Program-made: the position numbers and the translations under genes
Notes under the pieces: generated by a model
What the model was told of the DNA's origin: nothing
Seen by the model: the letters and a program-made list of their open reading frames with translations, nothing else
The model's database searches: none
NCBI GenBank assembly: GCA_047967505.1
Contig: CM106538.1
Reading direction: 5' to 3' (one strand)
DNA from: Dipteris shenzhenensis
Lineage: Eukaryota
DNA: 64,000 nucleotides
Part shown: positions 1 through 64,000 of the stretch, piece by piece
Layout: every line of letters begins with the position of its first letter
How positions within the stretch are numbered: the stretch's first letter is position 1

Positions 1-2333
1 CTGCATAGCCTCCATCCACCTATCATCACCCTGTGCCTCTTCAAGACACTTGGGTTCATCAGCACGGATCACCTCTGTCATCAAAGCATAGTTGACCAAG
101 TGTTCCTGCGCCCTTCTTTGCTCCTCTAATCTCTTGGACTGGCGGTGTTCGGATGGTTCCTCCTCAATGGCTGGAGGTTCTCTCCCGTCCAAGAGCTGCT
201 TTACCCACTTCAAGAAAGGCCGTTGCCGTTGTGGTTCTACAGGCTCTTCTTCCTCTTCTTTATCTTGAATCCTCCCAAGCACCATTGGGGGAGTTCGGTC
301 TGCTATTGGTGGTTGTACTGGATATCCTGGTCCTCGTTGTCTGGGAAGGAAGCATCCTCCTCCAATTGATGCGGCTGTTCTGAGAAGACCACATCGCGAC
401 TTACTATTACCTTCTTGGTAACAGGGTTATAGAGACGGTAACCCTTCGCCTCTTCACTGTAGCCCAAGAAAATACACTTCCGGCTCTTCGGTTCCCATTT
501 GGTCCTGTTAGCATCAGGGACATGCACAAAACAATCACATCCAAAAACTCTGAAATGTGCAGCTGAAGGTTTCTTACCAGAAAAGGCATACAGTAGAGTC
601 ATCCCGTTCGTTCACAGCCTTCGTGTAGCTACGATTTAGAATGTAAACTGCAGTGTTATATGCTTCAATCCAGAAAGTCTTTGGCAAATCTTTCCCTTTC
701 ATCATACTCCTGCCCATTTCACAGATGACGCGCATCTTGCGTTCTACTACTCCATTTTACTGTGATGTATGTGGTGGGGGTTTTTGCCTCTTGATCCCAT
801 GACTTTTGCAGTAACTTTCGAATTCACTTGATGTGAACTCTCCACCTCTGTCTGATCTCAATTTCTTCACCTTCCTCCCCGTTTCTTTCTCGACCATTAC
901 ATGCCATTCCTTGAACTTACTAAAAGCCTCGTCTTTAGTCTTCAGGAAGTATATCCATATCCTTCTACTGTAGTCGTCGATCAGCGTCATGAAGTAGTAG
1001 AAACCACCCAAAGCTTCCGTCTCCATCTTTCCGCAGAGGTCCGTGTGAACGAGCTCTAGAGGAGCCTTTGCCCTGCTGGCCTCTTTAGGAAAGGGATGTT
1101 GATGCTGCTTGCCCATCATATGCAAGCTTCACATACATCGGGCAGATCTGTAATTTCTGCTAGGTCTGCAATCATTCCACTTTTATGCATCTCCTTTAAA
1201 GAACTAAGGTTTAGATGACCAAACCTCTCATGCCACAGCTTAGTGTTCTTCACATCGGCTCGAGCACTGAAAGCTGAGAGTTCGTAGATGTTGTTGCGCC
1301 GTGTACCTTTACCAATGACCTTCCCTTGAAGATCCAGAATCTGTGCACCATTCTTATCGAATTGAACTTTGAGGTCCCGATCCGTGATCGCAGAAACGCA
1401 CAACAAGTTCCTCTTGATATCTGGCACATAAAGAACATCGGACAACTGTTTTACAACTCCATCTGACTTGAGAGCTATCGTACCTTTTCCTTTTGCTGGA
1501 CATTTTGCATCATTGCCAACTGCTACCAGGATGTCATTCCCTACCGGCTGTAGAGAGGTGTACCAATCCTTCCGACTGGTCATGTGGCACGATGCACCAT
1601 TGTCAATAATCCCAAATCTTCTCTAGTCCTCGTCTTTTGACGCATCTCCTCCTCCAGAAGCATTGCGCTGATATCCTCAAAGTTGAGGGGCGGATTTCTG
1701 TTCTGCGTATTCAGCGCCGTAACAAGACCGTTGTACTTTGGTGGGAGAATCCGTATGCACCTTCGTGCTAGATTCTCGTTGGTGATGGTGATGCCAATCG
1801 CAGTCATCTGATCGCGCAAATTCTTCACCCTGGTGATGAACTTCTCTGCCGCTTCAGACTCACACAGTTTCTCGTTCACGAGTTGAGTCTCCAGATTCTG
1901 AATCCGCGTCTGATTCGTGGTCTTGTACTGATTTTTCAAGACCGTTCATGCCTCCTCCGCTGTGGTGACATGTTGAATTAACGCCATGACGGAATCACTT
2001 ACACTGCAGACAATAGAACACAACGCATCTACATTTCTTCTTGTCCACGCGAGAATCTCATCCGCAGTTGGTACTATCTGTTGTCCTGCATTGGCTGGAT
2101 CCGGTCTCGCAACCGGCTTCACGTCCACCCCAGTAGCAGTATCCCAAAGCTCGTATGCGCTTAGGATGGTCTTCATCTTGAACTTCCAGAGTGGATAGTT
2201 AGAGCGGGTCCAACTTTCCACTTTCGCCAACGGTGGGATTCGCAGTCTTGCGGGCTGGGCCATCTCTCACAATCTGCTCGCAAACAGAAACACACTACCA
2301 AATCTTCTTGCTAGAGTCCAAGCTCTGATACCA
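1..2333 (-). mobile_element. Ty1/copia LTR retrotransposon A, internal region (gag-PR-GAG-pre-INT-INT-start of RT), frameshifted; continues past the window start
   Basis: Minus-strand ORFs: gag (NYPLWKFKMKTILSAYELWD, 1946-2263; 1580-1939), protease (IIDNGASCHMT near 1580-1610), LWHERFGHLN, integrase (LELVHTDLCG...IDDYSRRIWIYFLK...LRSDRGGEF), SH3-like part (FRVFGCDCFVHVP...KCIFLGYSEEAKGYRLYNP). tRNA-iMet PBS TGGTATCAGAGC on the minus strand at 2322-2333. Confidence 0.95.
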
Positions 2334-4915
2334 TGTAAGAAAACAATACAACGTCTGTGCTCAACAGATAACAGGATCTCGTATGCAAGAGAGAAAAGCA
2401 GATAGTATGGAGAATAAAAAATTTGATTACTGTAAAACTGATACAATAGATGGCGCTGCCTTCCAGCCGTGCGCTCCTGTGAAAGAAGCTTTGATGGCGA
2501 GCTAGAAACAGTAGAAGACGGAGGCTGGATGCTAAGGAATCAGGGTTGCTGTAGCCAGTGATAAAATGGGCTTCACGGGCTTGCTCTTATATAGCCACCA
2601 GTCATAGTCGGTTAGACTCAATTGGGTGACCGACCCAGTCTGCCCAAAACGGTCGACTGAGGGTTGGTCCCGAAATAGGCCACCGACCACACGATAGAAC
2701 CGTGGCGCAAAATAGAGCAACTAACCTACGTTGTCCGTTCGGCCCAGAGCCATCCGGGTGTTAGAATTATAAATATAATTCAGCAGTGACCAATGTAATT
2801 TAATAAGCTAGTTAGGGGCACTTTTCCCTCTTTAAGAGGTTTTTTCCCCTAACCGCAGTTAGTTCACTAACTATGGTTAGTGACTACTAAGGTTTTGTCA
2901 CTAGGACAAAACCTTATCTCTCACTCTTTATGTTGTACTCTTTACACTCTTCTATTGCAACTCAGCTCTCAAGCTTTCAGCTCTCCAGCTCTCTCGCTCT
3001 TGCTCTCTCTCTCTCCCCAATCTCTCACATTTGGTATCAGAGCCTGTACGGAAGCAGGGCCTGTACGGAAGCATGGACAATGACCTGCTGTACGGCTTGT
3101 ACGCGCAGGTACGGATGGTGACAGTGAACCGTACGGATGGTGACAGCGAACCGTACGCGCAGGTACGGAACTGTACGGCGAACTGTACAGTCTGGCAACG
3201 GATTGTACGGCTGAAGGTTTGTTGTACAGAATGGAGATGCAGAATGTACGTTGCTTCGCTTCTAATGACGACACATGAGCAGTACGACAGGGTACGGTAC
3301 GGCAGGTAGCAGGTATGGGTCAAACTTCGAGCAGGTACGGACGACAGGATGAAGCAGCAGGTGCACGAACTGTACGGGCATAAGGAGCTTGGGCTGATCC
3401 TGCTCCCTACTCCTTCCTCGTTGAGCTCTTGCCTCATTTCAAAGCTGATTTGCAGACCAACTTTGACATGTCAGATTTGGGGCTGCTTCACTTTTATTTG
3501 GGGATCCAGTTCTCTCATGAGAGACGTGGCACTGTTATGTCTCAGTCCAAGTGTGTGCAGAAACTCTTGGACAGATTTAACATGCATGATTGTAAGCCCA
3601 TAGCCACTCCCATGGAGCCGGGGCTGAAACTCACAATGCATGATGCAGGAGAATTAGTTGATGCCACACTTTACAGTCAGGCTGTTGGATGCCTCATATA
3701 TCTCTGCAACACTAGACCTGATATTCAGTTTGCAGTATCTCAAGTGAGCAGGTACATGCACAACCCAAAAACTATGCATTGGCAGGCAATTAAGCGCATC
3801 TTCCGTTATTTGCAGGGCACAAATCTTTTGGCTTGCTATTTCCCAAGGGGGGTGACTTGCAGATGCATGCCTACAGTGATTCAGATTGAGCTGGTGATTA
3901 TGACACTAGGCAGTCCACTAGTGGCAATTGTTTCTGTTTGGGTAAATCTTGCATTTCCTGGCTAAGCAAGAAACAATCTACAGTGGCTACCTCATCATGT
4001 GAAGCTGAGTACAAGGCAGCTTTCACAGCAACAATTGAATGTGTCTAGCTGCGACGTCTATTTGCTGATCTTCATCTGTCTTTGGAGGGTCCTTCTCCAA
4101 TTCTCACTGATAGTCAGAGTGCCATTGCAGTGGCAAAGAATCCAGTGTTTCATGCTCGCACGAAGCACATTGAGGTTCACTATCACTACGTCAGAGAGAA
4201 GTTGCATGCAGGAGAGATCAGTATGATCTTTGTGTCCACACATGACAACGTTGCAGATATTTTCACCAAAGCACTACCACGTGAAAAGTTTGAGGCATTT
4301 CGCAGTGCCCTGAACTTATATCCTTTTGGTGATTGATCAGCCTTGTACATGACATTGGCACTGCACGGGGTAACCAATGTAATTTAATAAGCTAGTTAGG
4401 GGCACTTTTCCCTCTTTAAGAGGTTTTTCCCCCTAACCGCAGTTAGTTCACTAACTATGGTTAGTGACTACTAAGGTTTTGTCACTAGGACAAAACCTTA
4501 TCTCTCACTCTTTGTGTTGTACTCTTTACACTCTTCTATTGCAACTCAGCTCTCAAGCTTTCAGCTCTCCAGCTCTCTCTCTCTTGCTCTCTCTCTCTCC
4601 CCAATCTCTGACACCGGGATCATCTGGGGCTCCAAACGGGCCCCGCAACCGGAGAGTGGACTGCCCCGGGAGATGCTCCGTCTACCCTCAATGCAGTCAG
4701 TCATGGGATGCCTTCCCGCACTTGCATGTAGCCTAGTTGGCAGTGTGCCAACTCCGTCCAGCCATCAGGCCTCACTTGGCCCCCATCTGGTGTCCAAACC
4801 AGGACCTATCGGATAACCGAGCTACTCAAATGCCTTCTCCTCATATAGGGGGCTTACAAGTAGAGTTAGCTGGTTCCCGCGTAGTTACACGAGAGTGGAG
4901 CATTGATATCTAACA
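2334..4915 (-). repeat. 5' LTR of copia A (about 720 bp: 2334-2758 plus 4619-4915), split by inserted element B
   Basis: Starts TGTAAG directly after the PBS and ends ...CTAACA at 4915, giving TG...CA termini. TATATA-like box near 2588. Interrupted at the CCGGG TSD. Confidence 0.75.
2759..4613 (+). mobile_element. Non-autonomous copia deletion derivative B (1.86 kb) retaining only the C-terminal RT and RNase H
   Basis: 5' LTR 2759-3029 (TGTTAG...CACA); PBS 3032-3043; near-identical 3' LTR ~4370-4613 lacking its first ~27 bp; TSD CCGGG at 2754-2758 and 4614-4618. RT end (FDMSDLGLLHFYLGIQ...YLCNTRPDIQFAVS) and RNase H (SKKQSTVATSSCEAEY...KHIEVHYHYVRE...ADIFTKAL). Confidence 0.93.
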
Positions 4916-5570
4916 TGATAACCGGTACGATAATTGAGGCAGCAAACTTGGCTCAGGATGACTGGCCATTTGTTTGACCTGCCATTACAATCTAGAGATA
5001 CAAGCTTCAACTTTATCTATTTCAGATTCTAAGTCAACCTGGTATTTTGATAGCGGTGCTTCTAAGCACATTACCTGCTGTAAATCTCTATTTCAGTCCT
5101 TGAGTGTTGCTCCACATGGGGGCATTGTCACTTGTGCAAACAATGCAGCACATCCCGTGAAAGGGATTGGTGAGGTGCTAGTCACATCAATGCCAGGTGA
5201 TACAATGACACTTGTGGAAGTTATTTGTGTCCCACGATCAAGAAGAATCTGATTTCTATTTCAGGCATCTCCACAAATGGCTTCAGAGTTCTTTTTGACG
5301 GTCATCGTTGTGCCATGTATGATAACCCGTACGATAATTGTATAGTACTCACTAGGACACTTGAAAGCAGACTGTATCACTTGATATCTTTGAAAAACAT
5401 GCTGCTATAGAAGCTAATGCCATTGTTGAATCTGTGATTTTCGATAATGAATTATGGCATGAGAGATTGGGACATCTAAACTTTAACAGTTTTGGTGAAG
5501 ATGCATTCAAAGGACATGGTACCACCCATGCATGTAATTACAAAACAGGGTTTCTTATTAGGGAAAATGC

Positions 5571-8500
5571 TGTTAGAAATGACCCAACAGAGGGTACACG
5601 CAGCGGAAGACTTATAGTAAAGCCCAGGAGCTCACACAGTGTGCTGTGTGGGTGTGGAATCACAAACTTCTTTACTTATGTGCATTCAATAGATGTGCAG
5701 ACTCATCATTAGACAATGAACCAGCCAGATACAGAAACCACCAAAATATATATTTCCGTCCACAACTATGGACACAATACAAAACAGACATATCCAGAGT
5801 CCCACCAATGATGTGGTCCTCTGATCTTACCACAAGGTCCTCCTCCTATCTGCTGGCTACCTCCAGATTCGAGTCCGCGTGCTCCACTTGGAGCTTCTGT
5901 AGACTTTCTGTCCAGTGAGTTCTTCTCCACCTTACTGCCTGTGAATCAGCCTAGGTGGGCAGCCCTTGCCAAGCTTTGTCTACAGCACACAGGTCCCCTT
6001 GGTCCTCCTGAATGTAGGCCCCAAGATAACTGTTCCACTGCTCCAACCTGCTTGTGAATGGCTGCTCCAGAAGATGATGATCTCAGCAACCTTCTGCCCT
6101 AGAAGACAGTCTAGGTTCAGCCTCTCCCTGGAGCTAAGTCTGCAGCACTCTTTAGGTCTCCTTCACCTCCTGGAAAAAGGCCCAAGGAAGCCCTATCTAC
6201 TGCTCCTGTCTGCTCCTCCAAAGCTGCTCTGCTGGATATTGAAATGAGGCCTGAGCCTCTCCTTTTATAGGCCCTGACGCCTAGCAAAAATACCGACTGG
6301 TCAGCCCTATTTTGGCCGACTCAGTCTGTCTAAAAACCGACCTGGTTGGCTGTCCCTACCAGCCCAACCAGGGCCCTATATAAGGGACTTCACTAGGCCC
6401 TTTGCAGCCTTTGTTCCAGGCAGGGACCCAGCCCTCTTGACCAGCCTAACCAAAACCTGGTTGGCTGGCTCAACCAGCCCCAACCAGCTCTACTGTTGGC
6501 CGACCTGTTTGCTGATCTGTCCCGCCATATTCCTGCGCCATCTTTAGGGTATGTTGCAGGCCATGTGCCTACCCACACGCCTTGCCAAATAGCTTGCCAT
6601 GTAGGCGCCTGTGCCCCGGGATACCCTGCCATCTTGTGCTGCTCCAGATATGTCTCTTCCAGGCCAGATCTATGCCATGTATGCATCGCCATCTGCCATG
6701 GTCTCGACGCCATGTGTTGCAGCCACTTTGATGCATCCAGGTACTTTCCTTTTTCTCTCTGATCTTTGCCCCCATGGCAGCCATCTTGCTGCCCATGTGG
6801 CCATCCCTCAGGACCCAGGTCCACCTCCCCCATGCTCTCCTCATTTGGGTCTTACAAATGGGGAGGTGACCTTTCCAACACCCCCTCTCACCGACACATC
6901 CAGGGCCAATGCCAACACGTCGATGAAGATGCTCCAGTAACTCCCTGGTCCTAGTCCTCTAGAACTTTTCGGTGTCGAAATCTTTTCCTGGCTTTTCATC
7001 CAGTGGCTCCTGCTCCACCACGTCCAGTTCCACTTCTGCACACCATCCTGGTACACAGGTCCATCTTTGGTGGCACCTCCTGGCACCACCATCTTCCGTC
7101 ACATTCCTGCCTTCGAACTCGAGCAATCCTGCCGTCACGATCTTCCACTCGTCCCCTCATAATGAGTGAACAACCTGGAATCTTCCAGGCACCATGCTCT
7201 GAGGGTCTGTTTCAACCCGTCCTTCCTTTGGCAAGGTCTGCAACAAAAGTACATCTCCACATAACCTGGACTGCGAACTTTAAACGCACCTGACTGAACC
7301 TGAGTCACCCTCCTCCTCGCAAGGGCACAATCCTCCAGTCGTGGAAGTCGATTCGCTAGAGCTTCTGAATCAGGGCTGTCCTTCAGCAAGGTCCCTGCCT
7401 TCAGGCTCCCACACCTGTGAGCCTCCTACTTGGGCTCTGATACCATGTTAGAAATGACCCAACAAAGGGTACACGCAGCGGAAGACTTATAGTAATGCCC
7501 AGGAGCTCACACAGTGTGCGGTGTGGGTGTGGAATCACAAACTTCTTTACTTATGTGCATTCAATAGATGTGCAGACTCATCATTAGACAATGAACCAGC
7601 CAGATACAGAAACCACCAAAATATATATTTCCCTCCACAACTATGGACACAATACAAAAGAGACAGATCCAGAGTCCCACCAATGATGTGGTCCTCTGAT
7701 CTTACCACAAGGTCCTTCTCCTATCTGCTGGCTATCTCTAGACTCGAGTCCGTGTGCTCCACCTGGAGCTTCTGTAGACTTTCCGTCCAGTGAGTTCTTG
7801 TCCACCTTACTGCCTGTGAATCAGCCTAGGTGGCAGCCCTTGCCAAGCTTTGTCTGCAGCACACAGGTCCCCTTGGTCCTCCTGAATGTAGGCCCCAAGA
7901 TAACTGTTCCACTGCTCCAACCTGCTTGTGAATGGCTGCTCCAGAAGATGATGATCTCAGCAACCTTCTGCCCTAGAAGACAGTCTAGGTTCAGCCTCTC
8001 CCTGGAGCTAAGTCTGCAGCACTCTTTAGGTCTCCTTCACCTCCTGGGAAAAGGCCCAAGGGAGCCCTATCTGCTGCTCCTGTCTGCTCCTCCAAAGCTG
8101 CTCTGCTGGATATTGAAATGAGGCCTTACCCTCTCCTTTTATAGGCCCTGAGGCCTGGCAAAAATACCGACTGGTCAGCCCTATTTTGGCCGACTCAGTC
8201 TGTCTCAAAACCGACCTGGTTGGCTGTCCCTACCAGCCCAACCAGGGCCCTATATAAGGGACTTCACTAGGCCCTTTGCAGCCTTTGTTCCAGGCAGGGA
8301 CCCAGCCCTCTTGACCAGCCTAACCAAAGCCTGGTTGGCTGGCTCAACCAGCCCCAACCAGCTCTACTGTTGGCCGACCTGTTTGCTGAGCTGTCCCGCC
8401 ATATTCCTGCGCCATCTTTAGGGTATGTTGCAGGCCATGTGCATACCCACACGCCTTGCCAGATAGCTTGCCATGTAGGCGCCTGTACCCCGGGATACCC

Positions 8501-11500
8501 CGCCATCTTGTGCTGCTCCAGATATGTCTCTTCCAGGCCAGATCTATGCCATGTATGCATCGCCATCTGCCATGGTCTCGACGCCATGTGTTGCAGCCAC
8601 TTTGATGCGTCCAGGTACTTTCCTTTTTCTCTCTGATCTTTGCCCCCATGGCAGCCATCTTGCTGCCCATGTGGCCATCCCTCAGGACCCAGGTCCACCT
8701 CCCCCATGCTCTCCTCATTTGGGTCTTACAGATGGGGAGGTTACCTTTCCAACACCCCCTCTCACCGACACATCCAGGCCCAATGCCAACACGTCGATGA
8801 AGATGCTCCAGTAACTCCCTGGTCCTAGTCCTCTGGAACTTTTCAGTGTCGAAATCTTTTCCTGCCTTTTCATCCAATGGCTCCTGCTCCACCAGGTCCG
8901 TTTCCGCTTCCGCACACCATCCTGGTACACAGGTCCATCTTTGGTAGCACCTCTTGGCACCACCATCTTCCGTCACATTCCTGCCTTCGAACTCGAGCAA
9001 TCCTGCCGTCACGATCTTCCAGTCGTCCCCGTCATAATGAGTGAACAACCTCGAGTCTTCCAGGCACCATGCTCTGAGGGTCTGTTTCAACCCGTCCTTC
9101 CTTTGGCAAGGTCTGCAACAAACGTACATCTCCACATAACCTGGACTGCGAACTTTAAACGCACCTGACTGAACCTGAGTCACCCTCCTTCTCGCAAGGG
9201 CACAATCCTCCAGTCGTGGAAGTCGATTCCCTAGAGCTTCTGAATCAGGGCCGTCCTTCAGCAAGGTCCCTGCCTTCAGGCTCCCACACCAGTGAGCCTC
9301 CTACTTGGGCTCTGATACCATGTTAGAAATGACCCAACAAAGGGTACACGCAGCAGAAGACATATAGTAATGCCCAGGAGCTCACACAGTGTGCGGTGTG
9401 GGTGTGGAATCACAAACTTCTTTACTTATGTGCATTCAATAGATGTGCAGACTCATCATTAGACAATGAACCAGCCAGATAGAGAAACCACCAAAATATA
9501 TATTTCCGTCCACAACTATGGACACAATACAAAAGAGACAGATCCAGAGTCCCACCAATGATGTGGTCCTCTGATCTTACCACAAGGTCCTTCTCCTATC
9601 TGCTGGCTATCTCTAGACTCGAGTCCGCGTGCTCCACCTGGAGCTTCTGTAGACTTTCCCTCCAGTGAGTTCTTTGTCCACCTTACTGCCTGTGAATCAG
9701 CCTAGGTGGGCAGCCCCTGCCAAGCTTTGTCTAAAGCACACACGTCCCCTTGGTCGTCCTGAATGTAGGCCCCAAGATAACTGTTCCACTGCTCCAACCT
9801 GCTTGTGAATGGCTGCTCCAGAAGATGATGATCTCAGCAACCTTCTGCCCTAGAAGACAGTCTAGGTTCAGCCTCTTCCTGGAGCTAAGTCTGCAGCTCT
9901 CTTTAGGTCTCCTTCACCTCTTGGGAAAAGGCCCAAGGAAGCCCTATCTGCTGCTGCTGTCTGCTCCTCCAAAGCTGCTCTGCTGGATATTGAAATGAGG
10001 CCTGAGCCTCTCCTTTTATAGGCCCTGAGGCCTGGCAAAAATACCGACTGGTCAGCCCTATTTGTGCCGACTCAGTCTGTCTCAAAACCGACCTGGTTGG
10101 CTGTCCCTACCAGCCCAACCAGGGCCCTATATAAGGGACTTCACTAGGCCCTTTGCAGCCTTTGTTCCAGGCAGGGACCCAGCCCTCTTGACCAGCCTAA
10201 CCAAATCCTGGTTGGCTGGCTCAACCAGCCCCAACCAGCTCTACTGTTGGCCGACCTGTTTGCTGAGCTGTCCCGCCATAATCTTGCGCCATCTTTAGGG
10301 TATGTTGCATGCCATGTGCGTACCCACACGCCTTGCCAGATAGCTTGCCATGTAGGCGCCTGTACCCCGGGATACCCCGCCATCTTGTGCTGCTCCAGAT
10401 ATGTCTCTTCCAGGCCAGATCTATGCCATGCATGCATCGCCATCTGCCATGGTCTCGACGCCATGTGTTGCAGCCACTTTGATGCGTCCAGGTACTTTCC
10501 TTTTTCTCTCTGATCTTTGCCCCCATGGCAGCCATCTTGCTGCCCATGTGGCCATCCCTCAGGACCCAGGTCCACCTCCCCCATGCTCTCCTCATTTGGG
10601 TCTTACAGATGGGGAGGTTACCTTTCCAACACCCCCTCTCACCGACACATCCAGGCCCAATGCCAACACGTCGATGAAGATGCTCCAGTAACTCCCTGGT
10701 CCTAGTCCTCTGGAACTTTTCAGTGTCGAAATCTTTTCCTGCCTTTTCATCCAATGGCTCCTGCTCCACCAGGTCCGTTTCCGCTTCCGCACACCATCCT
10801 GGTACACAGGTCCATCTTTGGTAGCACCTCCTGGCACCACCATCTTCCGTCACATTCCTGCCTTCGAACTCGAGCAATCCTGCCGTCACGATCTTCCAGT
10901 CGTCCCCCTCATAATGAGTGAATAACCTCGAGTCTTCCAGGCACCATGCTCTGAGGGTCTGTTTCAACCCGTCCTTCCTTTGGCAAGGTCTGCAACAAAC
11001 GTACATCTCCACATAACCTGGACTGCGAACTTTAAACGCACCTGACTGAACCTGAGTCACCCTCCTTCTCGCAAGGGCACAATCCTCCAGTCGTGGAAGT
11101 CGATTCCCTAGAGCTTCTGAATCAGGGCCGTCCTTCAGCAAGGTCCCTGCCTTCAGGCTCCCACACCTGTGAGCCTCCTACTTGAGCTCTGATACCATGT
11201 TAGAAATGACCCAACAAAGGGTACACGCAGCAGAAGACTTATAGTAATGCCCAGGAGCTCACACAGTGTGCGGTGTGGGTGTGGAATCACAAACTTCTTT
11301 ACTTATGTGCATTCAATAGATGTGCAGACTCATCATTAGACAATGAACCAACCAAATAGAGAAACCATCAAAATATATATTTCCGTCCACAACTACGGAC
11401 ACAATACAAAAGAGACAGATCCAGAGTCCCACCAATGATGTGGTCCTCTGATCTTACCACAAGGTCCTTCTCCTATCTGCTGGCTATCTCTAGACTCGAG

Positions 11501-14384
11501 TCCGCGTGCTCCACCTGGAGCTTCTGTAGACTTTCCGTCCAGTGAGTTCTTCTCCACCTTACTGTCTGTGAATCAGCCTAGGTGGGCAGCCCCTGCCAAG
11601 CTTTGTCTGCAGCACACAGGTCCCCTCGGTCCTCCTGAATGTAGGCCCCAGCCCCAAGATAACTGTTCCACTGCTCCAACCTGCTTGTGAATGGCTGCTC
11701 CAGAAGATGATGATCTCAGCAACCTTCTGCCCTAGAAGACAGTCTAGGTTCAGCCTCTCCCTGGAGCTAAGTCTGCAGCACTCTTTAGGTCTCCTTCACC
11801 TCCTGGGAAAAGGCCCAAGGAAGCCCTATCTGCTGCTCCTGTCTGCTCCTCCAAAGCTGCTCTGCTGGATATTGAAATGAGGCCTGAGCCTCTCCTTTTA
11901 TAGGCCCTGAGGCCTGGCAAAAATACCGACTGGTCAGCCCTATTTTGGCCGACTCAATCTGTCTGAAAACCGACCTGGTTGGCTGTCCCTACCAGCCCAA
12001 CCAGGGCCCTATATAAGGGACTTCACTAGGCCCTTTGCAGCCTTTGTTCCAGGCAGGGACCCAGCCCTCTTGACCAGCCTAACCAAAGCCTGGTTGGCTG
12101 GCTCAACCAGCCCCAACCAGCTCTACTGTTGGCCGACCTATTTGCTGAGCTGTCCCGCCATATTCCTGCACCATCTTTAGGGTATGTTGCAGGCCATGTG
12201 CCTACCCACACACCTTGCCAGATAGCTTGCCATGTAGGCGCCTGTACCCCGGGATACCCCACCATCTTGTGCTGCTCCAGATATGTCTCTTCCAGGCCAG
12301 ATCTATGCCATGTATGCATCGCCATCTGCCATGGTCTCGACGCCATGTGTTGCAGCCACTTTGATGCGTCCAGGTACTTTCCTTTTTCTCTCTGATCTTT
12401 GCCCCCATGGCAGCCATCTTGCTGCCCATGTGGCCATCCCTCAGGACCCAAGTCCACCTCCCCCATGCTCTCCTCATTTGGGTCTTACAAATGGGGAGGT
12501 GACCTTTTCAACACCCCCTCTCACCGACACATCCAGGCCCAATGCCAACACGTCGATGAAGATGCTCCAATAACTCCCTGGTCCTAGTCCTCTGGAACTT
12601 TTCGGTGTCGGAATCTTTTCCTGGCTTTTCATGCAGTGGCTCCTGCTCCACCAGGTCCGGTTCCGCTTCCGCACACCATCCTCGTACACAGGTCCATCTT
12701 TGGTAGCACCTCCCGGCACCACCATCTTCCGTCACATTCCTGCCTTCGAACTCGAGCAATCCTGCCGTCATGATCTTCCAGTGGTCCCCCTCATAATGAG
12801 TGAACAACCTGGAGTCTTCCAGGCACCATGCTCTGCGGGTCTGTTTCAACCCGTCCTTCCTTTGGCAAGGTCTGCAACAGAAGTACATCTCCAGATAACC
12901 TGGACTGCGAACTTTAAACGCACCTGACTGAACCTGAGTCACCCTCCTTCTCGCAAGGGCACAATCCTCCAGTCGTGGAAGTCGATTCCCTAGAGCTTCC
13001 GAATCAGGGCCGTCCTTCAGCAAGGTCCCTGCCTTCAGGCTCCCACACCTGTGAGCCTCCTACTTGGGCTCTGATACCATGTTAGAAATGACCCAACAGA
13101 GGGTACACGCAGCGGAAGACTTATAGTAATGCCCAGGAGCTCACACAGTGTGTGGTGTGGGTGTGGAATCACAAACTTCTTTACTTATGTGCATTCAATA
13201 GATGTGCAGACTCATCATTAGACAATGAACCAGCCAGATAGAGAAACCACCAAAATATATATTTCCCTCCACAACTATGGACACAATACAAAAGAGAGAG
13301 ATCCAGAGTCCCACCAATGATGTGGTCCTCTGATCTTACCACAAGGTCCTTCTCCTATTTACTGGCTATCTCTAGACTGGAGTCCGCGTGCTCCACCTGG
13401 AGCTTCTGTAGACTTTCCGTCCAGTGAGTTCTTCTCCACCTTACTGCCTGTGAATCAGCCTAGGTGGGCAGCCCCTGCCAAGCTTTGTCTACAGCACACA
13501 CGTCCCCTTGGTCCTCCTGAATGTAGGCCCCAAGATAACTGTTCCACTGCTCCAACCTGCTTGTGAATGGCTGCTCCAGAAGATGATGATCTCAGCAACC
13601 TTCTGCCCTAGAAGACAGTCTAGGTTCAGCTTCTTCCTGGAGCTAAGTCTGCAGCTCTCTTTAGGTCTCCTTCACCTCCTGGGAAAAGGCCCAAGGAAGC
13701 CCTATCTGTGCTCCTGTCTGCTCCTCCAAAGCTGCTCTGCTGGATATTGAAATGAGGCCTGAGCCTCTCCTTTTATAGGCCATGAGGCCTGGCAAAAATA
13801 CCGACTGGTCAGCCCTATTTTGGCCGACTCAGTCTGTCTCAAAACCGACCTGGTTGGCTGTCCCTACCAGCCCAACCAGGGCCCTATATAAGGGACTTCA
13901 CTAGGCCCTTTGCAGCCTTTGTTCCAGGCAGGGACCCAGCCCTCTTGACCAGCCTAACCAAAGCCTGGTTGGCTGGCTCAACCAGCCCCAACCAGCTCTA
14001 CTGTTGGCCGACCTGTTTGCTGAGCTGTCCCGCCATATTCCTGCGCCATCTTTAGGGTATGTTGCAGGCCATGTGCGTACCCACACGCCTTGCCAGATAG
14101 CTTGCCATGTAGGCGCCTGTACCCCGGGATACCCCGCCATCTTGTGCTGCTCCAGATATGTCTCTTCCAGGCCAGATGCCATGTATGCATCGCCATCTGC
14201 TATGGTCTCGACGCCATGTGTTGCAGCCACTTGATGCGTCCAGGTACTTTCCTTTTTCTCTCTGATCTCTGCCCCCATGGCAGCCATCTTGCTGCCCATG
14301 TGGCCATCCCTCAGGACCCAGGTCCACCTCCCCCATGCTCTCCTCATTTGGGGGCTTACATATGGGGAGGTGACCTTTCCAACA
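5571..14384 (-). mobile_element. Tandem-array non-autonomous LTR retroelement: 5 LTRs and 4 short internal domains, period about 1877 bp
   Basis: LTRs at 5571-6880, 7446-8754, 9321-10631, 11198-12513 and 13080-14384, each TGTTAG...CAACA. Internal segments at 6881-7445, 8755-9320, 10632-11197 and 12514-13079, each with minus-strand PPT (TGAGAGGGGG) and PBS (TGGTATCAGAGC). Single TSD AATGC at 5566-5570 and 14385-14389. No gag/pol motifs. Confidence 0.97.
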
Positions 14385-14747
14385 AATGCATCGGTTCCAT
14401 TTCCAAAAGATGGAAAGTTGGTGCATCCAAGAAGTTGCACCTAGTACATAGTGATGTATGTGAGCCAATCCGGATAGCGTCACTTGGAGGCTACTACTAC
14501 TTTGTTATTTTTGTGGATGACTTCACTAGATTCACTTGGATTTATCCCATGAAATTGAAGTTAGACGTCTTCCTAGCTTCAAGCATTTGCATTAGCAGAG
14601 AATGAGAGTGGGGAAATGCTCTTGACCCTCCGCATTGATAGGAGGGGTGAGTACTTATCCCGTGAATTTTCTGATTTAAGTAGCACAGGGTATCATACAT
14701 TAGTGCACAGTGCCATACACTCCGCAACAACATGGACCTGCAAAGCA

Positions 14748-14957
14748 CAATGTCACAAGAAACGTTTCGAGATTTTGACAGACGTTTCGTCTAGAGACGT
14801 GAAAAATTAATGTATTTTATATAAATAATAAAAATAGTGTATTTTTTATTTAAAAAAATTCAAAAAAACTCACGTTTGGCACGTTTCTTAGAAACGTTTC
14901 GGGCAGAAACGTTTCTTCACATTTCTACTGCCCGAAACGTGTTTTCTGGTTACACTG
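14748..14957. mobile_element. hAT-type MITE / non-autonomous DNA transposon (210 bp)
   Basis: Imperfect TIRs (CAATGTCACAAGAAAC at left; the right end reverse-complements to CAGTGTAACCAGAAAAC). 8-bp TSD GCAAAGCA (14740-14747) / GCAGAGCA (14958-14965). Repeated AAACGTTT motifs and an AT-rich core. Removing it restores YTPQQHGPAEQKNRK of the host integrase. Confidence 0.85.
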
Positions 14958-15279
14958 GCAGAGCAGAAAAATAGAAAAAAATAGGAAGTGGGCAAGTGCA
15001 TGCTTCAACAGAAGTCCGCACCCAATAAATTCTGGTTGGATGATGTTATGGCTCAACTGAGCACCCACTCAAGCATTGAAGACCATGACTCCTTATGAAG
15101 CATGGACAGACCGAAAGCCTGTAATTTCTCATATGTGGGTGTTTGGATCTCTTGCATATGCGCATGTACCCTCTCAGCTGATGCATAAGCTTGATGATAA
15201 GGGCATCAAATGCATTTCCATTGGCTACAACTCACAGAGCAAAGGATACAGGTTGTTTCATCCTAGCAGAAGCAAGATG

Positions 15280-15635
15280 GATACTCTAGGTGCTTGCTTC
15301 AAGCCATACAAGGCTTTCTTCAACTTGCAAACAAACTCAGGATGAACAGCATGAACATAACCTAGTGGCTGCTCCATAAAGACCTCTTCTTGCAAATCAC
15401 CATGCAAGAAGGCATTCTTTACATCCATCTGATGTAAAGACCATCCCTTTGATGCAGCCATAGCAATGACTGCTCTTACGGTTGCCATCCTTGCAACTAG
15501 GCTGAATGTTTCTTCATAATCAATGCCATATGTCTGTGCATACCCCTTGACAACTAATCTTGCCTTGTATCTGTTCACAGAACCATCTGCATTGTGTTTC
15601 ACCTTATAAACCCACTTACAGCCAATTGCATACCC
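15280..15635 (-). mobile_element. Inverted, stop-free copia RT fragment embedded in the host copia
   Basis: [43 protein letters not shown]...[23 protein letters not shown]...[14 protein letters not shown] on the minus strand; no LTR or TSD seen. Confidence 0.9.
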
Positions 15636-16935
15636 AACAGCAAGCAAGCTGAGCCCTTGGACCAGAGGTACAAAAATAAAATGCAGGTCAATTTGCTTCA
15701 TGTTGCTTTGATTGATACTGCTTATAATGAGGAACCTCTCTATCATAAGCATGCATTTGATAGTAGAGAATGGATGGATTCCATGAAAGCTGAACTTGAT
15801 TCCATTCATTCAAATGGCACATGGGAGTTGTGTGACTTACTAAGTGGGTCTACAAATTGAAGTGGAAAGCTGATGATAGTGTTCACCGCTACAAAGCCCA
15901 CCTTGTTGTGAAAGGCTATGCCCAACAACATGCATTGACTTGGAGAAGTTCCCGCATTACGACCATTCGTTGAGTTATTGCTCTCAATATCTCACAAGCG
16001 TTGGGAGGTCCATCAGCTAAATATTAAGATTGCTTTCCTTCACGAGAACTTAATGGAAGAGGTCTATGTCACTTAAGAGTCCAGGATTTGAAGTTGCAGG
16101 TTCTGAAACAAAGGTATGCGGGCTGAAAAAGGCCCTCTATGGTTTGAAGCAGGCACCACGGGCATGGTATGCCAAGATACATTCTTTTTTTCTATGCCTT
16201 GGGTTTTAGAACAGCCCTAGAGAGGCCACTCTTTATGTCCAAAAGAATGAATCAGAATTTCTGGTTTGGATTCTTTATGTGGATGGCATGCTTATCACTC
16301 GGCCAAATACCTAGAAACTTGCAAATTTCAAGGCAGATTTGCAGAAATCATTTGAAATGTCAGATATGGGCAGGTTACACTACTATTTGGGCATCCAGTT
16401 TGCTAATGTTGAAGGGGGCATAATAATGAGTCATATTCAAAAGCTCTTGCAGTGCTTCCAATTCGAGGATTATATGCAAGTTTCTACACCATTTCGTTTT
16501 CCACTCAAGATGGGCGTGTCCCATCTGATGCCACTCTTTATTAGCACATTGTGGGCTGCCTTATTTACTTATGTCATACTCAGCCTGATCTGCAGCATGC
16601 CATTTCCCAGTTAAGCAGACACATGCACAAGCCAAGCACATAGCATTGGCAGGCAGTGAAGTGAGTCTTCCATTACTTGAAGGCCACGCAGCATTTGCGA
16701 CCATTCTATAGTGATCAGTCTTCATTGGATTTGCGTGCATTCATGGATAGTGATTGGGCAAGTTGTTATGACACCCGTGTGTCAGACAGTGGCAGCTATT
16801 TCATGCATGGCTCTTCATGCATCTCTTGGTTTAGCAAGAAGCAGTCTACAGTTGCTACTTCCAATTGTGAAGCTGAGTATAGTGCAGCCTTCACAGCTAT
16901 AGTTGTGTGTGTTTGGCTTTAGAAGTTGCTCTCAG

Positions 16936-18429
16936 GGGGCGGTAGGTTCCTCACAGGGGGGGTAGGTTGCTCTCTTGCGGGCACACTGATCCAGATATTG
17001 CTTTACGCAGATGACGTGACTCTCGTCTTCCTCAGCAGAGGGGCTCCAGAGACACCTTGACGCACTACAGTCCTTTTGTGAGTCTCATGATTTGAAGGTC
17101 AACCTGGGTAAAACCAAGGTCATGATCTTCAATACATCTCGAGCTGTCATGCGCCAGGAGCAGTTCCATTTGATGGGTCACCTGTTGAAGTAGTTTCATC
17201 ATACACTTATCTTGGGGTTGTCTTTTCCGGACCCATCTTCACTATGAGACCCGCGATGCAGGCACGCTTGAGCAGAGGATATGCTTTATTGGCTAGACTA
17301 GAGAGGAAGTGCTTCCGCTCTCACTTTCAGGATCCACGGACCAAAGGGTTGCTTTTTGACTCTTTGGTCCGTCCAGCGGGGATGTATGGCAGTCCATGCT
17401 AGGGGCCAGACTTGCCGGATACAGAGTGGGTGGAGTAGCTATAGGTTCTCATGTTATCACGGATGATCCGTGGTAAGCCATCCGTTCCTCACAAGATAAT
17501 TCAGGCGGAGTTTGGGTCACCTCCATTACAGCTAGATGCTGCATTTTAGGTCATCACGTATCTGTACCGAGTCAGGGAGTATGGGGATTACACCTCTGGG
17601 CGTAGCAGGCTACCATGGCTAGCACTGTCCTCTTCTATGGCACTTGCAGCAGGAGGGGACCAGAGGTGCTGGTATGCACGCATAGAGAGATGGTTTGAGG
17701 GACTGGGGCTCCACATGGACAGACTACCTCCCTTCCAGTATAGCATGGATGCTACGTTTTATTCCCTCCTATCACACGATGTCAACCAGGTTATCCGTGA
17801 GGATCTATTACAGCTACACACATTCCCGAACGTTTCTACTGCCTCTTCAGAGACAACTATGGGATTTTGGCCGGATTCATCTCCTACCTAGACCAGCGAT
17901 GTTTCGCAGGTTTCGTTCATGAGGTACCAGCTAGATTACATGGACACCCTCGGACGAGACCTCGACATGACTGTGACTCGGAGCTTGTAACCCGACAGCT
18001 CAGACAGAGGGTTGACGCACAGATCACATCCCCTCCCTGTTTAGAGTCGAGTCCCGCCCGACGGGGGTCACAGTAGCCCTGGTTAGACATAGAGCTGTGA
18101 CTAGAAGACATGCTAGGGCTGCACCTTTAAGTGGCCGACAACACTCTATTGCCGATTTCATGCCCCCGTTGCCTCATCCACCTTGATGTCCTGATGGTGA
18201 TGATGATCATTATGATGATGATGATGATGATGATGAGATAGTTGACTACCGACATGACTATGTTGTACTTAGGATTTAGTACTGACATTCTGCACTTTTT
18301 GCATTTGCATTGGTGTGGATGCTCGTTTAGTAGCTCCACCACCACAGCTTGTTTGTACCAGGTTTTTCACAGTCACATAGACCCATCGGTCTTCCGAAGA
18401 CTTTAATAAACTTTCTTTCTTTCTTTCTT
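16936..18429 (+). mobile_element. 5'-truncated non-LTR retrotransposon (non-L1; RTEX-like by motif) with (ATG)n in the 3' UTR and a (CTTT)n tail
   Basis: RT motifs LLYADDVTL and GLQRHLDALQSFCESHDLKVNLGKTKVMIFN, then YTYLGVVF. AATAAA followed by a (CTTT)n tail at ~18405-18430. TCTCAG on both sides (16930-16935, 18430-18435). Host RNase H reads through once it is removed (WL*KLLS|DLHV). Confidence 0.85.
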
Positions 18430-19146
18430 TCTCAGATCTTCATGTCAGCCAGACGCCTCTACAATCAGCTACAATGACAACCAAGTGTTTCGGTTCTTGC
18501 GCATAATCATGTCTTTCATGCATGTAGAGTTGCACTATTAGCTGGAGATATACAATTGTCCTACAAATAACTTAGCAAATCTCTTCACGAAGGCTCTACC
18601 ACAACCCAAGTTTGATGCTTTTCAACATGCCTTGAAATTGGCAACCACTTATTACATGATGTTGATCTCCCTGTAATATCATAGGTCGCTATATCCATCT
18701 TGGACGAATATGTGCAACCATGATATAGTTTCCAGGTATGCCTAACATACTTCAACCATACCATGCAAGGGGGTTGTTAGCCCTTAACCCTGGCTTGTAG
18801 GCCAATTAGGATTCAGTCAACCCTCAGGTTGACTTCACTGGTCAATTCTTGTGGTTGACTTTGGGACACCACTAGTAGTTTCTCATTATCCATTTGCAAG
18901 TACTTCGTGTTTCTCTCAGTTGTTGTCAGCTCCCTTGCATTCTTTTGCATTGCTCCCCGCACCCAACAAGAATGGCCATGCAATGGAAGGACCCCAAAAA
19001 AAAATTCCTTCCTCAGAGAACCCTTCTTGACCTTGACATAGGCAACTCAGTAGAAATGTAGAGCCTGCGTGCATGCGTGCAAAATGTGTGTGTGTGTTAG
19101 AGAATCTCAACATGTACCACTACTAACTAGCTCTGAACAGATACCA

Positions 19147-20020
19147 TGTTAGAGAAACAACGTGGCGGAAATATATAAAAAGTATAGCGCATGCAATGGA
19201 AGGATCTAAAGAACCAAAGGGCGACACCGTGATCCAACTTCAGACAATGTGTGCATAAGAAAAAAACTCACAAGCACTTAGATCTGGAGTTAGACAGCAG
19301 TAGAACAACAAAAGTATCACGAGTTGTATTGCCCAAAATCTCTTATAGATAGCCCCCACAAAGATCTGTCATCAGCTATGTAGTGAGCACACGTACTACT
19401 CCTAACTCTGCCTTGTCACCCCTTTAGGTTGCGTGTTCCTCAGTGACCTTCTGCAGGTACTCTAGGTTGACCTATCCAGGCTGCTTCCTCCTGCACACTT
19501 GTGCTCCCCTACTTGTTGCACGTAAGCACAAGGTGGTGCCCTAGATTGGTTAAGATGAATAACTGAACTGCCCACGAATGGGCCTCTTTATAGGGGATGG
19601 AACCCCTCAATCTGGCCTGCCTGGCCCTGATGTGCTGAACTGGTCTGGGCCTATCTTCTGCCCCAACCTACTGCTGCAGCAAACCTGGGGGCAGGCCTAT
19701 AATTGGCCCAGCCCCCTACTCTTTGCTGCTGGTTGTGCTGGCCCGCCCCTATATATGGGCCCATGGCTGGCTTGTTTCCAGCCCCACAGGCATCCCTGAA
19801 TGTAGGGTGACTGTCACTGAATGATGCTGAGAAAGGTCACAGGTAGCCCATGTGGCTGCCCTAAAATAAACCTAATGCCGCTGCTGATGTGGCAGCCCCT
19901 CTCAGTCCCTTTCCGTGTGCCCATGTGGCACCATGCTCACCCATATTGCCACAAGTATAAAGCCCCTTTGTCCGCCTCATTTTAGGCTCACTGGTGGGGC
20001 ATTGACCCGTCACCCCAACA
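19147..20020 (-). repeat. LTR (874 bp) resembling the tandem-array LTR in motif layout, with a PBS on one side and a PPT on the other
   Basis: TGTTAGAG...CCCCAACA. Degenerate PBS GCTCTG(AACAG)ATACCA at 19130-19146; PPT-like CTCCCTCTAA at 20021-20030. Shares TTTTATAGG, CCCTATATA and CCCATGTGGC motifs with the array LTRs. Confidence 0.7.
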
Positions 20021-20925
20021 CTCCCTCTAAATGACACACGGCGGCCCAATACCCAGTCTGTCAACGCTTCTTTAGCTCCGATGCATAAGATTTCAGGAAC
20101 ATGTCAAAGATGTCATCGTCATCAGGTCCGCGAACCCGCACCTCCCATACCTCCAAGTCCTGCTCCGCATCATACACAAACAACCAGATCAAGTCTGGAA
20201 CAATGGTACCATTCCAGCACCATGTGCCAGTGGGACTGTCCATCCAAGTCACGAGCACACTGGAATCTTCAATATACCCAGGTGTTCGGAAAAGTGATGA
20301 CCTATGGACTTAGTTCACTAAATTACCCTTGGGCTAGTTTTGGGTTAGGCTAAAACAGTGGTAGGTAGGGCATAGGTCCTAGGGTAGAACATCCATGAAG
20401 TTATGTCATGGACAAGGGTTAAAGTTTTTCAAGGGGCCACATGATGTGGCAAGCCCCCACATACATCCATCATTGATGCAGGGGATCCCCTATTCATTGC
20501 ATTGTCCCGTCTAGCTTCATGTCCTTTAATCTCTACTTGAATGCCAGTCTGTCTTAATTTTGTGTCCACTTCCACACTCACTTCCTTCTTAGTTGTTTGA
20601 ACCTCGGTATGCACTAAACCCTTGACTATGGAGACTAGGTGGGGGATAGGGGGAGAAGCTTCATCTATAACTAATTGTTGTCCAGGCCCTTCAAGGACCT
20701 GAAGTCTAGCTGTTACCTCTGCCAGTAATATCTTCCGCTCCCTCAATTCTTGTTGTAGGAAATAATTCTGTTCATGTTGCCCGAGAATGGGTATGTCAAA
20801 AAACCCCCAGTAATACATCAGTGGATATGGAGAGGGTGTCCAGGCAACTGAGGAATAGAGGGGTTTTCTGCTGCTAATAGGAATATTTGCCGCATGACGA
20901 TTGTTGCTGGCTGGAGTCATTGGAG

Positions 20926-23453
20926 TGTTGGAGATAAGTGCACACTAAATGTACTATTTCCCTAGTCTACATTTGTCTAAGTCTAGTCTAGTCTTTGTGT
21001 CTTGAGTGTGTGCCATGTGGCACCTCTACAATTATCCCATAAGCACTCTTGCTTTATGTCTTGTACTTTGGCCCATATATTCATGGGTCACATCATTGCA
21101 ATCTATCTATCTAGCTTGTGTCTTGTCTACACTCTTCTCAAGGTACTTCTTGTCTTTCAATCTTGTTATTATTTCACTTCTAGTTTTCTAGTTTCTAGTT
21201 CTTGCTTCCATATTCCAACATGGTATCAGAGCTAGGTTGATCCTTCTTCTCTTCCCTCAGTCTGCTGTAGCCATAGCTGTCTCTTCTCAAATTTCTCCCC
21301 CGCTCAGCTGGTCGCCATCTTCATCTTCTGCCCGTCTTCTCCACGCTGCTGCCGTTCCTGCTGCCGCTGCAGATCTGCCCGCCATCTCTCTGCCACGCTG
21401 CTGCCATTCCTGCTGCCGCTGCAGATCTGCCCACCATCTCTCTGCCAGATCTGCACGCCATTGCGCTGCCAGATCTGCTGCGCAGTTCTGCTCTCTGCCA
21501 GATCTGCGCGTCAGATCTGCACAGATCTGGCGCTGCTGTAGCTCCTGCTCTTGCTGTCGCTGCTGTAGCTCCCGCTCCTGCATCAACGAACAAACATTTC
21601 GAAGCACAGTCAAGACTGTCCGTACAGTCCGTACGACTGTACGGAATCCATACCTGCACAAGCTGCTGTTCGCGATCTCCGCCATCTTCACGGAGATCTG
21701 CGCCATCTGTTCGTGACTGCACGGAGCTCGCACTGCCTGCACCTCCTGGACCGCGCTCCTTTTTGTGCCTCTGCCTCTGCCTGGGATTAAGGTACTGTGC
21801 ATTGCCTCTTTCAGTTTGCTGAGCAGTTCCTTTTTTTTTGCTGGTTCCTCCTGCTTCGATGGGCTGTCACATGCTATGGCCTTGACAAAGTGGTGAGAGA
21901 ACCGGCTTCTTGGATCTCTCCTTTCATTCATTTTTGCAATAATTGTAAGGGAATAGACACTGCCCTTGCATCTTAGCAAGAGGTAAGACCTTCCCACATG
22001 GCATCTTTCTCTCATTCTCTCATGTCTATCGACAAATTCAATGGGTCCAACTTTCATACTTGGCAAATCAAAATTAAGTGCCATCTTATGAAAGAAGGTC
22101 TTTGGGACATTGTTCACCGTGCTGCTCCCGAAGATCCCGACATTGAGCAAGCTGTCACTGCCAAGAACGACAAAGCCTATGCTATCATCTTGCTCGGTCT
22201 TGGAGATGATTACATTCATCACATCTCCGACATACAGTCTGCTCCTCAAGCATGGATCACTTTGGATACCCTTTTTGGACCCCGATCTAAAAACTCTAAG
22301 ATTGCACTTATGATCTCATTCTTTGATCTACATATGCAGGAAGAGGCTACTATAGCCTCTCATGTCAATTATCTTCGCAGTCTTATGGTTCAGTTTGCAT
22401 CAGTAAAGTCTCCCATCTCCGAAGATATTGCTATTGCTGTGCTTCTCAAAAGCTTACCTGACACCTATGCTACTCTTGTCACTACCTTCAAGTATCACAA
22501 TAATCCTTCTCTTGAAGGTATCATCAATGCTCTCCAAGAGGAAGAAAGAACTCAACAACGAAAGGTAACTGACACTGCATTTTTAGCAAAGAAAGGAAGT
22601 TCTAAGGTAAGAAAGCCTTGCACCCATTGTGGCAAAACTAATCATATGCAGAAGGACTGTTTCAAGGCTCATCCATGCACCATTTGTGGTCGTGATAATC
22701 ACCGGGAGAGGGACTGCTACTCCAAACCCTCTACATCAGCCCCTGCATCTACCTCAGCCCATGTTGCTGCAACATCTCCATCAGCTGATCCTATTGTTCC
22801 TTCCTCACATGATGAGAAGTGGGCTTTCTGATTACTTCTATTTCTTGTCTACCACTTTGACCACCGATGATGTAGGTCAAGGGGTTCTAGTGTCTTGGTC
22901 TTTCTGTTTGTCTACAGTCAGTCTTCTGTCTATCTAGTCTTATCTGTCTGTCTATTTGTCTATCAATCTGACTATGTTTTGTTTTAGATCCATCTTGTCC
23001 CTACCCTTGTGGACCCATATGAGGATATCACTTGAGGAGGGGTGTCTCAGGATCTTTTGTCTGTTATGTCTTCTATCTTGTCTCTCAGTCTATCAGTCTT
23101 TATGTCTGTCTTCTAGTCTTGTCTTTCTGTCTTACTCCTAGTGTCCACTTAAGGAGGGTATTGGAGATAAGTGCACACTAAGTGTACTATTTCCCTAGTC
23201 TACATTTGTCTAAGTCTAGTCTAGTCTTTGTGTCTTGAGTGTGTGCCATGTGGCACCTCTACAATTATCCCATAAGCACTCTTGCTTTATGTCTTGTACT
23301 TTGGCCCAGATATTCATGGGTCACATCATTGCAATCTATCTATCTAGCTTGTGTCTTGTCTACACTCTTCTCAAGGTACTTCTTGTCTTTCAATCTTCTT
23401 ATTATTTCACTTCTAGTTTTCTAGTTTCTAATTCTTGCTTCCATATTCCAACA
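20926..23453 (+). mobile_element. TR-GAG-type element (copia-type LTR element encoding Gag only), 2.53 kb
   Basis: 295-bp LTRs at 20926-21220 and 23159-23453 (about 5 differences by eye). PBS 21221-21232; PPT AAGGAGGG before the 3' LTR; TSD TGGAG at 20921-20925 and 23454-23458; no pol sequence. Confidence 0.95.
21998..22831 (+). CDS. gag: Intact copia-type Gag (277 aa) with two CCHC zinc knuckles
   Basis: ATG-to-stop ORF; IDKFNGSNFHTWQIKIKCHLMKEGLWDIV N-terminal motif; LLKSLPDTYATLV; CTHCGKTNHMQKDC and CTICGRDNHRERDC. Confidence 0.93.
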   Translation: MASFSHSLMSIDKFNGSNFHTWQIKIKCHLMKEGLWDIVHRAAPEDPDIEQAVTAKNDKAYAIILLGLGDDYIHHISDIQSAPQAWITLDTLFGPRSKNSKIALMISFFDLHMQEEATIASHVNYLRSLMVQFASVKSPISEDIAIAVLLKSLPDTYATLVTTFKYHNNPSLEGIINALQEEERTQQRKVTDTAFLAKKGSSKVRKPCTHCGKTNHMQKDCFKAHPCTICGRDNHRERDCYSKPSTSAPASTSAHVAATSPSADPIVPSSHDEKWAF

Positions 23454-23909
23454 TGGAGTCCTTGGGATACAGGGAGATTTCGAGGAGGATTTTGATGGGA
23501 GGCTAGGCCACTCTTATTGCTGGCCATATCTGAGAGGACCCCAAGCTTATCCTAACCCCCGGGCTGGGCTAGGAGTTTCAGCCCAACCTAGAGTTAGGCG
23601 CTAACCCAACCCTCGCCTGGTGCACGCGGTTAGGTTAGGTTAGGGTTTGTAAGAGGCAAGCGCTGAATGACAACGGGTGCCGGGCTAGGGTATGCTAGAG
23701 GCGGCGCTAAAGGCAGGTGGCAGCGCTACTATTGGAGGTGGCGCTAGACAACGGGCTGCTACGGTGGCGGGCTTGATGACAATGGGCAGGATCTGCGACA
23801 TTACGTTACGGTGACGACGGGCTACGCTTGTCCTTGTTTCCTTAGTACTTTTTGATGTCTCTCCTTTACGCAACGCCAAAGTAGAAGGTCTCAAGTGTGG
23901 CCTTGCCGA

Positions 23910-24365
23910 GAGAAAGAAAGAAAGAAAGTCTATTAACGTCCACTGGAGACCAAAAGGTCTATGGGACAGCAAGAAACCCTCTAGTACATATGCTTTAGGG
24001 AGGGCACACGACAGCTCCCAAGAGAGAGAGAGAGAGAAAGAAAGAAAGAAAGAAAGTTTATTAAAGTCTTCAGAAGACCGATGGGTCTATGAGACTGTGA
24101 AAAACCTGATACAATGAGCTGTGGTAGTGGAGCTACTAAACGAGCATCCATACCAATGCAGAATGCAAAAAAATGCAAAATGGCAGTACTAAGTCCTAAG
24201 TACAACATAGTCATATCCTGACTATATATATATCCATCTCAGCATCATCGTCGGCATCACCATAACCATCATCATCATCATCATCATCATTGTCAGCAAC
24301 AGGACATCATGATGTATGAGGCTGTGGAAGTGGAGGCATGAGGTCAGCAATAGATCGTTGTCACC
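23910..24365 (-). mobile_element. Two short 3'-end copies of the (CTTT)n-tailed LINE (about 23910-23975 and 24037-24365)
   Basis: Reverse complement of 18130-18430: (GAAA)n, GTTTATTAAAGTCTTC...GACCGATGGGTCTATG...GTGGAGCTACTAAACGAGCATCCA...(CAT)n. Confidence 0.85.
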
Positions 24366-24372
24366 CCCTCAC

Positions 24373-24740
24373 TGTACCAAGCTTCGGTTTTTGACCCCAC
24401 CTGCAACTGATTTGATTCAATTTGCACTTGATTGATTGATGATGATCATTATGATTTTGCTAGTATAGATCAAGACTCAGCAAGGGCCCTAGTGCACCCT
24501 TTGCTCCAGCCCACTGAGGCTTGCATGAGTCTCCTTTCTTTTGTGCACTCTGTCCCATAGGCTCGCGAGGCCTCCTGCGGACGTTAATGCATCTTTCTTT
24601 CTTTCTTTTCTATGTATGCTGCCCACATGGCAGCCAAAGTGCTGCCCGTGTGGCAACCACATCATCTCTAGGTTCACACCCCCCATGCTCTCCTCATATG
24701 GGGGCATACATATGGGGAGGTGACCATACGATTGCCAACA
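24373..24740 (-). repeat. LTR fragment related to the tandem-array LTR, with PPT-like sequence and internal remnant at 24741-25290
   Basis: CCCCCATGCTCTCCTCATATGGGGGCATACATATGGGGAGGTGACC...CCAACA closely matches the array LTR end at 14330-14384. Left boundary is uncertain. Confidence 0.7.
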
Positions 24741-25464
24741 CCCTACCAGTTTGAGATGGAGAACCTTCCGAATTTCCTCCTCAAACGTCTCTTGGGATGA
24801 GCCTTACAAGCATATGTTTGCTCACTACGTGGATTTTCTCTCCTTGGTGTGAGCATCAATCTTGGCACCCAATTTCGCTTCCATCTTCCTTTATATCTTC
24901 CCTTGGGTACTTTTCAGCTCCTCAATGCATTTCTTGAGGGCTGTTTTTCCCCTCCTCAAGTCCAACGCACTTAACTCAGGAACCCTTACGGCTCCCTTCT
25001 TGAATTCATGTATCAAGTGCTTTGATGTTAGAGGCACGTTCTTTTAGAGTCTGCTTAAAAGGCATTATTTTTCACTTTCAAGGCATCCTGTGGCTCAATG
25101 TGGCTCCTTTGAAGTTCATGAACCTGTTCTAGGAGTTCCTCAATGCATATCATAAGGCGCTTATTCAATCTTGGGATGAGATCCCTTAATGAATTGGGGC
25201 CTTTCACATGGGTAGCTTCTTCAAAGCATCCTCCATTGTCTTCATGACACCAATCCATCTGGCACCCCTTGTCATCCTGCAAACTGAAAGCATATGTTCC
25301 TTGGTGTGAGCCAGAATGAAGCTAAATTTTAAAAAGTACCTCTAATTTTATTGATAGATAGATTTCCATTGATGGATTCTCATCAGGAGGAGGGGAAGTC
25401 CAAAAGATCTGAGTATACAAGCCCCACGGGGTTCTGCAAAGAGAAGGACATTGAAAAACAGCAC

Positions 25465-25620
25465 TCTACTACTCCCAACAAAGCGGTGTTGCTGATGGCA
25501 TTGACCGTACTCTAGGTGAGAAAACCAGGAGTATGCTGAAAACCAGGAATATACCCAACTAATTATGCGCTGAAGTAGCTAATATAACAGCGCACCTCCA
25601 TAATCATAATGCTATGAAAG
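25465..25620 (+). mobile_element. Highly decayed copia integrase fragment
   Basis: YSQQSGVADGIDRTLGEKTRSMLKTRNIPN*LCAEVANITAHLHN resembles the TPQQNGVAERKNRTL...WAEA motif. Confidence 0.6.
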
Positions 25621-26387
25621 GTGTACTGTAACGTGTTACTGAAGAGGTCTTTATAGAACATTGATCACCTAAGGATATTTGGCTCCAAGGCTGAATCACT
25701 GACGCCAAAATTTTCTAAAAACTAGTTTGACACCTCATTGAAAGTGACACTAATGATTAACATGGACTGATACGTCATACATACATCTAACAGCTTCTTG
25801 ACTCTCCATTTAAGGAAAGAGTGTATCATTCCCCTAACGACATTTCTTTACACTCTAAACATCGATAAATATCATGAACCAAAAGCCATAAGCCTTCCCA
25901 CTTTTTCATGCATATATCTTCCAAGACGTGCCTCTTCTTTTCCTACCTACTTCAAAAACTATGATACACCTAATCTGCTTCACTTATTTATTGCTAATAG
26001 CCTCTATTCATCTTCCTACTTAATTATGGAAGGTTTGCAAATTTTCACAAAATAGATATCCTTTGTTGGTATCAAATTTTTGATTCTCAGCATGCTTTGC
26101 TTTTAAAAAGCTTTGAATTTCCATACATACACATTCATTCTATTAACACTGAAATTTCTCTGTCTTATCTCAAAATTACATATAGAATAGGGCATTAAAG
26201 TTATCGCGACGGCGACGCATTAGAGGACGGCGTGTGACTCCTAGGAAAAGCTGTCACCCTTGCAAAATGAAAATAAGTGACGAGCATCCACTCAAAAAAA
26301 GACTAAATATAACCATAATACATGGGGAAGAAAAATTATGCTCCATGAAAATTGAAAATAACAAGAGGATGTCAGATAGCAACATAC

Positions 26388-26609
26388 AATCTCTTCAAAC
26401 ATAGTGATGCCTTGGCTGTTAGCTATGCGTTGCATACCGAGCTCTTGCCGAATAGCTCGGGTCCGATCAAAAAGGAAGTCATAAACCACTGCAAATGAGA
26501 ATTCATTATCATCTAAAAGATTTAGAAGATATTGCAGTGTGCTCCATAATACAAGCAATGGGCGCACATCAGATGACTGCAACGTTACACCCGAAAATGT
26601 TCTACAAAA
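26388..26609 (-). CDS. SAC3C: SAC3 family protein C (SAC3/GANP domain), coding exon 3
   Basis: FCRTFSGVTLQSSDVRPLLVLWSTLQYLLNLLD...VVYDFLFDRTRAIRQELGMQRIANSQGITMFEEI; TTGCAG acceptor and GTATGT donor; 222 nt, in frame with exon 2. Confidence 0.93.
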
Positions 26610-28624
26610 CTGCAAAGCCAGAACATAAAAAGTCATTGCCTGGATAAAAATCCAAAAGGATCCTGAAAAAAAACTTGCATCTCTAACATTCATCGTCACA
26701 ATATAAACAAGAGTTTTGCTTCAGAAGAATCCACTCATCAAAACTGTAAAAATAAAACTAGGAAAAAGAGACGACATGTTATTGGTGTCCACAAAATGTT
26801 CCCAGCACTTGCAAAGTCTCCCATCTAAAGATCTCTGCTAGATATTCAGATATTAAAGTCAGTCTCACATCTTTCTCAGATAACTGCCTCAAAGCAATCC
26901 ATGATCATGTAGCATTTACAATCAAAGCTGCCTCATATGCCCCCAAAAAGAAGAAGATTGTCTTCCCAACCCCAGCAAAATATGGCCGAATTCATCATGT
27001 TAAACCATAGCATTTATTGCAATTTTGGCGTACAAAAAGTACCCATAAGGTCAGAAATCATAAACTTATTCTTGCATTGCAAGGCTATGTACTTTGGGCC
27101 TCAGCAATGACTCCATCATACTCCAATAGCGGAAAGTAGATCCAACACACACACAACTACACAATACTAAATATCTATCTGAAGTCTAGGCATGCTCACT
27201 TCTAGTGAAAATTAATGAGATGTAGCTCTTTAAGTTGAGGTGGTTAGAGAGGATGCATCCTTGGGGCGACTTTTCATACTGTGCTGGACTTAGAGTGGAA
27301 GTTCCATTAAAAGTTGACTTAGTTATGCCAGCTCTATAAAAAGGCATGTTCCATGTTTACAGTTTTGTCCCAGTCATTTTTGCTTGTCCGTCTAAATATC
27401 AAACCCCATCTTTCAGTAAAACTTTGCGATACACATTACACATCAATTCAGCACTGTGGATCTATGGCTCTCCATTCGCACGTGATTTCCTTCGATTGGT
27501 ATCAAAGAAGCTTTCTTGCCTGTATAAAGGTGCTGAAAGGGTTGCAAAAGAAAGCTTCTGTGGAAGCACCCAATGACAAACCCTAGCTTATTGTGGCATG
27601 ATGGACTCTTCACTTGTGTAGCTGGAAGATGTTCACAATGATTTTAGGTTGATTTGCATATGGCTCAACAAGGTCCTAAGCCAAATCAAGGCTGTTATGC
27701 TGCTCCAAATGCTGCCCCCTCCCACTTGTGGTGGGCTGACCCAGACCTAGATTGGCCCACTGAGGTGCCATCTGGCCAACTCTACATCTGTTCTGGACCC
27801 ACTCAAGGGCCTACCAACCCCTGCTGGCTGACCTGCTATTTTGGCTGACCAGTTCCAGGGCATCGAGCTCCCTGCCAAGCCTCCATTTGTCCTGTTGCTG
27901 GGCTCCCTGCCAAGCAACACATCAATGCATTCAAGATATGAAAAGAAAGAATCTCTCCATACTCTCATGCTTCGGAGTCACCCTGGGCAAACTTCACCAA
28001 ATAAGAGTGGTTATTGTCCACCATGGGCAGATTCAATTCCGACAATAAAGTTGTGAGTACTAGCATTGTCAAAAGTAACATTTACATAATGGTCATCAAC
28101 GGTTCTACGCATTCGTAAAACATCATGCAAATCAAACATCAACGTAAATAAACCACAACTATCACAAATTACACCAGTAGATTACAAGTCAATGCTGGAA
28201 AGTTCAGCAGACATAACTGGCATGGGGTCGTTAGTTGTATGCACCACTATACATTTCCCCCTATCAGTATTCTTTTTGCGGGGCACAAGCAAAGGGATGG
28301 CTCCCTATCTATGGTCGAGACCCACACCTGGTGCACCTTTGTTGCCATGCGACGTGATGGTATCATCATATGTTTTCGCAAAGCGGACTACCTCGTCAAG
28401 GCGAGCCTTTGATAGTCTCTTGGGAGACCATTGTAGTAGTATAATCACCACACCGGAATAAAAGGGCTGATCAAAAGAAAAAGGAGAACTAGTCTAAGGA
28501 AGATGAGCTTGATGAACAAACAACTAATATGGTCAAGGTGTTCTTAGTGATTTCTCCAAGTAGCCCTAAAATCAAATATGTAGACCACAAAGTGGCAACG
28601 CTATGTATGCAACACCTTTCTGAG

Positions 28625-29530
28625 AGAGTTATATTTTAGCGACAGAGTGGAAGAGATTTGAGAGGCTACAGGTGATTATGGGATCCAGGATGATTCGGAG
28701 CAAGCCCTCAGTCCCCCATCAGATTATATAGGCAGAGTTCGCCATGACCCCTCTCCAGGCTGATGCCATCCTTCAGACAATGACTTTCCTCCACAGAGTC
28801 TGGGCCTTACCCCAATTGAGATTACCGAGACTAGCATTGGAGTCTTCCAGGCGACTAGCAAAGAGCGGTGTTGATACAGCATGGTACGCACGGGTATCCA
28901 CATGGTTTGGTAGTCACGGCATTCACATGGACAGACTTCCCCCCTTTCAGTACAGAATGGATGCACCACCCGAGATGATCCCACGAGATGAGATCAGCCG
29001 TATCATACCGTTGGACCTTCTCCAGTTCCACACATCTAGGGCTTAAGGGGAGAGGAGTTCCCCACCAAGATCCAGTTCTACCATGACCACTTCCTGAGGG
29101 TCTTAGAGCATGGTCTCATCATCAGACCTCAGTACCTCAAGGATAGGAGAGTCTCACATGCATTGAGGATTGCCATCGGTTAGTTGCGAGTCTCATTACA
29201 TCAGCTGAGGATCGAGGTAGGGAGAGCTGCAGGTATACCCAGAGAGCAGAGGATCTGCATACTATGCCGGATGGAGGAGATCGAGATAGAGGAGCATTTT
29301 CTATGTATTTGCCCAATCTACTATGAGATCCGAGGGCGATATCACTGCCTCTTTCAGGAGGGGCATGGCTTTGGTCCACTTACACAGCTGACCCATTTTC
29401 CCGATCAGGTTTGTGTGGCGCCCTATCTGATTGAGATGCGACGACAAAGAGATATACTATGCGACAGACCAGAAAGCAGCAGGGACTCATGCCACACGTC
29501 ACCGAGATCGACAGAGCATAGACACTTGTT
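28625..29530 (+). mobile_element. Fragment of the same RTEX-like LINE family (post-RT region and C-terminal Zn finger) in SAC3C intron 2
   Basis: WYARVSTWFGSHGIHMDRLPPFQYRMDA matches WYARIERWFEGLGLHMDRLPPFQYSMDA near 17670; also RVSLHQLRIEVGR...IPREQRICILCRMEEIEIEEHFLCICPIYYEIR. Confidence 0.85.
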
Positions 29531-30757
29531 ACAGACTTCTATGCATCTAACATTTCTCTCCCTCGCTCTCCCCTACCCATTCTCCTCTCTTCTTCCCCTA
29601 TCTCTCTCTCTAAGGAATATATTTTGCTGCCTCCATTGCTAAGTACTTCTCCAAACTTGTGTGTGTTCTTCACCTGGTTGTGTCATCTGTGAGAACATTA
29701 AGTTGCGGAAGTTTGGTTCCAGCAAGTAAACTTGCATGTGTTCTTGACCTACTTGTGTGTACAGGGTAGCGCCATCTGTGAGAACATTCCGTGTGGGAGT
29801 TGGGTTCCCGCAAGCATCCCCTTTATATTTCTGACCCATGGCAAGTGCTATTCATGAATATGTAGAGGTTAGAGGACTTGATACTTAAAGCCCAATATGT
29901 TTTTTCCTGCGCGTATATTATCTTATGTAGCTTTATTGTTGGCAATGAAGTTTCTCACTCTGTTTTGTCGTCCCGTAGTTTCCATAGTGCAAATACTTCT
30001 CTTAAATGTAAGAAATATTTGGCTATAAAGGATCCACCCCAGCATCGCAGTTATTTCAAGAGTGTTCTTGAAGTCCTGAACAAGAACAAGTAACAAGAAA
30101 TTAAGGAGCATCTCATCTAGTGATATTGGATGCCATGATGCTTTTGGATACCATGACTGCAAAAGCTGATTGGAAGGTCATACATCGTGGCAGGATAAAT
30201 GGCAAGATGCAAAAGTTCATATAAGTTGAATTCTAAAGGAAAGCATTCTTGTACTATCCCAGAGATGGAAGTCTACACTGGAATAAAAAATGAAAGAAAG
30301 GTGGCTCTTTGAGCCTTTACTGATAGACTCTGCCTTGATGACGAGCAACAAATACACTAAAAAGACAAAGGCAGTCAAAGTTGACATCGGACTTCTTATT
30401 CTCAAGCTATGATTCTGGAATAAGCAACCCAGCCCTGCCATCTTCCTGTGTGTTAAGTAGAGCTCTTTTTTGCTCTAGTCATCATAACAATGAGCTGCTC
30501 AAGAATTAGCTGAAGAAGGTAATTAGCTTTCTTCCTAAACAGTAATAGATCATGCTCCTTGTCTCTAACAAACCTAAATAAGGAAGAGAGGAATAAGCTC
30601 CATCATAGGAACACAGAAAGTAGCACACAGAAAAACACGCAGAAAAAGCTGACGGGAGAGTTGACAGTTTCAGTATAGAAGTAACTAGCTCAAAGGATTT
30701 CCTAGTCCTACACGTGTGCATGATAAGGAGCATGATCAATTTAGAAAAGCCCAGTAC

Positions 30758-30858
30758 CTTCTTTACAGCAAGCTCTCTTGACGTCTTTCTGGGATTTCCA
30801 TTGAGACGCTCAAAAACAGCAAGGTCTCTTAGCCTCTCTCGTTGTTCCCGCTCTTTGA
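30758..30858 (-). CDS. SAC3C: SAC3 family protein C, coding exon 2 (absent from the ORF track)
   Basis: CAG acceptor at 30861-30859 and GT donor at 30757-30756; 101 nt encoding (V)KEREQRERLRDLAVFERLNGNPRKTSRELAVKK, which matches the plant SAC3C motif RERLRDLAVFERL.GNP as I recall it. Confidence 0.93.
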
Positions 30859-30980
30859 CTGCCCTGTCACAATTGGCATAATTAGTAGCAGGCTTTGTAA
30901 GCTGGCAGATCCCACCTTACTGGAAGAGGGGACAAAAGTGTTGCCCTACATCAATAAGTCATAGGAAGCACCTATCTTAC

Positions 30981-32130
30981 CAGGGCACATATCTTCGCAC
31001 GACCCCACAATAAAAGGAAGAGTGGCATCATCGAATCCCTCATCCGTAAGTACAGAGAGAGATGCTTGATGACCTATAACTGGCACCAAACGCCCACCTT
31101 CACCTGAAGCACCCCCGTCATCAAAGGTTCGTCCTGCTGTTGGTTCCGTCTGGTTGCTTGCTGATCTAGTTGCTGCAGATGGTGAATCCAAGGGCATAAT
31201 CTTGAAATTCCTACCAACACGGGACGTACTTCCATCTGTTTCTCCTTTTCTGACACCAAAATCTTGCTGCCTTTTCTGCCCCGAATCATCCCCATTCAGT
31301 GTCTGTATAACAGCACTTCCATAACCTTTAAAACTTTCGTGTCTTCTGTCTATAGATGCATCCGTAGAACGTGGACTCTCCCAGCCTCTACTGTTGACTT
31401 GATGAGATTTCTTAACTACCGGCTTGTTATTATTACGAACTCCACTTCCCAATACCGTGCTATTTTTAACGCTTTGCACAACAGGGACCATAACCTCGGC
31501 GTGAGCATAAGCATCCTGCCCAATGAAATTAGGCGGGTCCCTTTCCCATCCACGTCGCCCGCCAATAACCGTACTTTGGAACCTGCTTCTATGCACATCT
31601 TCATAGTCAAGACCATGAGGTCTAGTACCCTGATTCCTCGAGGCCCTTATGCCTCCGTATTCCTTCCATGTCTCACGAGGAGTGAAGGACGGCTGGCCTC
31701 GCGACACAGATTGCATATCCCTGTTCTTCTCATGCTCCTTATAGGATTGTTGGATGCCTTTCGACCTTCCACTAGAAAAATGGTCAACTCCCTGTTTGTT
31801 TGATCTCCATGATAGCCTCCGCTCATCGTTCCTATCAGTAATTGAATTGCCAAAACTATCTCTTCTTACCTCCGCCACTTTTACGCCACGGCTCTCCTCA
31901 ACGCTCGGTCCTCTTCCCAATTGAGAGTAATTCGCCCACTGCCCCCTATTCTGTTGCTTAGCTACCGACACACTGGAGAAATTCCTTAGATTCGGACCGT
32001 CACCTTGCCACCCATCGAACGCGATTCCATTCCGTTCTCTGACTATTTGAGCGTTGGTGTAGCCCTTACGAGAAGAAGAAGGAGAAGAAGCAGCGGAAGA
32101 ATTACTGCGAGGAGATGCTTTCGCGGCCAT
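30981..32130 (-). CDS. SAC3C: SAC3 family protein C, coding exon 1 (long low-complexity N-terminus ending IVGSCEDMCP)
   Basis: First in-frame ATG at 32130 (in-frame TAG upstream at 32151-32149). 383 stop-free codons ending in the SAC3 motif IVGSCEDMCP, followed by a phase-1 GTAAGA donor. Confidence 0.9.
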
Positions 32131-33272
32131 TACTCCCAAACGCTGGCGCTACGCAGTTGCCCAAAGAATCCAAAGCACTTGCACGACCCAGGAATTGGCG
32201 CATCGCTCCATTGGCGTTAGCCCACAGAGTCTGATGCAGAGTCAACTTCTTCTGCACTGCGTGGATGTGAACAGCCTCTTCCACAAGTCAACCATCAACT
32301 CGGAGCGTATATCGCATCTCTTTATTGGTCGGCCTCAAACGAATTTCCTCCTGGGACAGACAGCAGCAACAGTGCCTTCCTGGAGTGGAGTGTTAACATG
32401 CAAGCCCATGTTCATATGGGTGTTTACAGACCTGCGCATCATGGGCACCGCCCAAGGATCATGGACGGGCAAGATTGCCTCCTCATGGCCCAGATGCATT
32501 AAATGCACAATGGGCGAGCATGGGCAGCTCTAGTCTTTAAACCCCGGGCTGAACTAGCATCGATGTGCAACTAGTGGGCCCGTGTTTAAGAGTCCTTTGT
32601 ATCTTCATTTGCTAAATGGATCACTCTTTCATGGAGTTCAATTCAAGAGCCGTTTGTATGGTCATTTGCCCAAGGCATCTGTTGTGATAGCACATGTTCA
32701 CATGAGATGGATCAAGCCTAGATGCATGTGTGCCATGCGAGCTTGTGATCCTATTATGAATGGATGAGAGATGGGAGTGAGTAAAGGCAACAAGCTCCCA
32801 ACCTTCAAAGGACCAATGTTTGAAGGCACAATGGAATGCCTAATGATCAACGTGGGCCCATTGACATTAATCATAGATGATGCCCAAAGCCTCCCTAGAA
32901 TGTCTAAAGTGGAATCTCTATGGCCCTCTTATAAAAATAAAGGTTTGGCACACTCATCATGGCTTTTCAACCCACATTCAAAGGTTCACTCCATTTACCC
33001 ATTCATGCACAACTATTTGGCTTTGAGGGCTTAAGATCCCACCATTTCCACTTTCTTGATTGCCATGGGAATCATATCCTCTTTTAAGGACATGACCTCT
33101 TCAACGGTTCTTTTTAATATCATCCTCATCAATTATATAGGTTACAACATCTTTGTGCTTAAATTATTGGCAACCTATAGTGTGGGAATCAAACCACATA
33201 TTGCTTTATCATGAGACATGAGCTTCATCACGTGATATTATTCGTATCATGATGCTCTAGGTCAATACAATT

Positions 33273-33400
33273 CATTCCTTACAATCTATATTACACATAG
33301 TCCACCTTTGGCACTCTTTTTTGTTCCTAAAATCATTCTTACAATCTATATTACACATAGTCCACCTTTTGGCACCCTTTTTTGTTCCTAAAATCATTCT
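33273..33400. repeat. Two-copy tandem duplication, unit about 60 bp
   Basis: CTTACAATCTATATTACACATAGTCCACCTTT...GTTCCTAAAATCATT occurs twice. Confidence 0.85.
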
Positions 33401-34005
33401 TGACTTGACATGGAGTTTTAAGTGTATCATTTCATAACCATACCTTACCCTCTTACTTACACTTAAACGTGGAATACTAGATCAAGATCTTCAATCCATT
33501 GAGTTGCTGGTATGACCGAACCATATGCAACTAGTATATGCATCTATTTGTGCAATGGGAATGTTCCCATGAAGTGCCATGATGGGTAGGTACTTCATGA
33601 TTGGCATAGCCCATGAGGAGGTTGTAATGGATTATGGTAGGCTAAGCAAGGTATATAGGATATATCCTATAGGTCCTTTAAATAGATAAAAGGAATGAGA
33701 AGAGTGATATATAAGCTTTGATTCATCATATTGCATACATAAGGCAATGACCGTAGCCCTAGTAAGGGCAAGGATTTGATATAAGAGCTATGTGCTCTTG
33801 AACACTATTAAGCCAAATCCTAGCCAAAGACTAGAACAATAGCATTTGTTTATCATTGCACTAAATATTATCTAAGGCTTTGCGAGACACCAATAGCCTA
33901 GCTTGCCAACGAAAAGTTGAACTTGAAGGAAATGTATAAAAAGTGAAGGCTAGGCCCTTCGATTAGGGAAGGATTAAATATTTATGTAATCACATGACTA
34001 TATGA

Positions 34006-34029
34006 CTATACATACATACATACATACAT

Positions 34030-34112
<83 letters not shown>

Positions 34113-34431
34113 GGGGGATGTTTTTTGGGGAGCATCTTTTGGCGAGCTTGCCCAAAAATGGCGAGCATACTCTCTCTCTTCCCTCTTCTCTCTTTGAATG
34201 TATGTTTCCCTCTCTCTAATCGCACATGTACTCGCTCTTCTTCATATATATATATATATATATATAGGGGGATGTTTTTTGGGGAGCATCTTTTGGCGAG
34301 CTTGCCCAAAAATGGCGAGCATACTCTCTCTCTTCTCTCTTCTCTCTTTGAATGTATGTTTCCCTCTCTCTAATCGCACATGTACTCGCTCTTCTTCTCT
34401 ACTCCCGTCTACCCAGTCATCCCCCTTTCAC

Positions 34432-34497
<66 letters not shown>

Positions 34498-34530
34498 CCC
34501 TCTATCCCCCCCTCCCCCCCCCCCCTCTGG
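34006..34530. repeat. Compound microsatellite cluster (TACA)n(CA)n(TA)n, a two-copy ~155-bp unit, then poly-C and (CT)n
   Basis: Seen directly; the unit (TA)nGGGGGATGTTTTTTGGGGAGCATC...GTACTCGCTCTTCTTC lies at ~34098-34243 and ~34244-34396. Confidence 0.9.
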
Positions 34531-34559
34531 GTATATATAAAATACTAAAATAAGCATAC

Positions 34560-35750
34560 TAAGAAACATTCCATAGGAAGAACTTGAACTTGAACGGTAG
34601 AGGGGACTTCCAAGTGTCTTCAAATCTAGCTCTCCACCACCTTGGGCTTCTACGAGTATTCCAAATACCAATTAGGTCCTAGCCTCTCGCATTCCTTTTT
34701 ATCAACTCTCTGTAACAGATCCTAGGCACTAACTTGGACATCTTAGAGCGCCCTACCATCCATTGGCACTCCCTCCATTGAGGAGAAGGACAAGAATTTG
34801 TCGGCCACGGTTGAGGCGCACTGGCCACTACATTCGAGAGAAAGGAAGCTTCATTCTACATAAGTCTGAACTCTTGCTTTACCCTATCCAAAGGTTTCCA
34901 AAAGAATTGGTTCTGATCCCACAAATTCAGCCAGCATTTCACCCCTTTTTTTAACAAGGCCCTGGCTCTTTGGAAATTAAACGCAGCCATTGGTTTTCCC
35001 TCTACTGTAGTAGCTAACCCCCACAAAATACTTTCCAACAAACTGGAGTCACCTCTCAATCCCACCCTGCCTTTCCACTTTAGTAACGGCATAGAGAGTT
35101 TCCAAGCTTCAATCAGACCAAAAATCAGGTCCGACGAACCCTTGACTTTCAAAGGGAACCATCAAACTAACTTGTCATGCCACAAAAGGTTATTCCAAGA
35201 GCCAACCCCCTCCCCACCACTGTTATTCACGAAATCTATGATTACCTTAGCCCAAGGCACTAAGCTTTTTACAACCTTGGGCCATTTGACAATCAAGGAT
35301 ACATTCGTAGTCGAATGTCAGGAAGAGCAATTCCCCTTAAGTTCTTAGATGCCTTCAATGGCTCCTAGGTAATGTAATGAAGACGCCTTACCCCTAGCTC
35401 TTTAGCCCAAAGAAAAGCCCTCAGCATCCTCTCTATTTTCTGCCAATGCGAAGGTCTAAAAAACCCACTGATGAAACATAAGTAGTAGATGCTGCTAAAA
35501 CATGCTTGATCAATAAGGCCCCGGCATTCCACCACAGCATCAGCCCACTCCATAGTTGCAGCTTCACTCTTATGCGATGCCTTACCCAATAAAAATGCTG
35601 CCTGAGGGTAAGACCAAGATCTAGAGGGGCCCCCAAATACCATACAATCTGATCTCTAGCCACCCAATTCGCAGGTAGGGAGAGAGCCCTAGGGTCCAAA
35701 GAGGTCCTTAATGCATAACTCTTTTTAAGATTACAGACCGACCCCGCATT
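34560..35750 (-). mobile_element. Degenerate L1-clade LINE ORF2 fragment (post-RT region)
   Basis: WYLGAPLDLG...KLQLWS and KIERMLRAFLW motifs typical of L1 ORF2 after the RT core; many stops and frameshifts. Confidence 0.6.
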
Positions 35751-35849
35751 AGGAAAAAGTGGAGCTCATTTTGGGGTCTTGTAAGAAATTCTTGATTTTC
35801 TAATTTTATTGGCTCAAAATTAAAATTTTATAGAGTGAGAAGCACGAAT

Positions 35850-38800
35850 TAATACAGTCAAGCATTCAATCGGAGATATAAAATGCGAAACAAATAAGCT
35901 GACATTTTGAAGTTCCTGTTTGGACAGATGGATGCAAATGGCTCAGTAATTAGGGGTCTTGAAGTAAAAATCTAGGAAGATATCAAGGAAAACTTGCAAG
36001 TTGTTGACATTGGGACACCCAGCATATACACATGGTGCAATAGACAGATAGGCAATCTAAGGAGAGAAGCCAAATTGGACAGAGTGTACATTGCCCAATC
36101 TCTAATTGATCAGGCTTTAGAAGTCAAACAATTAACTTCTCCTCTCTCACTTTGTCAAATCACAAGCCAGTTTTAGCTTGTATTGATTTGGGAAACGGGA
36201 AAAAAGAAAATTATTGGTTTAAAGCTGATCCATCCTTGTTCAAGCTGCAGAACACATTATAGAGAAATGGAATTTTTTATTTCTCTACAATAGATTCACA
36301 TTCTCAGGGTTGGCAAGATGCTGTAGAGAGTGTCCACACAATTCTAAAGGAGGCCAAAAAAAACAGAGCCGCTATCAAAGCAAGAAGAATGGACAAACTA
36401 AAGATGGAGATTGAAATACCGAAACAAAGAGCAAGGGTGAATGATATTAATGCCCAGCAACAATTACTGGATAAAAGAAAGAAAATCGAGATATAATAGT
36501 AGATTAAGATTCATAATGCCAATATTTATTTCAGGGAATGGTGGGCAGGCAAGGTAGACAGACCAACCAAGGAAAATTTCATGAGGATCAAGAAAAAGAG
36601 GCATCAAGAGGAAATTTCTTTGCTACAGAAGGAAGATGGAGAGGTGGCCAAAACAGAAGAAGAAAATGTGGACATTATTATCAGTCATTTCAAGAACTTG
36701 ATGAGTACAATGGACACAACAGATGACAAGGTCCTGGAGGCTAGAGATAGGTGTCAAACAGTCAGACAAATTAAAGTGTCTAACTTAAATAGAATTCATC
36801 TAAAAAATGATCTCTCCCTACAGGAACTTGAGGTAGCCTTTTCAATGGCTGATGGCAAAACACCTCGAGAAGATGGGCTTCCTGTAGAGTTCTACAAGTT
36901 TTTTTGGGACATAGTTGGACCTTCTTTATTGGCTATTTGGAGAGAGAGTGCTGATTAGGGCTTTCTTCCAAACCACCTAAATGGAGGTGTGATAAAGCTC
37001 ATCCCAAAAGAAGGAGACATATTAGTTCTAAAAAACTGGAGACCCCTCACTATGTTAAATTGTTCCTATAAGATTTATGCCAAAGCCAGATTGAGGTGTA
37101 AAATGGACAACTGGATTCTACAGGAACAGAAAGGATTCATTAAAAATAGACATCTTCTGGAGGCAATTATCAACTTATGGGAAGGCTGCACACATGCTGA
37201 AGAAAGCAATCAATATATTTGTTTAATAAAAATAGACTTTGATAAGGCATATGACAGGCTGAATTGGGACTTTCTGCTACAATCCCTTAATAGCTTGGGG
37301 TTGGGAACCAAGTTCACCTCCTTTGTTGCCCTACTACTCTCCAATGCCTCAACAAAGGTTTGGGTTAATGGAGAGATGTCCTAGGGCTTCATGCTGAAAA
37401 GATCCATAAGACAAGTATGCCCTTTGGCTCCTCTCTTATTTGCCATAGCTGTTAATGCCTTGGGATGGCTGATAAAAGACCAAGTGTCAAAGGGTGAAAT
37501 TAATGGTATTGAGCTCCCTTGAGGAAAGCATCTAGTCAACTAGCAATTTGCAGATGACACCACTCTCACCATCAAAAACACAGACATAGATATACAAAGA
37601 GATATGGATTGTATGGACATCCTCTGTATGGCATCTGGATCTAAAATAAATCACTCAAAAATTGGGTATGCCTTGATAACTAGAGACTCCCAAAACCTTC
37701 TAGATCAGATGGGATGCAAGAGAATTCCTCATGGATAGATCTTCAAACTATTGGGTATCCCTATGGGTTTCAAAGCTAAGATGAAAGATAGGTGGGAATG
37801 GTTTCTAGAAAGGTTTTTTTTTTAATAGATAGACTTAGAGGGTTGCACGCAAACTTAGCAGGGAGGAGGGTAGTGCTAAACCATTGCATATACCCAATAG
37901 TTATTTTCTATTTCTCATGGTGGTGTCCTTCCAAAATAGGATTAGAAAAGTTTATAAGAATCTGCAAATCCTTCCTATGGGGGAGGGTGTGACACAACAA
38001 GAAGAAAAGCCAAGGTCAAATGGGCTTTCTGTACCAGGCCCAGAAAGGAAGGAGGTTTGGGAGTTATTAATATACAGTTGGCAACATACAAATTAGTAGC
38101 CACATGGATAATAAAAGTCATCACTTCTCCTAAAAGTGACTGGGCTAACCTCCTTCTTAGAAATTTCAAGTATGTTAGACCTTATAGGGCCCCTAAGGAC
38201 TTTCCTTTTCTCTCAACCATAGGCAACCCAGAACCTTACACAACCAAGGGGAGCCAGCTTTGGAAAACTCTATGGTGGGCCTTTGAGCAGATCAAAAGTC
38301 ACATTATCCTCTTTGGAAAAGGGAGCATCATGGCTCTAGATCCAATTTGGGTGTCTGTCTTCTTCACCAAACAATAGTTAAGTGATGAGGACTTCCTAAA
38401 AGCATGGCATCTTTCAAAGAAGGGGTTATTATGTTGGGGAGATGTGTGGGACAAAACCAACTTCAAGCGGAAGTCATGGCTTGAGATAAGAAGGAAATTT
38501 AAACTCAATAATGCAGACCAAGAGTTGATTATGAGCAAAATATAGTTGTGGGAGGGAGACATCACGTGGAAAGGGGGCAGGGTCCTAAACTTCTCTAGAG
38601 AGTTTGGTTGGGTAGGCAATTCATCCCTCTTACCTATCCCCACTCCCTCTGAAGGCATTGAAGAGGTTGTGACCAAACTTAATGCAAGATGGAACAGTGC
38701 TGATACTGAAAGGAAATGGGGTAACAGATTTCAACTGATCTAGGATAGAAGAATCCCAGAGAAAATGTCCACTTTGTTATGGCTAATTCTGCACAAGGCT

Positions 38801-39160
38801 ATCTGGACTAATTGCAGGAGCCTCAGGATCGGTAAGGGAGATGGTACTTGCAAATACTGTTTTGGTATCAAGGAGAACATTTTCCATTTGTTTATAGCTT
38901 GCCCTAGAGCAAGAAAGGTCTGGAGAGTTGTTCAGTTAAGGAAAGGGGAATGAATAAACTGGAAGTCTATTCTATTGGGAGATGCACTCAAACTTCCTTA
39001 TGCTACATGGGTATACATTAGGGCACATGAATTATGGTTTATTTGGATTTCCAAAAATGCTTATCAATTCAATGAAGAGGTCATGCGTGCTGATCAGATC
39101 TTTTTTAATTGGTATGAAATATTTTTCCTACTAATTGAACACTACTTGTTGTGGTCCAAG
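35850..39160 (+). mobile_element. Degenerate L1-clade LINE ORF2 (endonuclease end, RT, zf-RVT)
   Basis: YTWCNRQ...AKLDRVYI; KTPREDGLPVEFYKFFWDIVG; LIPKEGD...KNWRPLTMLNCSYKIYAK; KIDFDKAYDRLNWDFL; QFADDTTL; CKYC...ENIFHLFIACPRARKVW. Confidence 0.93.
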
Positions 39161-39164
39161 ACAA

Positions 39165-41900
39165 TCCATGAACGAGTACAGAGCATGACCAGCTACTATC
39201 TCTAGCACCCTATCAGTGAAGGGCAAGGGGAACCTATCCATGAACAAGTATAGAGCATGACTAGCTACTGTCTCTAGCACCCTATCAATGAAGGGCAGGG
39301 GGAACCTATCTCACCTTGTGGTGCCATTTAAACTCCAATAGTCCACACACACTTGAAGCTTGCCTGTCTCCCTTTTGGGCATGATTACAATTCCACTGAC
39401 CCACTCAGAGTAGCCCACGGGATATATTAGCCTAGCTTGTTCCATTTTGTGGATGTCAGCTTGGACAGCCTTGCCATAGTTGGGATCCATGCGGTAAGGG
39501 CCTTTGATCACTGGGTCGCCTCTGGGTATAGGTCGATGTGGTGCTCCATGAACTCAGTCGGGACTCCTTTAAATCTTGTTAGGACCAAGCAAAGACATCC
39601 ACATATTCCTTGAAAAAATCAATTAAAGCAGCAAGAAGGTACTCATGCTCCTAGACCCAACTTGCTACCTTCAAATGTCGAGGGTCTTTCTTAGTCCTGA
39701 TCTTGAGGTATCGTCAACTGATCCACTTGGGGAATACTTGTGGATGTGGGGTGGCTAGTTGCTCCTTCCCCCAACCCTACATGTGCGGGAGTCCCCCACT
39801 CACTTCCCTCAACCAAGATGGAGGAAAGGATGCTGATGTGATCTCTAGAACTAGTTGAGATGTAGAAGGGGCATTAGTAGAGGACTAATTTTTACCCTTT
39901 TGTGCCTACTTGAGCATCCCACGGTATGGTAAGCCTTCCAAGAACATCTTCTGTATTATTGAGATCTGCTTCAGAAAGGTACAAGTCAAACAAGGTAAGG
40001 TCCCTAACATCTTCTTCTTCAGGTACAAGGTGTGTCTGCCTAGTACTCAAGAAAGCTTTAACTCCAGTGCGTATGTGAACTACTCCCCATAGGTGCTCTC
40101 CTTGGTCTTGGTTTTGGCTATGCCTAGCATCATGCCTGAAAGTGCACTGTGTCCTTGTAAGAGGCAATGTCCACACCATTAGTCTTTGGTCGTCAACACT
40201 AGTCATGTTGTTGTCAGGCTTAGCTTCTGGACCATCCACCCATCCAGTACTCTCCAGGTCATCTGCATCACTGTCATTGATCTCCATTGTACTATTAGTA
40301 TCATGAGACTACTCATTTGAGTGGTTGTGGCCCCCTTGATGGTTGGTGCTAACCATGTCATGTGTCAACATTGGACCTAGCTCTTGAGGGTCGTTGCTGC
40401 ACATGTCATGTGTCAACCTTGGACCTTCTTGCTCATCGACTCTCGTGTGATCTCAGCATCAACCTCCCCTATAGTTGTGTGAACCATCCATCGATACATG
40501 TGAGGATTTTTGCAAAGACCAAAGGGCATCATGTGATAGGCGAGTCACTAAGACCAAGGGTCGAAGACGTATCAAGGCTTGCTCTTCTTGGTCCCTCTCA
40601 CTTGGAGGCTAGTCATCATGATCTAGAAAACTAAGTTCCGCCATGTTAACAGACAAGGAGCCCAAGGTGCCCATCCAATCTAAGATAACAATATCATCCT
40701 CATCTGGGTCAACATGATCCGGCAACAAGTACGTCAAGCTTTCAAAACCCTCCATGGTTTGTGCTTCCTCTCCTCCATCTTGTTCATTTGCAATGGGCCA
40801 GTCCCCAAGAGCCCCCAACGCTTCTCTTCCATTCCATCTTGCTCTTAAAAGTCCTCTTCACCTAGTTCGATGGGTCAGTGCTGTGCTTTTCCCATAACCA
40901 TATCTATTTCGAGGGATGTGGATTCTAAGGGCAACTGAACTTCATCTATCGACCAATCTTGAATGGCCTTTGCTAACTGCAAACCATGGTCAACCAAGAA
41001 CTAAAGGGTAGGTTTGTTCATCCTCGATCAGGTCCAAAACAACAAAGTTGGACAAGAATGTCACACTCCCAATCTTCATGTTAACACCCTTGACTGCCCC
41101 CATAGGTTGCTTCACTCTGCGTTGATCAACCATATGGACTTGGAAATAGATGTCACTGGTCAACTTCAAACCCAGTCGTTGTACGTACCATTGGGCATGA
41201 TGTTCACGGCTGCACCCCCATCCAAGAAGACATCCTTCAGCTCCACACCATTAATATCCAAAATGAGCCTAGGACTTTGTTCACGTGTTAGGGCAGCATA
41301 AGTCGAGCAATGACGTCCGTCCTGAATCGGCCCAGTCTCTAATGTGGGCCCGCATTCAATAGGTCCCTTGTGTCGACCCCTTGGCATGCGGTTCAAGAAT
41401 GCAATGGTCTGGTCCTTGATTTGTGGGGACAACAAACAAAGTTGACGTAGGGCAATGTTGGGATTAAATTTCATCAAGTCTTGGATCAAGGAGTAGGGTT
41501 GGGTAGTTGCCTTTTGTAACATCATTCTCCTAGCTTCCGTCCAAGGGTCGAAGCTCACATGAGGTGGAGGGTGCAAATGTGAATGTCCAACCATTGACTC
41601 AAGTGATGTTTCTTCTAGGACCTACTTCCCTTTGTATTTTGCCGTACCATGTCTCAAATTTCCATAGCCCATGACTCATGTAATGTTTCTTCTATCACCT
41701 GCTTCCCTTTGTCTTGTGCCATACCATGTCTCAATGGTCCTCTTTCATGGAGAAGATTGGAAGGTCATGTTTGCTCCTCCTTACCCTTGTTCTATCCTAG
41801 GGTTGTCACCTCCTTTGCGAACTGCACTATTTTGAACTTCCAAGAAGGAAATTGAGTGTTGGCTCTTTCCCACGGCTTTCGCAGGAAGAGCAGGATATTC
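39165..41900 (-). mobile_element. Ty3/gypsy relic (protease and start of RT), truncated at a two-copy ~70-bp duplication (39165-39310)
   Basis: Aspartic protease VFLDGGAAVNIMP (~41195-41235); RT N-terminus PYRMDP...EWVSGIVIMPKRETGKLQVCVDY...FPLPFIDRVLE, downstream of PR as in gypsy order. Confidence 0.85.
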
Positions 41901-42122
41901 TCAGTATGCAGGGTTTTGAGGCTTTTTGTCACCTACAGATATATTGGGGTTGTTGTTTGTAGTATACGTGTAGCTTAGGACCTCGAGTAATGTTTTGGTG
42001 AGAGACGTAGGCTTAAGTGTGGTAAGCAAACATAGTGCATGCATGTGTAAAAGGAACGTGTATCATCATGGTTGAGGTAATGAAGGCTTTCGTCTTCATA
42101 AGGGGTTGCAGGGTTTAGGAGA

Positions 42123-42310
42123 AGTTTAAGGGTTAGAAGGAGGTTCTAGGGTTTAGAAGGAGGTTCCAAGGTTTAGAAGAGGTTCCAGGGTTTAGAAGGA
42201 GGTTCCAAGGTTTAGAAGAGGTTCCAGGGTTAGAAGGAGGTCCAAGGTTTAGAGAGAGGTTCCAAGGTTTAGAGAGAGGTTCTAGAGTTTAGAAGAGGTT
42301 CCAAGGTTAA
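42123..42310. repeat. Minisatellite of about 19-21 bp (GGTTTAGAAGGAGGTTCCAA), roughly 9 copies, followed by a purine-rich tract at 42400-42500
   Basis: Seen directly. Confidence 0.85.
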
Positions 42311-43038
42311 GGGTCGAGTACATGGTGGAGAACTCGTCCTCCTTGTAGATCATGGAGGTTAAGGGTTGAGGAACTAAGGGTTTAGGGGGAGCATAGGAGT
42401 GGGAGAGGAAGAAGGTGTAGCAGCATGGGGGAAAGAAGAGAGAGGAGGGAGGAGGAGAAAGAGGAGGGAGAAGGAGGAAGGAGAAGGAGGAGGGAGAAAG
42501 AACTCTCTTAGTACAAAAGGAATAGATGAACCCTATATGTGGGTCTCAAACCAAACTCAACTAACCTAGGTGGCATACTAACTGAGCCACTAACTAGAGT
42601 ACATAAAGATAGCTGTCATCCAGCTATTATTCATGGGCGGTGTACCAACCGCATTTGCAGCTAACAAGTCGGTGACATAAATGCACAATAGTCACCCTGG
42701 CATATCACGAGTGGACCTCGATATCTCAACACAAACATGCTGAGAATGAAGTGTTTGATGCCCAGGCATGTGCTTCCAACTTTAACTATCACTAGTCCCA
42801 TCTTGAGCTGCATTTGTATATATTCATTCAATAATTCTAAGACTTGGTCCATGTTGTATCATGTTTGCAAGGAAGCCGCAGTTGACCTGCACTCAAAGCA
42901 TTTGTCAGAGTTGGGAAGCCAGCATGCTCTGGCTTTGCAGATGCACATGACTTAAAGAGCAAGAGGCATGAATAGCTTGTACCTACCCCTCTTCATCCCC
43001 GATGTGTAGTAAAGGGCCAAATCAATGTTGCAAGGTGG

Positions 43039-43173
43039 TGCATAGGTTGTGGGATGGCCCTTGAGCATGAGAATGCCATGATGTTGGTATGCTTGCCATG
43101 CAAACATAGCTATTATGTTCTGTGCTTTGCCACAACTTGCTCCATGGGCTCATCATGTAGGGCTTCCAATTGC
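43039..43173 (+). pseudogene. RING-finger-like coding remnant
   Basis: CIGC-x14-LPCKHSYYVLC-x10-C-x4-C has RING-H2-like spacing with the second His replaced by Tyr (TAT). An upstream in-frame stop and no full gene are visible. Confidence 0.5.
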
Positions 43174-43379
43174 AACTATGTAATTGATGATGCTATGAAG
43201 ACAATGGTTGGGATGTTTGTGGACAATGATACCAAAAAGCCTCCTGTTGGTATGCTTGGTATGCAATCTGCAACAACAACTGTTGGCAATGATTTTTCTA
43301 GTAAGAAGCATGGTGTAAGGTTGAATGTCTCAAGTTTGCTAATAGACCTCAAATTCAACATACTTGTGTTTTGAGCACA

Positions 43380-44160
43380 TCTTTTATATTACCGCACTTG
43401 TATGTTAGCATATCTATCAACATATTTGTTAGCATGTTAGTTAGTGAAAGTGTGTTATTAGCAGGGGTGCTATTAGCACACCTACCATTACAAAATTTGG
43501 TGCTACATGTAGATTATTATTAGCACATCTTTCTGTTAGTATATGTGGAACCATATCCATTAGCACATATTGTTAGCATACGTCGTACCGTATACAATAG
43601 CACAACATCTGTTAGCACAACTTATGTTAGCACATTTGTTTGTTAGCATATGTGGAACCATATTGCTATTAGAATAACTTATGTTATCACATCTATCTAT
43701 TAGCATACGTGGAACCATATCCATTAGCACATATTGTAAGCATACATGGTACCAAATCCATTAGCACATATATTATTAATAGGTTTTTTATTATCACTTA
43801 TAACATATCTATTATCAACATATGTGCTAATTAGCATACGTGCTATTATCAGGTATGTTAATAACACAAACATGTTATTAGCATATATGCTAATCATCAT
43901 ATCTATTAATAGCATATGTACTAATTAACATATATATTATTATCAGGTATGGCAAATTTGTGCTATTAGCATATTGTTAAAAGCACATATATTATTAGGA
44001 TATGTACTAGTTAGCATATCAGGTATTCTATTAGCATATTTGCTAATTAGCATATCAGTTACTAGCATATGTGCTAATTAGCATATCAGTTACTAGAATA
44101 TTTGTTATTACCATATGTGCACATCTGTTATTAGCATATATGCTAATTACCATATATTTT
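43380..44160. repeat. AT-rich degenerate short-repeat array built on TTAGCA(C/T)A / TGCTAA
   Basis: Dozens of TTAGCA motifs, including palindromic TGCTAATTAGCA. Confidence 0.75.
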
Positions 44161-45364
44161 TGTTGATATAGTATTGTATGGTTAAAGCCACATATGTGTT
44201 TCCACTATTGATTTAAACTATATTGTTCAGATAAGATGGTGAAGAGGACAACTCCTACCCTAAACACCTTGGAGAGGATTTTGCTGCAAAGGAGGAGCTT
44301 GGAAAGGTGGCTGCAACAAATGAATCGGGTGGAGAGGAAAACTTGCACCCAAAGGTCGTCCCCAATGAAGATGTGTCTAGTAATGTCCCCATGCCTAAAG
44401 ATGTGGATGTGATGACAAATGATATTGTTGAAGTATTGAATGACTTGAGAAAGCTTGAGAAGCAATTGGAGGCATCAACTGCTATCCAGATGGACATGGG
44501 TGATGATAGTCCCTTGAAAAACGTGGCTACCAGGTTGGGCAAGAAGAAGAAGTCCACTTCTGCTTCTCTACTTGAACCTTTAAAGAGACAGAAGATGCCA
44601 TCCTACACAATGGAGGATGCTATTGTTAAGAATGTTGTTAAACCATGTGCATGCAAGACGTTGTGATGTACACTATCTTGTTGTTCAAGTCCATGCTAGG
44701 AACCAAGGGTCCTACCCATGTGGTGTTCTTCTACTTTTGAAAACCTATATGTTGTCTAGTAGAACTTGTGACTTGGTCTCCTATAGTTGTAAAGACTTTT
44801 TAGTCCTTTTTACAAATGATAAATAAAATACCCTATTTTGAGGAAAACCCTTGTAAAATTGCTCTCTTACCATGGCAACCCCCATTTGATATATATTTAA
44901 AGCTAAGTAGCTTATGTTCTATGGTACTTTACTTAGCGTAATAGATATTCTACTCAATGCACAAGTTATGCTATTGGGCACAAACTGGTATATTTATGGT
45001 CCCAACTACCCTATGTTAGCTAGTTAGCATTCATGCAGAGAGTACTAACCTAGCAGACTTCTACTCATGTGCTAGCTAGATAACAATTGTAAGCTAATGT
45101 TTTATTGATAGAAACATGCTAGTTAGAGGTACTCCACTTATTTTAGCTTTTGTTGTTGATTGTCATTTTTTGAAGATCCATCAATATGTAATAGAGTTGC
45201 ACACTCCTCAACTCTAGAGCTGCCATATAGAATTGCAAAAAAGGTTGATAACATCGTGAGAGACCTTATAGATGCAAGATATGGCCCAAAAGATATTACA
45301 ACTGTGAATTGTGCCTTTAAGGAAGAACAACCAGTGAGCATACTATCCAATGCCCATCATCGCT

Positions 45365-48300
45365 GACTACGTAGACTCTTTGTCGACATATTTGCAAGGT
45401 TATCACCTGTATGAACCTTGATAGGCTCTATGCGGTTGTCCTCAAATGGAAAGGTACCTGACCTCAATGTAATTGGTCTTTGCATGAAAGACCAGATTTC
45501 GTGCTAGCTGAATAGCACTAATGGAATCACTATACAATGTTGATACACCTGTATGAATCCCCAAGTCTCCCACTAGCCGATCAAGTCATATAGCCTGCTT
45601 GCAACCCTCTGTGGCTGCAACATACTCGGCCTCTATGTTAGACAAAGCAATGCACTTCTGTACACGAGACATCCACGACATTGCACCACTGCACAAGTGA
45701 ACACATAGCTAGAAGTGGATGTCCTGCTACGCACATGCCGCCCTACATAGTCTAAATCTATGTACCCAAGTACACGCATCTCTCCTCTACCAAAGCAGAT
45801 GCACATCTCCTTGGTACCCTTCATGTACCTCATGATGCATTTAATTGCCTCCCAATGCCTCTTTCCTAGATTAGCCATATATTGGCTAACAACTCCCTCT
45901 ACAAATTCAACGTCCACTCTAGTAGCTATCATAGCATACATAAGACTCCCAACCGCTGATGCATAAGGAACCTTGGCCATCAGGGCCCTCTCCTCATCTG
46001 ATTTGGGACTATCTGCCTGACTCACTTTCACAGAGTACTTACTGCCTTCCCTCCCTCCATATTGAAATGCTCCAATACTTTTGTAACATACTCCCATGAA
46101 ACCCAAACGAGTTTCCTACTCCGGTCATGTGTGATGTACATACCAAGAATATGACTTGCAGGCCCCAAATCCTTCATGTCAAAGGCTTCATGCAACTTGG
46201 CCCCTTCAATGCATCCAGCTCATAAGTGTCCTTGCTAGCCAATATCATATCATCCACATAAATTTCCAAGAGTATACGGCTATTATCCTTAGCCTTTTTA
46301 GCATAGAGGCAGTGATCAATCTCACTCTTCTGAAACTTTGGGACCTTAGCACTTTTAGTGTAGAGGTAGTGATCAATCTCACTTCTTCTGAAACTTTGGG
46401 ACCAAATGAAATCATTAAACTTCTAATACCATTCTCTAGGTGCTTGCTTAAGGCCATAGAGACTCTTTTTTAGCTTGCAAATCAATTGTTCTTTGCCCTT
46501 TTCTTCAAAGCCTTCCAGTTGTACCATGTAAATTTCCTCATGCACATCCCTATGCAAGAAAGTTTTCTTGACATCCATCTGCATAAGTTCCATATCCTAT
46601 GCTGCCACAAGTCCAAGTACGCATCTAAGTGTGGTCATATTCACAACTGGAGAGAAGATCTCATCAAAGTCCACACCCTTCTCTTGCTTGAACCTTTTAG
46701 CAACCAAACGACCTTATACTTAGGCACATCATCACCAGTGACCTTCATATTGTAGACCATTTACATGGCAATGCTTTCTTTCCATGTGGCAAAGAAACCA
46801 AGTCCCAAGTCTTATTCTTCATGAGTGAACTCATCTTTGATTGCATATCATACTCCCACTTGTGTTGATCCTCACACATCATAGTCTCTATGTAGCAAGA
46901 AGGCTCCCCGTAATCAGTAAGCATCACATAGTCTACCACTGGAACAAATCTCTCAGGCGGTCTAGACACTCTAGCTCATCTTCTAAGAGGCATTTCAACT
47001 TGCTATCCTACCTACATATCAACCACATTTGGCTCATCATTTCCACTAATAGATGATCCATCATCTGCCCTTGATTGTGTACCTTTGGGAGTACCTGGTG
47101 GCACCATTTCCTGCACGTTTGGTGCATGGACAGCTTGCTATCTATCAACATATGCAGGTGTATTCACATCCTAGAAAGTGATATTCCTCATTTCCACATG
47201 CCTCATGGGTGTCTTATGCATCTTCTTCTCATTAAAGACCACATCATGGCTTCGTATGATCTTCTTTGCTTCTGGATCCAAGAGACAATAGCCCATCTCT
47301 CCACTTTCACCATAACCCAGAACGATGCATTACCTAGACGTAGGATCTAGCTTCTTCCGAAGCTCTTTTGGCACATGTACATGTGCCTCACACCCAAATA
47401 TACGCAAATGAGAGTAAGAGGGCTTCTTGCCACTCCATGCCTCTTCAGGAATACCACCATCCAAACTCTTACTAGGTGATCTATTGATCACATGCACTGC
47501 AATCTTCATTGCCTCAGGCCAAAACCACCAGAAAGGCTTGCATTGGAAAGCATACATTACAACCTTTCTTGAATGGTGCGGTTCATCTGTTTTGAAATTG
47601 GATTTTTCTCTAGAGTACGAGGGGATGTGAGCTCCCTCTTGATCCCATGTGTATCATAGAAATGCTAAAAGTCATGAGAGAGATACTCTCCACCATTGTT
47701 AGTTCGTAGGCATTTAAACCTTCCCTAATTGATTTTCAACCAAAGCCAACCATTTCTGAAATACTTGGAACACATCACTCTTTTGACCTATAGCATAAGC
47801 CCACACTTTCCTAGTTGCATCATCAATGAATGGCACATAGTATTCAGCCCCTCCTAATGATTGTGGGACCACATATGTCTGAATGCACCAAATCAAGCCT
47901 TTCAAGCTCTTTCTTTCCCCTTCTTTTATGGGCTGATCTAGTCTGCTTCCCATAGAGATAGTGCTCACAAAATTCAAAATTAAAAAAACTCAAATGTGGT
48001 ACGTAACCCAAATGGCATAAGAGTTTCATTCCATTCTGGCTCATGTGCCCCAACCCGCAATGCCAGAAAGAAGTATTTGGCTTCTTGATTATTGCAACAA
48101 CATGATTAGACACCCCTGATACATGTAAGGGATACAATGTCCCACACTTGGCACCTCTTTTGAATTTTCCAACTTTGAAAGCCAAAGATGGTCTGAAAAC
48201 TAGCATCATCTAGCTGACCTGCTCAAATGAGACTCTTGATTAGCTTAGGCACTTGTCTCACCATTTTTAAAACAAAAGTAGATCCATTTGCAAAAGAAAA

Positions 48301-49380
48301 TTTTATGTCATGTGCTCCCACTATGTCACATGCATAGTTATTTCCAAGATGCACACACCCTATCTTTCCACTGTCATAAGTGGAGAACTATTCCCTATTG
48401 GGACTAACATGGAATGAAGCACCAGAATCCAAAATCCAATCCTAGGAAGATGCATCATCTAAAGTGGTAAGTAACTTTGCATGTAGACTAGATATGACGA
48501 TTGTCACTATCATCAGTCTGCATTAATCTCCTTGATCTTCACTTTTCCTTTGTCCTCCCTTGGACTCTCTTCATTCTTATTTGTACCCCAATTTGCATTC
48601 TTTTTCTTATCCTTTTGCTCTCTTTTCAGCTTGTAGCAATCCTTTTTCATGTGGCCCTTCTTGCCTCAATGGTAACACTCAATGTTCCATGCCCTGGATT
48701 TGCTATGAAACTTCCTCTTTCTTGGGACTTCCCCCTAAACTATGATCTACCCCTTTGCACATTTAAGGTTGCATCCCGCTTGTTGCCATCCATTGACTTC
48801 CATCTAATCTCCTCGGCCAACAAGCACCCATAACATCATCAAACTTCAGTACTCCACCAGGTGTAGAGTTATTGAAAGCTGTACGGAAGGTATCCCATGA
48901 GGATGGCAATGAGCACAAGAGGAATATTGCCTTAGTCTCCGCATCAAAATTCAGCCTCTGAGCCTGAAGCTGGTTGAAAATAATATTGAATTCATTCAAG
49001 TGAAAAGTAATGGAGACCCCTTCCTTCATCTACAGCTCAAACAACCTCTTCATGAGGTAAACCTTATTAGAGGAAGTTTCCTTCTCATAGGTGGCACACA
49101 ATTTCTTCCATAAATATTCCGTAGTCTACTCATTTACTATTGTGAAATAAACTGACTCAAAAAGATGAAGTCTAACAGTAGACTTTGCTAATGCATCCAA
49201 CTCATTCCAATCATCCTCAGACATATATGCAGGCTTAGCTACAATCCCTACCAAGGGTTTAATCTGATTCTTTTGAATAAGCACATCCCTTGTCTACTCT
49301 TTTCACAAAGAAAAGTTTGTCCCATCAAACTTTTTACTGCTGGAAAACTCCTTTTCAGACATGGAAGATGATGCCATGAT
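45365..49380 (-). mobile_element. Degenerate full-length-internal Ty1/copia (TNT1/Tork-like gag-pol); LTRs not identified
   Basis: gag (KFDGTNFSL...DWNELDALAKSTVRLHL...NKVYLMKRLFEL; LLCSLPSSWD), PR (WILDSGASFHV, ~48440), INT (LDLVHSDICGP; FIDDATRKVWAY; IPEEAWSGKKPSYSHLRIFGC), RT (KNKTWDLVSLPHGKKALPCKW; VPYASAVGSLMYAM), RNase H near 45365-45650. Confidence 0.92.
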
Positions 49381-51207
49381 GCAAATAAAGCGAAATCCCA
49401 AATGTTAGTGCCTGCAAGAAAGAATCACACCAAATACCAGGCGCACCCAAATGTGTGTGCCAAAATAGAAGGTAATATCACCAAACCTCAAAGGCTCAAA
49501 GCATCCAAATGCATCTGACTCATGCGCATATACTATGCATCCATATGAGCAAATTTGGCCCAAAAGAAAATATCAACCTGCAATGACAAAACAATGGCAA
49601 ACCCAATGTCGATAATTTATAAAAGCCAAATATCTCAAGCATAAACATCATCCAATGGCATATGCATCAATAATGTCTCATCCAAGAGATCATAGCACTA
49701 TCAGTGCATCAACTGCAATGTGTCAAAGCTGTCCCTTAGCATAAAATAGCATCTGTGTTCTAAACATCCATCGATAATAAAGCACCACAAGGCAATCTGG
49801 GACTATCAGCACATCCAACAAGGATTGCAATGCATCCAAATGGCTTGTAAAGCATCCATTGCAACCCAATGCAAACCACAAATGAGCACACATGACTCAA
49901 ACTGCAACCGGAGTGATCTGCATAAGGTATATATCTCAAAAATCGTGCCCCCATGGCAATGACCGCTACTAAAAAATAGAACCTAGGATGCCTCAAAACA
50001 TGGGCATCACTACATAATTGGACTCAATAAGAAAATTTGCAAATATCTCTCTTCTACTGGAACTCCAAAATCCCAACCGATGAATGGGAAATGCAGCCAA
50101 CAACATTATTTTGGACGATTCTTTGTACAAGGTTCATTGAAATCCATCCAGTACATGGTGCATACTTCCCAAGTTTGAGCTACAGTGTTTTGAAGAAATG
50201 CAATCATATTTGATGGAGGATGTACAACCATGGCTAGTTGTTTAGCTTCTTCAATGCTAGGATCACCAGGCATACACAGCCCAGTTCGAGCATGACCTGT
50301 TCAACAACGACGAGTTTATCAAAATTTTGGAATTTATCCTTAAGATGAAGGAAAAAGGATGCAAAGGAACATACATAAGATTGTTATGTATACCATTTTG
50401 TATTATCTTTCAGGCAAACTTGCATTTCCACATGGATTATCTATCATCTGTTCTTACACCCACTATGGTGATGTTTATATCAACATCTACCAAGATTTAT
50501 ATTTAATTTTTTGACTACAAGTGCTAGTGATTAAGGTGAATTTGTTCTTGGATTATTTGCATTTTCTCTTGGATTATATTTTCAATTAATGTGCATTTGT
50601 TTCACATTAGTTGCCATACAATATGCTACTCAACATATAAAGTGTACTATGCTAGATAGGGAAATGGGCAACCAGTGGTTGACAAAAAGGAAAGGATGAG
50701 GCTAGGCATAAATGCAGCACCAAATGGATGCTCTCCCTTTTGTTCATAACTAATATCACAATTTACCTAAAATACTAGCTTGCACTTCGATACTTATGTT
50801 GAACAAATTCCAGAATTAAATTCATGGAATGCAATAACTTCCAAAACTGAAATGAAAATTTGGCAAACTAGCATTGTGCAATTTGGTATGGTGCCAAAGA
50901 TTCACAATTTAGCACAAGGGGTGATTGAGAATTGCTAAGGAAAGAGTGGATATGAAGAATCCAACTATGCATGCCATGTGATTTTGAAAGGAAAATAATA
51001 GCTTCACAGTATGATAAAGAATATCTAGGAAAAAAGGATATAGGCTGAAACAACTTTGCAATATATAAAGTACAACTTTGCATCAAGGGGCTCCCTTTCA
51101 TGTCGATATTGCCCTTGAGGGGTCCCCTTTAGGGGCAAGGGCCATATAGACATGCCACATATTTCCAATGGCATGCCGATATTGCCCTTTCCCCTAAAGA
51201 GGATTAC

Positions 51208-51630
51208 TTATGTTAGCATATGTATGTTAGCATCCTTGTTAGCACACTTGTTATCATACTTACGTTAGCATACTTATGTCAGGATAACGATGTTAGCATA
51301 CTTGTTAGCATATATACATTAGCATACTTATGTCAAGATACCGAAGTTAGCATACTTGTTAGCATATATATGGTAGAATACATATGTTAGCATGCTTATG
51401 TCAGGATATTGATTTTAGCATACTTGTTACCATAATTATGTTAGAATATTTATGTTAGCATACTTGTTAGCATACTTATGTAAGGATACTGAAGTCAGGA
51501 TACTTATGTTAGCATACTTATGTTAGGATACTGAAGTTAGAAACTTGATAGCATACTTATGTTAGTGTACTTATGTCAGGATACTGAAGTTAGCAACTTG
51601 ATAGCATACTTATGTTAGCATACGTGTTGA
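51208..51630. repeat. Degenerate minisatellite TGTTAGCATACTTA(TG), related to the 43380-44160 array
   Basis: About 25 TTAGCATA-like units, with a higher-order TGTCAGGATACTGAAG pattern. Confidence 0.85.
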
Positions 51631-54600
51631 TACAAATTACCTTTTGAATGTTTCCAAACACTTCATATTGCAAAAATTCCAAACAATTCATATTGCAACT
51701 ATTCCTCAAAGAATAGATTGTTACATGTCAACATCAAAGGGCATGTTGTTATATATGACCTCATAGGTATCTTGAGTGATTGAGAAAAGGTTTCTTCATT
51801 TTGGGAGACTCTCCATAGGTATCTTGATGCAATGCATAAGGTGTGAGAGTATGTAATCTGTCTATTGAGTCGTGAGGAGTTGAAAGGAATAGTGATCTAT
51901 TTGTTTGTAGAAGATACCCTTAAATGACACAAGAATCCTTCGCTATGAAATTTCCCCAATCATCAAGATAGTCTTGAGATTGCTATTTTCCTGCAGTGCA
52001 TTTAAGCAGGTAAAAATATGCACCCTCAACATTATTGGTCTCAGCATTGACTATAAAAGTGTCACCAACACAAAAGCATCACTTAACACATCATGATGGC
52101 CTTCAGAAGTTGCATATGTGTATGCATCTTTCTCATTTGTAGTAGGATCTATATCTGGCAAAGGTACCAACGTGTGAAAATCCCAAGGTTGCACATGTGC
52201 TTTGTTGGTACATCTGTTCCAAAGCCCATGCATGCATGCATCACAAAAGCATGAAAAATGTTTGGTAGCAAGGCCTAATGGATCTTGTAGGTTGTGACCA
52301 CAAAAAACATGTAAGGAACATTAACTAGCCTGACTAGATTGGCCATCTATTCGGCTATTGGTTGCTACCTAGTTTCTCTACAGACGAGCCTCTCATCAAT
52401 TTTGTGTGGTGGCGGATATCCCTTCCTTAGCCACACATCGTGAAGTTCAATAGCGTTCCCTATTTGTGATATACCTTCTACGTCTGAGTATTATCTTCTA
52501 TGCAGATGGATAGGTGGCAGATATGAGGCCATGGTTGGGGCTAGACATGAGCATAACAAAGGGCCAACATAGAAGACATGCAACTGGATTGGCTAGATTT
52601 GACTTCATATTTGAAGGAGGAGAATGACTCTTCGTCTCTCCCTCTCAAGATGACATCTCTTCTCAATGTACTTCTCTTTGACTCCACATGGTCTCTTTGA
52701 CTCCGTGCATGTAACCCATCTCCTAGAGAAATCGAAAACATATTCCCACATGGAGCATGTTCCTTGCCAAATCTAGCAAATAGGATACACAATTAGTACA
52801 AACCCACTCACATTCAATGATCTTCCCACTCCGTAGGCATCAGTATCACAAAACATTAGCTATGCTCTCACACACATATGACCATAGGCAACCATACTCA
52901 GTGCAAACACCTGCAATTAACCTGGGAGCTTTTACTTGCAACCCAAACAAGGCGACCCCCTCCCCAAACAATCACAAGTGTCCACTGACTCACTAAAATA
53001 CCCAAGCAATGGGTGAAAGCATAACCGATCTACCCCTGGTGCTCAGAAGCATAGACAATCTCTACAAGCATTCATTGTGATCTCTCTACCAAGCAAGTCT
53101 CTTCACAAACCAGCACAATGCTCACATGCATACACGAGAGAGCATGTGTGAATCCTTTACAAGCCCGCAGTTCCTTCCATGAGCCAATGCACAACTCCCT
53201 ACTGGCTTCCTACACATTTTGTCAATTGGTTAGCTGCCTCAAGCATCCTTAATCCAAATTCCTATGCATGCAGCCCAAAGCCCCTACAAACAGCCCACAT
53301 GAGCTCTGTAGTTGGCCAGCTCCATCCCCTACTCTCGCCTGTACATACTATATGGCAGATCTCAGCATACGATTCAGCCTTGCCACTCGAGCCATGGGAG
53401 TGCCCTTAGCTATAGCCAAGAGTACCATGTGCACTTTTTGGGAGCCTGTACTATCATCCGTACATAACTCTCAAAGAGTAAATGATTCATATGGCTGTCC
53501 ATACCAATGACCGTACGGTTCTGTACTAGCAGCCATGAGACAATTTCGTACCATGAGCATTAACTCCCTGCACCATCCGTACAACCATATTCAATGTCTG
53601 CCTAGCCCTTCCGTACATCCGTACGTTATCAGCCACGCGATCACCTTCGCAAGAAAGTTAACTCTTGCACGTATATTTCCACACATGATTCCGTGCATAG
53701 CCTTCCCTAAAACCTTCCAAGGTCTTCCCTTCTAAAAGGGCCTACATGGGCTTGCCACGTGGTAGCCCATGCCTTGGGTTGCCCCCAAGGGCCTTCATTT
53801 GACCCTAGGCCCCCTCTAGTGGGGCCTTTTTAAAAACCCCACCAATGACTAACATCATTTCTAAGGTACTTTGGGCCCCTCTTGGCCCTAAACCTTCCAT
53901 TTTCCCCCAAGGCACAAATGCTAGGGGTTCTAGCACATCGAGTAACCCTTGACCTTGCCCCTTGTTTTCCCAATCCTGCTCACATGCAGGCCAACATGCA
54001 TGCGCCAGAAATCATGCCCTTGTGACATACTCCTCTCTTGAAACATGCCAAGCATCCTCAATTGCATTTTGAAATGCATGTGAATATACCATCATTAATG
54101 CATGTATTACAAACTGTCAGAGCATATATGATTGTTTAGAGCCTAGGATAGTAATCAATATACACTATAAAAACCACTCATAGTGACTAGTATAGTGATC
54201 ATAGAAGTCCCAAGGCAGATATACTATTAGCAAACAAGTAGTACCTCAGGTGAACATACAATGCCACCAAGTGACCTCCAGATATCTGAGCCTTTCTGTA
54301 ACAAAGACACATAGGTTCTACCCCTCTCTTGAGCATCAGTCCATGCTCCAGACCTATGGCATGTGGTAGATTCTCTCTCCTAGATCTTAGTAGGAGAAGT
54401 CTTCATTGACTACTATTCACCCAACAAATTTGGTTGGTTGTTTGGCTCTGTTTTGAGAAGTTTCTCCCATGCTTAGAGGATGAATACTGAGTTTTATTCC
54501 TTTCTCTACATAGTGTGTTTTCTAAGTGCTTTTTATTATTGTTTTTTATTGTTTCTAATGGAGAAGAGTGAGGATTGATTTTATTCTGCATAGTTCGGGT

Positions 54601-54639
54601 TGTTGTCCAAACAATCCCTAAATCTAACACAAGGAGCTA

Positions 54640-55861
54640 CTAGGGGAATCCATGGGCATCATTGTTATGGGGCAGGAAATGGAGACATCAGTTTCCATGA
54701 CAATCAATTTCCATTGCAATGGAAGGAAAGAGAGAGGGCAAGATTAAAGATTGATACATACTAATAGGAAATGGAGACATTAGTTTCCATGACAATCCAT
54801 AATTTATTTCCAAGAGAGAAGAGAGACCCGCCAATAAAGAGGGCCACACCCTTTTATACATTTTTATGCCACCAATCATCCCTCAAATTACTCAACCAAT
54901 CTAGTAATTATGCCTCAAATCAATCCATCAACTCACATCTACACATGTGGGCATTTACACATCTTTTTGTGTCCCAACGATCACTTCTTGGACCTTTTGT
55001 GTACCTTTGGCATGTCAAATTCATGCTTCAATTTAGACATTTGTTCTATCATTGGACTTATAATTCAGCTCATTTAGTCCATCATTTGGTGCCCATTTAG
55101 CTAGTCATTGAATACATTTGGTTTGCCATTTAGCCCATTAAGTCAACCATTTGGTCATTGGGTCATTTTGTCCTTCTTTGATCTCAACATTCAGTTTGCC
55201 ACTTAGCCCATTAAGTCAACCATTTGGTCATTGGGTCATTTGGTCCTCCCTTATTTGATGTCAACATTTATTCCCCCCACTTGCAATTGTCCATGTCCTT
55301 GTGGACTTTTGAAGAGGTCAAAACTACTAAACAAGATTTGTGGATAGGCATTACAATGGAAGGAAAAGAGAGAGATGAAGAACTATAGATTGATACATAC
55401 AACAAGAAATGGAGACATCAGTTTCCATGATAGTCCACACTTTATTTTCAAGAAAGAAGAGAGCCCCCCAATGAAGAGGGCCGTGCCCTTTTATACATTT
55501 TCATGCCACAATCATGACCTAAATCACTCAACCACTCTATTGATTATGATTCAATCACTTACCAATGCATATCTACATGTGCAAGTATTTATGCATCTTT
55601 TGCATATCCCAATAGTCACTTCTTAGACCTCTGTGTACCTTTTGCATGTGAAATACCTTCAATTGACAATTCAATCTATCTTTCAAACTATAATTTAGTC
55701 TAGTCCGTTTGTCATTTGGCCTATCATTCAATTTGCCATTTGATCCATTTAGTCAATCATTTGACCTATTATTTAGTCCATTCATCCTATCATCCTATCA
55801 TTCAAACTATTATTCGATATCCATTATCTATCATTTGGTGCATCCTTCTTTGGTATCAACA
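54640..55861 (-). repeat. Pair of diverged LTR-like direct repeats separated by ~80 bp that includes a PPT-like tract
   Basis: 54716-55030 matches 55353-55660. Both copies end TCAACA (55266, 55861); TTCCCCCCACTTG follows at ~55272. Confidence 0.5.
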
Positions 55862-55921
55862 CTTTGCTACAGGGGAGTAGGAGGTGCAGCAAGCCATGGT
55901 AGGAACTTAATAGCAGCCAAA

Positions 55922-56106
55922 GATAGTCATGTCAGTGGTGGTCGACTACATATCAATCTCATCATCATCATCATCATCATTATCATCGTCATCGTTGTCG
56001 TCATCAGGACATTAGGGTGGATGAGGCAATGGAGGCATGAAGTGATGTCAGTTGCTCACAGGTGCGGATCTGCTGTGACATCTCCTAGTCATAGCTCTAC
56101 ATCTAA

Positions 56107-56158
<52 letters not shown>
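55922..56158 (-). mobile_element. 3' UTR fragment of the RTEX-like LINE next to an (AG)n microsatellite
   Basis: TAGTCATGTC...(CAT)n...CAGGACAT..GGTGGATGAGGCAA is the reverse complement of 18160-18262; (AG)n at 56110-56158. Confidence 0.75.
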
Positions 56159-56161
<3 letters not shown>

Positions 56162-56398
56162 GTTGGCTCTCCCTTCAAAAGGTGGCATTGGTTGACTTTG
56201 GTCTACATTTGTTGGTTGCACACATTGGAATACAAGCTCTCCTTCTCTTCTTTGGAGTTGTCTCTTGTTCCCTCATAGTGCCTTTTGTGAATGCCATGCT
56301 CTCTTCTCCCCTTCCCTTCCTTTGCTCCTCCTCTCCCTTCTCCAATTCCCTCTTCCCTCCCTCTTCTTCTCCTTATGGATTCATGATTGCAACAAGTC

Positions 56399-56642
56399 AA
56401 GAGTTGCTAGAGTGACACTCGTGGATGACATTTGCATGCATCAATTTCAACCCAGAGTAGCTTGGAGAAGTACTCCATCGGCATTCCTGTAAGATCCCCA
56501 CGACATGTGAGTCACTACCGAAGAGTTGCTAGAGTGACACTCATGGATGACATTTGCATGCCTCGATTTCAACCCAAAGTAGCTTGGAGGAGTACTCTAT
56601 CAGCGTTCCTGCAAGATCCCCACAACATGTGAGTCACCGTCG
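56399..56642. repeat. Two-copy tandem duplication, unit about 122 bp
   Basis: AAGAGTTGCTAGAGTGACACTC...CATGTGAGTCAC starts at 56399 and again at 56521. Confidence 0.9.
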
Positions 56643-57319
56643 GAGACTACACATTTTTTGTGCCATTGCTAGGAAGTTCCAGGTTGATTCTACATTGCAT
56701 TTGATTCTCTCATTACCCACCATTGCCCAACGTTGAGTATTTGTAGAGAAAAGTTGTTGGTTTTTGTGTATGGGAAGGTGTGATTAAAAGAGAGGTGTTG
56801 GAAGTCATTTGGAGCATTCAAGCATCAACATCAACATCCACTTCCACTTCTCAACCTCGGCAAGCACCACTTCCAAGCGAGACAGTGCTCGATAACTGCA
56901 CTTAGCCTTGACCCTATGCCCATGTTGGTCGAGGGCCAACAGGCCTCTTCATGATGGATCCATTAGAGGCATTTGAGAGGGTTCTTCATATAGTAGTGCC
57001 CGTTGTAGGACTTGTTGAAGGAGTTAGCATTGACATCCGCTAAGGATGTAGAACCGTGCATCCGTTGGTCCTAGGTTAGTGTGTGTGGATGTGTTGTTTC
57101 CAGTGATTTTGGGTGTTATGGTGAAGAGGTATTAGGAGGAGGGTTAGAGATGGTGGATGGACTGGGTGGGTTGAACTAGGTATGTGCGTAGGGTTTAGCT
57201 CGGCTTGGGTAAGTGTTAGTATCATCCGAGGTGGGAGGTTTTGTGGATACAAAAATTGCAAGGTGAACGTCCTCCTCTTCCTCAGGTAGACTTTCAGGGT
57301 AAGCCTCATGGATGGTTTT

Positions 57320-58330
57320 TTCTTTTTAACAAAGAAAAGTAACTTCTATTAATTCTTAAAATAAACCAAAGAAGGTGCTGATAATGGGAAATAGAAAAGA
57401 AAATTGATTGCCAGCTGAAATGGACCAACCTATTCCCTGAGCTCCTAGCTTACTACCTAGGGAATCTCTAGAATAGGGGCTAACAATCAAAGTGGTGGGA
57501 TGTACAACCAGTGAATACCTCTCTCCATGAGAACATAGAAGGTGCCCGTAGGCTGCCTATAGGCCATGCCTTGTAGAAATGCTCTCACCTTTTAGTGGTC
57601 TCTTGAGACCCTAGGGTCCCACGCTCCCGAATTGCTTCCAAAGTGTAGATAACATCCTACCAGATGGTGACTAGAGTGGCCGCTGGAGTGACTTGTTGGT
57701 CTACCATCACCCAACTGTTGTGGGCAACGCAGATGTGCCATGTAGTGATGCTAGTGAATGTCTCCCACACACTATCCTCTACCAAGGGTACATGGCACTC
57801 CCGTATGGGAGGAACTACCTCATGTGCCTTGATCCTAGTCACTGTTTGGCCATGAATCCAAAACGCTGGAGTAGTGGGGTCAATCAAAAACATGTGCGTG
57901 CCCTCCGTGAGCCAAGCAACCATCCCCCATGTGAAGTCTCTCTCCATGAGCTGGGTACACACCACTATCCCCAAAGTGCCAACCAAACCCTCTGTGCTAT
58001 CGAGCATTCGCATAGACAGTGATGTATTGTCTTGGTCACTCTATCTATACAATAGTGGCATCTACTGTCCACCCTCATCTACTCCAACTAGGGGCTAATG
58101 GCAAGCCTCCATTGGTGATTTGTTGAGAAAAATGAACTCTCTCGTGCATGTATTTTCATTTGGATATAATCAAACGTTGGTCTCGACTCTCCTCATGTTT
58201 CTTTTTGAAAAACTTGTGTAATTAAATGCTAGTCATAGCATTTGGAGTATGTATTCAGCGAGCTTGGGTGCCACCTTATGAGCACCTCTGGCTATACCAA
58301 TGGCTACCATTAGGATTCATTCTTCCAAAG
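57320..58330 (-). mobile_element. Decayed L1-like LINE 3' end, probably continuing at 62273-64000 beyond the gypsy insertion
   Basis: KTIHHCLCECSIAQRVW (zf-RVT-like, ~57985-58037) and WETFTSITTWHICVAHNSW; A-rich minus-strand end near 57320; SDH endonuclease-like motif near 63845-63860. Confidence 0.55.
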
Positions 58331-58412
58331 AAAACACAATGCTGCACTGCAAAAGAAAGGAAAGGAAAAAGCTGGAAGAGGGAAAGGACCCCCAAAGGCT
58401 AGCTAAAAAGGA

Positions 58413-61400
58413 TTTCACCAATTGGTATCTCTCCTAAGAAATAAAGTGGAGTCTTTATCTGATTGACCAGGGTCGAAGAAAGTTGAATTTGGTTCATTAG
58501 AATAAGTTTTACTATTTTTACTTTTGCTATGCATTGGTAAAAGAGAGCTATGGAGATGCTCACAAGGGGCTAGGATTAGTCCAAGAACTAGGAGTGCATG
58601 CATTTTGCTAACCTTTAATGGGTTAAAGTATTGGTGTTTTGTAGGACTTGAAAAAGTGCAAAAGAGCTTGCAAATGATGGAGTAAGTGCCAAAAGTAGGT
58701 CCCACAAGGCCAAAAAGTGCCAGAGAGATGGCACCATTGAAGAAGACCCCATGGGGTTCTAAAAAGATCAAGAAAGTTACCTCAAGGTGGGCTAAAAGTA
58801 GGAAAGGTTAGCTTTTGTAAAAGTAGCTTCAAAAAAGAAAGTGTAGTTTTTAGTTAGGCCAAATCTATAAAGAAGAGCCACAGTGCTCCTAGATTCATTG
58901 AAGAGTTCTACTTAGCCTAATGCTCTTTTATGAGCCAGTTGTACAAACTTTATTCTATTGAAATAAAGACCTTCAGGGGGGGTCTATCCCTTACTTTTGG
59001 GCCCTAGTGTGTGTGTGTTCTCTGTTCTGTCTCTCCCTCTCTCAATTTGTTTTGATTTTGAAATTTGTTGTTGCTCCCCGTGAGATGGAACTATCAGATG
59101 TTGTTTCCCCTGTTATCTATGAAATTCAAAATCTTTCTTGGTGATTATTGCTACGAATGGAAGATCTAGGTTGTGTTTCTAACAGAAGTGATTCATTTTT
59201 AGGGTTTCAAGGCTGATCACCAATTCATTTTAGGGTTTCAAAGCTGAATATAGATTCATTTTATGATTTTTGATCCGATTTCAATGGTATCAGAGAGCTC
59301 ATCCTTGCCACTTTCCTTTGTGGCAACAATCCATAGAACTACTCGATTGAGGAGAGACATTAATGAATCATAGAAGACAATAGATTTGCAGCCTAAAAGA
59401 GAGCTTTCAATGCCAAAATTGAGACAAGGGGCTTCTAGTTTAATCACAAAATTTAGATCTGCCTCTTCATCCTTGTCAGATCATTTCAAATTTGTGAACA
59501 AAGCACAAGTGTTTTGATCTGCAAAAGCAAACGTCCCTTTAATTTTTGCAAAACTTGGTGTGGGCAACTTAGCCATGTTTGTTATTATCTCCCAATGTGA
59601 ATTTCAAGTTCAAAACAGCCCTACCCCTTGGTGATCTGATTCAGCTCAGTTTGTTGTTGCAAAATAACAAATCATTTTGTTGATTTACTAAAAAAATAGT
59701 TGATTTCTATTCAAGATTGTGGAGTCATCTAAAGTGCGATTCAATCTTGGTGGTGGTCTTCTCAGCAATCTAGTGTTTTTTTAATCAATCTAGCTACAAA
59801 ATACCTTAGGCTTGATCTCCCAAGCATATCATGACTTTAGAACATGGAAGTTCAACCACCAATAGCACAGCTAGAGAGGTCTTGTAGAGCCAGATGATGA
59901 GCTTGATGAAGAACTCAAAAACCCAAGGATCACAAAGATTACAAGCATGATCAAAGGATAAGATACATGTAGAAACTCCTTATTATTAAAAAGGGATTCC
60001 CATAATAGGCTAAGCATATTTGATTTATTAGTTGTTTTTTTTGTCTCTAAGGCTTGAATATTTGTGTGTTGTTTTCCTTGTTTATTTTAGGGAAACAAGA
60101 GTAATACACACTTGGTCTGATTATTTATCAAAGTTATACTTCAATGGATTTTGGAAGAATTCCTTGATAGGACAAAACCCAAGCATTTGGACATAGCAAA
60201 GATATTCAAGTTTCTATGCCAAAGATATATAGAGTTATGGGATTAATTCTTGTGATCAATAAGTTGTATTCAAGAGATATTAGTAGAGTAAGAATGGACA
60301 TGCTAAGGAAGAGAAGTGTGGTGTCTCTCTGATTGAATAGTTCAAGGGAAGGACACATCAATAAATGGGTGTGTTTACAAAGTTTTGAAATCAATTTTCA
60401 CATAGCTAATTATTCCAAGTTATATTATTTCAGCTCTAAAGGATACCATTTATATTGTTTTTGTTAACCAGTTCTTCTATTAATTCAAGAATTATGGACT
60501 TACAATTTTGCCACTGGGATATCTTTCATGAATATTGAGAAATACACAGCTAGACCTTATATGATCTATGGTTCTATTAAGTGAAAAGCTTGGTTAGCAA
60601 TCAGTTTATATGATTCAAGCATAGCTTGAAGAGTATATGATCATCATTGGCCAAGTATTTTTCCTCAAGAATTTATCATTCTATAGTCTCCTCTATTTGG
60701 ACTTCTTTATAGATAAACAAAAATTCTTATGGGGCCAGAGTGACAAAGCTTTATAGCTTATATGTTAGTAACATACTCTTTTGGATGAAGAAGTTTTAGG
60801 ATCCATCCACATTTACACCACCTAACACACATGGAAAGTGCTTGGTAGGGAGAACATCTTGTGGAAAAGAGAGCATTTGAGAAATTCTTCAAAGAACATT
60901 TCCTTTCAAAGAAATTCCAAGATGGAGGCTTTTTACAAATATCTAAGGCTAAGTATCTTTTTATGTTGATAAAATTTGCCTTATGTTTATTTGAAGATCT
61001 AACCCATGTATGGCAATGCAAGGAGAGAATTGGATTATTTTCTTGAATTTGTTTCACGGAAACACTACTCATAGATGAGAAGTCTTTAGAGCCTGATGCG
61101 ATCAAGTATCAGTACAAGTGATCATTGGCCAAGTGTTTCTTTCTCTTATTTGGGAATCAAAGTTGGAGTTAAAGCCAAAAAAGTCTAGGGGAATACATAG
61201 CCCTTGGAAGAAGCAACCCATCTTACCATGGAGCTGTTGAGGTTATCTATAAGGAAGATGATAAGCATAGTATGGAAAAACTAATGGATTTCTATTATTA
61301 GAGTCTTATGACTATTTTGGGACAATTTCCTTCCATCACCAACATAAATGGCAAGGGTAAGGGCCTGTGAAAGGCAAATCCATTAACACCACAGCAAAGA

Positions 61401-62267
61401 AGGGCATTGATTTGCCAAGAAAAGAAGGGCATATGGCTGCCCAATCCTCTTAAAGAGTAGGAAACGCCAAGAAAAAGGACATATGGATGCCCAATGCTCT
61501 TAAAAAGTAGTAAATGCCAAGAAAAACAAGGGCCTATGGCTACCTAGTATGTGGTTGCTAAGTGCTATGGAAGGCCAGTCAACCAAAAGAAGCAGAGAAT
61601 GCCACAAGATCAATTAAAAGTTACCAAATCCCAAGAGCCACCTAAGGTGGAAGATATGGAGGCGATCCTCCAACTAGAACGGACTCCATACCGCATAGAA
61701 AAGAAAAGCACCTAGAGGCAAGTTTATCTGGCAGGTATCTTGCCAAGTACGAGAACTATTAGGCAATTCATGCCAAGAGAGGAGGTATTCTGAAGTTTTA
61801 CAGCTGTATCAAGAAGCTTTTCAATTGAGGACAACTAATTAGAAGCTTAGGGGATGTCACCAATTGGTATTTAATAAAGAGGAGTCTTTATCTGATTGAC
61901 AACGGTCAAAGAAAGTTGATTTTGGTTAACTAGAATAAGTTTTATTAAGACCTTCAGGGAGTCCAACCCTTATTTTTGGCCCCTGGTGTGTGTGCTCTCT
62001 ATTCTTTCTCTCCCTCTCTTAGTTTGTTTTGATTCCTAGAAGATATTTATTGCTGCTCCTCATCAGACGAAGCTATCATATGCTATTTTTCTCTATCATC
62101 TATGAAATTCAAAATCTATCTTGGTGATTATCTGCTAGAGAATCAAAGATTTAGGCTAAGTTTCTACCAAGAGTGATTCTTTTTAGGGTTTTAAGGTTGA
62201 TAACCAATTCATTTTAGGGTTTCAAAGCTTAATACAGATTCATTTTAGGGTTTTTGGTTTGGTTTCA
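58413..62267 (+). mobile_element. Ty3/gypsy (chromovirus-like) deletion derivative with both LTRs and a TSD
   Basis: 5' LTR 58413-59283 (TTTCACC...TTTCA); PBS TGGTATCAGAG 59285-59295; PPT-like TAGGGGA preceded by TTGAGGACAA; 3' LTR 61855-62267 (TGTCACC...TTTCA) missing ~460 bp internally; TSD AAGGA at 58408-58412 and 62268-62272. Internal sequence is heavily decayed, so the chromovirus call is tentative. Confidence 0.82.
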
Positions 62268-64000
62268 AAGGACCAGCAAAGGGGAGTTCCAAGTGGGGCA
62301 TATGAAGGCAGCAACCCTCTCAAAACCACTGCCAAGGAGCTTTGGAAAAAACCAAAAAACACCACCAAAAAAAAAAAATCCCTAAAGAACCGCAAAGCAC
62401 CTCCAAGAAGAAAACTCCAGAAAGTTGAGAAAACAATCACCTCCCAAACTGCTAGGAGAGCTGTAGATCTAAGGGTACCACCCAAAAAAGACCTTGGGGG
62501 GGCAACTTGGAGTGTTAAAGTAGTGTAGCACCTCAAGGGGAGTCCCATTCATTAAACCCCTACCTATGGACAACACAAGCCAAAGGTAGGGGTTGTTGGC
62601 TAGCCTTCAAGCCCTCCTAGCCTCCAAGAGCTAGGCGAGGGAGCCTTGAGGCTTGTGTAGTGTTGTGGGAAGGACCTAGGCCCCCAAACAGGGGGGAAGC
62701 CCTTCCATTGAGCTACAAGTTAAGGCACGAGGGTACGGGAGGAGCGAAGAGGAAGTCAGTGGTGAGAGGGAGAGAAACACAGCAGGAGGAGGGGGTGGGG
62801 AGGAAGATCAGGGGGGTTGGGGGGTGGAATGGGAGGGAAGTAAGGGGAGGGAGTAGCAAGCTCCAAAGAGAGAAGCTTATTAATGAAGAATCCTTAATGA
62901 ACAACAAATAAGATACATTTTCACCTCATGTAAGGTTTCAAGTGTGGTGAAACCCATTTGGAGCATAGACTGCATGGCTTGCAAGACCATGTTGTACAAA
63001 ACTATGATACCATTAGGATAATCCTAATACTGGCTGACATTATTGTAAACTAGATAATCTTTGGTTTGGATAGCCTCATGGTGGGTGCACTCTTGTAGCT
63101 AGCCTAGGCCTTTGACCAAGGAATCTAGATGGTAGGGCTAGGTTCCAAGGCATCACGCTTTGTTAGTTCAAAATAGCTTCTTTTGCAAGAAAAACTGATG
63201 ACTCTTGCAGGATTCGGCAACACCCTCTAAAATTTAAAATAATTGAGTGCAGTAGGAGTTGTGAAAGGTCTCCACTGAAGAATCCCATGGCAATGATTGG
63301 GTGTGTATACTCAAAGTGTCATCTTAAGAGGGTTAGAATGGTGTGGGGGGAGATTAGTGCAATCAAGGTGATCCTATATAGATGCAGATGTGAGTGTGAG
63401 GTGGTACTATAAAGTGCCTTCTACTATGCGTGGATGTAGTGAGTGAGTAATTGGGGGTGGATGCTGCTAGGAGCCGATCAAATTCTCCTTCTTGTTGCTT
63501 GTTTATTTTGGGCAGTAGGCAGGGCACTTGTTGAGCTCACTACAAGGATTGTTGGAGGTACTAGATTTGGTGCTAGCATGTTCACACCTAATTGTGCAAA
63601 TATTTTATTTTTTATTCATGTGGAACCTTTTGCTCCATCTTGAATGCATATCTATGAGCTATATAATTGGTAGGAGATGTTGCTAATAATTGGCATCAAT
63701 TTTTGATTCATGTTGAACCTTTTGCTCCATCTCGAATGCATCTCCAATTCTAACAAAAGACCAATTATATAGCTATATTATTTGTAGTAGATGTTTTAGG
63801 GGATTGTGGAGCTGAAATAGGAAATTTGGAGCAATCACGTCATGGTGGTCTGACAGCTCCACCCTTGTGAGAAATCGAAGCACTCGAGTAGGGTCGACTA
63901 AAGCTAGATTTTTTATGTCTTTAAAAGGAATAACACCCTTATGCTTATGGGATGAGAAATCCATGAGACCTTGCGAATGGTTCTCCATGTGATGGTAGTT

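Follow-up and report, generated by a model that had tools for sequence, protein, structure and literature searches.

Positions 5571-14384 of the window (the whole stretch of 64,000 nucleotides from Dipteris shenzhenensis) very probably go back to a single integration event, in which a non-coding, non-autonomous LTR retrotransposon entered an older copia element within its integrase gene. By repeat search and alignment, this segment consists of five LTRs alternating with four internal regions, and one pair of AATGC TSD copies (5566-5570 and 14385-14389) surrounds the whole array.

Layout of the array and its insertion site

The features of the locus are as follows.
5365-5570, plus strand: GAG-pre-integrase part of the decayed host Ty1/copia element, cut by the insertion (Pfam PF13976, E 5.8e-5)
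5566-5570, no strand: left TSD copy, AATGC (direct reading and script)
5571-6880, minus strand: LTR1, 1310 bp, the 3'-most on the element strand (repeat search and alignment; contig ends from other loci)
6881-7445, minus strand: internal region 1, 565 bp (PPT complement 6881-6889, PBS complement 7434-7445)
7446-8754, minus strand: LTR2, 1309 bp, common to units 1 and 2, with the fewest private changes (5 columns)
8755-9320, minus strand: internal region 2, 566 bp (PPT complement 8755-8763, PBS complement 9309-9320)
9321-10631, minus strand: LTR3, 1311 bp (alignment)
10632-11197, minus strand: internal region 3, 566 bp (PPT complement 10632-10640, PBS complement 11186-11197)
11198-12513, minus strand: LTR4, 1316 bp, with a private 6-bp insertion (alignment)
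12514-13079, minus strand: internal region 4, 566 bp (PPT complement 12514-12522, PBS complement 13068-13079)
13080-14384, minus strand: LTR5, 1305 bp, the 5'-most on the element strand, with a private 4-bp deletion (alignment)
14385-14389, no strand: right TSD copy, AATGC (direct reading and script)
14390-14605, plus strand: continuation of the host copia integrase, start of the rve core (Pfam PF00665, E 1.1e-4 and 5.5e-4)

The repeat search gave five register-locked copies with a start-to-start spacing of 1874-1882 bp. The LTRs are 1305-1316 bp long, possess TG..CA ends in all five cases and show 97-98% mutual identity; the four internal regions are 565-566 bp each. The LTR-internal boundaries within the array contain no additional junction bases. 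The characters of a tandem LTR retrotransposon are all present: at least three LTRs, at least two internal regions, LTRs common to neighbouring units and an LTR at both ends. The preliminary description had reported five LTRs of ~1.31 kb and four internal regions of ~565 bp, and this is borne out by the repeat search and the exact boundaries.

As in a single insertion, one TSD encloses the array, with AATGC on both sides and a length within 4-6 bp. When the array and one AATGC were excised in a script, the host frame was rejoined as ..GKM/HRFHF.. (the slash marks the junction). In Pfam, gag_pre-integrs is matched on the left flank and the start of the rve integrase core on the right; the decay and frameshifts of the host copia keep both scores under the curated cut-offs. 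The script and the Pfam flanks thus agree with the earlier claim that there is one AATGC TSD, the excision of which rejoins the host integrase at GKM/HR. That the locus is a tandem non-autonomous LTR element also holds, given the L5I4 layout, the one TSD and the nesting in the copia integrase. An RVT_2 match is present further along, at 15258-15809, on the strand opposite to the host integrase.

Strand, primer site and promoter signals

The element lies on the minus strand, an orientation absent from the first reading. In plus coordinates, each internal region ends in 12 nt that are the reverse complement of the PBS, TGGTATCAGAGC, and opens with 9 nt that are the reverse complement of the PPT, GAGAGGGGG. 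Each was found in four of the four internal regions, abutting the LTRs, so that both sites are correctly placed in every unit, as had been claimed. On the minus strand, the LTR termini are TGTTGGAA...TTCTAACA in four of the five LTRs, with TGTTGAAA in LTR4. We take the TGGTATCAGAGC primer site to be of the initiator-Met tRNA type; the window contains no tRNA gene for comparison with the PBS. PMC7215508 gives this motif as the standard PBS of plants.

A motif scan located a candidate TATA box in five of the five LTRs.
6262-6269, minus strand: candidate TATA box, TATAAAAG, at LTR position 612 (608 in LTR5)
8136-8143, 10013-10020, 11895-11902 and 13770-13777, minus strand: candidate TATA boxes of the other LTRs

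This position would imply a U3 of ~640 nt and an R+U5 of ~670 nt. By motif scan, the hexamers AATAAA, ATTAAA and AATAAT are absent from the element strand of all five LTRs; in plants, poly(A) signals are not strict. Lacking pol, the element has no PR-INT-RT-RH domain order. Its TGTTGG..CTAACA termini, which resemble those of the copia derivatives in the window, and its possession of the same PBS are indirect hints that it may be related to Ty1/copia.

Coding capacity

We compared 10 translated segments (5 + 5), covering the internal frames and the long LTR frames, with Pfam at E<=1. No gag or pol domain was found in any of them, and no family rose over noise. Retrotrans_gag and zinc-knuckle likewise had no Pfam match in the element. 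A neighbouring element at 20926-23453 possesses both of these domains. One long stop-free frame is present.
8344-9300, minus strand: 318-codon stop-free frame, no Pfam domain

This frame begins 20 nt past the PBS-side LTR end, spans internal region 2, crosses the PPT and extends 411 nt into the U3 side of LTR2. In unit 3 the equivalent frame is likewise open (10221-11177); in units 1 and 4 it is broken. The length of the frame in units 2 and 3 far exceeds chance, and a homolog search gave only two stray ORFs, with no domain and no fold support. The description of the internal regions as non-coding stands as far as Pfam domains are concerned, but it overlooked the 318-codon stop-free frame in units 2 and 3.

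Classification of the element

TG..CA direct LTRs, an abutting PBS and PPT and a TSD identify the element as an LTR retrotransposon, and the lack of any gag or pol coding domain identifies it as non-autonomous. A monomer equivalent would measure ~3.19 kb (2 x 1.31 kb + 0.57 kb). By the size limits quoted in PMC13570524, a strict TRIM is <1 kb (or <=1.5 kb) with LTRs of ~100-250 bp. A LARD is a non-autonomous element of >4 kb with a long non-coding internal region. We rejected TRIM because of the ~3.19 kb and the 1.31-kb LTR, and LARD because of the ~3.19 kb and the 565-566-bp internal region. Cassandra was rejected since the 5S rRNA-like box A and box C gave no regex match on either strand; Rfam gave no match at E<=1 in 5300-14700. 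TR-GAG, which keeps a gag frame, was rejected because no gag domain was found. The strict sizes thus leave the element unnamed, as the preliminary description held in placing it in neither TRIM nor LARD. However, its novelty is not supported: the 2026 sugar beet survey (PMC13570524) places many genuine non-autonomous families in an unnamed 1.5-4 kb range, where they form a continuum.

Family copies at other loci

Contigs matching the LTR and the internal region at >=90% were found in four independent public runs (X1-X4) from four studies and two organisms. Contigs diverge into differing flanks exactly at 5570/5571 in X2, X3 and X4, and at 6880 in X1 (n=5) and X3 (n=2). Because these breaks fall at the exact LTR ends and the flanks differ, the termini are real and the family is dispersed and mobile. 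No autonomous partner of the element was found within the window.

These contigs bear on whether the array is an assembly artefact, in which the true units would be fewer and the count inflated, or copies from other loci stitched in. No contig in the four runs spans the host/LTR1 junction, and tandem repeats of 1.9 kb are prone to assembly error. However, artefactual duplicates would be identical, and here every unit can be distinguished by its private columns, the 6-bp insertion of LTR4 or the 4-bp deletion of LTR5. Copies from other loci are expected to be more divergent: only 60 of 464, 37 of 257, 28 of 147 and 29 of 123 contigs in the respective runs are >=99% alike. Moreover, the same TSD stands at both ends, and the ends rejoin one host gene. 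An artefact is therefore very improbable.

A multi-copy family is also a possible source of cDNA. Units might have been added stepwise, as a resident copy took up new cDNA through homologous recombination or single-strand annealing at the PBS or LTR, independently of integrase; each event would supply one more LTR-sharing unit and leave the original TSD in place. Recombination of cDNA into a resident copy was among the routes suggested in the preliminary description. Integrase-independent cDNA recombination has been demonstrated for Tf1/Tf2 and Ty1 in yeasts (PMC11042837, in its available part). Against this, family contigs were compared at seven of the 13 letters private to internal region 1 (positions 6905, 7021, 7026, 7032, 7148, 7355 and 7377), and they differ at seven of seven: the alternative letter stands in each contig that covers the position in X1-X3, and in the majority of those in X4. 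These letters look like decay in place rather than variants from a foreign source copy. The units are about equally old, which would confine all additions to a short burst, and the available parts of the literature on such arrays gave no demonstration in plants. We consider this route improbable.

Divergence among the units

The units diverge by 2-4%, chiefly via private changes: 73 of the 88 variable LTR columns are private to a single LTR and 15 are shared derived. Private columns number 5-19 per LTR and 2-13 per internal region; LTR2 has 5, against 13-19 in the other LTRs (chi-square p 0.049). The divergence of the outer pair, LTR1-LTR5, is 0.031, and that of LTR2 from LTR3, LTR4 and LTR5 is 0.019-0.021. 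The internal lineages 1, 2/3 and 4 differ by 0.034-0.042, as compared with 0.031 for LTR1-LTR5 (Fisher p 0.26-0.67). Since the internal lineages are as divergent as the outer LTR pair, at least three units existed upon integration or shortly thereafter.

Internal regions 2 and 3 differ by a K2P of only 0.0089, versus 0.034-0.042 for the other pairs (Fisher p 0.0005-0.004). A scan statistic delimited a low-divergence block in two copies.
8555-9473, minus strand: copy A (LTR2 end, internal region 2 and LTR3 start)
10432-11350, minus strand: copy B, the partner of copy A

The block contains 6 differences in 920 alignment columns, versus ~2.6% elsewhere (0 of 5000 permutations). Because these 920 columns are far more alike, recombination acted after the array had formed.

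Origin of the multiplicity

We regard a single integration followed by LTR exchange and later conversion as the best explanation of the locus as a whole, with slightly more than an even chance of being correct. For its central step, unequal homologous exchange between long, initially identical LTRs, we put the chances at even. The partners would be LTRs on sister chromatids or homologues; the LTR makes up 70% of each 1.9-kb unit. A first exchange would convert L-I-L to L-I-L-I-L, and more misaligned exchanges would add units. All unit gain would be early, while the LTRs were still nearly identical. As the copies diverged, homologous exchange would become rare and each unit would decay on its own by 2-4%. 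The stretch around internal regions 2 and 3 would later have been made homogeneous again by at least one recombination, most simply a gene conversion of ~0.9 kb. The original TSD would be kept because every event is internal to the insertion. In sugar beet tandems, ~71% TSD retention is read as intra-element recombination (PMC13570524).

Several observations weigh against this account. The star-like divergence fits an array born complete equally well. A simple unequal crossover copies a whole 1.88-kb unit, but the sole clearly younger block is half as long and so indicates conversion, not unit gain. The shared derived LTR states (15/88) do not form the clean left/right chimeras predicted by stepwise crossover. 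The low private count of LTR2 (5 columns) is also a point against unequal exchange. We found no feature of the locus that tells early unequal exchange apart from birth as a concatemer, and a rice study of six haplotypes of one locus could not separate these two origins either (PMC11899658, in its available part).

An array born as a concatemer would require a multi-unit RNA that was packaged in a helper's particles, reverse-transcribed and integrated once with a single TSD; LTR read-through of an existing array, transcription of a one-LTR circle or repeated strand transfers could supply this RNA. The one TSD is consistent with such a birth, and so is the star-like divergence, in which three or more internal lineages match the outer LTR pair in age. 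The absence of poly(A) hexamers from all five LTRs would fit weak termination, and a four-unit RNA of ~8 kb would be within the RNA size of autonomous elements. One-LTR-circle read-through is suggested in the Discussion of PMC11899658, and concatenated Cassandra transcripts and a particle-capacity argument appear in PMC7215508 (both available in part). However, a switch of template from one packaged monomer RNA to the other yields a dimer that has three LTRs and not five (PMC1950507); a multi-unit template must pre-exist, so that a five-LTR array needs extra steps anyway. In addition, other LTR pairs are more similar than the outer one, which departs from the diagnostic of Sabot and Schulman (PMC1950507), and recombination after formation is demonstrable at the locus. 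Birth as a concatemer is thus rather unlikely. It is improbable that the whole family propagated in this manner (hexamer-less read-through or a one-LTR circle, packaging of an ~8-kb RNA, birth with five LTRs) and that the 318-codon frame is in addition a real lineage-specific product.

Comparison with known tandem systems

Tandem LTR-internal arrays with a single TSD are already well documented in rice, maize, Cassandra and sugar beet, as the available parts of the papers cited here describe. The sugar beet arrays (PMC13570524) are, like this one, non-coding and of intermediate size, with alternating, shared LTRs and internal regions; they contain 3-21 LTRs per array, across all LTR sizes, and 73 of 97 arrays keep the TSD. 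Their host is a eudicot, a lineage different from that of D. shenzhenensis, and the likeness drawn here is one of layout. The maize TA-TRIM Zma-SMART (PMC4717578, 2016) shares the L5I4 layout, one 5-bp TSD and non-autonomy, and maize arrays holding five LTRs plus four internal segments, with a TSD, were validated by PCR. However, TA-TRIMs have LTRs of ~100-250 bp and arrays of <1 kb, whereas the present array extends over 8.8 kb and has LTRs of 1.31 kb.

Coding elements commonly form tandems with a single TSD in rice, Arabidopsis, almond and cotton (PMC11899658, 2025). The tandem insertions TLI1/TLI2 and the IDENTAM candidates from these plants resemble our array in the single TSD, the shared internal LTRs and the nesting (TLI2 in a MULE). 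Their unit number differs between haplotypes, and tandem insertion versus LTR-LTR recombination was left open in that study. All 28 curated rice tandems encode retrotransposon protein domains and belong mostly to gypsy/Tekay, whereas the present element has no recognisable coding domain and copia-like termini. Cassandra (PMC7215508, 2020) is non-autonomous, has the same PBS motif and forms tandem arrays with at least 12 LTRs, ferns included, for which the same two mechanisms are discussed. In contrast to this element, Cassandra has a 5S rRNA-like box A and box C within its LTRs.

The Angela, Squiq and Opie complexes (Sabot and Schulman 2007, PMC1950507) likewise have a shared internal LTR and a flanking 5-bp TSD, and are attributed to one integration. 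Each of them has three LTRs, two full coding cores and its greatest LTR similarity between the outer copies; the present array has five LTRs, and its outer pair is not the closest. The Tf1/Tf2 and Ty1 tandems (PMC11042837) are fungal, autonomous, Rad52-dependent and experimental; the present array is read from sequence alone.

Implications

The locus is a clean, fully resolved tandem LTR retrotransposon: its five LTRs come with a TSD that is intact and a host that can be dated. Apart from Cassandra, our literature search found no paper on such arrays in ferns. Whether arrays are inserted whole or grow in place is a question for the field that a single locus cannot decide. This locus shows that units can match the insertion in age and that conversion goes on within an array. 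Given the whole genome and long reads, the family with its 1.3-kb LTR and 0.57-kb core would lend itself well to such a test, since a single read can hold a complete array.

Structure of the array

Window 5571-14384 is built of 4.7 tandem units that recur every 1874-1882 bp, and lies on the minus strand. When anchored on the terminal motifs, it resolves into five LTRs, each 1305-1316 bp long, which alternate with four internal regions, each 565-566 bp long (LTR1-LTR5 and internal regions 1-4 in plus-strand order). Tandem Repeats Finder missed the array solely because its longest period was 500. The G+C content is 0.53 in the array versus about 0.45 in the surroundings, and the plus strand of the array has a strong C-over-G skew.

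The array is oriented on the minus strand as an element. On the element strand, the 5′ terminus of the LTR is TGTTGGAA (TGTTGAAA in LTR4) and each LTR ends with TTCTAACA. The primer-binding site (PBS) TGGTATCAGAGC immediately follows the LTR end and the polypurine tract (PPT) GAGAGGGGG immediately precedes the next LTR, each in all four units. We take the 12-nt PBS to be that of initiator-Met tRNA. PMC7215508 describes this 12-nt motif as the conserved PBS of plant LTR retrotransposons.

AATGC directly abuts both ends of the array, before the first LTR and after the last. When the array and one AATGC were deleted in silico, the flanks were joined in frame (..GKM|HRFHF..). In Pfam, GAG-pre-integrase was matched by the left flank, and the integrase core, at its start, by the right flank; decay and frameshifts in the host copia element account for the weakness of both matches. 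The preliminary description had claimed five LTRs and four short internal regions in tandem, a correctly placed PBS and PPT in each internal segment, and a single AATGC target site duplication (TSD) around the whole array, with the host integrase rejoined at GKM|HR once the array is removed. Repeat comparison, terminal motifs and the in silico deletion reproduced these claims, and this description of the array is right in every measurable point. Ectopic recombination of two separate insertions is ruled out by the flanks, which have one common TSD and rejoin one gene.

A candidate TATA box with the canonical sequence TATAAAAG is present in all five LTRs at LTR position 612 (608 in LTR5), and the element strand of the LTRs has no AATAAA-type hexamer. 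Judged from the LTR sequence, U3 would be about 640 nt and R plus U5 about 670 nt. Upstream of the TATA candidate, the U3 of each LTR (6290-6500 in LTR1) has clustered inverted CCAACCAG/CTGGTTGG motifs, which are possibly transcription-factor sites. A 5S-like or other Rfam RNA was not matched at E ≤ 1 in 5300-14700, the window contains no tRNA gene, and Cassandra box A and box C had no match in the array.

Neighbouring features in the window are as follows.

2759-4613, plus strand: copia deletion derivative of 1.86 kb, flanked by a CCGGG duplication; its 5′ LTR is followed by the PBS TGGTATCAGAGC
20926-23453, plus strand: gag-only (TR-GAG-like) copia derivative of 2.5 kb, with a TGGAG duplication on both sides, a PPT and the same PBS as in 2759-4613
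26292-26720 and 30506-30916, minus strand: exonic sequence of a gene in the SAC3/GANP family (Pfam E 8.8e-19 and 0.0034)
34089-34396, 51200-51623 and 42100-42311: short local tandem duplications found by self-comparison, including a 154-bp unit present twice (97-99%)

The LTRs of 2759-4613 measure about 270 bp, with 98% likeness between 2786-3029 and 4370-4613 and the first ~26 nt missing from the 3′ LTR, and its pol consists of the C-terminal RT/RNase H part alone. The LTRs of 20926-23453 are 295 bp and 98% alike, with the termini TGTTGG..CCAACA, and its ORF encodes a zinc knuckle as well as Retrotran_gag_2 (E 1.5e-31). Among named proteins, the product of the SAC3/GANP gene is nearest to those of ferns (Adiantum, 74-80%; Ceratopteris, 75%), followed by those of bryophytes, which suggests a fern origin of the window.

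Family copies in other sequencing data

A search of public sequencing runs gave five runs with matches (11 rows), all as contigs, with a best share of 0.12 of sampled words; neither long-read nor RNA runs were among them. Four of these runs (X1-X4), which come from four studies and two coded organisms and may include the source sample, were compared with window 3000-7445. This segment comprises LTR1 and internal region 1 together with the host flank, and is free of repeats within itself. At 90% likeness, 464, 257, 147 and 123 contigs were aligned in the four runs. Contigs of these runs matched the LTR as well as the internal region and spanned the LTR-to-internal junction (X2 record 16, X3 record 23). 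In one X1 contig, the end of the internal region was joined back onto the LTR start. Exactly at 5570/5571, contigs of X2, X3 and X4 depart into unrelated and mutually different flanks, and the same kind of break was observed at 6880 in five contigs of X1 and two of X3. Thus, the LTR termini are independently confirmed and the family is dispersed. Together with the PBS, PPT, TG..CA termini and TSD, these family termini in other runs rule out a satellite or segmental duplication formed without retrotransposition.

None of the contigs in the four runs crosses the host/LTR1 junction of this locus, and the bins at 5086-5532 are nearly empty. Within the LTR, contig cover of 6278-6724 is thin in X1 and X2, and X3 and X4 have none; a single weak contig of X1 omits 6274-6637 (side 20). 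Loose contig ends of X4 at 7271 and 7275 were considered as a possible breakpoint to a longer relative, but clipping of a diverged copy during alignment would explain them equally well.

Metagenome scans yielded no family copy: a protein-pattern scan gave 45 pattern matches, with none confirmed, and a DNA-pattern scan from the LTR terminus gave six loci. These six loci, on contigs from sister-sample metagenomes (L001-L006), carry one identical, unrelated sequence with an exact 23-nt match to the array LTR terminus and nothing more. This match is a chance or terminus-motif coincidence.

An autonomous partner, as envisaged in the preliminary description, was not found in the window, where the internal region had no second match. 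The only LTR-like match (24597-24725, 75-79%) was rejected as a partner, being a remnant beside the SAC3/GANP gene and not an element. The 130-bp remnant at 24597-24740 has 75-79% similarity to the array LTR at its U3-side end and ends with ..GGGGAGGTGACC..TGCCAACA; it is a piece of a related family adjoining the host gene.

Divergence of the units and a probable gene conversion

K2P distances among the LTR pairs are 0.019-0.034 (mean 0.026). Among 88 variable LTR columns, 73 are private to a single LTR (19, 5, 13, 19 and 17 in LTR1-LTR5, respectively). The pattern of LTR divergence is star-like. Distances between the internal lineages 1, 2/3 and 4 are 0.034-0.042, statistically no different from the 0.031 of the outermost LTR pair (Fisher p 0.26-0.67). 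Because the internal lineages are as divergent as the outermost LTR pair, at least three units were present at or soon after integration. Inflation of the unit number by the assembly would be a very improbable explanation of the array. Internal region 1 has 13 private letters, of which seven were compared with family contigs; at all seven, the contigs have the other letter (all covering contigs in X1-X3 and most in X4). These seven letters fit in-place decay.

Internal regions 2 and 3 are only 0.0089 apart. When the array was compared with itself shifted by one unit, 183 events were counted in 6970 columns, and one stretch of 920 columns, which begins 199 bp ahead of internal region 2 and continues for 152 bp beyond it, contained 6 events. 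Such a stretch was matched in none of 5000 permutations. Because the block corresponds to half a unit, gene conversion suits it better than gain of a whole unit. Conversion or not, homologous recombination took place inside the array after its formation. At the rice-type substitution rate of 1.3e-8, the array would be ~1 Myr old (2-3 Myr at slower rates) and the conversion ~0.3 Myr; these ages are used only as relative, and the absolute figures depend on the rate, which is not a fern rate. Grass rates may not apply here because the neighbouring host gene is closest to fern proteins.

Origin of the multiple units

Four routes to such arrays have been published: unequal exchange between LTRs on sister chromatids or on homologues; template switching of co-packaged RNAs (PMC1950507); multi-unit transcripts formed by read-through or from circles (PMC11899658, PMC7215508); and insertion of cDNA at a resident copy by Rad52/single-strand annealing (PMC11042837). 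A preprint deals with recombination prior to integration (10.1101/452573). A single TSD is retained under all four routes. Template switching between two monomer RNAs gives three LTRs (PMC1950507); therefore, five LTRs need a multi-unit template or later exchange.

We favour, with about an even chance of being correct, early unequal LTR-LTR exchange, by which the array would have been built in a burst followed by stasis. This route is preferred because 70% of the unit is LTR and because recombination is directly visible at this locus. Moreover, exchange is most efficient while the repeats are identical; an early burst and later stasis would follow, which we count in favour of unequal exchange. 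Birth of the array as a concatemer would account equally well for the star-like pattern; we consider it possible, with a distinctly lower probability. Addition of cDNA to a resident copy, the Rad52-type route, is unlikely.

A 318-codon open frame

Units 2 and 3 contain a stop-free frame of 318 codons on the element strand, which starts 20 nt past the LTR, crosses the internal region with its PPT and ends 411 nt into U3. Its length exceeds that in every one of 2000 shuffled and 2000 simulated units (maxima, 245 and 222 codons). The frame region was stop-free in 0 of 20000 shuffles (mean, 15.2 stops), and its remaining frames contain 12 and 9 stops. The frame is interrupted in units 1 and 4, and each interruption is private to its unit.

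The frame shows no period-3 signal (P 0.30), no third-position excess among its copies (19/14/17) and no Pfam domain. Its composition is flat over the codon positions, with 4.7% Trp and 4.7% Cys. Homologs at near or shorter lengths were not found except for one stray ORF of 124 aa, and an exhaustive search of 1.84 billion representatives gave two matches, both singleton ORFs on metagenome contigs of 550 and 817 bp. The atlas model of the 124-aa homolog is unfolded (pLDDT 0.39, pTM 0.28), and its feature scores (≤ 0.81) are at chance level. The LTR part of the frame contains short GCCATGT/GCCATCT-like repeats, which leave two other frames open too. The frame is unexplained and probably non-coding.

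Each of the five LTRs has a second minus-strand open frame, at 8267-8725 and equivalent positions, with a length of 152 codons (179 in LTR5). The plus strand of the same GCCATGT/GCCATCT-rich stretch has an overlapping open frame of 121 codons (109 in LTR5). This stretch of the LTR seems to be poor in stop codons generally.

Relation to known tandem LTR elements

Maize TRIMs with five LTRs, four internal regions and a TSD have been described (PMC4717578), as are tandems of 3-21 LTRs in sugar beet non-autonomous families of every LTR size, with a 1.5-4 kb class left unnamed (PMC13570524), single-TSD tandems nested inside other transposons in rice (PMC11899658), and Cassandra arrays, ferns included (PMC7215508). 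The tandem LTR-internal architecture is already established. The preliminary description held that the array fits neither TRIM nor LARD well. This stands for the strict definitions, since the element falls outside those of TRIM, LARD, Cassandra and TR-GAG, but the tandem architecture itself has been published. The array has all the structural features of a tandemly arranged non-autonomous LTR retrotransposon. Our literature searches yielded no report of tandem LTR arrays in ferns other than those of Cassandra. Supplementary tables of the cited papers might contain comparable families. The array is real and ordinary in kind. Its interest is modest and local, and lies in units as old as the insertion, a later conversion and one unexplained open frame.
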